DNA of 57,549 bases, counting the filler, from Rhizaria sp. SCN 62-66 (Eukaryota): NCBI GenBank assembly GCA_001724265.1. It is 2 parts of 2 records of this genome, joined end to end, with 100 filler letters (N's around TTAATTAATTAA, not from the genome) between each part and the next. Parts side by side here need not be neighbours in the genome. Positions count along the whole stretch, not along the records: positions 29,465 to 57,549 come from MEDY01000391.1; 1 more part is not named here. One strand, given 5' to 3'. The position numbers were made by a program, and so were the translations under genes. Below the pieces are notes generated by a model, which saw nothing but the letters and a program-made list of their open reading frames with translations, ran no database searches and was not told where the DNA came from. Positions 1 through 57,549 of this stretch are shown piece after piece (position 1 is the stretch's first letter; the number at the start of each line of letters is the position of its first letter).

Positions 1-1
1 C

Positions 2-97
2 CTCCCTGAGCAGGCCTTCTACATGGTCGGCAACATCAAGGAGGTCGAGGAGAAGGCTGCCAAGCTTGCTGCCGAGATCGCTGCCCGCAAGAACTAA
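2..97 (+). CDS. ATP2: Mitochondrial ATP synthase F1 beta subunit, C-terminal fragment (5' part outside window)
   Basis: Frame 2 reads LPEQAFYMVGNIKEVEEKAAKLAAEIAARKN*. LPEQAFYMVG is the conserved F1-beta C-terminal motif. TAA at 95-97. Confidence 0.93.
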   Translation, partial: LPEQAFYMVGNIKEVEEKAAKLAAEIAARKN

Positions 98-1156
98 GTA
101 AAGTAACTTCCGACCAGGATTCGACTTTGCTTTTCGTTTTGCTTCCTTCCTTTCTCTTCTTTCTCTCTCAAGGTGGTGTCCGCTTGTGTAGAGTGCTAAC
201 AATGTTACAAACGACGACGCTTGTTTTTGTTTGTTGCATATTGCTTTTTACTAACGTTCACCATATTTAAGAAACATTCACATTTCACAGCAAACAGCAG
301 AGAAAGCTCACAACAAGGTGCGCGTTGCGCGTGTTGTCGTGTTTCTTATCTCTGTCTGTTTCTATGTGGTATGCGGGTGTTTTGTGCTTTACCTCTACCC
401 CCACACTCATGCCTCCGGCACACGGCGTATCGGTGGACGTTTTCCGCCCTACGCTGCTGCTTCTCCTTTTGCCGCGATGATGCATTCACAGTTTCAATTT
501 TATTTTGCGCGTCCTAAAAATAGGAATTACATGTATTATACAAAACATTTAAAATATTTTCATCGTTTCATTCCCATATCACCTCGTTTCATGCTCGACT
601 AACACTAAAAAAATGATATCGATCGATCGCTGCGGTTGAGTTCAAAGGCTGGCTGCTCACGGTCACTTGCTCGGTGACAGAGAGAGAGCTTCGGCAGTTA
701 CCGTGATCAAAATTGAACTGAGATCGGCGACCACAAAATGTTTAAGGTTGATATGCTTGATAGTAATCACGGGTTAGTTTTTCGGATGAGAATATGATTA
801 CCCACATGCATGACTATTATTTCATTAGCTCTATTTGTGCTCCAGTCGATCTGGCCGCGTCGATATCGCTCGTTTTTGTCATCGCTCTAAAGCACTCTAA
901 ATTTAACCTGTCTCTGTGCAGTCTGCCTCATTTTCGACCCTTTATTCTTCTTCGTTCCACCCACGATTCAATTATCACGCGACTCACACTTTATTCCACC
1001 TCTTTCTTTCTTTTCCTCTTCTTAGCTAGCTTTCTTTGACTCTTACTCGGCGTTTCTAGCCCCGCCCCCCTTTTCCCGACCTCTTTCCCCCCCCCCCCCC
1101 TTCCCCGGTTCCCGCGCTCGCGCCCGCGTCCGCGCCCGCGCCCCCGTCGCCCCGTC

Positions 1157-4100
1157 ATGGACCCCCCGGGCTTCCGTGCCGGCGCCTCCGCGCCCCAGTC
1201 CGAGGACCTGGCCCACTCCAAGGCAGCCCTGGCGCAGCAGCTGCTCACCAACAGGCTCGTTCGCAGCCGCGGCCAGGCGTTCCACCCCGCCGTTGCCGCC
1301 CCGGCCCCGGCGGCGGCGTCCGGCGCGCAGCTCGGCGCCACGCAGCAGCAGCACAAGGTGCCGCACCCGCCGGCCGCGGGCAGGCCCGACGACGTCACCG
1401 TGGTCCCCTCTCAGTCCTCGCAGTTTAGCAACAGCGTTGCGGGTAGTGGTAGTCTGGCGACGACGAACGCTGGCCCCGCCGCTGTGGTCCGCGTCCCGCG
1501 GCCGCTGCAGGTGCTGCTGGGCAACAAACTCAGCATCCGCAACAACAACAACAGCAGCAGCAGCAACGCCAGCACAAACGCTGCCTCTGCTGCCGCGGCT
1601 GAGTCTGCGGCCGCCGACAGCCAGAGCCAGCTGCTGGCCTCTCTGTCCCGCACCGGCCGTCTCCCGACCTCCAAGGCCGCGCTCGACGCGCTGCACTCTT
1701 CCGCCAGCGGCTACAGCGAGCCCTCGAACGCGTTCGCTACCAGCAGTAGAAATGAGACCGAGTCCGTTTCTGCTGCTGCACGGACCGACCTCATCACACC
1801 CGCCGCCGCTGCTGCTGCTGGGAACAAATCAGCCGGTTCTGCTGCTGCTGCTGCTGCTGTTGTCGGCAGCACCGCCGCATTTGGCGCTGCGGCCACTGCG
1901 GCCCAGCGGGGCTCTCGCGAACGCGGCAACCGCGACGTGGCGCGGCCAGCGCCGCCGTCGTCCGTGGCCGAGGGCGCCAGCACTTCCGCCAGCGAGCGCG
2001 CGCGCCGCCAGGTACGGGAATTGGGCAATATATATGCAGCACTATTCACACTAGACTGAAACAATTACATATCAAATTAAACAAATTTTATTATACTGTG
2101 ATCTTATACGATGCGATACTCATCTTGTGCTCGATATATGGGCCACTTTCTGCTTTCGTTCGCGACTGCTATAGGAGGAGTACATGAAGTACCTGCAGTC
2201 TCCATTCTCCTTCATCGACAAGGTGATCGAGTCTCCCTTTACACAGGAGTTCGTGTACCTGAACCCTCGCGGGCCTTTCGACCTGCAGATCGTGCGCCAC
2301 AGCGAGATCAATCCGCGCAATTACTGCACCATGTCGCGCGGCGGCCTGACCCACTTCTTCAACAACGAGACCGAGTTCACGTCGCTGGACCAGTGGGAGC
2401 GCGAGTATTTCCTCTACGTTAAGGTCACTGACATCCACTTCTTCAAGAAGTACCGCGCGTGGAAAGCCTACTACTACTGGAAGAAGCTCATCAACAAGAT
2501 GAAGTCGACCAAGTACTCCAAGTACCTCCACGACAACCTCTACATCCTCAATCGCCACCTCCGCGACGCCCTCATCCACCTGCGCCGCCTCTGCGTCGAC
2601 GCCGCGCGTTGGAACGTGCTGCGTATCGACGCCAAGTCGGTCCTCACGGTCACCCAGTTCCGCCAGGTCCAGGACGCGCAGCGCGAGTCGGTCGCCGCCG
2701 CGCTCGCCAAGCTGCTGGCCGAGGCCGCGCGCGTTGTGCTGGCCGCGTGCGACAGCGACCTGAAGCAGTTCCTCATCGAGTGCGGCTTCCGCAAGGGCAA
2801 CGATAACGCTGACGGCGGCAACGGCAACAACAGCAACGGTGGCAACAGCGCAGCCGCTGGCGTCAACGGCTCGATGTCTCTCACAAGCAACGGCCGTGGC
2901 GCCACCGCCCTGCTTGCTGCCGTCGGCGGCGCCGGCATCAACTCCGGCGGCGCCTTGGCCAACCCTGGCCTCGCCCACGACACTTACTCGCACGCCCTCA
3001 CCGCGACCAATAGCAACAGTAGCTCCGGACTCGGCGCGCTGGCCGGCTTCACCGGCGGCGCCGCGGGGGCCGGGGCGCGCGGCGGTAACGGCGGCGGCGA
3101 CGAAGGGCAGAAAATTTCCCGCGCGGAAAAGGCAGCGCAGCGCACCAAGTGCCGCAAGCTCGCGCGCTTCATCCGGCTCGCCGACTTCCGCGTGACGTAC
3201 ACGCTCGTCACGCTGTGCCACGACCGCGTCGCCGAGATGCTCACCACGCTCGCCCACAAGCACGCGGGGCCCGTCCCGGCGGTCGAGCTCGCCGCGGAGG
3301 TCGTCGGCACAATCCAGACCCTCGGCGCGGCCGGCAGCGCGCCGACGGGGCCGGCGGGTAGCCGCTACGCCGCCGCGGCGGCCGCCGCCGCCGCTGCCTC
3401 GGCCGCCTCGGCCGCGGGCGGCGCGGGCGCGGGCGCGGGCGCGGTCGCAGGCGGCCACGCAGTCGCGGCGGTCAAGCGGCGGCGCGCGTTCGGCGGCGGC
3501 GGCGGCGCGGGCGGGGACAAGCCCGCCGGCGAGGCTCCCCTGTTCTTGGTCGAGATCGAGATGGACGAGCAGACGGGCGACCTGAGCTTTTCGCCGACGC
3601 TCGAGGAGCTGCAGCACGCGCTCGAGCAGGTGATCGACTCGGCGGCCACGCAGCTGCTGTCGCACCAGTCGTTTGTGCGCGACGAGCAGTTCGCCGAGTA
3701 CGTCGTTGATATGGTGCAGGAGCTCACGGAGGTTGAGTCCCAGGAGATCCACCCCGTGGAGCTCGTGCTCGACGACGCGCGAATGATCCGCGCCAAGGAC
3801 GCCATCAGGGCCTCACTGGCTTCGGCCTATGCTGTCATCACCGACTATGCTGCGGGGTTCCAGCGCTATGTCGCACAGTTCCTCGACAACCAGGTACGAT
3901 TAGTTTCGCTTTTTAACCTTAAAAGCAGGATATCCATGTGATGTACTCACTTTATGACACGAACATACGTCATACTTATCTATCTTGATGTCACATTTTA
4001 CTCGAATCTATTCACGTCTACATCTCGCTTTATATCTTTTTTTTTTTCTTTCTCACATTCTCAGGCGATGAACGTCGAGACGTACCGCAATTCCCCCATC

Positions 4101-7100
4101 CACGTCTTCTCGGAGCTCCTCACCCGGTACGAGACTCAGAACGCCCAGTTCCAGGCCCTGCGCAGCAGCGTCGACCTGGGCGTGTTGTGCGTCGACTCGA
4201 GCCGTCTGCGCGACGTGCTCATCCCGTCGCCGCGCCACTGCCGCGGGGAGTTGGCCAAGCTGCTGCCGGCCATCGCCAAGCAGAAGTGCCAGGTACGCAG
4301 CGAAACACGCAAAACACTAAGCTTTGAATAACTATTTTTTTTGTATCAAACTTAACTACAGTTTCGTGATTAGCTGGATACCCGTGTTGTATTTTGATAT
4401 CCACAACTTTTATTTCAAACTATTTCAAACTAAACTCAATATATCTCGCAATTCTCTTTGTTTTCATATAATCCTCCGCAGGACCTCGTGGAGGAGCTCG
4501 GCGCCGCCAACACGCATTTCTCCCGCGTCCCGACGGACGTGGGCGAGTTTGTCGACATCCTCAACCTGATGAAGACGGTCACGGACTCGCAGGAAGCCAC
4601 CAACTTGCGCTTCGTGTTCATCCAGGAAATCTACGGGCTTATGCAGGACGCGCAGATCAAGGTCCCCGAGGGCGACAAGATCACCGTCGAGCGCCTGTCG
4701 CAGATCCGGCAGCAGCTCAAGACGACGCTGATGCTCACTGAGGCGTCTCTGCAGAGCAACATCGACCGCTTCGGCAAGGAGCTCGAGCTGCAGATCCCGG
4801 CCCTCATCGAGCAGGTCGAGACTGTGGCCACGGCGTTGAAGCACGAGATGATCACCAACGCCGCCGTGGACAAGGAGGTCGTGCTCGATTACCTGCTGGA
4901 TCAGAACAGCGCGCTCAACAAGCTTGAGGCCACCGCTCGCCTGTACCAGCATTACCAGGAGACGCTGGGCGTCGAGGTCAGCCATTACGATCGCCTCCGC
5001 GAGACGCGGCTTGACTTCAACGTCAAGATTGACCTCTGGCGCGCGCTTAAGGCGTGGGACGAGTTCACCGACCTCTGGACCAAGACGCCCTTTGTCTCGA
5101 TCGACGTCGACCAGGTGTCGCAAGAGCTTGCGGCGTACAGCAAGACGTACGGTCGTGCGAAGCGTCAGTTGGACAACGCGCCCGCGGTGGAACTGCTGCG
5201 CGGGCTCATTGCCGAGTTCGCCAACACGCTGCCGATGGTGTCCGACCTCCGCAACCCGCACCTGCTGGACCGGCACTGGGCCGAGATCAACAAGCTGCTG
5301 GGCATGCAGATCCAGTCGGACCCGGAGTTCTGCCTGGGGACGCTCATCGCGGCCAACTCAATGCAGCACTCGCACGCCGTGTCGGTGATCTCGATCAAGG
5401 CGCGTCAGGAGGCCGTGCTGCAGGAACAGCTCAGCAAGGTGGTGAGAAAGTGGGACGCTCTGGTGTTCCCTCTGCTGCCGTACAAAAACCAGAAGGATAT
5501 GTTCATCCTGGGCAACTTGGACGACATCCTCATCACGCTCGACGAGTCGTTGGTGACGCTCAGCTCGGTGCTGGGCTCGCATTACGTCGAGCCGCTTCGC
5601 AAGGAGGCTACCGAGATGAACCACCAGCTACTCCAGTTTCAGGTACGATGAGCTCATATCTTTTACAATATCATTGATATGCACACTTTTACAGTGTTGC
5701 ATCACATTAAAACTTAAATTATGATTTAATGGAATAACTATTCAACTAATTGTCGAATTAAATTTTGTACTATCTAACAATATTCTTGTGCTATATTCGC
5801 TTTTGTTACTCCACACCAGGGCGTGCTGGATGAGTGGACGCTGTGCCAGCGCCAGTGGATGTACCTCGAGTCGATCTTCACGTGGCAGGACATCATCCGT
5901 CAGCTGCCCGACGAGTCTGCGATGTTCTCCCAGGTCTCCAAGGCCTTCGTCGCGATCATGCGCCGTACCTCGGACAACCCCAACTGCCTGGCCTCGTCGG
6001 CCTATGCGGGGCTCAAAGACACGCTGCAGTCGTGCAATGCCACGCTGGATAAGGTGAACAAGCAGCTCGAGAGCTACCTGGAAACGAAGCGTGTAGCTTT
6101 TCCGCGTTTCTACTTCCTGTCCAACGACGAGCTCATCGCGATCCTGTCGAACCAGAAGAACCACCACTTGGTGCAGCCGCATCTGCGCAAGTGCTTCGAC
6201 AACCTCGTCAAGCTCGAGTTCGCTGACAAGGACATCCGCGCCATGATCTCCGCAGAGGGCGAGAAGGTGCCGCTCGGTACGTTATCAAAAAACAAAACCC
6301 CCTAGATCTCACTCTAATCGTATTCTCAAAACGTGACTTGTTTATGACTTTATTGCTCCGAACGCTTCTTTGTTTCATTTTCACATCCACATGCTGCTCA
6401 CCTATCATTGCATTATTACCACATTTCCTTTGCGAACCCTACTCTAGGTGTGAACCTCAAGGTGCGCAACAACGTCGAGACGTGGCTGGGCGACCTCGAG
6501 AAGGACATGGTCAAGACGCTGCGCCGCCTGATGAAGAAGGGCCTTCTCGAGTACGACCGGTCCCCTCGCCAGGCCTTTATCCTCGACAAATACGCCCAGA
6601 TCGTCATGACGGTGGCGCAGATCACCTGGGCCCGCTCCGTCGAGCTCGCACTCCGCTCCACCTCTACTATCAGTAGCAACAGTAACGCTAGCACCGGCGG
6701 TGGCCACGCCCGCACGGCCTCCACTGGCGGCTCTGCAGTGGCGGCGGACAACGGCAAGGCGCTGGTCAAGTGGCACGCGCAGCAGCTCAAGCAGCTGTCC
6801 GAGCTCACGGCCATGGTGCGCGGCGACCTGGCAAGCATCGACCGCAAGAAGATCGTGACTCTGATCACCACGGACGTACACGCGCGCGACGTCACGCAGA
6901 CGCTGATCGAGCGCAAGGTGCGTGACGTGCACGACTTCAACTGGCAGCAGCAGCTGCGCTTCTACTGGGACCCGGCCGAGGACGACTGTGTGATCCGCCA
7001 GGCCGACGCGCGCTTCCTCTACGGGTACGAGTACATGGGCGTGACGTCGCGCCTCGTCATCACGCCGCTGACGGACCGCTGCTGGATCACGATCACTGGC

Positions 7101-10100
7101 GCGCTACACATCCGCTACGGTGCCTCGCCGGCCGGGCCCGCCGGCACGGGCAAGACTGAGTCCGTCAAGGATCTGGCCAAGGGACTGGGGCTCTTCTGCG
7201 TCGTGTACAACTGCTCCGAGCAGATCGACTACCGCATGACGCAGAAGTTCTTCTCCGGACTGGCGCAGACCGGCGCGTGGTCGTGTCTCGACGAGTTTAA
7301 CCGCATCGACATCGAAGTGCTGTCCGTCATTGCGCAGCAGGTGATGCAGATTCGCCAGGCGCTGCTACAGAACCTCCAGGTCTTCACCTTCCAGGGACAG
7401 GTACGTTTTTCTACCCTAAAACAAAGATATCTCGCTCATGTTACACTGACATAGGACAGTATTACATATTTTGGCGTTATTATCATATAAACACGTTTTG
7501 TCTTGATTTATAGTACTTCACTCACATCTTATATGCGCTATATTGTGTTTATTTACTTCCAACAACCAAAGGCAATTCGCCTGGTGCGCAGCGTCGGTGT
7601 CATGATCACCATGAACCCCGGCTACGCTGGCCGCACTGAGCTGCCCGACAACCTTAAGGTGCTGTTCCGCCCCGTCGCGATGATGGTGCCCGACTACGCC
7701 ATGATTGCCGAGATCATGCTCTTCTCTGAGGGTTTCGAGTCGGCCACCATCCTCTCCAAGAAGATGTACGTTCTTCACTATTCACACTACAGCAAACGCG
7801 TTTGACCGTGTTAATAATCTGAAATCGAACTACAGCTATACTGTAGCTTTAAGAGCATCAATTATCACACCTATATTATCGTTTTATTTCTCATAACTTT
7901 ATCTTTATCTTTTGATTTCCACGTGGTTCATTTTTTAGGGTGCAACTGTACAAGCTGGCCTCGGAGCAGCTCTCACAGCAGGACCACTACGACTTCGGCA
8001 TGCGTGCCGTCAAGTCCGTCCTCGTCATGGCCGGCGCTCTCAAGCGCGCGGAGCCCGATGTCGACGAGTCAACTGTGCTGATCCGTGCTATGCGTGACAG
8101 CAACGTGCCCAAGTTCCTCACTCAGGACCTGCCCCTCTTCCAGGTACGTCGAACATAAGTCACTCGAACGTCGATGTCTCCATATAACGACTATGATTTA
8201 AAGATTCATTAAAAATAGCTATTTCAATTCCTACTTTACATCTGTATTACTCGATCTTTGCTATTTCATTTTTCTTGCCTAGGCGATCGTGCAAGACCTG
8301 TTCCCCGACGTGCGCATCCCCGCGCTCGACTACGGCGCGCTCGACACGGCGATCCGTCGCGTCGTCATCGAAGACGGGCTCCAGCCGGTCCCTAAGTTCG
8401 TCACCAAGGTCGTCCAGTTGTATGACACGTTCAACGTGCGTTTCGGCGTCATGCTGGTCGGTCCCGCTGGTGGCGCCAAGACCACCTGCTGGCGCGCGCT
8501 GGCCCGCGCCATGACCTCTCTGCGCGTGGACGAGGCCTCCCCGGACCAGTCGTTCCAGCGCGTGCACGCCGAGGTGATGAACCCCAAGGCCGTGACGATG
8601 GGCGAGCTGTACGGCGACCTAAACGAGCTCTCGCAAGAATGGCGCGACGGCCTGGCCTCGACCATCTTCCGCGAGGCCATCAAGGACAGCAGCGACGACC
8701 GCCACTGGGTCGTTTTCGACGGGCCGGTCGACGCGCTCTGGGTTGAGAACATGAACACTGTACTCGACGACAACATGATGCTGTGTCTGCCGACCGGTGA
8801 GCGCATCAAGCTCAAGCAGGAGCTGCGTGTGCTGTTCGAAGTGCAAGACCTTTCCCAGGCCTCTCCCGCCACCGTCTCCCGCTGCGGCATGGTGTACCTC
8901 ACCCCCACGGACCTGGGCGTGCTGCCGTATGTCAAGTCGTGGCTCGCCACGCAGACCCACGTGGCGCCGCAGATCCGCGACTACCTACTCAACCTCTTCA
9001 CCGACAAGCTCCCCGCCGGCCTCGCCTTCCTCCAGGTACGTCTTTGCTGCAGTGGTTTAAAGAACAATGACTTACTCACGTTTTGATGTATATTTGCATT
9101 ATTTCAAGGTTTTTAAAGTAAACATACTATATTTCACGTCTATATACGGCACATATTCTCCTTTACGTTTTCTTTTCTGACTCAGGAGCACGGAGCGTCC
9201 GCGCCGATCGAGGCCTCGGAGCTGAGCTCGGTAGTGACCCTGTGCCGCCTGCTGGAGCAGCTGCTGGATCCCCTGTCGCGCGCGCAGCAGTACGTGGACC
9301 ACGCCGAGCACCAACGCGCCGTGCAGGAGGTTGCTCTGCAGACCGCCAAGGACAAGCAGCACACCGTCTACTCGGCCGCCGGCGTCGCGGCGCCGCCCAC
9401 GATCACTTCGGCCGCCGATTCGGCCTCTGACGCCGCCGCCGCCGCTGGTGGTGCCGGTGCCAACGGGCTGCCGGCTGACGAGGGCGGAGACGAGAGCAAG
9501 TCTGACTCTGACGCCCACGCTAACAGCAACGGCCGCCGGTCGCGTCGGATGTCTACCGTGGGCTCTGCCGCCGACCTGCTGCTCGACAACGCCGCCGCTC
9601 TGGGCTCGCCCCTGCCGGGCAGTAACGGCTCCGACCCGATGTCTCTCAACGGCAACGGATCTGCGGAGGACAGCTGGTGCGTCGACCTTGAGTCGATGAA
9701 GGGCACTCTCGACATGTGCTTCGCCTTTTCCTACGCCTGGGGCCTCGGCGGCCACCTGAGCGAGGAGACACAGGCCGCCTTCAGCAAGGTGCTCAACGAG
9801 CTCTTCTTGCACGTCAAGCCCCCCGGCACGTTCTTCGACGTTTATGTCGATCTCGCCGACCGCACGTGGCGTTCCTGGGACGCCCTCGTCACGCCCTTCC
9901 GCTACAACGCCGCGCTGCCTTTCTTTCAGGTCCTCGTCCCCACCCCGGACACGGTTAAGTACCGCTTCCTGGCGCAGAACCTGCTGTCGATCTCGGCCTC
10001 GGTCTTCTTCACCGGCTCCACGGGCGTCGGCAAGACCGTGGTTTTACAGGACATGTTCGACCGCCTCTCGCTGCGCGCGGCCTGCATCACCGAGAAGACG

Positions 10101-13100
10101 CTCGACCCGCCGCCGATGGTCTCGGGCGTCTCCATGTTCGGCTCGGGCCCCTCTGGCCGCCTGACGCAGCGCGAGCGGTCCGTGCTGGCCGCGCGCTTCG
10201 ACATCCTTCCTCTGGCCATCACGTTCAGCGCGCGGTCCAGCTCGGTCAAGACGCAGGAGGTCATTGAGAGCCGGCTCATCAAGGTCAAGGCGACCCAATT
10301 GGGCGCGCCACAAGGGAAGAAGCTCGTGGTGCACGTCGATGACCTCAACATGCCCAGCGTCGAGCGCTACGGCGCTCAGCCGCCTATCGAGCTGCTGCGC
10401 CAGCTCATCGACTACGGTGGCTTCTACGACCGCGCCAGCTTGTATTGGAAGGACGTGCTCAACACGACGCTGCTTTGCTCCGCAGCGCCCCCCGGAGGCG
10501 GCCGCTCCCCGGTCACCGCGCGTTTCACGCGGCACTTTTCGCTGTTCAACATGCCCGCGCCCAGCGAGTCAGTTATGAAGCGCATCTTCGGCGCTATTTA
10601 CAGCGGGTGGTCGGCAGCGCACGGATTCAAGGTAGCGATCCAGAAGCTAGCTGAGCCCATCGTAGCCAGCACCATCGAGCTCTACCAGTCCATCACCAAG
10701 GAGTTGCTGCCGACGCCGGCCAAATCGCACTACACGTTCAACCTGCGCGACATGTCCAAGGTGTTCCAGGGCATCCTAAGTATCAAGCCCGTGTCGTGCG
10801 GCACGACGCAGACGATGACGCGGCTCTGGCTGCATGAAAGCCAGCGCTGCTTCGAGGACCGGCTCGTGTCGAGCGCCGACAAGCTGTGGTGCACGCAGAA
10901 GCTCGCCGCGCTCGTGCAAAAGAACTTCGGCCTCGACTGGCGCCACGATGCGCTGTTCAAGCAGCAGTTTATCACGTTCTCTGACTTCATGACGGAGGGC
11001 GACAAGCTCTACGAGGAGATCAAGGACCAGCACAAGCTCGTGGGCGTGCTCGAGTCCTACCTCGAGCAGTACAACATGGCGCGCTCCAACCAGGCCATGA
11101 ACCTTGTCTTCTTCGAGGACGCGATCAAGCACTTGGCGCGCATCAGCCGCATCATCCGCCAGCCGCGCGGCAACGCCATGCTCGTCGGCGTCGGCGGCTC
11201 CGGCAAGCAGTCGCTGACAAAGCTTGCGGCGTTCATCGCAGAATACAAATGTATGTCGCTCGAGGTCACGCGGTCCTTCAGTTACAGCGATTTCCAGGAG
11301 TTCCTCAAGAAGGTCTTCATCGCCGCGGGCGTGCACGGGCAGAACATCGTCTTCCTGGTCACCGAGAATCAGCTCATCGACGACCGGTTCCTGGAGGATA
11401 TCAATAACATCCTCAACGCCGGCGAGGTCCCCAACCTCTTCCCCAAGGACGAGCTCCAGAAGGTGCTCGAAGACCTCGCGCCGCTGCTCCGCGAGCAGGA
11501 GAATAACAACAACGCCGCGGCCGCCGCGGCCGCCGCGACAGCCGGCGCGGCGGGCGGGGGGCCCGACGTCGTGGTGGATGTGGCCGCGGCCGCCGCCGCC
11601 GCGACGGTGACGAACCCCAACGCACTGTACAACGCCTTCATCCAGCGCGTGCGCGACAACCTCCACATCGTGCTCTGCTTGTCCCCTGTCGGTGACGCAT
11701 TCCGCCAGCGGTGCCGCATGTTCCCCTCGCTGATCAACTGCGCCACTATCGACTGGTTTGAGCCCTGGCCCCGCGCTGCGCTGCTCTCGGTCGCACAGGT
11801 CATCCTCCAGGTACGGAGCTCACAAACAAACAACACATCTCATCGTCGATATACTTGCGTTTCACAATTATTTTATTCTAGTCACACGTTGATTTTCTAT
11901 TCTCACGTATCTTTCCATTTCTATATTTACATGCTCACATATACGTCTCCAATTATCCCCTTTTTGTCCTTTGCTCTTTGCTCTTTGTTCTAGGATGTTG
12001 AGGTGGACAACGACGAGCAGCGCATAGCCCTGGCCAACGAGTCGGTCGACGTGCACCTCTCTGTCGAGGAAGCCTGTGGCCGTTTCCAGCGCCAGTACCG
12101 GCGCAACGTCTACACCACGCCTAAGTCGTACCTCGACATGCTGACACTGTACATCAAGATGCTCTCCGACCTCCGCACCAAGACCAACAACCGCCGTATC
12201 CACCTGCTTAACGGGCTCAAGCGTCTCAAGGACACCAAGGTGATGGTCGGCGAGCTGTCCGAGACGCTGGAGAAACTCAAGCCGACTCTGTTGGAGAAGG
12301 CTAAGGAGACGGAGGCGCTGCTACAGAAGGTGGCCGTCGACTCTGAGCGCGCCGACCGCGTGCGCGCCGTGGTCGAGGTCGAGGAGCGCGAGGTTGCGCT
12401 GCAGACCTCGGAGGTCCGCGAGGAGGAGGCGTCGGCGCGCGCGAACCTCGAGCTGGCGATGCCTGCGCTGCTGGCGGCCGAGAAGGCCGTGAGTCGGCTG
12501 ACGAAGGCGCAGATCAGCGAGATCAAGGTGATGACCTCGCCGCCCGTGCAGGTGACCAAGGTGCTCGAGGCCGTGTGTATCTTGCTGAATGAGAGCCCTG
12601 ACTGGGACGCCGCGAAGCGCGTGCTGACCAACGTCAACTTCGTCAAGATGCTCAAGGAGTACAAGAAGGACCAGATCGACTCCAAGATCATCCGTCGCCT
12701 CAACCGTTACGTGACGGACCCCGAGCTGACACAGGACAAGCTCTTCGGCGTGTCGCAGCCCGCGTGCGCGATGATGATGTGGGTCCAGGCGCTGCACACC
12801 TACTACCACGTCAACCTCGAGGTCGCGCCCAAGATCAAGCGCGTCGAGGAGCTCAAGACCAAGCTTGAGTCCGCCGAGTCGCGTCTCCGCGCTAAGCAGG
12901 ACGAGCTGGCTGACGTTGTGGACAACGTTAAGGCGCTGCAGGACCGGTGCAAGATGACCGAGGCGGAGAAGAAGAGTCTTGACGACAAGTCGCGTCAGAC
13001 TGAGGCTCGGTACGTTCATAAGATGCTATTTAATTTGCACTTCCATTAGTTATGTGTTTTCATAGGTTTTTAATGCGTTCGCTTACTTTTGGTTCAACAA

Positions 13101-16100
13101 GCTAATATCTTGTGCTTCTATGATTCATATTCTCTCCTATTTTCTTCGTTATTACTGACAGTCTGGAGCGCGCCCAGCAGCTCATCTCCCTGCTCTCGGG
13201 CGAGGAGGGCCGCTGGAGCAGCGACGCCGAGACCATGCAGCACTCGCTCGGCTTCCTTGTCGGCGACGCCTTCATCGCCTCGGCCTGCGTGTCGTACTAC
13301 GGTGCTTTCACAGGCGAGTACCGCGCCGCGCTCGTCACGCGCTGGTACGTCAAGTTCCAGTTTAAAATCACCCATTGTTTCATTAAATGTAATGTATCTC
13401 GACGAAATGAAATCAAATTGCAGTGAAACTTTACATCGCGCTTCATAATATCATTTTGCATCTATTTTCGAAATATATTATCACACTTTTTTTAATCTTC
13501 TTTGCTTTCTATCCTTGCCAAACAAACCGCAGGCTGTCGTCTGCCCGCGCCGCCGGCATCCCCGTCACGGAGACTTTCTCCCTGCGCGCGTGCCTGGGCA
13601 ACCCGGTAGACATCCGCCAGTGGAACATCAACGGCCTGCCAACCGACGACGTGTCGATTGACTCCGCCATTTGCACGCAGCATGCCCTGCGCTGGCCTCT
13701 GCTCGTCGACCCCCAGGGACAGGTACGCTTCCATCTCCTTAAGTCATTAAAACAAGCATATCTCAATCATATTACTCTATAGTAATATGAATTCGACTAT
13801 TTTAAACAAATATCTCACTTTTAATTCTGTTTTGTTTTGTTTTTACGTTTATTATCTCCCGCATTTCAGGCCAAGCGCTGGATCAAGACTGACCGCCGGT
13901 CGCGCCTGCAGGTGGCGCGGCTGACTGATCGCGACCTGATCAAGAAGCTCGAGCTATGCGTGCGCAACGGACTCACGCTGCTGATCGAGGACATCGGCGA
14001 GACTGTCGACGCCGTGCTCGACTGCATTCTGTACAAGCAGACGTTCGTGCACGGCGGCCGCACGCTGATCCGCATCGGCGAGAGCGACGTCGAGTATGAC
14101 CCCCGTTTCCAGCTGTTCCTCTCCACGAAGTTGCCGAACCCGCACTACCTGCCCGAGGTGTGCATCAAGGTGACGGTGCTGAACTTCACTGTGACGCGCG
14201 AAGGACTGGCGGACCAGCTGCTGGGCGAGGTCGTCAAGAAGGAGCGCGCCGACGTCGAGGGCAAGAAGAACCGCCTTGTGGTGTCGATGGCGCACGACCG
14301 CAAGGAGCTTGCCAACATCGAGGAGCGCATTCTCACTATGCTGCAGGAGTCGCAGACGCTGATTCTGGATGACATCGACCTGATCCAAACGCTCAAGGAG
14401 TCCAAGGTGACGTCGCAGGTGATCACGGACCGTGTGAAGCAGGCCGCCGAGACGCAGCGTGATATCGAGGACATCCGTAACAAGTATGTTCCCGTGGCCA
14501 CGCGCGGCTCGATTCTCTACTTCGTCATTTCCGACCTGGCCAGCATCGACCCCATGTACCAATACTCGCTCGAGTTCTTCGTCCGCTTCTTCAACATGTG
14601 CATCGATTCTGCCCCCGTGTCCACCGCGCTCGACGCGCGGCTCGAGGCCCTGCTGGCGACCATCACGACGTCCTTCTTCAACAACATCTGCCGCGGGCTG
14701 TTCGAGCGCCACAAGCAGCTCTTCGCCTTCTCGCTTATGTGCGGCATCCTGCGCCAGTCGGGCCACGTCGCCAACAGCGAGTGGGTGCTGCTGCTGCGCG
14801 GGCCCGCTCAGGACGCGCTCACCGCGCCCGGCAGCGGCCAGGCGCCGCCCGAGAGCCCGTTCCCGCCCGCGCTGGTGTCGACCGAGGCGTGGCACAACCT
14901 GCTCCGCACCGAGGCGCAGTTGCCGCACCTCTTCAGCGGGCTCGCGGCGCACATGGTGGCCAACGCGGCGACGTGGGTCGACTGGGTCAGCGCGGCCGCC
15001 GTCGCCGACACGGCCCCGCCCGCGCCCTACGACCGCGTGTCCCCCTTCGGCCGGCTCATCTTGGTCAAGTCGCTGCGGCTTGACCAAGTGCGCGCAGCCG
15101 TGCGGTCCTTCATCGGCAGCTACCCGTTCGGCAAGCCCCTTGTGAGCACGCCACACACGTCCGTCACGGACGCGTACAACGACTCGGACTGCCGCACGCC
15201 GATCGTCTTCGTGCTGTCGACGGGCGCCGACCCCACGGGGCTGCTGCACAGGCTCGCGCGCGACTTGGACATGGCTGAGCGGCTCAACACCATCTCGCTG
15301 GGCCAGGGCCAGGGCGACAACGCGCGGCGCATGGTCGAGGCTGCGATGCGCAACGGCGAGTGGGTCATGCTGCAGAACTGCCACCTCGCGCAGTCATGGA
15401 TGCCAGAGCTCGAGGCGCTCGTCGAGGCCATGGACGGCGACGCCGGCGCTGGCGGCAGCGGCGGCGCGGGCGGTGTGGACTCTAACTCCAACAGCGTCAC
15501 AGCCAGCGCCAGCAGCGCTACTGCCGCCGCCACCACCTCGGGCGCTGGCTCTGTCAGCGGCGGTGGAGGCGGCGTGACCAAGGTGCACAGTAAGTTCCGC
15601 CTGTGGCTCACTTCGATGCCCTCGGAGCATTTCCCCGTGTCGGTGCTCCAGCGCGGACTCAAGTTCACCAACGAGCCCCCGCAGGGCATTCGCGCTAATC
15701 TGCTCCGCACCTACAGCAACCTCCTCACGCCAGAGGACGTCGAGCGCCAGGTACGCTTTGGGAACATATATATGGATTGAATTGATTTTAGTGTTTCTTT
15801 AATGCCATTCACATATATTTCCACGTCCAAATGAATTTCTTACCATATTTATCTCTTTTCGCTTATTTTTGTTTTGTTTGTATTCACTCCCTCGCAGTCG
15901 AAGCAGCCGGGCGCGTGGCAGAAGTTCGTCTTCGGCTTGTCGTTCTTCCACTCGGTGATCCAGGAGCGCAAGAAGTTCGGTCCCCTCGGCTGGAACAAGA
16001 CGTACGAGTTCAACGACAGCGACCTGGAGACCTCGCTGACGGTGCTGCGGATGGCGCTGGACGAGCACGAGGCGATCCCGTGGGACGCGCTGCGCTTCAT

Positions 16101-17556
16101 CACCGGGCAGATCTCCTACGGCGGCCGCGTCACGGACGACTGGGACCGCCGCTGTCTGATGGCCATTCTTAACAAGTACTACTCGCCCGACATCCTCAAC
16201 GACGAGTACCGCTTCTCGCCCTCGGGGACCTACTTCGCGCCGCCTTCCTTCACCCACAGCCCTGCCGCCGCCGCCGCCGCCGCCGCGCGCGCTGCCGCCG
16301 CGTCCGTCGACGGCTCTGTGCCCGCCGCGGCGGGCGCGGGCCCCCACGCGGCGACGCTGAGCGACTACCTGGACTACATCCAGGCGCTTCCGGCGCAAGA
16401 TGACCCCGAGGTGTTCGGCATGCACGAGAACGCCAACATCGCGTACCTGAACCAGGAGGGCGAGGCGATGCTCTCGACGCTGCTGTCGATGCAGCCGCGC
16501 GACCTCGAGTCGAGCTCGGGCCGTACCAGCGATGATATCGTGGCCGATCTGGCGCAGGAGATCGAGGCCAAGCTGCCCGCGCTGCTCGACCGCCGCGAGG
16601 CGGGCCCCACGACGTTCCCTGCGCTCGACGGCGACGACGGCAACGGCAACGGGGACGATGGCACTGGCGCGGGCAACGGTGACGACGACGACGATGACGA
16701 CGGGTTCGACCCCGATAACCCGTCCGCGGCGATCGAGTACGACGCCGAAGGTGCTATTATCAAGCGCAAGAAGGTGGTGACGGACGACATGCTGGCCGCG
16801 TCGGTCGACTCGATGGCCGAGTTCCTCAAGCAGGAGATCGACCGGTTCAACCGCCTGCTGACCACGGTCAAGACCTCGCTGGTCGACCTGCAGCGTGCCA
16901 TCAAGGGCCAGGTTGTCATGTCGCAGGACCTGGACCTCATGTACGGCTCGCTGCTCAACAACAAGGTCCCCGAGCTCTGGTCCCGCGTAGCGCCGCCGTC
17001 GCTCAAGCACCTCGCGGCCTGGGTCGTCGACCTGCACCTGCGCATCGCGTCGGTGCGCGACTGGTTGCGCAACGGCAAGCCCGCGTCCTTCTGGCTCTCG
17101 GGCTTCTTCTTCCTCCAGGGCTTCATGACGGGCGTGCTGCAGACGCACGCGCGCCGCTACCGCATCCCCATCGACACCATCGCCTTCTCCTACAAGGTCA
17201 CCACGGTGCGCGACCCGGCCGAGGTGCGTTTCCCGGCCGAGGACGGCATCTACATTCACGGGCTCTTCACCACGGGCGCGTCCTGGTCCGACGACGAGCA
17301 GTGCCTGGTCGACTCCCCGGTCGGCGAGCTCATCTCCCCGCTGCCCGTCGTGCACTTCCTGCCCCGCGAGAACTACACTCGCGCCGAGAGCGACTACGCG
17401 TGCCCCGTGTACAAGACGGCCGTGCGCGCGGGCGTGCTGTCGACCACGGGCCAGTCGACCAACTTCGTCGTCGACGTTCACCTGCCGTCCAAGCAGGACC
17501 CTACGTACTGGGTCCTCAAGGGCGTCGCCATCCTCTGTCAGCCCGACTCAGCATAA
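1157..17556 (+). CDS. Axonemal inner-arm (single-headed) dynein heavy chain, DNAH6-like, about 4690 aa, 15 exons
   Basis: Exons 1157-2011, 2175-3893, 4065-4292, 4482-5642, 5820-6276, 6448-7400, 7572-7765, 7939-8143, 8283-9035, 9186-11810, 11994-13009, 13162-13344, 13533-13722, 13870-15750, 15898-17556 join in frame through GT..AG introns (14079 nt). Motifs: [12 protein letters not shown] linker, AAA1 [30 protein letters not shown]2 [17 protein letters not shown]3 [11 protein letters not shown]4 GVGGSGKQ, stalk coiled coil, [17 protein letters not shown], terminal [11 protein letters not shown]. The short tail with [18 protein letters not shown] resembles the DNAH6 group. The start codon is the least certain part. 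Confidence 0.95.
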
Positions 17557-18062
17557 GCAGCGAAGAGGGCCGAAGCAAAGAGAGATGAGCTGAGCTGAGC
17601 GGATTTAGTTCAGTCGCATTTTGACAAAAAACGTATCAAGAAAGTATTTTGAAGTATTTTTTAGAAAGAAGAGATAATAATGATGTGTACGCTGCACAAT
17701 AGAGCAGCTTTATAAGAGAGTATCATACAGACATTCATTTGATTACTGTTTCAGCTTAAAAAGTTCCATGGTAGAGAGCTATTTGAAGTGACTCACTAGT
17801 CACGATTGAATGAAACTTGTACACGTACAAGCACCGTGTCACACAGGGGCGTAAGGGCGTAAGTAAGAACATTCATTTCTGTCATAGTCAACAACTGCTG
17901 TGAGTTGTAACATTGCTTTGTCTGGAAGTGCAGAAGATGTCTTATGAACACATTGTTGTGTATTATACAAATATTTATTATTTATATCTTTTATGCTTTA
18001 TCCTATTATTTGCCAATCACTTGACTATGTCTCACTCTCATCGAGAGTTGACATCACCTCGT

Positions 18063-18101
18063 CTTCTAAGAAAGACTTCTAAGAAAGACTTCTAAGAAAG
18101 A
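18063..18101. repeat. Perfect tandem repeat, 3 x 13 bp (CTTCTAAGAAAGA), just downstream of the eIF3e stop
   Basis: Read directly: copies at 18063, 18076 and 18089. Confidence 0.9.
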
Positions 18102-18175
18102 CTAAGGATTCTTCTTGAGTTCCTCTTCAGCACCTAGGTCCACTTCGCTTTGCTTCCGCACAGGCGGCGCGTCCC

Positions 18176-19926
18176 TTAGTTGTCCTTGCCGGCGCCGCTC
18201 TTCTTTTGCATCGCGGTGATCATCCCGTTAGTTTTGTTGATCACACCCCGGGCCCGGTCCATGACCTGCTGGTGCACGGACCCGCAGCGTGAGATCGCCG
18301 GAGAGACCATCGCCACAGGCATCTCGGCGCCCGCGGCGGCGCCACCGGCAACGGCGGGCGCGCCGGAGGAGCCGGCGGCGAGCAGGGACGCGTTGGACGA
18401 CACGGCGGGCTCAACCTCAGCAGACGCGAGAGTGGCAGCGGCGTCAGTGGCAGCGGCGCCGGCGGCGGCCCCGGCGGCGGCGGCGGCGGGGGGCACGATG
18501 TCGGTGAGGCCGAGCGACTCGAGCAGCGCGGCAACCTCGACGGTGGAGGTCGTGCGCGCGGCCGTGTCGAGCAGCAGCGCGCGCGCGGCGGTGAAGAACT
18601 CGCGCTGCACGGCGCTGTGGTGCAGGTGGAAGTCGTTGGGGAAGACCACGTCGCGGCACGACTTGAGCGCGGCGGCGGCGGCCGAGAGGTTGAAGTCGAC
18701 AAAGAGCGCGCGCAGAAAGCCCACGACGGGGTCGTTGACGACAACAGAGGACGAGGACGCGGCCTCGGAGTCGATGACGCGGGTCAGCTCGCGCAGAGTG
18801 GGGGAGCGGCGCAGCAGACCAGACTGGCCGAGGATGCCAGTGACGGGCTGCTTGGCGGCGCTGACGGCGGCAACGCAGACGTAGCGCAGCAGCCAGGGCG
18901 CGACGAGCAGCATCGCGCCGTAGTACTTGCCCTCGTGCGACGACTGCGGGAAAGCGCAGTCGACGAAGAGCGTGCGGCCGGCCGGGGACGTGAAGGCCAG
19001 GAAGACGGCCCAGTGCAGGAACCAGGCGCGGTGCTGCACCTGCTGCGAAAGGGGCGTCTTGCCCGTGCTCGCGCGCGCCTCGATCGCCTCGCGCAGCGCG
19101 CGCGCGTCCTCGACCGCGGCGGCCCAGTCCTGGGCGTCGGTCGCCATCACGATCTCGGCCGCCAGCTTGCCCCAGAGCGCGTTGAACACGAGCTCCTCGT
19201 CGGCCGAGAGGAGACGGAAGCCGTGGAGGTAGTCGGCGGCGTCGGCGTACTGGCCGGCGGCGAAGCACGACTGCGCGTAGTGGTACAGAGCCTGTTAAAG
19301 AAAGCGCAAACGAAATGGGCGAAAGGGTCAAGATGGTTAAGTTAGAGATTGAACGCAAAAGATTACATCACGGAATAAAAAAATAGGTTTTGCGTATAAC
19401 AAGGCAATATATACACATGACATCACACGTCTACACGTTGGTGTTAACTCAGGCGGAATATCGCCGATGAAGTGAGTGTTGCATAGAACGAGAGTGAGTG
19501 AGAGAGTGAGTGACGTACCTCGACGTGGGTGCGGGTGATCTTGTGCTTGGCAGCGAGGGTCTCGAAGTTGAAGTCGAAGGAGCCGCCGCGGGTGGCCGAG
19601 AGGTTGGCGTTGGTGACAGCGTCGACGAGAGGTCCGCAGGCCTCCTTGCGGGCAGTCATCTCGGCGATGACCTTAGAGCGCTTCTCCGTGAGCTGCGCGG
19701 TGGCCGAGTCCAGCGTCGCGGCGGCCGCAGCGTCGAGCTTGGCGTACTCCTTGAGCTGGGCGAGGGCCGTGTCAACCATGTTGGTGTTGGAGTAGACTTC
19801 GTACTTGGCCTTGAGCAGCGTGGCGGGCGAGTAGATGGCGCGGGTGGACAGGAAGTCGAGGAGCAGGGTCACCATGTGGCGGTCCAGCCACGGGATGGTG
19901 GAGAAAGAGAGGTCGAACTGAGACAT
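18176..19926 (-). CDS. EIF3E: Eukaryotic translation initiation factor 3 subunit E (INT6), 2 exons
   Basis: Exons 19926-19519 and 19291-18176. Motifs: FDLS..IPWLDRHMVTLLLDFL, TNMVD, LYHYAQSCFAAGQYADAADYL, ALWGKLAAEI, QHRAWFLHWAVF, PWLLRY, and a C-terminal helix SVHQQVMDRA. Confidence 0.93.
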
Positions 19927-21986
19927 GAGGACGGCCCGAGTTGCTAGAAGCGCGTCGTAAATACCGGTGTTATGGTTACAAAGCGGTTATGGATTGCGAG
20001 AGGGTAGGGGAGCGAGGGAAGATGAAGTTGACGATGGTGAGGATGGAGTAGCGCGAAGATGGGAGTCGTAAAATGCAATATGAAGAAACCGTCATATGAG
20101 GATGAAAATGGTGTCATTTGGAGATATGTAAGCTCTAGATATATACGAAATATTGTTTAGTTCGGTAACTCTTAGTTGGCGGTCGGTAGGGTGGCGAATG
20201 TGGTAGCCAGACCCAGAAAGCAAAGTGACTGTGAGCAGACAGTGTGCGCACTACGCGGTCAAGCAATAGCCGCTCGCAATCAGCACCAGGTAACCCATCA
20301 ATAACTTTCAAGTAATGTTCCGCCACGGAACTATATCGACGTTGATCAACACTTGCCCATATGGAGATCCTGACCCGAACGGCACTCGCGAACACGGCGG
20401 CCTTCGCCCGGGCTTGGGGTAAGTGGCGGCCGACTGGGGACTAGCAAGTCACTTGCTGCCTTCAGAATGCAAACTGGCTAGAGGTCATAACTCCGTTGGC
20501 TGCGAGTCTGGCTCTGCTGTATGACTCTCCTTGGTGTGTAGATTTTAGTTTGATTTATCGATTTTGCGTTCGCTGCTGTTTGTACGATCTATGACGATGG
20601 GGCTCGAGTCACTTGGAAGCTATGGGACGCGGTTCGATTTGCTCATGCTGCGCGGGGTATATGGTGATGTTTGTGGGATCAGGGCAGCCTTGTCTATACG
20701 TTAGCTAACATTATCTTTTTTATCCAGAGATCTATGGAACTGGTATCTGTTCTGTCCTTCTTGTGTGCGTCTGAAAGGTCCCTTGTCGACGCTGATGCTG
20801 TTGCTATCGTTGCCTTCCCAACAACACTCGCAAGGTAAACCAACACTTGTGGATGCGCTAACATGATATCATACAGGCACATTTGTTTCGTTTATGGTTC
20901 GTCACGGGTAACTGTGTCTGAAGCTGTCTTAGCTCTCAAGCTGGCGCTGAATAACTAGGCGTCACGGCCCCATGAGGGTGAGGAATGTCTTAGCATTAAA
21001 ATGAATGTATTTTAGGATATTAGTTTGCATTGTATCCTTTAGCACCTTAGCCAGTGTGCTTACTGTTATCACATCCTTCCAGCGAATGCGATAGTGCAAG
21101 CTATTTGATGGAGAACACTCGTTTGTAAACAGGATTCATGGGTGGCACTCGTCGCTTGTGAACCGGATTTGGAACTGATTTTGAATATAAGCATCGCAGA
21201 GAATACACCAGTATGTGGTGATGGAATATGGTTTCATGGTTGGGGCTTATAATGTGTTCAGCTGATCTGCGATCTGCGATGTTGCCAACCGCCCGGCCCA
21301 AGCCACTCGCTCAGCTCAGCTCAGCTCAGTCCTCTACTGAAGGCTGCAATGAGTAACAATCTGAGTAACAATGCCGGCAATATGCCTGCTTTTAACTTCT
21401 TCGTATCAATAAGGCTGCCAGTTTGTGTGCATTGCATTTCTGGCTTTGCCAAGGTGACATGACTCTTACTGGTGCAGAGTAACTAGGGTAACGGCTACAT
21501 GCACTCAACAATTTTACACTCGATATATCTCGGTAAAGCATCAGATCCAGGATTACAACAGGATGTATTAATATCATCATTAAACTTACTAAATGATACT
21601 GCGAGTTCACATCAATCTGTGTCAGTGGCAGACTTTGGCAACTTGAAGAAGATCCTGTGTGATTCCTGCAAGGCAAAACGTGACTTGTGGTGCCGACATT
21701 CAAAGCAAGGTATCTACTTAAAAAAAAAGGGTACACGTGCGGCACGGGCTATAAATAATGGATCTCAAATTTCTCTCTTTGAATTCACCGCTAAACACAC
21801 TTGAAGATGAGTTTACGGCGCAAGATATGTTGTCAAAGATAGGGCGCCAAGCGAAAAGGACTGTGCTGGCATTGAACGAGCGAGAGGGATGCGATTGAAC
21901 GGGGGCGGGAGTGCGGCGCTGATCTCACTTGCATAGCGCCTTGTAGCAATTGCTGACGCATACTTTCGCATCATAAACCACTGATT

Positions 21987-24062
21987 ATGACGAAGTTTTC
22001 GCTTATTCTCGCGGCATTCGCCGCCGTGGTTGTGTCTTCGCTGCTGGGCTATGTCTCCGCGGCCGAGGAGGCCACCGCCCTGGAGCCGCTGACGGACGCG
22101 GCCTACTCCTCGCTCTTCTCCGAATTCAAGGAGAAGTTCCCGCGCACTTACGCCAACGCCTCCGAGGAGGCCACGCGTCTGAAGAACTTTAAGGTGAACA
22201 TCGACTTCATCCGTGAGCACAACAACGACAAGAGCCAGACGTTCACGGTCGGCATGAACCAGTTCGGCGACCTTACTCTCGAAGAGTGGAACAAGAGCTA
22301 CAAGGGCTTCAACATCCCCAAGGACTACAAGCTGACGCGCCCCCCGCCTGCCGACTTTGAGAAGGTCGACGTACGTATCTCTATTCGCATACAGTGTATC
22401 GCTTGCTCTTAATGTGCATTTCTTGATTCAGTGACCGACTTCCGCAGCCATTGCGATCTTGCTTCCTTCAACACTGTAAACACATGCTCACGCAATATAA
22501 CTCTCCGTCTTTGTTTATCCGTTCCTTTTAGATTGCCGACTCGGTCGACTGGCGCACTGCGGGCGTCGTTGGCCCCATCCACAACCAAGGTTTGTGCCCT
22601 GCATCTTCCCTCTCTGTGCAACTTGAAAACGTTTTATAGCTCCTTGCAGTCAAGCCGTACTGGTACCACATGACTTGATATCGACTTGAGGAGAGCTTGT
22701 CACTAACATTCGTATAAGTCAACGCGATACGCCTTCAAATTGCATTGCTTTTTGTGGTCGCATCTCGCTTGTCACTTCACTCACTTAAACTCATCCCAAC
22801 TTCCTCTTTGCACTTTCTCTCATTGCCCACTCTGCTCTCGCTTCACAACCCACGATGCCAGGCTCCTGCGGCAGCTGCTGGGCGTGGTCCACGCTTGCTA
22901 CTGTTGAGTCCGCGTGGGCGATTGCGCGCGGTGAGCTGCACGAGCTGGCCCCGCAGCAGCTCGTCGACTGCAACCGCCGCAACCAGGTACGTGTTTAAGA
23001 CCGCTAAAACAATAATATATTAACAATAATGACTATTCCTAAGCTGAAATTTGTACATAGTGCGTATCACACATGTTTATAGCTTTCAACCGAGTTTAGT
23101 CCTGAGAAATTATATATACGCTTGTTTTAACTCCATTGTGTCACTATTGCTTGACTCACTTTCTGACTTGCACGATGCCACTGACTGCAACACAGGGCTG
23201 CTCGGGCGGCTTCATGGTAACGGCAATGGAGTACATCATTGCCAACAACGGCGTGTGCTCGGCCGCCTCGTACCCCTACACGGGCCGCCAGTCCCGGTGC
23301 CAGAAGTGCGACCCCGTGGTGGGCATCTCCTCCTACGTCGACCTCAAGGGGCTCGGCGAGACCGGGCTGCTCAAGGGCCTTAATCTCGGGCCCGTCGCCG
23401 TCGCCGTCCAGTCCAACTCGCGCGGGTTTATGTTCTACAAGAAGGGCATCATCAACGGGAGCTGCGGCCGCAGTCTCGACCACGCGATCGCAGCCGTCGG
23501 GTACTCGGCTGACCCTGAGATCCTGGACAAGGACGGCAAGCCCACGCCGTACGTTCCCGGAGTTTTGACGCATCTCTCTCTCCAGTCTCTGTGATATTCA
23601 CGCGGTTGGCGCTCCATACTTGCATTCACATCTGGTTTTTCTCTATTCTTGCATTTTCGCTTTGTTTTTGGGCTCATGTAGATATTACACCATCAAGAAC
23701 TCGTGGGGCACCTCGTGGGTACGTGTGATTGCGTGCATTGTAGCTTTTAATTGAAATGTATTACAAACGAAACCGACTAGACGTGTGTGTATTCTATATA
23801 TATGAGCTAACTGAAAATGGTTGGTAGCACTGCCCATTAAACGAGAGTGAACTCACCTAGACATGTACACATTATATACTTCTATGACACTGACTGTAAA
23901 CTGCTGGTCGTAAACTTTTGACTGCGCCTGCTACTGCGACGCGTTCACCTGACTGTCCAGGGCGAGGACGGCTACGTGCGCATCATCCGCGGCAAGAACA
24001 TGTGCGGCGTGGCCGACATGGCGAGCTTCCCCGTCGTCAAGGGCCTCGGCCTCTCGACGTAA
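21987..24062 (+). CDS. Papain-family (C1A) cathepsin L-like cysteine protease with signal peptide and I29 prodomain, 6 exons
   Basis: Exons 21987-22370, 22532-22589, 22862-22986, 23196-23548, 23682-23718, 23961-24062. ERFNIN-like (E..R..NF..N..FI..HN) and GMNQFGDLT prodomain motifs; SVDWR; catalytic [18 protein letters not shown] and [14 protein letters not shown]. Confidence 0.95.
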
Positions 24063-24770
24063 AAGTCAAGCCGCGTAACACGTGACTATGTGTGATTCGC
24101 GGTCACCCACGTCACGTCGCTCATGGTCACTCGTAACACACGCACGCAATTGATACGATAACAAATAAGAGCACTAATAGACGTCATATGTAACATTTGA
24201 ACACGCAACAGCAATAGCACACACGCACGGCCAGCGGTTACAGCGCTCCCCGCTGGCGTGAGATGGAAGTATTCTTCGTATGGCGAATTTTTTGCAATAG
24301 ATGTAACAGGGCGGGGGATGTAAACAATATAATACGAAGTTCTACCTCATGTTTGACTTCATACACAAAATTATGTACTTTGTACTCGGATGCATAAGCG
24401 TTGGTTTTCTGAGATATTCGCATCTCACATATGAAATGAAAAAGAGAATTTAAGAATGCTTGTATTAATCACCACGTAAATAATCCAGATACATTGACAA
24501 TGTTTTGTTTTTACCGCATAACGTGTCATTCCAGTGGCGGGCATTTGGTCAGGGTGCTTAGGTGTTGCAAGCTGCCTGAATTGCGCTTAAGTGAAAGGAA
24601 ACGAAAAATTGAGTTCATTTTCTAAAAACAATGTGATTATGTATGAATTTATAGTTGCTTGATACTACTCTTGCTTTTCTAGTACCTTATAACACTGGCC
24701 GTTAACAACGCAATGTTCAATAGTCTCTCATACAGTCGCTTCCAATTATCACAGTCACTCGCCCAACGAC

Positions 24771-25143
24771 TCACGCACGCTTCTTGCCCGCAACTGCCTT
24801 CGCAGCCGACTTGACCACAGCAGCAGCAGCGGCCTTCACAGGAGCAGCCTTACCCTTGCCCTTGGCCTGACGCTTCTTCTCCTCGATCTCGGACTCAGAA
24901 GACTCAGCATCAGCAGAGTCATCGTCGTCGTCGTCATCACTGTCGGTGCCGCTGCCGCTCACAGTCTCCTCAGTGTCACTGACGTCAGAGAAGGCAACAT
25001 TGCCGCCCAAATCCTCCACAGAGACAGAGAGAGAGGAAGCCTTATTAGAGGCGGATGTGGCAGGCCGGGCGCGCTTGGACGCAGGAGCAACATCGCTGTC
25101 ATCTCTGTCGCTGCCACTCTCACTCGCATCAGCCTCATCTTCT

Positions 25144-25176
<33 letters not shown>

Positions 25177-28100
25177 GCATCCTCATCTTCGTCGTCGTCA
25201 TCATCGTTGTTGCTGTCATCAATGTTAACGTCGTCGTCGTCATCTTCAGAGACGTCCTCACCGAGCCCCTTAGCCGCCTCCGCAGCCTTCTTCGCAGCTG
25301 CCTTGGCCGCAGCAGCCGCCTTGACAGCCGCCTCCTTCTCCTTGCCCGTGGCCGCGCCGCCCGCGGCCGCCTTCTCCGCCTGCTTCGCCACAGCCTCGAG
25401 CCGCTTCTGCTCCTCGCGCTGCACGCGGAACGCCTCCTGGCGCCGGGTCCGTTCCTCCGTGGCCGCCACTGCGGCGGCGAGCGACTCGGCCGTTACCTTC
25501 TTGCGCATCAGCTTGAAGTAGTAGCGCTTGTTCTTGGCGCCGGCGCCGAAGAAGCGGTGGAAGTAGCTGTTGCCGTACTGCGGCGGCGTCGCCGACGTGA
25601 AGACGTCTCCGGACGGCAGCCCCGTCTCGAAGAGGTGCTGTGATGACGTCAGCACTTCGCGGGCCACGTCGTGTGCGTAGCCCGCGTCGTCGGTCATGAA
25701 CGACAGGTGGCCCTGGCCGAAGTCGCCCTGCACATCCTCGTGGCTCGTGTCCTGGGACTCCTCCCCGTTCGCACCCGCGCTAGAGCTGGAGCCGGCGCGC
25801 GGCAGGAGACGGAGCTTAGCCTTGACGAGCAGCGCGTTGCAGGCGGCGAGGAAAGCTGGCGTGATGAGACGCGACGTGGCGCCGGCCCACGCGGGCGGGT
25901 CGGGAAAGTTGACGTAGATCTGCTGCACCGACGCGTCGGGGAAGCAGTGGGACAGAGCCGACGTGGCCTCGCCCCAAATGACGACGATGTTGTTCAGGTG
26001 CATGATTTGCGCGCGCTGCCAGATCTGGAACACGCGCTCGTAGCGCATCTCCACCGCGACCCAGTTGACGTGCGGCGCCTTGCGCGCGCGCTCGCACACC
26101 CACTCGCCGTTGCCTGCGCACACCTCGATGCGCAGCGGGTTAGTGTTCTTGAACAGTGCTTCCCAGTCCACTGGCAGCCGGCCGTTGCGCGCCTGCTTGC
26201 GCGCCGTCTCTTCGGGCGCGTCCGTGGCTGGGGACAGCGCCTCGTGCGCGATCACGCGGTGAGCAAGCGTCAGGTGGCCCTTGAGCATGCCGTGTGCGCG
26301 GTAGGGGCTTGCGGCGGTGCGGTCGTCGCGCAGAAGCTTTGCCACGGCCAGCCCGGAGCCCTGCGCCGCGGCCGCGAGGTACTTCTCGAGCCGCGTGCAC
26401 TCGTGGTCGATGTCTTGCTCCTTCATCTTGGCGAACTGAGAGACGGTGAACGCACTGTCGCGGGAGAAGGCCTAATGACGGGGAACAAAAAGATCGTTCA
26501 ATGATTAGGGTTATTATACGCGTTTAGTTGAATAAAGCAGAGTTATTGGAATACAATGTGTAAGTATTGAAACATATATAATGAGATTATTTCATAAAAT
26601 GACAATATAAACGAGATATCTTGCTTTTAGTTATAAGATGAATTTTGCACGTACCTGACGCTTGTCGAGCATCTTGGCGTGCGCCTTGCGCGCGCGCACC
26701 GCGTCCCAGTCGACGATGCCCGCGGCGCGCTGCTTCTCCTTCTCCGCCGCGCGCGCGGCCTCGTCCTGCTGCGTCACCTCGCGGGACTCGCCGAGCGCGG
26801 CACGGACCTTGATAAGCAGCTTGCGGCCCGTCTTGAGGTCGTTAAGCACGAGGCACGCGCCCGCGACGGCCAGCGCGGCGCCCGCAAAGGCCGCCGAGGC
26901 CTGCTCATAGGACCAGCTCTCGTCGCTGCGCGCGCTGGGGTCAGACCCGTCGTCTGCGGGCGCACCGTCCTCGCTGGACTGGCCGCGACCGTGGCCGTGG
27001 CCGTTACCGCCGGAGCGATTGCCGCCGCGGCCGCCGCCACGGCCACCACGGCCGCCGCGACCACCGCCGCGACTGCCGCTGCCGCCACGGCCGCCGCCGA
27101 AGCGCGGGGCAAACGCGGCGCCGCCAAACCGCTGCTGGCCCTGCGCGGAGGCGGCGGCGGCGGCGGAGGCGGCGGCGGCGGCAGCGAGCGCGGCGGCGGG
27201 GCGGGCGCGGCAGGACTGCGCGAACTCTTCGAGCCAGGCGAGGAGCTCGAGCGCGGCGGGCACGTCGAGCTGCAGCACGCGCACGCGCAGCATGTAGTCG
27301 CGCGTGGTGGCGTTGGGCCGCAGCTTGCGGAGCGGGTCCACGGCGGCGAACATGCCGCCAGTGCCGGATGTGTGGTTGAGCCGCTGCCAGAGCGCGGTCG
27401 CGACGTCGAGATCGCCGTTGCGCATGCAGCCGCGCAGGATAGTGTTGACGGTGCGCAGATTGGGGTCCAGCTCGAGCTCCTTCATCTCCTTGAGCAGCGC
27501 GTAGCCCTCGGCCGTACGGCCAGCGTTGCACAGGCCCTTGATGAGCACAGTGAAGGTGACCTCGTCCGGGGAGAGGTACTCGTTGAACGGCGCCGACTTG
27601 AGCCGGGCGAAGTCGGCCAGCGCGCGGTCAATCTCACCGGCGCGGACCGAAGCGTTGATGGCGTTGTTGAAGGTGTAAGAGTTGGGCTTGATGGTGGTCG
27701 AGGCGAGGACATCGGAGAACGCCTGCATCGAGTAACCGTAGAAGCCGCGCGTGTTGCCGAGCTGCACAATCAGGCGGTTGTAGTGCTTAATGTCGTTGAT
27801 GCGGGCAGCCTTGCGGAGGGCCGAACGCGCCTGAGCCTTGGTCTTGGCCTCCGCAGTGCGGTGCTTCGTCGACAGGAGGTCGAAGTTGTTGCCCTTGTCG
27901 AAGAGGCTCTCATCCTCCTCTTCGTCGGAGTCGTCAGAATCGTCGTCGTCGTCGTTGCTGCGGCGGTGACGCTTGTTGTCTTTGCCGTCCTTGCCCTTGG
28001 CGTCCTTGCTGCTGCCGTTCGCAGGAGCCGCAGCAGCAGTCTTGCCGTCAGTTGTCACTGGAGAGCTCGCCGCCGCCGCGGTGACCGAGGCGGGGGCACT

Positions 28101-28445
28101 GAAGCGGTTGGTGACCGCCTTGGCGCCCGCGAGAACGGCCTTGAGCGACAGGCGCGGCGCCTTGGCGCCGGCCGCGCCACCGCGGCCGCCGCGAGAGCCG
28201 CCGAAGCTGCCGCGAGAGCCGCCGAAGCCGCCGCGACCACTGTTGTTGTAACCATCGGATCGCTGGTTGTTGTAGCTGCCATCGCCGTTGTCGCCGTTGT
28301 CGTTGTAACTGCGCTTCATGCCGTGGCCGCCGCCGTAGCCACCGCGGGAGCTGCCACCGCGACCACCGCCGCCGCTGTAGCCACCGCGGCTGTAGCCGCC
28401 GCCGCCTCCATTGTTGTAGCCGCCGCGTCCGCCGTAAGAGGACAT
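24771..28445 (-). CDS. RGG-rich / pentatricopeptide repeat / TrmB-type tRNA m7G methyltransferase fusion (PPR-TGM type), about 1160 aa, 2 exons
   Basis: Exons 28445-26655 and 26471-24771 join in phase 0. PPR repeats PNSYTFNNAINA, PDEVTFTVLIKGLCNAG, PNLRTVNTILRGC. TrmB motifs IEVCAGNG, NWVAVE, VNFPDP, FMTDD. Acidic tail with basic clusters. Confidence 0.9.
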
Positions 28446-29213
28446 AGAGCTTGGGGCTGCGCGAGTGAGTTCGAAGGGAGTGAAATAGGAGGGATGAGCG
28501 ACGATTGAATGGATATAATAAAAGAGATAGATATTATACCACATTTTGATTCAAAATGATACTGAATCAATGCTATACATGAACGACCGATTGAAACTTT
28601 CACATTGTCCGAGCAGTCTTGACTCCTGTTCTAGAGGTCCGTACAGCGAGAATAAAGAAACTGTATGGACTGGATGGTGGTGCAACTTCATCACCATGAG
28701 TGTATCGACGTATGTAAATGATAGAGCGCAAATATCATGTGCATATAAGATTAAATAGCCCGTTGATATCAATATATCATAGTTTTAATCGACCTGGCAT
28801 GCCAACCTCGACGCATGTAATGTTCATGAAATGACTCTTTCGCATAACCCGACTGCGCCCGATGACTGCGACTGCGCGTTTACAATAACCATAGTAACAG
28901 CGCAGTCGCCTACATCGTAGCAAGCGCGTCCAGTGACGTATGAGTATCCAGTGCAGTTGAGAGGAGGAGAACACAAAGATATAGAGAGCTAGGTGCAACG
29001 ACGAGAAAGATTTTGAGAGCTGTTTACTACAGGAGTATCGTGTGTATTCATCAATCCACCAACATCTAAAAAGCATACCCCGCAGCGGGGTTCCGCGCGC
29101 GTCTTATGTGCCGCGCGCAAGAATGCTGCCGAGGGAACTACGTTATAAACACAGCGCAGCACTGATCAGTGCGTCGCTGTGATGAAACAAAGCCTTGGTC
29201 CCGGTTAGGGTGC

Positions 29214-29364
29214 TTAGAAGAGGGAGAAGCCAGCCTTCTTGCCCTTGCCGTCGTCGGAGCCGGAAGAGGAGGAGGAGCCAGAGGCGGAGCCGCTGCCAGA
29301 GCCGGAGCCGGAGCCAGAGCCGGAGCCAGAGCCGGAGCCGGAGGCAGACTTGGAGGCGCCAGCA
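29214..29364 (-). CDS. C-terminal fragment of an unknown Ser/Gly-repeat protein, cut by the assembly gap
   Basis: Minus strand reads AGASKSA(SG)n..SSSSSGSDDGKGKKAGFSLF* with strongly biased codons (TCC/TCT/GGC/AAG) like the ribosomal protein gene. TAA at 29216-29214. Confidence 0.65.
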
Positions 29365-29464
29365 NNNNNNNNNNNNNNNNNNNNNNNNNNNNNNNNNNNN
29401 NNNNNNNNTTAATTAATTAANNNNNNNNNNNNNNNNNNNNNNNNNNNNNNNNNNNNNNNNNNNN
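29365..29464. other. Artificial contig-joining linker / assembly gap
   Basis: 44 N + TTAATTAATTAA (stops in all six frames) + 44 N, exactly 100 nt. True adjacency of the flanks is not established. Confidence 0.95.
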
Positions 29465-29500
29465 CCCCCTCCAAAACTTCACCTGCCTTCGTTAATCACC

Positions 29501-32231
29501 ATGAGCTTCCGGACAAATGCATCCGCGCGCATCTTTTTTCCCAAGGCCCGAGGCACTCGCAAGAGCTATTACAAGCCCAAATCTGCGACTTCTCGCGCGA
29601 CATCCCCACGTGTGCCTTCGTCGGGCTCTGATTCGGTCTCAGACCCAGACTCCCACTCCCACTCTGACTCCGATTCCGATTACGACAAAGACAAAGACAA
29701 CATGCGCGACGCAGACGCTAAGTCTCGGAAGACGCGCCGCCGCAAGCTGGCCTCATCCAGCGGCCGCGCGGAAGCCCCTGTCGCTCAGCTGCACTTGCCT
29801 TCTCTGACTCAAGTCTCTCAACTACACGTAGCCTTTCTGACTCATGTCGCGATCACAAGCGCTGGCGGGCCTATCAAGACGAAGAACAAAAACGCGGAAT
29901 CAAGTAACGCAACTACGGCCACGGCCACAGCGGCTCTGCCTCAAGCAGCAGCCTATGTTGAGAACGCTTCTGGTAGCGCTGAGAGTAGTAGCAACAGCAG
30001 CAGTAACAACAGCAACCACAGCAGCTACGGCAGCAGCAGCAGCAGCAGCAACAGCAGCGCGTGCGCTAGCGCTGGTGCCTATGACCAACTGTGGACGCAG
30101 ACGTCTGCGTGGCAGCCGCAGCAAGCGAGTGCAAGCGCGGCCAAGTCCGTCGAGTCTGGCGAGTCCGTCGAGTCTGAGCCGGCGCCAGAGACCGAGCAGC
30201 AGCGGCTGCGGCGGGAGCTCCTCGAAGCCGAGGATAAAGAGGGCTACTTGAGTCTCGGGGTGGACGTGAAGAAGGCTGCGGTTAATATCGAGGCCACGGT
30301 CGAGCTTGCCAGAGAGCGCCTGTACAACGTGGCTCTTGCTGAGTGCGAGGCGAGTGAGAAAAAACGTGACGCCGAACTTGCGTATGCGCGGTGTCAGACT
30401 GAGCTCAAGGCTGCCAAGCACTCGAAACACGCGGCGCATGCGCGTAAGGCAGCGGCGTTAAAGCAAATTGCGGAAGAGCGCAGTGCTGCAAACAGTGAGC
30501 TTGTGGCGGCTCGGAACGCTCTTTTAAAGGCTGAAGCTGATCTGAAGAGCGTGGAGGCTAAGCTGGAGGCGGCTTTGCCCGATCTTCGTCGTATGTCACG
30601 AGTTTTCACAAAATACCGAAGTAATTGTCATGCATTGGCAATGTGTTCCCATTTCCCATTTTCTCGCTATTTACTGTTCTGTATTGATATCATAGATTAA
30701 TTTGATGCTTGCGCTGTTATTTTCTCATCATCTGACTCATTGTCTTCTGACATGCCTCTCTCACACACTTGACTGGTTCATAGGAGCACGGGCCCCCCTC
30801 GTTGCAGAGGAGATCGAAATGCTCACAACCATGCTTAAGACGGCTACTAATCAGCACTCAAGCGCAAGCTACGCTGCCATGGTTGCCCGCGCGCGCTTGA
30901 ACAAAGCAAAGTGGCAATTTGATCCTGACGATGATATGACAGCGGCAGTGCGACGCGAATGGCAGAAGGCCGAGTCTTCGCGGTCTGATGCGAAGGCGTA
31001 CGTGGCCTCCCTTAGGTCTCAGCTCAACCACGCACTGGACATGGAGGGCGCTCGGTCCTTCTCCGACATCTTTCTCGCGGGCCATAAGACGATGGCGTTC
31101 GACTCAACGTCGAAGTACTTCCACATTCTCGACGCACCCAAAGGTGCGTTCTTCCCCTTTGGCGGCGGCGAGAGTCCCAACGACGCGCCGGTGCAGCGCT
31201 TGCTTCTGCGCAAGTCACACAACGGTCTGTATAGTCTGCTCCTGGCTCAGCTGCGCGCGCGCAAAGCAGGCCAGGCAGGGGCGGGGCGAACGTTTCTCGT
31301 GCGCGGCCCGCCCGGTACTGGCAAGTCTGCGATGCTCAACTTGGTGTGGTACATTGCGCGGTTTAAGCTCGGCATGAATGTCATATGTCACTACCCCAAC
31401 AACGACGTGCACCTTTACTGCGCCAACGATGATGCGTACAACCCTGTGGAAAAGCTCCGAGGCCAGGACGAGGCAAAGTGCTGGATGCTAAAGGAAGACA
31501 CCGTATACCTTTTCGACTCTGGCAAGAACGGCAACGCGCCGATCTACACTGCGACGGGCAAAGCAATAAGCGTGCTTACAACCGCGCCGTACGTGGGGCA
31601 CTATCGTGTGGTGTGTCAAACGGCGGTCGGTGGCATCGCTTGCGACAAGAGAGTGCATCCACTGTGGTCCTTTGCCTGGGAGACTGCGGAGATCACAGAG
31701 GCGTTCACACTCTTGCGCAAGGTGTACTCACCCCTAGTTGGCGAGGTTGTCGCGCGTGTCAAAGGCGACTTTAGATTCGCCCTTGAAACCGCAGACGGAC
31801 ATCACAGCACAGAGACTGTGCGTGAAGGCTTGAAGAATGCCGTTGACACGATTGGGGCGAAGGCACTTGACGAGCTGAGCCATTGCAGCGACGCTGCAGG
31901 GTTGATTGATGCCCTGTATGTCGATAACAGCATCAGCACCAAGGCGTTCAAGAATGTGCACTGGCTCTTGACAATCGTGCCAACGCCAAGCAGCGAGGCT
32001 CCGATCGTGTGGTCGCCTCAGGCGTGGCTCGACGACAACTCACGCGGCGGCGAGCTGCACACTGATGTTTGCAAGACACACGGATCAGCGTATGGGTGCC
32101 GCCACTTAAAGTGTAGCCTCGCCTGGGTGAACCCGGATGCTCCGCGGCTGCTTCGGAGCAAGTTCAGAACACCTGGAACTTCTTATAAGGTGAGCGCTAT
32201 GATTGATTTGATATCAGGTGATGCTCAATGA
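29501..32231 (+). CDS. Coiled-coil plus P-loop NTPase protein, Crinkler/RHS (CR)-NTPase-like, about 845 aa, 2 exons
   Basis: Exons 29501-30590 and 30784-32231 join in frame (GTATGT..TAG intron). Walker A FLVRGPPGTGKS, Walker B-like VYLFD, then VLTTAPYVGHY and WSFAWETAEI, which parallel the SSP..Y and MPxWSxxEL motifs recalled for CR-NTPases. The start may be incomplete because it lies near the contig edge. Confidence 0.65.
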
Positions 32232-32743
32232 AGCCAGATACAATTGATTGATGAATAAGACATGACGTTTGCTAAAACACAACGAAAACAATACTGATTC
32301 TGTAGTAGTTCTCTCACTTGCATTTGACCATATCATAATCTCAAACACGATCAAAGGAAAACTCGCAGTTGTACGCGCTGTTGCGTTAAACTTGACGATA
32401 GCATGTGGTTGTGGGAGCTGTGGTTGCAATCGAACGATAAGATATGTGAAATGTGTATGGATAGACGTTGTGCTCAGAAACTATGTAATAGCACTGCATT
32501 TGCGCAGACTAGAGTCACTAACTAACAAGCACCACTGTGTTGTGATGCTGTAAGTTTGAGTAAGACGGACAAAATGTGAATAGGTAACAGTTTAGGATTG
32601 CTAAAACAAATAAATTGATCACTTATAAGAAGAGCTAAAAAATGCAAGAGAATAAATCATAAATCAAAAAGAAAGTCTCGTAAGTCACAAGGTACAAGGT
32701 GGTTGCGAGCGACTGAGGGACTAAATGTAGTGTCAGTACCATA

Positions 32744-35700
32744 TCACTGCATATGTTTCGCAAAATTGGAACCAGCAGACTCAGTACCCGCATTATCACT
32801 CGCAACAGCAGCAGCATCAGCAGTTCCAGTCTTGGCACTTACATTGGCACTCGAATTAACAGGACTCGGAGTGGCAATGTTGCCGTTAGAAGCGCTAATG
32901 CCAGGAGTCGCAGTATGAGGACTGACGCTCGCAATAGAAGTAGCAGCGCCAGAAGCAGCGCCACTTGCAGTAGCAACAGCAGCAGGAGCAGCAGCAGCAG
33001 CAGCAGCAGGAGAGTTACTAATTGCACTCGAATTCGCCGCGATGGCTGGCGCAACAGCAGGCATAGCAGCTGCTGTCACCGCGACAGTTGCCTTCTGCTG
33101 TTGCTGTTGCTGCTGTTGTAACGCAAGTAGACGCTGATGCTGCTCCTGCTGCTGCCGCAGCTGCTGCTGTTGTTGCTGGAACAAGAGCTGCTGCTGCTGA
33201 TGCTGCTGTTGCAATTGCTGCTGTTGATGCTGTTGTTGCTGCGAGTAATAGTATTGTTGTTGTTGTTGTTGTTGCTGCTGCTGCTGTTGCTGCGTCTGTT
33301 GCTGTTGTGCGCTAGGGTTCAACAGAGGGGTATTGCTGTTGAAACTCCCAGTAACGCCCATATTGCCGTTGAACTGGCCGCCGTAGCTATAGTTATTCCC
33401 GCCGTAAAAGTTATTGTTTGTCGCAGCAGCGGATGCGGCAGCAGCAGCGGCGGCAGCAGCGGCGGCCGAGGCGGCGGCGGCAGAGGTCGCAAACAGACTG
33501 AACCTGTTCAGGCTCGTCGTGCTATCGCTCTCGAGCTCTCCTTCGCGGATGTAATCAAATCCTGGGTAATGGAGCTCGCTGCCGCGCGGCATCTCATAGT
33601 GGAACAAGTCGTACTGAGAAGAGGCGTTTCGACTGGCCACGACGGCGGTGTTGGCGCCGGCATTACCGCCGCCGCCGCCAGCGGAAGTGAGAGCGTTCGA
33701 GTTCGCGCTATGCCCACTGTTGGCCGCATTGCCACCGCTGCCGCCGCTGTTGTTGATGGCGTTGTTGGCAGCGGCCTTGTTGGCGGCGGCGACCAGCGCC
33801 GCGGCCGCCGCCTCCGGCCGCGTCTGCTGTAACCAGGCGTGCTTCTTCGCGGCTTCCTCGACGGCGACCGCCTCGGCCCAGTCCTGGGGGTCAAACGCTG
33901 GCGGCGTGGCCGTGAACTGCGCGTCGAAGTGGCTCGCATCCTCGTCAGACTGCAGCGGGGGCTCGAACGGCGGCCGCAGAGACCGGTTATGCACAGCGTC
34001 CCAGTCCACGAAGGCGAAAAACGCGTGTGAGCGCAGCGCTTCGGCTGTGCGGAGACGCTTGCGGACGTTGCGCTCCAGCAGCCCGCGGAGCAGGGATTGG
34101 GCGGCCGGGGTCAGGTAGGGCGGGATGCGGAGCACGTCGTGCATCGTCTGAAATGACAAAACACAGAATTTAAAGGATATATCGCGGTGTGAGAGAAAAT
34201 TAACAAAGGATATAGCAACAAAGGAAAATTAAGCACCAGATTGTAAAATTTCGATTCCAATGGATATATGTCGTCAAAAGTTATGTTTTAGATACTGACC
34301 TTGTGGTAGAGCCGCTCTGGGTTCTGGTGGTAAAACGGCGGCTGCCCCGTCAACAGCTCATAGAGCACGACGCCCAGCGAGTAGAAGTCGGCCGCCTTGC
34401 CGTGGCCGGCACGTGTGACGACCTCTGGCGCCAAGTACTCAGGGGTGCCGACGAAGGAACGCGCGGTGTAGTTGTCGGGTACGTTCTCTTTGGACAGACC
34501 GAAATCGGTGAGAACGACGTTGCCGGCGGCGTCGAAGAGGATGTTCTCTGTGGGGAGGCAGCAAAACAGGCGCACAAAGCAAGCAAGAGAGGGATTAAGA
34601 GTGAGTAAGTTGTGTTGTGTCAGCTTCGTAACAATCACACAGAGATAACGAAAAAAGAACATGCTTCAAAAACCGTGATATTATGAAGTGAAATGAAATG
34701 CTATGTTTTGGTCGCATATATAGGATATATAAACACGTACCAGGCTTGAGATCGCGGTACACAACGTTACGGTCGTGCAAATACTCCACCGCTGCGATGA
34801 TTTGACAAGCGTAAAAACGCATCTTATGCTCCTGGAAGGGACCCGACTTCGTCAAGTGGTAGTACAGCTCGCCGCCGGGGCAGTAGTCGATCAGCAAGTA
34901 CAGGTTGCGGCTCGTTTGGAACGCATACCGCAGCTTAACCACAAACGGCGAGTCTAACCGTTCGAGCAATGTGCGCTCGGTCTTCGAGTGCTCGATTTGA
35001 CCGCGGCTGCGGATGTCCGACTTGCGCAGCACTTTCATCGCGTAAACTTTGCCCGTTGCTCGGCGGCGCACCAGCAGCACCTGCAAGCAAGTAGGCGCAC
35101 AAATGAGAAGAGTTAAAAGAAAAGTTTAGAGAATAGTATTTTCAAAATAAGATGATGTGACTAGGAAACGTATGAATAGTGTAAATATGAAATAAAAAAT
35201 ACTCACATATGAAATATTTGCGCAATAAATGTTAATATACGCGAGATAGACCGCGTTTTGTTAAGACAAGAGAGACGTACCTGACCGAAGCTGCCTTGTC
35301 CGAGCAGCTTCAAGGGGATAAACGCCGTCAGCAGCGGCGGCAACGGCCCCGGCGGGCGTGGCACCAGCGTTGGCAGCAGCGGCAGCGCGGCGGCCGCAGC
35401 GGCGGCGGCCGCGGCGGCGGCGGCGGCGGCGATGGCGGTGTTGATGACGGTCGTTGAGGTGGAGGAGAGGAAGCTGCTGGCGTCGGTCAAGGTGGGGAAA
35501 CGGGGCTGAGGCTGGAACAGAGTCACCTGCTGCTGCAACTGCTGCTGTTGCTGCTGCTGTTGTTGTTGTTGTTGTTGTTGTTGTTGATGTTGATGTTGCA
35601 GCAGCTGTTGTTGCTGCTGGAGCTGGAGCTGCGTAAACGCAGCGGCGTCATTGCTGCCGGCAAACATCTGGGCGTTGGCATTGCCACCAAAATTGGCACT

Positions 35701-36457
35701 CATCACAGTATTGCTCATCATGTTCGCGTTGTTGTTGTACGGCACCATTGCGCCTGACTGCTGCTGAAGTGGGATGAAAGGATTACTGCTGAACTGAGTC
35801 GTATTGTTGTTATTGTTGTTGTTGTTGTTGTTGTTGTTAGCGCTGGTATTGCTCGCAGAACTGTTGATGTACGGGTTAACCACGGTGAATGGACTTGCGA
35901 CTGTTCCTGCTGCTTGAGCGGTCGTGGCCACTAGAGCATTGCTCGAGCTAGGATAAACACCAACAGAGCTTGCGCTCAAGGTGTTACCGTTATTCGCAGC
36001 AGCAGCGGCAGCAGCAGCGGCGGCAAATGCATTGTTGCTGTTATTGTTATTGATAATAACAGCATTGTTTGCATTGGTAACAAACGGCATCGACTGATGT
36101 TGCTGCTGTTGCTGGAAGTGACTGTGAGCACCGGCACCAGCAGCGCCGCCAGTGTAAATACCCCCGGGCATGTAAGTACCCTGCGCGAAGTGGCCGTGAG
36201 CGCCAGGGGCACCGCCGATAACCACCGCATTGTTCGCATTACTCAGCAAATACGGGTTGGCAGTCGCAACATGACTCACCGTAACCGCGGCATTGTTGTT
36301 GTTACTAGCCAGATTATTGTTATTAGTGTGATTATTCTTAATATTGTTGTTGTTGTTATAGGAGGACATGCTGCTATTGCTCGTGCTGCTGCCAACGCCG
36401 ACAACGCTGTTTGCGTTGTTAGCAGCAGTGGCAGTGGGGTTGCTGCTGGCGCTAGCA

Positions 36458-36489
<32 letters not shown>

Positions 36490-39400
36490 AAGAAGCCGCT
36501 GGTAGCTGCTGCTCGCCGCGTTGGCCCCGCCGTTGGTGTTGTTGGAGATGATGCTGCGGATGCCGCTGCCGGCGGCGCTGCCGACGACGCTGACACCGCT
36601 GCTAACAGCAGCAGCAGCAGCATTGCCAGCACCAGTGCCTGTGTTGGTCACTGCCGTAGAGGTGCCATGAGCTGAGGCGCTTGCTTGGTGCTTTTTGTTG
36701 ATATTTTGCCAAACTCCCATGACAACAGGGTTATTGGTGCCACCCTGATTCGCGGACGCAGCAGAAGCAGCAGTGGCAAGGCCGCCAGGAGTGCTCGCAG
36801 TGGCATTGGCAGTGTTCATAACGGGCATATGCGCGGTTTGGAGCAACTGCTGCTGTGTCATGTAAGCACCCTTACCCGGGTAAGTAGACGGTGTAAGGGC
36901 CCGCGGGTCGGAGGCGTCTAAGTACACCCCGGCGGCGTTGGTACTTACAACACCGTAAGCATTGACGTTGCCGTTGACTGCAATCGTCGTGAAAGAGGTA
37001 TTCATTGCCGCCTGAGTGCCATTCATGTGCTTAGGATTAGCAATAACACTCGTGTTAGAGGCAGCAACAACAGTTTTGCTCATGTTAGTGTTAGCATACG
37101 CAAAGTTGTTGTTGTTGTTGTTGCTGTTATTCGTAACGTGCTTGTTGTTGATGTTGTTAGCGTTGAGCTTATTCAGGCGAATGCTGTTGTTATACTCAGC
37201 ATTGCTCACGAGACCGAGGTTGTTGTTATTGCCCATCCCAGCAACAGTACTGTTGTTGACGTTGTTGTGGACGCCATCCTCCTCCTCATCGTCGTCGTCG
37301 TCGTCGCCGTCGCTGTCGCCATCGCCGTCGCCGCTTAAGCTGCCGGTGTCAGCATCACCGCCGCTGCCGTTGCCGCCGCGGTTGGCGTCGCCGCCGCGGT
37401 TGGCGTCGCCGCCGCCGCGGACAACGACAACGCCGGCGGCGTTCGTCACCAAGCCGTGCTGCTGCTGGAGCTGCAGCTGCTGGAGCTGCAGTTGCTTATG
37501 CTTGCTCAAGTTCGGAACAACGACAACGCCGCCAGCACCGCTAACAACGTTTTGGTTATTCCGGTAATGATTAATGTTGTTATTGTAACCGTTAAACCTG
37601 TTATTATTGTTGTTGGTGGTGTGGGCAACAGCTGCATTCTCCTGCTGTGTCACCGCGCGGGTATTGTTGGCATTGGCAGTACTGAGATTATTGCTCTGTT
37701 GCTGTTGCTGTTGCTGCTGCTGAGTAGTACTACTTAGACCTTCGTACTTCGCCGCACCAGGAGCGTATCCGCTCAAGATATCAACCAAGAACAGGTCGCT
37801 CACGACGCTCATCGCCACAGCGACGGGCTGGTGGATCCAATTCGTCACAACCAACAGCGCAAACGTGCCAGTAAACGCCAAACAAGTCGCCTTCTCAAGC
37901 ACAACAAGCCGGATAATGTCCACATACGGGATCTGCGTCGACCCCCAAGCCGTGAGCACGGCAAGCAGCAAGCATAGTGCCTGCTCCGCGGGCGTCAACT
38001 GCCACCCTTGCGAGTGCGCGAGGAACGCGATCGACAGCGTCAGCGTGATGGCGTGCGAGTCCAAGTTAAGCCGCGTGCCGATTGGCAGAATGAACTTGGC
38101 AATCCCGGGCCGCAGTCCGAGGTCCGCGATCGCGCACCGCACCGTTTGCGGGAGCGTCTGGACCGAGGACGAAAGAACAACGGCCGAGCGGGCAGCTGGG
38201 AGCGCTTTGATCAGGATGCGCCACGGATTACGGCGTTTGCAGCCGGAAGCGACGAAGTGGAGGATAGGCAGCACCACGAGCGTCTGCACTGTGATTGCTA
38301 ACAAGACGGAGACTAAGAAGAACACCATGGCTTCCGCAGTGTTCGTGGCGTTGACTTGCGAGAGTTTGGGCACGAGGAGAGAGAAGATGGCGAAGGGAGC
38401 CAGACGGACAGCGATGTTTTGGATGCGGCGGACAATGTAGGCAACTTCCTCGATCACGCGCAACAGCGGCGACGAATGCGGGGCGCGGATGCTGAGGCCG
38501 ATGCAAAACGCGATGAATACAATACCGAGCAAGTTATCCGTCGTGGCTGCAATGAGGCCGTTGGTGGGGAAAATCTCCCAGAAGAGGGACTCAACTTGCT
38601 GCGACGCGGTGGCCGTGTTGTCAAACGGGCCCGTCCGCGCGCTCACGAGTGACGACGACGACGTGTTGTTATAGTACGCGTTGCTGTCGTCCAAGTCGGG
38701 CAGCACGTCGAACACGGGGGCGTAAGACAGCATCACGGTGTTGATGACCGTGAGCACGACGGCTGACGCCAGCACCACGGTCGTGATGTAGTACGCGTAG
38801 GTCATGTTGAAGAAACGGCCTCCGCCCTGGAAGCCGCGGAACTGACTCACCGCGATGACGATATTGGACAGAACCAGCGGGAGGACGAGTAACCGCAGCA
38901 CGCGCAGCCACAGGAAACCGGGGAAAGAGATCACTTTCATCACAGTCCACAAAGGGGTCTGAGACGGGGTGATGGCGCCGGAGCTGACGCGGACAATAAC
39001 GGCCACAAATAACGCAATCAGGGCAACAAACACCAGTAAAGGAGTGCCGGAGAGTAGGTTGAGACTGGAGCAACCTGCTTTAAGGTCGGCAAAGGTCTCA
39101 GAACAGCACACTTCGCCATCGTTGTTGTCGCCTCCGTCATCGTCCCCGTTGTCTTGAGGAGAGTTTTCGTGACCGTTTGCGCTGTTGTTGGTGGTGGTAA
39201 GTGCGACCGTGAGTGTCGTCGCATTATTGCCATTGTTGTTGTTGTTGTTGTTCGCGTTAGAGCCTATGTTGTGGCGACGACGACTGCGCTGCTGTTGCGA
39301 CGAGTGCGCGTTAGAACCAGCGATTGCATGACCGTGCGCATTACCTTGCGCAGTATCGGTGTTGATGTGGGCGCTAACTCGAGCGCTCGTCATGTGGTGA

Positions 39401-39604
39401 TTGCTCCCGCCCATGTGACTATGACCATTATTGTTGTTGTTATTGCTGCTGCTGCTGTTAACCTTGAGCGCAGTGGTGAAAGCGTGCCCATCTCCTCCTT
39501 GCTGCCGCGCGCTACTTAGATTGTTGTCGGGGGAACTTAGAACCAGCGAGTTGATGTCACTGAGATGGTCCTGCTGTTCCTGCTGGGACATCAAAGCCAT
39601 CGCT

Positions 39605-39641
<37 letters not shown>

Positions 39642-41283
39642 AGGACGGTGAGAGCTGCGCTTCCCCACCGGCGGCGATGCCGCTGTTGCGCGCGCTGCTG
39701 AGGTTGCTGCTGCTCGCGACCTCCATCAACGGCGCCTTGATAGCGCTCACACTCGAGGCGTGGTGGTGAGTGCTGACTTTGTTGTTGTTGTTGCTGTGCT
39801 TGTTACTCCCACCACCGCCCTTATTGTTGCTGTTGCCATTGCTGTTGTTGTTGTTATTAGAGCTGATCATGTAAGTGAACGGAGTGTAAGGGCCTGCGCG
39901 GCTGCTACTGACATCGGTCTCGTTCAAAAATGCGCGGATGTTGACAGCATTGCTATTTCTCGTGCTGGAATCAAGCGTGTTAGAATGGCTACTGCTGTTG
40001 CTGCCGTCTTTGTCATTGTCATCACCACGGCCACTGCCGCGGCCACTGCCACTGCTGCTGCCGCTGCCGCTTTGACTGTCATTGTCCTTGCCATCGTTTG
40101 CGTTGGAGTTGGAGTTCGTACGAACACTATTGCCATCATGACCGGTATCGTCACCACTGCCACTGTCGTGGTCGCCGTTGCTGTTGTTGCTACGGCGACT
40201 GTGAGCAGAGTGGCTAGAGCTGTAGTCGATGTAGTCGTTGTCGTCGTTCGCATCGTCATCATCATTCCCAGCGTCGCTTTTGCTGTTGTTATTGGCAGTA
40301 ATGCCAGCAACAGCAACAGCAGCAGCAGCAGGCGCAGGCGCAGCAACAGCTTTGTTGTTGAAGTACGCGTTTGTGCTGCCATTGAGAGCGCCGCTGTTGC
40401 TGAGACTAACGTTTCCGTCGTGATTTATAACGGCGTTGTTGTTGTTGTTGCTGCTGCTTTGGTTATAGAACGCAGCAACAGCGGCAGGTACTGGGGCGGG
40501 AGCAGGAGCAGCGGCAGGGGTGGTGAAAGCCAGAGCATTGTTAGGATTTGGCATCATCAAAAGGTCGCCAAACATACCAACGTTGTTGTTATTGCCAACA
40601 AACCCGTTCTGAATGTTGTTGTTATTGCTGCTGTTGTTGTAGGGAACATTATGAACCATGTTGTGGTTATTCATCATGTTAACGTTATTAGCGTTGTTAT
40701 TGTTGTTATTGTTATAGTCGTCGTATTCGTCGTAACCATAGTTCAAAACACTGTTTGTCGTCGTCACCACAACATCACTCGCGTTGGCAGTCGCGTTCGC
40801 TGGCAGCGGCAGCAACTGCGGCAACTGTGGCTGCTGCTGCTGCGGCTGCTGCGGCTGCTGCTGCTGCTGCTGCAGTGTAATTGCTCCGCCTGATGCAAGG
40901 GCCTCCGACGTAAGGGCCTCGGTCGTAGGCGTAAACAGGTTCGCAAAAACGTCGTTGGTATCGACGCCAGCAGCAGCAGTATTAGCAACATCGGCAATGC
41001 CCGAGCTGCCACCCTGAGCACCCGCGCTCGCACTCGCGGTCGCGGGCGCATTCGCTGCCGCAGCCGCAGCGGCAGCCGCTGTCACAGGCTCAGGCTTTGA
41101 TGCTGTTGGTGCTGTAAGCGTAGGGGTGAGTGTGGTGGACTCTCTGGCTGACACAGCAGCTCCATTCGCATCAGCCGCATCCACCGGCAGCGGCAGCGGC
41201 AATGCTGTAGCTGCTGCTGTTGCTGTTGCTGTTACTGCCGCTGCTGGTGGGGGGCCGGGCGGCGGCGTGCGTGGCACCTGCAT
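32744..41283 (-). CDS. SLC1/DAACS (sodium:dicarboxylate symporter-like) domain fused to an AGC-family Ser/Thr kinase (PKB/SGK/S6K-like), about 2660 aa, 4 exons
   Basis: Exons 41283-35281, 35080-34741, 34547-34300, 34147-32744 (7995 nt, in frame). Exon 1 is one stop-free 6-kb frame holding the transporter domain (~39050-37770: FPGFLWLRVLRLLVLPL, IFPTN, APFAIFSLL, SSSVQTLP, FILPIGTRLNLDS) and the kinase Gly-loop LGQGSFGQ. Later exons give YAMKVL, YRDLKPEN, DFGLSKE, SFVGTPEYLAPE and the AGC tail PPFEP..HFDAQFT. Confidence 0.88.
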
Positions 41284-42820
41284 TCACGACACAAACGCAA
41301 GCAACGCAACTGCAGCAGGGAGCGAGCGCTTTGGTGCTGGTCCGCAGTGGTCAGCTGGTCGTGTTGGTGAGATTGAGAGAGCGACGGGGTGTTGGCGTTG
41401 GCGAAACTACTAAGAGGCACAGAGCAAAACTGTCGAGGCACGACCAAGGCTCTTGTCGGGGCAAATTTGAGTGATAAGGTCGACTCCTGTGTGTAAGGTA
41501 GAGAGTTGTGTTGGCAAGCGGCTGATACAGCGCTGAACCAGAAGCGATAGGACAGCAACGTGGGAAGCAAGAGAGAGCAAGCAAGTGCAAATGAGAGCGT
41601 TCAAGTGAGAGAAATAGTGATACAAGTGCAGGGCAGAAAGGGGCTGTGACAATAAAATAACGCCGAAATGGTATACTAAGGAAGCGTGCATCTTGAAACG
41701 GAGTAACTTTTGTTGAAATCAACATTAGAATGCTCTTTCATCTCCGAAAGGTCGAAGGAGGATGACGGCTAGGCGAGGCGGGACTGGTGGGTCGTAAAAG
41801 ACGAATTTCATTATGTAAACGGCCATGACGAGCGGAATACTAAAATAAATACTAAGAATGTAGCACGTGAAAATATGGAAGCAGTGTTGAATGCGTTCAT
41901 AATGATCGAAAACGAAATATCGGAGAGGTGCAAATCGGCCTTCGGCTCGACGTGACCGCCCGTGGCAAAGCGGCTTGGCACACACTCGCGCGCTCTATCC
42001 AAGACTTAATATGCCTGTATATATGCACAGAAGATGCAGAGCATGTGTACTCCTAAATTGTCTTGTATTTTCTATATTCTATTAAAAATTTGCTTGGTAT
42101 AGCGTTGATTGTGAGGCTACGGCTCGGTCTAGAGCAGAAGGTTGCAAGTGCAGCAGTTTGGACTCAACATCGCCGTGTCGTTGTGTCCGCTACAAACCAC
42201 GGCGCTCATTGTCGCATGCGCTCCTGAATGAGTAGAGCAACTGAAGTAAGCCCCTGGCGATTGCCGTGGTGCTATGTGAGTTGATGCTGCAGTGTTATCG
42301 CGACTGGTATTCAAGTCGATTTCGCGAAGTTTTCGAATCAAAGCAGATGCATAGTGGATCAAACCAAGACAGTACGTGCAGGAGCGGTTTTACCATGTAA
42401 AGTGTTGTGCAGAATGATACATATTGGTTTAAGCTTTGCTTGCTTTTGTTCAGGTATACTTTGACGTGATAAATTGAAGGCGGTCAACTTGCAACTCACT
42501 TGTGGTCACACACGTAAAATCACGACTGTTACTTGACAAATGTTGAATATAGCTATCAAACTACGCATAGAGGGTACAATTTAGTGACAATCATGTGATA
42601 TCCGCATGAATACTTGATTAGCCTCCGTTTAAAGCGCCTATGATCGAAAATAGAGTGCTTGTGTGGGATGACGTGGGTGACGAGATGGCTCTTCCGATCG
42701 GCTCATTTGTCACTGCTCAATCTCCATTGTTTCTTCGTCAAGCTCGACAAAACTACGTCTTAGACTTGTAAAACAACATATTGTCTCTTTTCGAGTAATT
42801 ACGTGCTTCGAACTCGAAAT

Positions 42821-43677
42821 ATGGGCGCGCTTTGCAGTCGTTGCCGTCGCCCGAGCGCCGCGGAGGATGGCGAGAACAAAGAGATCGAGCTGTCAAGCTT
42901 TGTCCACATTGACCCTGCTCTGTGCGGCAAGGACGTCCGTGTCAACAACGACGTTGTGAGTGGCACGGGTTGCGCGGTAGCCAACTGCGCACTGCACCAG
43001 ACTCGGTCCTACTTCGAAGTCACAATCAAGACGAGCGGTACGTCACCCTCCTCGTATCATCAATCGAATCTTTCCTCACTGCGACTTGCCACATCATCAC
43101 ATCTCTCTGTTTTGTTGTTATCTAGATACCTCACGTGCGCATGTTTTGTGTTTGCTGCTTTTTTATTTCCAGGCACTGTGTATATTGGCCTCACAGCGAT
43201 TCCCAAGACCGCTCTCGATGTCCCCATGAAGGACCGCGAGCAAACCTGGTACGCAACTTCACGCACAAAATCAGCTCCACAGCTCCACAGTCTTGCCTAA
43301 CTCGCTCAATCCTTGGACTTAATATGTAAAAAGAGATAATATACGTCATAATCTCGGGTTATTCTCATGGGCTTTTACCTTTGCTCTTAAATCTGCTGTT
43401 ATGTGTGGTTTCGCTTAGGTTTCTCGACTGCTCGTCCCACCCCGCGGGCGTCGTCATCGGCGTCTCCCTCGACCTCTCCCTGGTCCGCCCGGCCCTTGTC
43501 TTTACGGCCAACGGTGCCACGCTGCCGCAGCCGACGCGCCAGACCGTGCGGGGCGACGTTTACCCCGTTATCTTCGTGGCTGAAGGGGCTGTTGTGCAGT
43601 GCAACTTTGGGACGGGCGCGCTGGCGCATTTGCCCAGTGGCTTTGAGGGGCTTATGTGCTCTATCGACCTTTTATGA
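42821..43677 (+). CDS. SPRYD7: SPRY domain-containing protein 7-like, 3 exons
   Basis: Exons 42821-43037, 43173-43248, 43419-43677. Motifs VSGTGCAVANCALHQTRSYFEV, GVVIGVSLD, RGDVYPVIFVAEGAVVQCNF and PSGFEGLM..DLL. N-terminus MGALCSRC suggests acylation. Confidence 0.85.
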
Positions 43678-44495
43678 ACACTTTAGCCATCATAACAAGG
43701 GATTAACTGACTACTTAAACCTGTTTTGTTGAGTTTTCCGACGTTTGTATGGATAGTTTAAGTGCTTTGTTGTCACAGTGGGGACTATCCAGTGGGGACT
43801 TTGAGGGGACGATACGCGCTGTTAACATGATGGTCAGCGCTACAACGTTTATTTTAGCTTATAATACACAGATTTGCTTTAGATATTAGCGCTTTAGTTC
43901 CGATCAGTGTCGTTTATGCCGTGGCTTCAATACAAAAAAGAGCAAAATCGCACTGTCGTTCCGAAAAATCGAAAATGATTTTCGATTTGACCGAGCGAAA
44001 GTTTGACTCGTGGTCGTCGATTTTGATGTCTCAGTGTGTAATACCGGCAACATAGTTTAGCATATCGGTGGTTTGACAGATAATATACCTTTACTGTGGT
44101 CTTATATTGAAAATAAGATTCCGCTATAGAGCCTTCTATCCTGCGCTATTTTGCTCCTCAGATCCGTGATCTCGAACTCTGTCCTGCTGCAAACCCGCCC
44201 GGCGCCCTATCTTCCCCTCTCACACTCAAACACCTCGCTCTCCTCGCATGCACGCTGCAGAACCCTTTAGCCACCGCACCCAGCAACGTACTTGGCGTGT
44301 TTTTAGCTCGACAGCTCCTGCTCTCGCAGTCTGAAAACAAGTCCAGAGACTCGCTCCCTCAAGAGTCTTCATCAATCGCTCGTGTTTGCTGACACCGCCC
44401 AAAGCGAGTCACAGCTTTGCACACTCGCGCTCGCTCGCTGTCGAACCTGACATCCTCGTACTAGCCTTCTTTTAGTGCTTGTTGTGCGTGATATC

Positions 44496-46442
44496 ATGGC
44501 TATCTGGTGCATTCGCCGCGACCCTTGCGGCATTTTTAGTGCTGCCCTCGTACGTTTCCCTCCGTCCACAAAACGGAATCACCCAAATGAGAATATCTCG
44601 CTACAAAAATCTTCAGTAATGCTGAAACTTGACTATGTCTTGCTTCATAACATATTAAATCTGCAGTCGCAATATTTTGGTGATAACTCTTAACTAACCC
44701 TATCTATTCTCTCTTTTGTCGTCTCTTGTCCTTCACTCCAATCCATGCTCCTTGCCTTGATCGGCTCTTGTTTTACACCGCGCACTCCCAGTCTATCGGC
44801 CTGCTGCTGTACTCCCAATACGTCATCACCACCGTCATCCTCCTCCCGTGGTATGGCGTTACCCTGCACCTGTTTTTCTACACTCTCATCACAGTCTGCG
44901 CTCTGTACGCGCACTCTGCAGCCCAGTTCCAAGACCCTGGTGCTGTGCCAGCCTCCCTCACTCCGCCGCCGCTGCCGTCCTCTCCGATCCTCTACTCCGA
45001 GTCGCACCCGCCGCCGCCGGCGCCCAAGGTGTGCCGCCAGTGCCGCACGCTGAAGCCTGCGCTCGCGTTCCACTGCTCCACGTGCGAGCGCTGCGTCGTC
45101 CGGTTCGTACACAAAACAAGACTTTGACTGCATATATCGCGCTCTCGTGAAATAATATTTTGCTCTATTGTGAATTTTTGGTGTTCTTATTTTGTCGTTG
45201 TGTTTGAACTGTATGTGATCTCGTCTTTGGCTTCAAATCTCGTGTTATGTCTTGCTTAACTCACTCACGTTTGAATCTTACTTTTAAAATTTTGCTGTGC
45301 TTAGGATGGATCACCACTGCCCCTGGGTGAACAACTGCGTTGGCATCAACAACCAGAAGCCCTTTATCCTTTTCCTTCTCTACACCGCTCTCTGTTGCCT
45401 CTACTCGGGTGTTCTACTCGTTGCACGGTTTTTCTCTTGCTCCCGCCGCCCGCGCCAGTGCACCGTCGCTGGCGCTGGCACTGCGCTCTCCATCATCGAC
45501 TTCGTGTTGTGCCTCGTCTTTGGGCTGTTTGTCGTGATCATGATGATTGACCAGTTTTCGGCCATTTGGGAAGGCAATGAGGAGAATATGCGCATTTATA
45601 ACCACCAAATGCAGCAACGTGAGGCTCAGGTATGTCTCTTTGTAGCTTCTTTAAATCGACATTCAATGTCGTATATATTGACTTAATCAAATGACATTTG
45701 TACGGATATCATGTTACATTGAGTTTGATGTTTGCGTCTTCTTGCATCGCCTGTCTTTCACACCATGTGCTCTGAAATTCCTCTTTTGCTATTTTACTAT
45801 GGACTTTCTTAGGTCCGGAGCGGCATTCTGCTCGGCCCTGCCCCTGCGCCCCCCAAGATGCTGACTCGCTACGAAGCCGTGTGCGAAGTCTTCGGTGAGC
45901 GCTTCTCTTACCGCTGGTTTCTCCCCTTTTTCAGCCGGACTAAGCAGATCACGGCCGATTTCGATAACGAGCTCGAGAAGGCCAAGACCCGAGCCGCCGG
46001 TCAAATTAAGGCGATTCACGCGCACATTGCACTGCAGGAGCAGCGTGAGGCTGCTCTGGCGGCGACCAATGCGCAGATGAGGGCCGCTGCGAGTGCAACT
46101 GTGAGTGCGGCCAATGCTGCTCACGGTCACTCTGCTCACGGTCACTCGCACTCACACGATAACGGCCACACTGCTGCTGCTGCTGCCGCTGCGGCTGAGA
46201 CTGTTCACGGTCGCCCGGATGATGACGACAGTGTGGACGACGACTGTGATCATAATGCTGAGGCAGAGTATGAGGGCAACGTTAACGGTAACGATGCGAA
46301 TGATGATGATGACATCAGTGGCGACGAGGACGACGACGACAACAGCAACGAGCCGCCTCGCCGCACTGCCCATAATAACGAGGCGGGGGCGGCCAATGCG
46401 GCGCGCGCGCGTCACCAGCGTCCTAGCCCCGCCGTTGAGTGA
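44496..46442 (+). CDS. DHHC palmitoyltransferase (ZDHHC3/7-like), 4 exons
   Basis: Exons 44496-44549, 44792-45102, 45305-45629, 45813-46442. N-terminal WCIRRDPCG, DPGAVP, CxxC..[35 protein letters not shown], four hydrophobic segments, EVFG..F..WFLPF tail. Confidence 0.93.
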
Positions 46443-47526
46443 GTCAACTCATCAGGAGAGTAAGTTTCACTCTCTCGTTTGAGCGAACTTTCCTATCTCA
46501 GCTGCCAAATCTATCATCATCCAGAAGATTTATGGATTGATGCTAGTCTGTATTACGCTTAATTGATGCTAGTTTTCATTCGAACGAAGCCTTGGCGCGA
46601 AAAGGTCAGCATTTTTACTCGGATTGATTTAAGTCCTAGATAATATCTCTGCTGTTTCATGACGAAATGGCCAATATACACGTTCACAACGCATTTATAA
46701 ACAAAAAAAATTCAGACATAAAGGTGTACGTATCGGAAATACCTCTCTCTTTGGTGTACGATAAAGATATCACGCGCTATATGCTGTTAAGTGCAGGTAC
46801 ATTGTACATGTACTAATCACTGTAAGTTTGTGCCGCTCTAGTGCTCCTGTATTCAAGTGCAAATCAAGAGGAAATGATGCGATTAGTGATAATATCTTGC
46901 GATATCAAATACATTCCCTATTTTCATACTTAATTTTGTTGTTTCAATTTTCGGCGATAAAAAAAAAGATCGGCCAAAGTGATTTCTAAAATTGACACTC
47001 TCTTATTGCAATCGACGTTCCAAGTCTTTGAAGGAGGATAAAATACACAAAACAAAGTCCTACATAGCTAGGCTTTAGATATGATACGAGTTTAAATTTG
47101 TTTTAAAAGGGTAATGCATTTTTGACTTTCTAACAAAACATTAGGCAGGCTTAATTCGTAAAGTGCATCGATTTTGGAGCTATCTGAGTCGAGGTTCGTA
47201 AAAAATCGGTCCTCGCTTTTGGTTTTCCTGTGGAGAAAAGTAGTCCGAAAGAGAGCCGGATTTGTGCGCTGATCTGATCAGAGTATTGTCTTTAGACACT
47301 TTAGCGCAACATTTCACGCAGTTAACTATCTATTTTTTTAATTCGCACTGTATCAGAGATGGTCTATGTAATTGTATCTGCGCGCCGAGTCCTCCCGCTT
47401 CTTGTTGCCGTTGAGCTATCCGCCATCTCATCCTTACTACCCTGCCCCCTTTCCATCCTTTCTATTTACCTTTGTCTCCAACCAAACCCAACTGCACGCG
47501 TGCTTTTATATCCGAATCTAGCTGCG

Positions 47527-49210
47527 ATGGACACCCTCGAAGCGTTTCGCAGCCGTGTGATCGCGGGCGAGGAGTGCCAGCTGGTGCCCGAGTCGGCCAC
47601 CGTCCTCTTCAGGTTCGTCCCCCCTCTTTCCGCCTCGACCGCGCCCTATAACAAACCCGCCCAGCAACGCCCTTTTGCTGTCCGTTATCTCACTCTGTTC
47701 TCTGCTTATTTATGTTTGTTACATCTAGTGCGTCGACGACGTCGTTTCCCAAGGACGCCCCCCTGCCTCTGCGCATGCCCGACGGCACTGTCCTGACCCC
47801 GGCCGCACTGTGGTGCCTGCTCTCGCACCCCCAGGTTGCGCGCTACACCCAGGAGACGCTCAAGCACAAGATCCCCAAGATTCCCGTCATTCACCACAAC
47901 GCTATCGCCGAATACCTCCGTGGCCGCGTTGACACCTGCCCCTTCCTCACCACCAACGCTGCCGCCACCGCCGCCGCTTCCGCGCCCGCTGCGACTGCGA
48001 CGGCATCGAGCTCCTCCGCCGCCGTGGCCTCCGCGGCCGACGCCGCCGGCCCTGGCGCGTCCCGCGGCGTGAAGCGCCCCGCCGACGTCGCCGCTTGGGG
48101 GCTGAACGACGCGCTCGAGGAGGAGTTGCTCACCACCACGCGCGCCAGCGCCATGCATGTGCCTGACAAGTCGTTCTACAACAGCCGCAAGGCGCTGTTT
48201 GAGAAGGCAGTGCTCCTGGGGCTCGGTGTGCCTGTTGCGCCCAACGTCGTCGCCGCTATCAAGAAGGCTGCCGCCGCCACCGCCACGACTGAGAGCTCGC
48301 CTACAATCTCTAGCTCTGTTAGTTCAAGCTCTAGCTCAAGCTCTAGCTCTAGCTCCGCCGCTGCGAGTGGCGCGGCGAAGCCCGCCGCTGGTGCCGCTGC
48401 TGCTGCGCCCTCGGTGCTGCCGTCGTCACGCGTCCCCATTATCGTCGTGTCGTCGTCCAAGCGCGCCATGCTCTCGCTCGCTAATGCAGGCGCGTTCTTC
48501 GCTCTCGGCCGCTACCAAGACCCTAACGCAACCGCGACCGCGAGTACCAACAGCTCTAGCACCGGCGCTAACGCTGGCGCTGTTGCTGCGGGCGCTGCTG
48601 AAAGTAGCAGCAGCAGTAGCAGTAGTAACACAGCTGCGTCGGGCAGTGTCGTCGGTTTGATCAATGAGCACACTCTGCGTATCACCCACATCAACGACAA
48701 GGGCAAGAAGTGTGAAATCCACATCATCGACAACCCGGAGAAGCTAAGTGACCGCGACTGGCAGCGTGTCGTCGCGGTTGCGGTGACGGGCCAGGCGTGG
48801 CAGCTCGATCTCAACCGCGGGCCGCCGGCGACTGTGCTGGCGCATGCGATGGGCGTGTATCTGCAGTGGGATGGCGAAAGTACGCACATTATTGGATAGT
48901 TCCATTGCGAAAGCGAACTCGGGACCAACAAAGATTGGATAACTTTTGTTTTATATCAAAATGGCTTGATTTATGTATTTGACGATGTTTTATATTCTTT
49001 ACTTATTTTATCGTCTCATGATTTCATCTTTGTTGTCTTTTGATTCTTTCTTTTTTAGCGCCGCACGAGAACATCGCCAAGTGGGGTGTCAAGCGCCTCA
49101 TGGTGAGCCGCGCTAACCGCCACCGCGACGGCGCTGTGGCGGCCGAGTTCTGGCGTCTGCTGCGCACATTCCTATCCACCAAGCCACACGGCCAGTACCT
49201 CACGTATTGA
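47527..49210 (+). CDS. CDC73: CDC73/parafibromin, PAF1 complex subunit, 3 exons
   Basis: Exons 47527-47612, 47729-48879, 49059-49210. N-terminal MDTLEAFR..AEYLRG. C-terminal Ras-like domain PIIVVS..MLSLANA..FF, IIDNPEKLSDRDWQRVVAVAVTGQAWQ, KWGVKRLMVSRANRHRD...EFW. Confidence 0.9.
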
Positions 49211-50266
49211 ACAAACTGATATACTCCTAGACTGATTACAAACTATGTTGTTGTTGTCCGCAACAGATTGAGGACATGCATAATGTTGCATGCACATGAA
49301 TGCAGGCAATGTACGGATATGTATGCAGGCCAGATGCTGCTGTTATTGTTATTGACACTTTACTACTTAGGGCCATCATTTTGTCATCATACAATGAGAC
49401 TTTTTGAAACACACAAGTTTTGTAACGCCGCATCAGTCGTCTCAATGCATGGTTGGAGCTGATAAATTGAAGAGAGAGTTATGAATGTATTGTTTAAAGT
49501 AATATATTGGAATGAATTCATGTCCGAGGAGATGTACGTGAAAACGTAAGGAGGAGATAGGTAAAAAGAAGCGAAGAAAAACGAAAAAGACGTTGTAGCC
49601 TTGTTGCTGGTCACTGTTATTGTCAGACCACTGTTACGATGCAATCTTGATGATGTTGCTGTTGTTGTTATTGATGTAGTTCTGTTCTTGTTTGCTGCAA
49701 CACTGTCGCCGTTCGAAGGTTTAACTCAGATACTAGTGCAAGTCCCTGGTGAAGTGAATAGACCCGAACAAACGAAGCAGAGAGAGAGAGTTATTAATGC
49801 CAAAAACAAAAACGGTTCATTTTGAATCAAAACCAAAGGAGTGTGATATCGTTATAGAATAGATCACAAAAAATCGAAACGATAGGCAGGATAGGGAGAA
49901 TAAGCAAGAAAAAGATAGTGGGAGCAAGTACTAGCACAGTCACGAACAGTTGCAGCACATCAGCAACACAAACAGACAAGAAAGGCGGGCAAACAAGATC
50001 AAAGATAAAACGATCAAAGCAGCAAACAGCAGCAGCAACAGCCGCAGCAGCGGTGACACGGAAAACCTGAACAGATAACGCAGATAAACCAAACAAGAAC
50101 TGGCAAGATAATAAAATAGGATAAGCTGAAAAAGAAGAGCAAGAGCAGCAGCGGCAGCAACATCAAGAACGAGCGATAGGAAGCAAGCGCAAAGAAGAGC
50201 ACTGATTCTACACAGATATAAAAAACAGAGTCAAGACTTAGCCCTCCAAGATCGGTTTCTTATGCT

Positions 50267-53200
50267 TTACTTGGTTGACGCCAGCTTGGCCCTCTTGACA
50301 ACCTGGCTGACTGTATCACTCTCCGCAGCAACCGCGACACCGCCTGTGCTGATCGCATGTGGCTTAACTAGCGCGTCGGCGGAACTCGTGACCGTGCGCA
50401 CCGTGTTTCTACTCACCGTCGCCAGTGGTCCCGAGGGAGTACTCGCCGCGTTGGATGTGTTAACAGCGTTGGCAGATGTTGAAGGGAATGCAGCATGCAA
50501 GGCGCGGGCAGCCGACGGCTTCACATTGCTGACGATATTTGAGGTCATGTGACTCGGGCTGAATGCACCGGACGTCACACTGGCACCGCTCCCAGTGAGA
50601 TTCGCGTTATTAATCACGCTGTTGGTAGCCTTGCCCGGCGTCAAACCAGGGTTCACACCAAGATTCGCGCTCGCGTTGTTGGTGTTGCTGCTGTTGTTCA
50701 GAGCGTTGGATTGTGACAATGTAGGAAACGGTGAGGGGAATGGAAACGCTGACCTCAACGCAGAGCCTGGCATTACGCTCAATCCTGCATTGTTCGCCGC
50801 CGCGGCCGCCGCCGCAGCAGCAACAGAGATCAGGTTGTTACTATGAACCGAGGGCGGGGCCGTTCGGCTGTGTAAGTGTGTCGCGGGCGTGTGACGCACA
50901 AGCGGGGTGCGGACACCGAGCGCGCCACTTACATTCACGCCAGAAGTACTTACATTCGCGACAGTCGGAGCAGCACTATTGGCGTTGTTGTTATTGTTGT
51001 TATTGGGGAGAGTCAGCCACGAGCGGCCTGCCCCGAGGGGCGAAGTTAAGCCGCTAGCAGTTGCTAGGCCGCCGCGCGCGGAAGCTAAGCCGCCCGGAGA
51101 CAGTGGAGTCGCAACACTGGTGGCATTAGCATTGTTCATATTCATCGGTGCAATGCTGTTGTTGTTGCTGTTTGCAGTGTTCATCGCAACGCCAGCACCC
51201 GCGCCGGCGCCTGCGCCTGCGCCAGTGCCAGGAACAGCCTTGGGCCTGATAGCGCGCAGGGCAGCCGCAGCGGCGACGGCCGCAGCCGCAGCGCCGGCAG
51301 CGACGCTTGCGCTGGTGCCAGAGACAACGGTGTTAGGGGCTGGAGCAGGGGATAAGAGCCCGCTGTTGCCACCACTCGCTGTGGCAGTCGCATTCGCGCC
51401 TCCGGGAGGAGTGTTGCTGCTGTTGAGATTGCTGTTGTTGTTGTTGGTGTCGCTGCTGGTGCTGCTGCCACTGCTGTTGTTGCTGTTGTTGGTGTTGCTC
51501 GAAGTCAACGGGTGCGCGCGCAAACCGAGCCCGAGAGCGCCGACCCCGACACTAGCGCTGCTGCTGTTGCCGCCGCCATTGCTGCTCGTCTGGCTATTGC
51601 TATGACTGTGGCTGGGCGGCATCGGACTGCTACTGGCCGAGTGACCGTGAGCGGCCACAGCCGCCGCCAACCGCCCGGCACTCGCGGGACCCATGCTATT
51701 AACTCCAGCGCCAGCGCCGCTGTTGGCGTTGTTGCTGCTGTTGCCGCCGAGGCCCTTGAGCCGGGCAACGGTCGCGGCGGCGGCGGCAGCGGCGCTGGCG
51801 GCAGCGTTGGCCGCTGCGCTGCCGGCCGTGCTCGTGCTGCCGCTGTGGTTGTTGCTGCTGTTGTTGCTGCTGCTGTTGTTCACGGCGGAACCAGCGCTAT
51901 TGGCGCCACCTGTGCGGCTATTGACGCCCAGAGCCCCATTGTTGTTGTTGCTGTTCGCAGTGTTGGTGTTCATTATCGTCATGGATACAGGCATTGACGC
52001 GCTGTTCGCACGACGATGGTGACCATGACCGTGACCATGAGCGGCGGCGGCGGCGGCTGCTAGGTGGCTGTTATTGCTACTAGTGTTCGCGTTTAGACCG
52101 CCAAGGGTACTTAGACCGCCCGCAGTGGCGGCTAAGTAGGCCGCCGCGGCCGCGCTGTCTAACGCAGTGAACGCCGGCGTTGTCGCCACCGAGCCCGGAG
52201 CGCTGACACCGGCACTGACACTCACGCTCGTGCTGTGCGGATTGCTAGTGCTTGTGTTGGTGTGAAGCCCATTGTTAGTGAGGGCGGCGTAGGTGGCGGC
52301 GTTCATGGGCAGGAACGAGCCGTGATGCATATGTTGATGCGGATGCGGATGCTGATGCGGAGTGTGGGCAGCGACTGAGTGACCGTGGGCAGCAGAGGCG
52401 CTGGTGCTGTTGCTGTTGTTGTTGTTGCTCATGGTTGCGAGACTGTGTAAGTGTAGGTGCGACTGCAAATGCGACGGCAGCTGCAACGGGTGGCCGTGAG
52501 CACCCGCATTGTAGTTGCCCAAGTGACCGTGGGCAGCAGCAGCGGCCGCGGCGGCGGCGTAATGGCCAGCCGCCGCAGTGCTGTAGTGGCTATGATGCAG
52601 CGGGCTAGAGCTCGGACTCAGCAGATTACTACTCAGGGCAGCAATATTGCTACTATTGGTCGAGCTTGAGTTCGCGTTCGTGTTATTATTATTGTTGTTG
52701 TTGCTGCTGACTGCAGAGGTGAGGGCCGCGCGTGCCGCAACGGCAGACACGCGTGCACGCCTCGGCCGGTTCGCGGGGCCCGACGTGAATCCGCCCCCGG
52801 CCGCCGCGTCGCCACTCTCGCCCGCGCCGTCACCGGCCGCACTGCGCAAATGACTGTGAGCACCGGAGGCCGCCGCGGCAGAAGCAGCGTTGTTGCTGTT
52901 GACGTCGACGCTGGCGCGGCGCGAGCGGGCACTCACACCAACACCGCCAGAGGTACTTACATTCGGGGTCGCGGCCGCAGCATTCGTTGCACTGGCACTG
53001 GAGCTAGAGCTGCTCACTGCTGCAGTAGCAACAACACTGTTGTGGTTGCTGCTGCTGTTGTTGTTCGCGTTTACAGCAGCAGCAGCGTTGCTTTTGCCGC
53101 CGCCCTTGCCACGACCACATTTGCCGTTTTTGCAGAAAACACAGCGACATGCGTCTGAACACTCGACGCCAGCGTCGTAGCACTCGCAATACTTCTTGAT

Positions 53201-54563
53201 ACAACCCGTTTTCTTGCAGTGGCAGCCCTTAGGGTGCTTCACCGCAGTCGCCGCTGGGGTGCCTGTAGTACTCGCGGTGGTGCCAGAGGTACCTGTGGTG
53301 CTCACAGTCACGCCGTTCGCGTCAACAGCACTCGCGCTGGAGCTCGAGCTCAAGTCGGTCGCCGCAGAAGCAGAAACAGAAGCAGAGGAAGAGGCGCTGT
53401 CTGTGGTAGTGGAGCCGTTGTTCGCAGCGGCGTTAGCAGGAGCAAGGGCGGGGCCAACGAGCTCGCCGGCACTAACACTGGCGGTACTTACATTGGCGCT
53501 GTTGCCAGTCTCGCCATCGGCCATGGCAGATGTCGTGGGAACGTCGGTGGAGCCGAAGCCGTTGCGGAAAAAGGCCTCAGGATCACGCAGTAAAGCCTTT
53601 TCAACAGCGGCCAGACTAAAGGGGTAAAAAGTTACAAAACAGGAGATATAGAGCACAAGATGAGACCAAACGAGTCTAAAAATGAATCAACAAACAAAAC
53701 ACGGCAACTACTATTTAGGTTCAACATATTGAGTGAAGTGAGTGTTATATGCGGCCTATAGAGAGAGAGTTAACGCACCGAGCAGAGGAGTCTGCGTGCG
53801 TGTTCTTGCACCCAGTGCAGGCGCAATCATCACCACAAACGCCATTACGGGCGAAACACTCGCAGTACAGTTTCAAGCACTGGGACTTGCGGCAGCGGCA
53901 GCCGCGGTGGACGGTGACCGTGGCCGCGGCGGCGACAACGGCGGCGGCGGCAGCGGCGGCGATGGCGGCCGCATCAGGCTCAGCAGCCGCAGCCACAGCC
54001 GCATCGTTGTCGTCGTTGTTATTATCATCAGTAATGCTCGCGTTGCCGGAGCTATGACTGTGGCTATTGCAGCCGCTGTCCTTGCTGTCATCGTCGTGAT
54101 CGTGGTTATGAGAGTGACTATGAGCAGGAGCAGCAGTAGCGGCATCAGCAGCAGTCGCAACAGAGTGACTGTGAGCGTGAGTCGACTCACGGTCACTGCT
54201 CTTGACAACGCTGCCGCTGCTGCCGGTACTGTTTGCGGTAAGCAAGGCCGATGCAACGGGGGTAACCGGGGTGGCCTCGCCTTCAGCGGCCGCGGCCGCG
54301 GTCGCAGCAGCGGCCTCCGTCTCGGTCGCGGTCGCCGTCGCAGGCACAGCTCGAGCACTTGAGGCAGAGTCACTGGAGGCAGAAGAAGGCTCTGCCTGGG
54401 AGTCAACACGAAGTGCGACTGCAACAGGAGCGGGGGCCACGGTAGCCATAACAGTGGCAAGGCCAGTGGCAGTGGGCGCGGCGGCGGCGGCCTCAGGCCC
54501 AGAGCTGGGGAGAGTCGCCGGTGGAGCCTCCGTGGAGAGGGCAGCAGGAGCAGACGCACTCAT
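50267..54563 (-). CDS. Tesmin/TSO1/LIN54-type CXC (CRC) domain protein with long low-complexity regions, 2 exons
   Basis: Exons 54563-53779 and 53615-50267. CXC1 [34 protein letters not shown], hinge [16 protein letters not shown]2 [37 protein letters not shown]. Terminal KRAK may be an NLS. Confidence 0.9.
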
Positions 54564-55891
54564 GCTAAATCAGCCACAGCGCGGCGAGACGAGCGCTGAT
54601 AGACGCGAAAAAGCGCGAGAGGGTGCTGAAGAAGCAGAGGCGGGCGGCGGCAAGACGGTGCAACGCGGCGCGGCTGCGGCGGGGCAGGAGAGTGAACGGG
54701 AGCTGGAGTTGGAGCGAGCGCAGCGGGAGGGCTGGGTCGCGTGTAAGAGGGGGCTAGAAGGAGAAAATACAGCACGAAGATGACGCAGGAAGAACGCGAA
54801 ATTTGAAGGAGGAGGATAAAAACGCACGGGAAAAACGGGAAAAAGCGCGTAAAGACAAGAAGAAGGACCGGGAAGGACTGGTGAGGCGAGGTCTCGAGGT
54901 CTGGGTTCATATCAAGCCGGGGGGTGGCGGAAATAAAAGTGTGAAAATGAAGGCTTAAACGTTTTTGCTAATCTCTGCAAGCGCAACGCCACGGTAGCCT
55001 ATGTCATAATAAGGTGGGAATTTCAAGCGAAGCACTGGGCGTGCTGGAATAACGGCACACGGAGCGCTGGGAGGCGGCCGATGCTTGTCACTTCGTCGCG
55101 GGGTCTAAGGCTTCGCCGTCTTGGCTTGGTAAGGGGGCACCCTACAAGACAAGGCGGTTGAAGCCCTAAACAAAACCAGACGCGTGCAAAAAATGAATAT
55201 GATAATCTACACTCAGTGTCGTACAACATATCCAAAATCGGGACCCAACGAAGGCGATTTCGGGCCGTGCAGCTTTGTGAGCGAGAGGCGACTAGACTTG
55301 AAATCGCGAGCGCTGGGCCGTCGAAAAAAATCGGCAAGACCGTGATTTTGCAGTCCTCTGCACGGGATGAGATGAAATTAAAATTATGGTGTAATTTCGC
55401 CCGCAGGTGCAGACAGAGGTGATCTTGTTATTTATTGCTAAACAGCGCACTATTACGCGCGAAACTCCCGCTCCGCAATACCCTCAAATCATATCAGATT
55501 TCGCTCTCTTCCAGACGCAGCGAGGCGGCAAGCGAGCGGGGCGAGCAACGGGAGGCCAGCACACAGAAGAGGCCTGCTTTGGAGCAACGAAAGTGTGCAT
55601 AGTGAGCGACGGGTGAGCAATAAAGCAATAAAAACAGTAGTACAAGATAGAAAGGAGTTGTTATCACAAGTTGAGTTGTATTATAGAATCAAGGCTTGTG
55701 CCTATTAGTCTCAAACCTGGGTTTGGCGAGCTGCAACATCGTTTGCTTCGGCAGCAAGGAGACGCCGCGTCTCACTTAAAAGGGGGGATATTGCGTATCA
55801 AACAGCACACATCATCATCATCAACATCACCATCAAGCGCGTTCCCCAGTTCCATCATCAAACATAGTTTCCGTTTTGTTCGACAAGGAGC

Positions 55892-56581
55892 TTAGAAGAA
55901 CTTCTTGGCCTCCTCCTTCTTGGCGGGGGCAGCAGCCTTCTTCGCAGGAGCAGCAGCCTTCTTGGCACCGCCCTTCTTCTGGCCGGGCTTCTTCATGGCC
56001 CACGCAAGGGTCTTCTTCATCTTGGCGTAGGCGTTGAGGAGCTTGGCACCACGGGTGAGCTTCTTGCGCTCGGTCTTGGCGGCACTGGGGCGCTTCTCGA
56101 ACGAGAGGTCGTAGGCCATCGAGATGATCTTGTCGTCGACGTCATTGACAATGGGGGGCAGCACAGCCGCGGGGGGCTCGACGCGGAAGAACTTCAGCTG
56201 GCGGTTCGCGTTCTTGAGCTCAGTGCCGGAGAGGATGTGGTCGTCGAAGATGAGCGCGGGGCGGATGGCGCCGCCGGTGTACTGCGAGCTCTTGGCGTTG
56301 GTGGGCTTGAAGTCGGCCACAACGGGGGGAACGGTGGCGTTGGACAGCACGGGGGCGCCCTCAAGCTCGAACTCGGCATCAGCCTCGGCGTCAACCTCGG
56401 CCTCGACGTCGACCTCGGTCTCCATCTCGGCGTCAGCCTCAGCCTCGAGCTCGGCGAGCATCGACGCCTCAGAGTCAACCTCAACGAGGGAGACCAGGGG
56501 GTCAGCATCGGCGTACGTGGCAAGCACGGCCGACACACACACCAGCAAAGCGACAAAGATAAACACCAGACGGGAGTTCAT
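55892..56581 (-). CDS. Unknown secreted protein (signal peptide, acidic pro-like region, Lys/Ala-rich C-terminus), 229 aa
   Basis: ATG at 56581. Hydrophobic leader MNSRLVFIFVALLVCVSAVLA; E/D-x alternating tract; KKAAAPA repeats; ends KKFF. Codon bias resembles highly expressed genes. Confidence 0.8.
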   Translation of the reverse strand: MNSRLVFIFVALLVCVSAVLATYADADPLVSLVEVDSEASMLAELEAEADAEMETEVDVEAEVDAEADAEFELEGAPVLSNATVPPVVADFKPTNAKSSQYTGGAIRPALIFDDHILSGTELKNANRQLKFFRVEPPAAVLPPIVNDVDDKIISMAYDLSFEKRPSAAKTERKKLTRGAKLLNAYAKMKKTLAWAMKKPGQKKGGAKKAAAPAKKAAAPAKKEEAKKFF

Positions 56582-57291
56582 CGTCACTCTCTACGTACAA
56601 AGCGAACAAACGACACGGGAAGGTACAAAGTGAGACGAAAGCAAAAAGCAGGGGCAGTCACAGTCCTCCAGGACCTAAAGAGGCCCTTCGAAGCAGGTGA
56701 AACAGGGGCAAAGCGACCAGAGGGCGTCTTTGGAAATACCCACGAAATAATTCGGGACATGAACTATCATAACAATTAACTACAAAGCGATAACACCACG
56801 CCAACATCCACTCAACACCATTTCAGATCGCCCCAGAAGGAGGGTCGTCTAAGGGTTGGTGCTGCCCTTACAGGGTGACCGTGAGCAGGGGACAACTTTC
56901 GACCAATGACCGAAACCAATGACCAACATCGATATAAATGCCTCCATACGAATGTTTTTACTTCATGCGGAAGTTTTGGTTGTATATGAAGATTATACGC
57001 ATTAGAGCTGATCAACGCAATTTATTATTTTTAGCAACGGAGGTTGTTCGGATCATCTATCAGTCTGCTTTAGAGAGCGAACCAAGATGTTGATTCGCTT
57101 TGCGATACATTAAACACTCACGATGACAAGGGTGGCAATGCGATATGGGGTTAAATATAGGATATTACATAGTTCAAGACGTATGAAGCATTCCAAAGTA
57201 AGTAGTAGAGGAGCATTGCAGAGCATATGAAAGGGTGTTTGTGTAGAATGCCGAGACTTTATAAGTTTACCCAAGAAAATGAACAATCAAC

Positions 57292-57549
57292 TTAGATGGT
57301 GATCTCGCCAGCCTTGATAGCCTTCTGGACCTCACGGGGAGTCTTGCCGTCGATGGTGCAGCCGATGGAGACGGCGGTGCCGAGGACGGAGAGGACAGTG
57401 CCGACCATCTCCTTAGCGAGGGAGCGGGGGCGGATCTCCTTGGCAATGGACAGAACGTCGTTCATGGAGATGTTGCCGTTGTGGAGGATGTTCTTCTCCT
57501 TCTTGCGGTCACGCTCGGGCTCCTTCAGGGCACGGATGATGAGGGCGGC
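57292..57549 (-). CDS. RPL12: 60S ribosomal protein L12 (uL11), C-terminal part (5' part outside window)
   Basis: Reads [85 protein letters not shown]. Confidence 0.96.

Follow-up and report, generated by a model that had tools for sequence, protein, structure and literature searches.

A putative membrane-tethered AGC kinase with an SLC1-like domain in uncultured eukaryotes

Gene structure and kinase

The window analysed here, 57,549 nucleotides of DNA from Rhizaria sp. SCN 62-66, contains on its minus strand (as for all window features below) a gene whose coding region at 32744–41283 comprises four exons with 2664 codons and a TGA. Its carrier is an uncultured flagellated microbe of wastewater-type samples. 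The joined exons give 7995 nt in frame 0 with one stop only, at the end. Exon 1 (35281–41283; 2001 codons, with an in-frame TGA immediately before the ATG at 41283) is a single open frame that encodes an SDF/SLC1 domain, an 810-residue linker and the glycine loop of a kinase, and by ORF listing and translation this frame is free of stops from 41283 to 35203 (2026 codons). The glycine loop, FIPLKLLGQGSFGQ (35281–35322; residues 1988–2001), marks the start of the kinase; it occupies the last codons of exon 1, in the frame of the SDF domain, and terminates exactly at a GTACGT donor site. The original prediction had placed the transporter domain and the first kinase motif (at about 35330–35281) in one exon frame that needs no splicing guess, and the 2001-codon frame bears this out.

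The remainder of the kinase follows in three exons. Exon 2 (34741–35080), behind an intron of 200 nt (35081–35280; GTACGT..CAG, GC 0.32), holds the N-lobe, with the VYAMK lysine and the alpha-C Glu, as far as YRDLKP; intron 2 (34548–34740; 193 nt, GTACGT..CAG, GC 0.39) splits this motif from the EN of exon 3 (34300–34547), which reads EN..DFG..RSFVGTPEYLAPE.. and includes LAPE; and beyond intron 3 (34148–34299; 152 nt, GTCAGT..CAG, GC 0.32), exon 4 (32744–34147) contains the end of the kinase domain, the AGC tail and an A/Q-rich C-terminal tail up to the TGA at 32746–32744. GC content is 0.32–0.39 in the introns vs 0.56–0.62 in the exons, and at all three splice junctions the protein aligns gap-free with P0152, a relative that has no introns (see below). 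The window gene is a real, expressed-type eukaryotic gene encoding one polypeptide. Outside the domains, the Pfam scan found no family at E ≤ 1 in the N-terminal low-complexity region (39088–41283, aa 1–732; N 16%, A 15%, S 13%) and sub-threshold low-complexity matches only in the C-terminal tail.

The catalytic motifs expected of the kinase (AMK Lys, YRDLKPEN, DFG and APE) are all present in the window exons, and they are complete in the alignment of all three fused proteins considered below. Pkinase was matched in exon 2 (100.5 bits, profile 18–126) and exon 3 (84 bits, profile 128–205), and the AGC C-terminal tail (Pkinase_C, containing HFDAQFT; 33881–33955) was matched in exon 4 at 20.9 bits, exactly the cut-off, as well as in the relative P0002 (21.1 bits). 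All three of the families that had been anticipated, SDF (PF00375), Pkinase and the AGC C-terminal domain, were thus matched, the last of them at its cut-off. An acidic hydrophobic motif, YPGFDY (33551–33568, aa 2391–2396; ELHYPDFDF in P0002 and ELWYPEFDF in P0152), has Asp at the phospho-acceptor place, as in the PIF motif of PRK2.

The best solved relatives of the kinase are Akt2 (312.8 bits), Akt1 (302.7), S6K1 (291.6), PKA (286) and SGK1 (285.5), by which it is an AGC kinase of PKB/S6K/SGK/PKA type, its subfamily unassignable because the Akt, S6K, PKA and SGK scores are too close. It resembles these kinases in its scores of 285–313 bits, its AGC tail, its activation-loop RSFVGTPEY and its hydrophobic motif, but it has no PH or PX domain and, unlike any of the four, is covalently joined to an SLC1-like domain. 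A PKB/SGK/S6K-type kinase with no PH, PX or C2 domain had been predicted, and none of the three was found by the Pfam scan.

Linker continuity and relatives

Between the two domains lies a low-complexity linker (35329–37758, aa 1176–1985), predicted as about 800 N/Q/A-rich residues and measured at 810 (A 17%, N 17%, S 9%, Q 9%, G 9%). Trinucleotide-type repeats make up most of it, 16 of 16 TRF rows having a period divisible by 3, and the Pfam scan recognized no PH, PX, C2 or other family in it at E ≤ 1. The non-poly-Ala hydrophobic peaks of the window protein fall at aa 746–1165, with further peaks at aa 321, 1953–1966, 2424–2430 and 2559. The peak at aa 1953–1966 proved, when checked against the translation, to be a poly-Ala/Leu run, and it is missing from the relatives; if this stretch spanned the membrane, the kinase would lie on the opposite side.

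It is very improbable that the window fusion is an artefact, whether by misassembly in the repeat-rich linker or by chance read-through of a transporter and a kinase gene. On the one hand, independent short-read contigs of other runs halt at the repeats and leave 35368–35847 and 36441–36501 uncovered among the matches listed, so that the case for an unbroken window linker is made by the assembly, the open frame and the relatives. A poly-A RNA library yields contigs that match the window exactly over 33490–33817, 37018–37307 (within the linker), 37737–37935 and 38264–38633; they hint at transcription of the fusion gene, in a type of library that can contain DNA, and among the matches listed none spans the linker or any intron. 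On the other hand, the 810 linker codons include no in-frame stop, whereas the two remaining forward frames contain 25 and 49, and within an independent contig (34708–35367) the reading frame stays open ahead of the glycine loop, where at least 29 codons pass without a Met, so that the kinase exon must extend into the linker.

Two relatives with the same domain order and short linkers also stand against an artefact. P0002 (1401 aa) has SDF at 294–698 and then Pkinase at 744–996, while P0152 (1522 aa) has SDF at 410–797 and Pkinase at 874–1126 in a single intron-less frame (ORF 8894–13462 of L002, on a 182-kb contig), and the latter protein is present on three contigs from three sources. Given the short linker of P0002 and the intron-less frame of P0152, the fusion depends neither on the repeat-rich linker nor on splicing: it is real, and conserved in two further organisms. 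Identity among the three fused proteins is 68–72% in the kinase and 39–43% in SDF (window domain 43% to P0002 and 39% to P0152), and an unbroken alignment of P0002 with P0152 spans 824 residues (55%). The window SDF domain groups with its two fused relatives and not with unfused ones, the three forming one clade in FastTree (support 1.0, stem 1.39 substitutions/site) and the same split in IQ-TREE (SH-aLRT 100, stem 1.10). Judged from these sequences, the fusion appears to have a single origin, and it is retained in at least three uncultured eukaryotes.

Full-text searching of the literature found no paper on an SLC1-AGC kinase architecture, and the original prediction likewise knew of no described protein of this kind. 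Taken broadly, the pairing of SDF with a kinase is not confined to the three fused proteins: besides the two other organisms with the same domain order, it occurs in P0146, from a Planctomycetota MAG (source name 'cation:dicarboxylase symporter family transporter'). Although P0146 likewise has Pkinase and SDF on one chain, it is bacterial, its order is reversed (Ser/Thr kinase at 91–343, then SDF at 372–786) and it carries an SDF of canonical type (374.9 bits, retaining NMNGT and D..RT..N..GD). It falls outside the group of three eukaryotic proteins, with 90 bits only against the window domain, and is an independent fusion.

The SLC1-like membrane domain

The SLC1/SDF-like membrane domain occupies 37759–39087 (aa 733–1175). 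Its Pfam SDF match (residues 758–1165; 167.4 bits, E 6.6e-49, profile positions 5–379 of 387) lies at 39012–37789, within the predicted interval of about 39050–37770. EAAT1 is its best solved relative (E 4.5e-27), and EAAT1, 2 and 3 are the top ones, while for membership of DctA, GltP and SstT it is far under every NCBIfam cut-off (62 vs 513, 56 vs 638 and 52 vs 308, respectively). Like the SLC1/DAACS carriers (EAAT1–5, ASCT1/2, GltPh, GltTk), it matches Pfam over the full family length, and the likeness extends to the HP1 serine motif SSSVQTLP (38149–38172, aa 1038–1045), which keeps the canonical SSS..TLP form in the window protein, to the I-P of HP2, to TM7 N and D, TM8 last D and TM3 first T, retained in the fused proteins, and to N-glycosylation sequons in the TM3–TM4 loop region of all three.

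The differences from these carriers are equally specific. Pfam scores of the three fused domains (133–167 bits) are about half those of their relatives (255–450 bits for the 17 unfused ones scanned), and a kinase is attached at the C-terminus. TM7 has NLDSH (38053–38067, aa 1073–1077) in place of NMDGT, or N[LF]D[SA][HQ] across the fused proteins; the HP2 tip GSTQIPYVD (37918–37944, aa 1114–1122) has Asp for the canonical Gly, with a new Arg and Glu in HP2; and in TM8, NWIHQPVAVAMSVVSD (37795–37842, aa 1148–1163), other residues take the place of the canonical D, R, T and N, and the last D is retained. Against 149 unfused relatives, the changes in the three fused proteins are, in TM7, M (143/149) to L/F/F, G (147/149) to S/A/A and T (122/149) to H/Q/Q; in TM8, D (129/149) to Q/Q/H, R (104/149) to A/T/S, T (133/149) to V/V/I and N (136/149) to S/A/S; and in HP2, G (115/149) to D/D/D. 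These replacements are also evident against EAAT1 and EAAT2.

The SLC1 residue roles and GltPh numbering applied to these domains follow the literature. As substrate-binding residues and part of the Na+ ligands are replaced, the domain very probably does not work as a Na+-coupled symporter of amino acids. The possible ion/solute sensor of the original prediction cannot act through the typical site for acidic or neutral amino acids, since none of the three proteins has preserved NMDGT or the substrate-binding residues of TM8.

Some Na+-type ligands are retained, which is compatible with ion-coupled transport of another substrate. Across the three fused proteins, 72 of 249 positions are identical in what should, for this family, be mostly scaffold and 47 of 150 in HP1–TM8, a conservation weakly sampled with three known members. 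Such equal conservation of transport and scaffold parts is as much to be expected of a working transporter as of a sensor.

Possible roles of the fused protein

Is the SLC1-like domain, then, a passive and possibly trimeric membrane anchor, with no ligand and no conformational role? The loss of the canonical binding residues and the variable linker, extremely long in the window protein, would fit, as would the acidic hydrophobic motif, which suggests an AGC kinase without need for regulated phosphorylation there. Yet we consider this unlikely: an anchor predicts a conserved scaffold with drifting HP1, TM7, HP2 and TM8, whereas these segments match the rest in conservation and have invariant polar or charged residues specific to this family (HP2 D, R and E; TM8 Q/H; TM7 H/Q), and a 440-residue, eight-helix elevator fold is an expensive solution where one helix or a lipid anchor could serve.

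A somewhat stronger, still tentative, case can be made for a working secondary transporter of a non-canonical substrate that the AGC kinase would control in cis, through activity, trafficking or turnover, with no onward signal. Such a protein would hard-wire a form of control known from animals, where SGK1/3 and PKB enhance EAAT1, 2, 4 and 5 in activity or surface expression, acting in trans on these SLC1 carriers (PMC9753149), whereas the window kinase is on the same chain. The conservation of HP1–TM8 relative to the rest of the domain and the retained TM7, TM8 and TM3 residues favour it, and so do the nearest unfused relatives, in which the R397-like position is E in 12/149 and Q in 10/149, so that substrate switching occurs in this part of the family. 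Against it, four TM8 and three TM7 positions that are near-invariant in the 149 relatives are replaced together, three charged residues are gained in HP2, the long stem branch suggests changed function, and the three fused proteins share no conserved RxRxxS/T site and no conserved PY motif beyond the kinase fold.

The proposal that the transporter is wired directly to the kinase also appears doubtful. While the two are indeed on one chain, the spacing between the SDF and Pkinase domains varies from about 45 (P0002) through 76 to 822 residues across the three proteins and includes no recognizable coupling domain, which argues against tight allosteric wiring, above all in the window protein. Transport folds joined to cytoplasmic signalling enzymes occur in the TRPM6/7 channel-kinases and in the P4-ATPase-like guanylate cyclases of apicomplexans and ciliates, in which the transport-like domain is thought to be regulatory and not transporting; these are other folds and enzymes, and none of them is known to involve SLC1 or an AGC kinase. 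A parallel in layout is Pseudomonas CbrA, a rare 'transceptor' in which an N-terminal secondary-transporter fold (SLC5) is followed on one chain by STAC, PAS and a C-terminal histidine kinase (bioRxiv 10.64898/2026.03.10.710862). CbrA, however, is from a bacterium, its transporter domain has the SLC5 (LeuT) fold, a canonical site and proven histidine transport, and a structured STAC/PAS coupler is present; the window protein combines SLC1 with a Ser/Thr kinase, has no coupler domain and has lost the canonical site.

On balance, we lean towards a membrane-tethered AGC kinase whose non-canonical SLC1 module has been repurposed as a sensor or anchor. We infer the topology, oligomeric state, ligand binding and any coupling or sensing of such a protein as follows. 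Its chain runs from a disordered N-terminus through an SLC1-fold membrane domain and a flexible linker to the AGC kinase and a tail with the acidic hydrophobic motif. The membrane domain, which keeps the full SLC1 sequence framework minus the canonical amino-acid/dicarboxylate-binding residues and part of the Na+ ligands, may be a repurposed elevator-type module that keeps the kinase at the membrane; it is probably an oligomer, by analogy with all solved SLC1 proteins, and may bind another ligand, probably one that is not anionic. The kinase, Akt/S6K/SGK/PKA-like and predicted from its intact motifs to be catalytically competent, would be tethered at the end of TM8, part of the moving transport domain, and may phosphorylate membrane targets depending on the state or clustering of the SLC1 module.

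Gene structure and evidence for the fusion

The fusion gene runs from 41283 to 32744 on the minus strand. Its first exon lies within a stop-free frame of 2026 codons (41283 to 35203 in the ORF listing), and its start ATG is immediately preceded by an in-frame TGA. Translation of this exon gives, in order, an N-terminus of 732 residues rich in N, A and S, then a hydrophobic block, an 810-residue A/N/S/Q/G-rich stretch and LTAFIPLKLLGQGSFGQ, after which GTACGT comes directly at the exon end. Three AT-rich introns (200, 193 and 152 nt, with GT..AG ends and a GC content of 0.32–0.39 vs 0.56–0.62 in the exons) separate it from exons 2, 3 and 4, which encode the remainder of the protein kinase domain. 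Joined, the exons span 7995 nt or 2664 codons with one stop, at the terminus, and all three splice junctions match P0152, a 1522-residue relative encoded on a metagenome contig, gap-free in alignment. The ORF listing, translation and Pfam scan agree with every coordinate and motif of the original prediction, which had placed the transporter domain and the first kinase motif in a single exon (the SDF match and LTAFIPLKLLGQGSFGQ do lie within one stop-free frame), had put the linker at some 800 residues (810 by translation) and had anticipated matches to SDF (PF00375), Pkinase and the AGC C-terminal domain Pkinase_C, all of which were obtained.

The linker contains no stop in the coding frame, whereas the two remaining forward frames have 25 and 49, and the period of the tandem repeats in the gene is a multiple of three in 16 of 16 rows. 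A hidden intron within the linker was considered and seems unlikely: exon 1 has three 5'-splice-like hexamers but no AT-rich intron-like block. GC in 100-nt windows of this exon is lowest (0.34–0.38) at 40581–40760, at 36261–36380 and in another window starting at 37541, the first two of which coincide with Asn runs in the translation. An Rfam scan of the window gave no match.

Two further proteins share the domain order. One protein, P0002 (1401 aa, NCBI), came from a word-index search for long proteins that carry this SLC1 domain; it has SDF at residues 294–698, Pkinase at 744–996 and Pkinase_C at 1017–1041. A scan of metagenome contigs found contig L002, on which an uninterrupted, intron-less frame (8894–13462) encodes P0152, with SDF at 410–797 and Pkinase at 874–1126; this protein is present on three contigs from three sources, and P0153 corresponds to its residues 216–1522. 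The kinases of P0002 and P0152 are 68% and 72% identical, respectively, to that of the window protein, and their SLC1 domains 43% and 39%, while P0002 and P0152 align with each other without a break over domain, linker and kinase (55% identity over 824 residues). The fusion observation is therefore borne out by its 2001-codon exon frame, its open linker and two relatives of the same order.

Could the fusion nonetheless be an artefact in the window? On the one hand, positions 35368–35847 and 36441–36501 of the linker are not covered by short-read contigs of other runs among the matches listed, and misassembly there is formally possible. On the other hand, the architecture is independent of the window's repeat-rich linker, because P0002 and P0152 share it and the junctions align gap-free; misassembly is thus very unlikely as the cause of the fusion, and we give hardly any weight to the view that the fusion is not real in the window.

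Four stretches of the window recur without a difference in contigs from a poly-A metatranscriptome: 33490–33817 (exon 4), 37018–37307 (linker), 37737–37935, where the end of the SLC1 domain runs into the linker, and 38264–38633. None of the contigs listed bridges an intron or the linker, the kinase exons and most of the linker lie outside their cover, and DNA may contaminate poly-A RNA libraries, so that they lend weak support to transcription of the fusion gene. A second sample differed at three single bases, all at third codon positions (two synonymous, one giving K607N), a pattern that with n = 3 is only a hint.

The kinase and the membrane domain

Pfam Pkinase matches come from exon 2 (100.5 bits) and exon 3 (84 bits), and the AGC tail Pkinase_C matches exon 4 at 20.9 bits, exactly at the cut-off. 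All catalytic motifs are present (GQGSFG, VYAMK, TER..E of helix C, YRDLKPEN, DFG and RSFVGTPEYLAPE). With the P0152 kinase as query, the best solved relatives were Akt2 (312.8 bits), Akt1 (302.7), S6K1 (291.6), PKA (286) and SGK1 (285.5); by these matches the enzyme can be placed in the Akt/S6K/SGK/PKA group of AGC kinases, but the scores are too close for a subfamily to be named. The sequence EL[HW]YP[GDE]FD[YF] is kept in all three fused proteins some 140–190 residues past the kinase domain (YPGFDY, YPDFDF, YPEFDF). We take it to be the AGC hydrophobic motif; it carries Asp at the phospho-acceptor place and presumably resembles a constitutive PIF motif. A PKB/S6K-type kinase lacking PH, PX and C2 domains had been proposed, and indeed none of these matched at E ≤ 0.01 in the whole ORF, or at E ≤ 1 in the N-terminus, linker and tail, in contrast to PKB/Akt with its N-terminal PH domain. 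Beyond SDF, Pkinase and Pkinase_C, no further domain was recognised in the protein. Akt-type RxRxxS/T, PY and 14-3-3 sites conserved across the three proteins were likewise not found.

The membrane domain matches SDF (PF00375) over residues 758–1165 (profile positions 5–379 of 387; 167.4 bits, E = 6.6e-49, cut-off 27.9), and those of P0002 and P0152 score 154.3 and 132.7 bits. These values (133–167 bits) are about half of those of 17 scanned unfused relatives (255–450 bits). The window domain belongs to none of the NCBIfam subfamilies DctA (62 bits vs a cut-off of 513), GltP (56 vs 638) or SstT (52 vs 308). Its hydropathy peaks are compatible with the elevator fold of eight transmembrane (TM) helices and two hairpins (HP1 and HP2). 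A complex prediction for two copies of the SLC1-like domain, made without use of an alignment, scored 0.01 vs a mark of 0.32, a value that counts neither for nor against an oligomer. A poly-Ala run followed by LPLLPTLV (residues 1953–1966; 35386–35427) just before the kinase also gives a hydropathy peak (1.97); it is absent from P0002 and P0152 and is probably not a membrane helix.

Alignment to EAAT1, EAAT2 and 149 unfused relatives showed a mixture of kept and replaced residues (triplets below are in the order window/P0002/P0152). The HP1 serine motif SSSxxTLP reads SSSVQTLP in the window and is partial in P0002 (GSVTLSYP) and P0152 (GSSTLAYP), and all three keep the N and D of TM7, the first T of TM3, the I-P of HP2 and the last D of TM8. 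In TM7, NMDGT is replaced by NLDSH/NFDAQ/NFDAQ, such that M (143 of 149 unfused) becomes L/F/F, G (147 of 149) S/A/A and T (122 of 149) H/Q/Q. In TM8, D (129 of 149) becomes Q/Q/H, R (104 of 149) A/T/S, T (133 of 149) V/V/I and N (136 of 149) S/A/S. The second T/S of TM3 becomes V/F/F, the HP2 Gly (115 of 149 unfused) is D/D/D, and HP2b has gained an invariant Arg and Glu. These replacements are common to all three domains and mostly of the same kind. In GltPh and EAAT structures, the positions concerned hold the substrate carboxylates and amino group and form parts of the Na2 and Na3 sites.

Such losses do not look like decay: HP1–TM8 (47 of 150 positions identical across the three proteins) is as conserved as the remainder of the domain (72 of 249), and the new polar residues are shared. 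That an Arg is lost and an Asp gained in the pocket region speaks, we infer, against an anionic ligand; the missing Arg in TM8 and the new Asp in HP2 would point to a cationic or neutral one. At the Arg397-like TM8 position, Glu (12 of 149) or Gln (10 of 149) occurs in some of the nearest unfused carriers (P0003, P0004, P0006 and others), together with a DRPET motif, a hint that a poorly studied branch of SLC1 may take non-acidic substrates.

Distribution, origin and host

The fused family is small, with three members among the libraries searched. An exhaustive HMMER search of 1.84 billion representatives, with the SLC1 domain as query, gave 2984 matches at E ≤ 0.001, in which P0002 scored 378 bits and the next match, an ordinary 469-residue carrier with 30% identity, 178 bits. 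Pfam scans of 18 of the 149 other listed matches (the top and the long ones) revealed a kinase in only one, P0146, from a Planctomycetota MAG. In this bacterial protein a Ser/Thr kinase (91–343) precedes a canonical SDF domain (372–786), the opposite order to that of the window protein, and this marks it as an independent bacterial kinase-SLC1 fusion. Thus the architecture, SDF then kinase, recurs in P0002 and P0152, but the pairing of SDF and kinase as such is not unique. A profile search for longer proteins returned P0153 and P0002 only, and scans of viral contigs and prokaryotic genome contigs gave no further fusion member. In an Atlas search with residues 355–1180 of P0152, the 10 listed of the 30 nearest matches were all kinase-family clusters, and none of these 10 carried SDF. 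Three other contigs (L001, L003 and L004; 1.1–1.4 kb) carry SDF pieces and end before any kinase would show; TM3 of L003 retains the TTT of canonical members.

The SDF domains of the three fused proteins group as a single clade with a long stem when 85 sequences are placed in a tree, both by FastTree (support 1.0, stem 1.39 substitutions per site) and by IQ-TREE (SH-aLRT 100, stem 1.10), the latter pairing P0002 with P0152 at 94.7. Root-to-tip distances of the fused domains by FastTree are 2.65–2.86 vs a median of 1.78 for the others. The fusion thus arose once, and its membrane domain changed rapidly afterwards. The sister of the clade differs between methods, being a six-member clade in FastTree (support 0.84), whereas in IQ-TREE P0003 is basal to the rest.

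The authors of the original prediction knew of no described protein with this architecture, and full-text literature searches likewise turned up no description of an SDF-kinase or SLC1-AGC fusion. In the available text on the Phytophthora kinome, TKL kinases alone have transmembrane domains in that organism (PMC3019232), and that on the Saprolegnia genome reports an SDF expansion and 169 novel domain combinations (PMC3681718). Going by the available preprint text, the closest described concept is CbrA of Pseudomonas, a bacterial SLC5-histidine-kinase transceptor termed rare by its authors (bioRxiv 10.64898/2026.03.10.710862).

The window also encodes dynein heavy chain ORFs (4434–15780, plus strand; DHC_N2, AAA_7, AAA_8, AAA_9, Dynein_heavy and an axonemal DYH2-5-8 coiled coil), which appear to make up a single large, split axonemal dynein gene, and a PPR protein. 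The axonemal dynein heavy chain indicates that the host is a flagellated eukaryote, and spliceosomal introns are present. Convergent to the fusion gene are two ORFs of 427 and 511 aa that adjoin each other (29417–32231, plus strand), neither with a Pfam family; the latter has a P-loop-like GPPGTGKS, and a PDB search with it gave no match. Beyond lie a candidate intron-split DHHC palmitoyltransferase (44687–45686, plus; a CxxC..C cluster and DHHCPWVNNCVG, read from translation), a Cdc73 C-terminal domain protein (47652–48899, plus) and an ORF of 1139 residues that includes a Tesmin/TSO1 CXC domain (50267–53686, minus). The Cdc73 and CXC proteins have long Ala/Ser runs, as does the fusion gene, so that this genome seems prone to low-complexity expansion. 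Runs containing at least 82% of the window's words are labelled bioreactor and wastewater metagenomes. On L002, an EF2 gene (14381–17215, minus) with a K/D/E-rich insertion (KKDKKDKK...) adjoins the relative's gene; its closest relatives are metagenome proteins (65–66% identity, 941–948 aa), and no named EF2 exceeds 68% identity, the nearest being from haptophyte and euglenid transcriptomes.

Proposed working and significance

In SLC1 proteins both termini are cytoplasmic and trimers form via scaffold helices, while the transport domain (HP1, TM7, HP2 and TM8) moves like an elevator, a motion well understood structurally. The kinase would hang from the end of TM8, the moving part of the module. 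We modestly favour, as somewhat the likelier reading, a membrane-tethered, probably oligomeric AGC kinase whose SLC1 module gave up Na+/amino-acid symport for a role in ligand sensing or in regulated anchoring. CbrA likewise has a transporter-fold domain and a kinase on one polypeptide; it has a STAC/PAS coupler, as described in the available text of the preprint, whereas the three fused proteins have no coupling domain and their linkers between Pfam domains vary from about 45 (P0002) and 76 (P0152) to 822 residues (window). This variability and the missing coupler argue against tight mechanical wiring, and any coupling would instead proceed via proximity, clustering or reversible docking.

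The transceptor reading of the original prediction thus stands in having the domain and an AGC kinase on one chain, but the canonical TM7/TM8 residues are replaced and there is no coupling domain. In its specific form, eukaryotic single-chain transceptors whose remodelled SLC1 domain binds an extracellular or lumenal ligand other than an acidic amino acid, and in which the position of the transport domain or clustering switches the Akt/S6K-like kinase, we hold it only tentatively. Of similarly low probability is that the protein is a working carrier for an unusual substrate that the kinase regulates in cis, which would echo the control of EAATs by SGK/PKB in animals (PMC9753149, in its available text). 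That the SLC1-like domain is a passive anchor seems more doubtful still.

A question of long standing in eukaryotes is whether a nutrient carrier can double as a receptor (‘transceptor’). In the eukaryotic cases known to us the carrier and the kinase pathway are always separate proteins, and for this reason coupling has been hard to prove. Here an SLC1 fold and an Akt/S6K/SGK-type kinase, a type that regulates SLC1 carriers in animals (the available text of PMC9753149), form one polypeptide. P0152, with its short linker and intron-less gene, offers a compact construct for asking whether a kinase is controlled by the state that an elevator transporter is in, and the common loss of canonical binding residues provides a natural example of the SLC1 fold evolving away from amino-acid transport. 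If the transceptor reading is true, the uncultured eukaryotes that host this family would have a way for nutrient or ion sensing to reach an AGC kinase without a PI3K lipid signal and without a PH domain.
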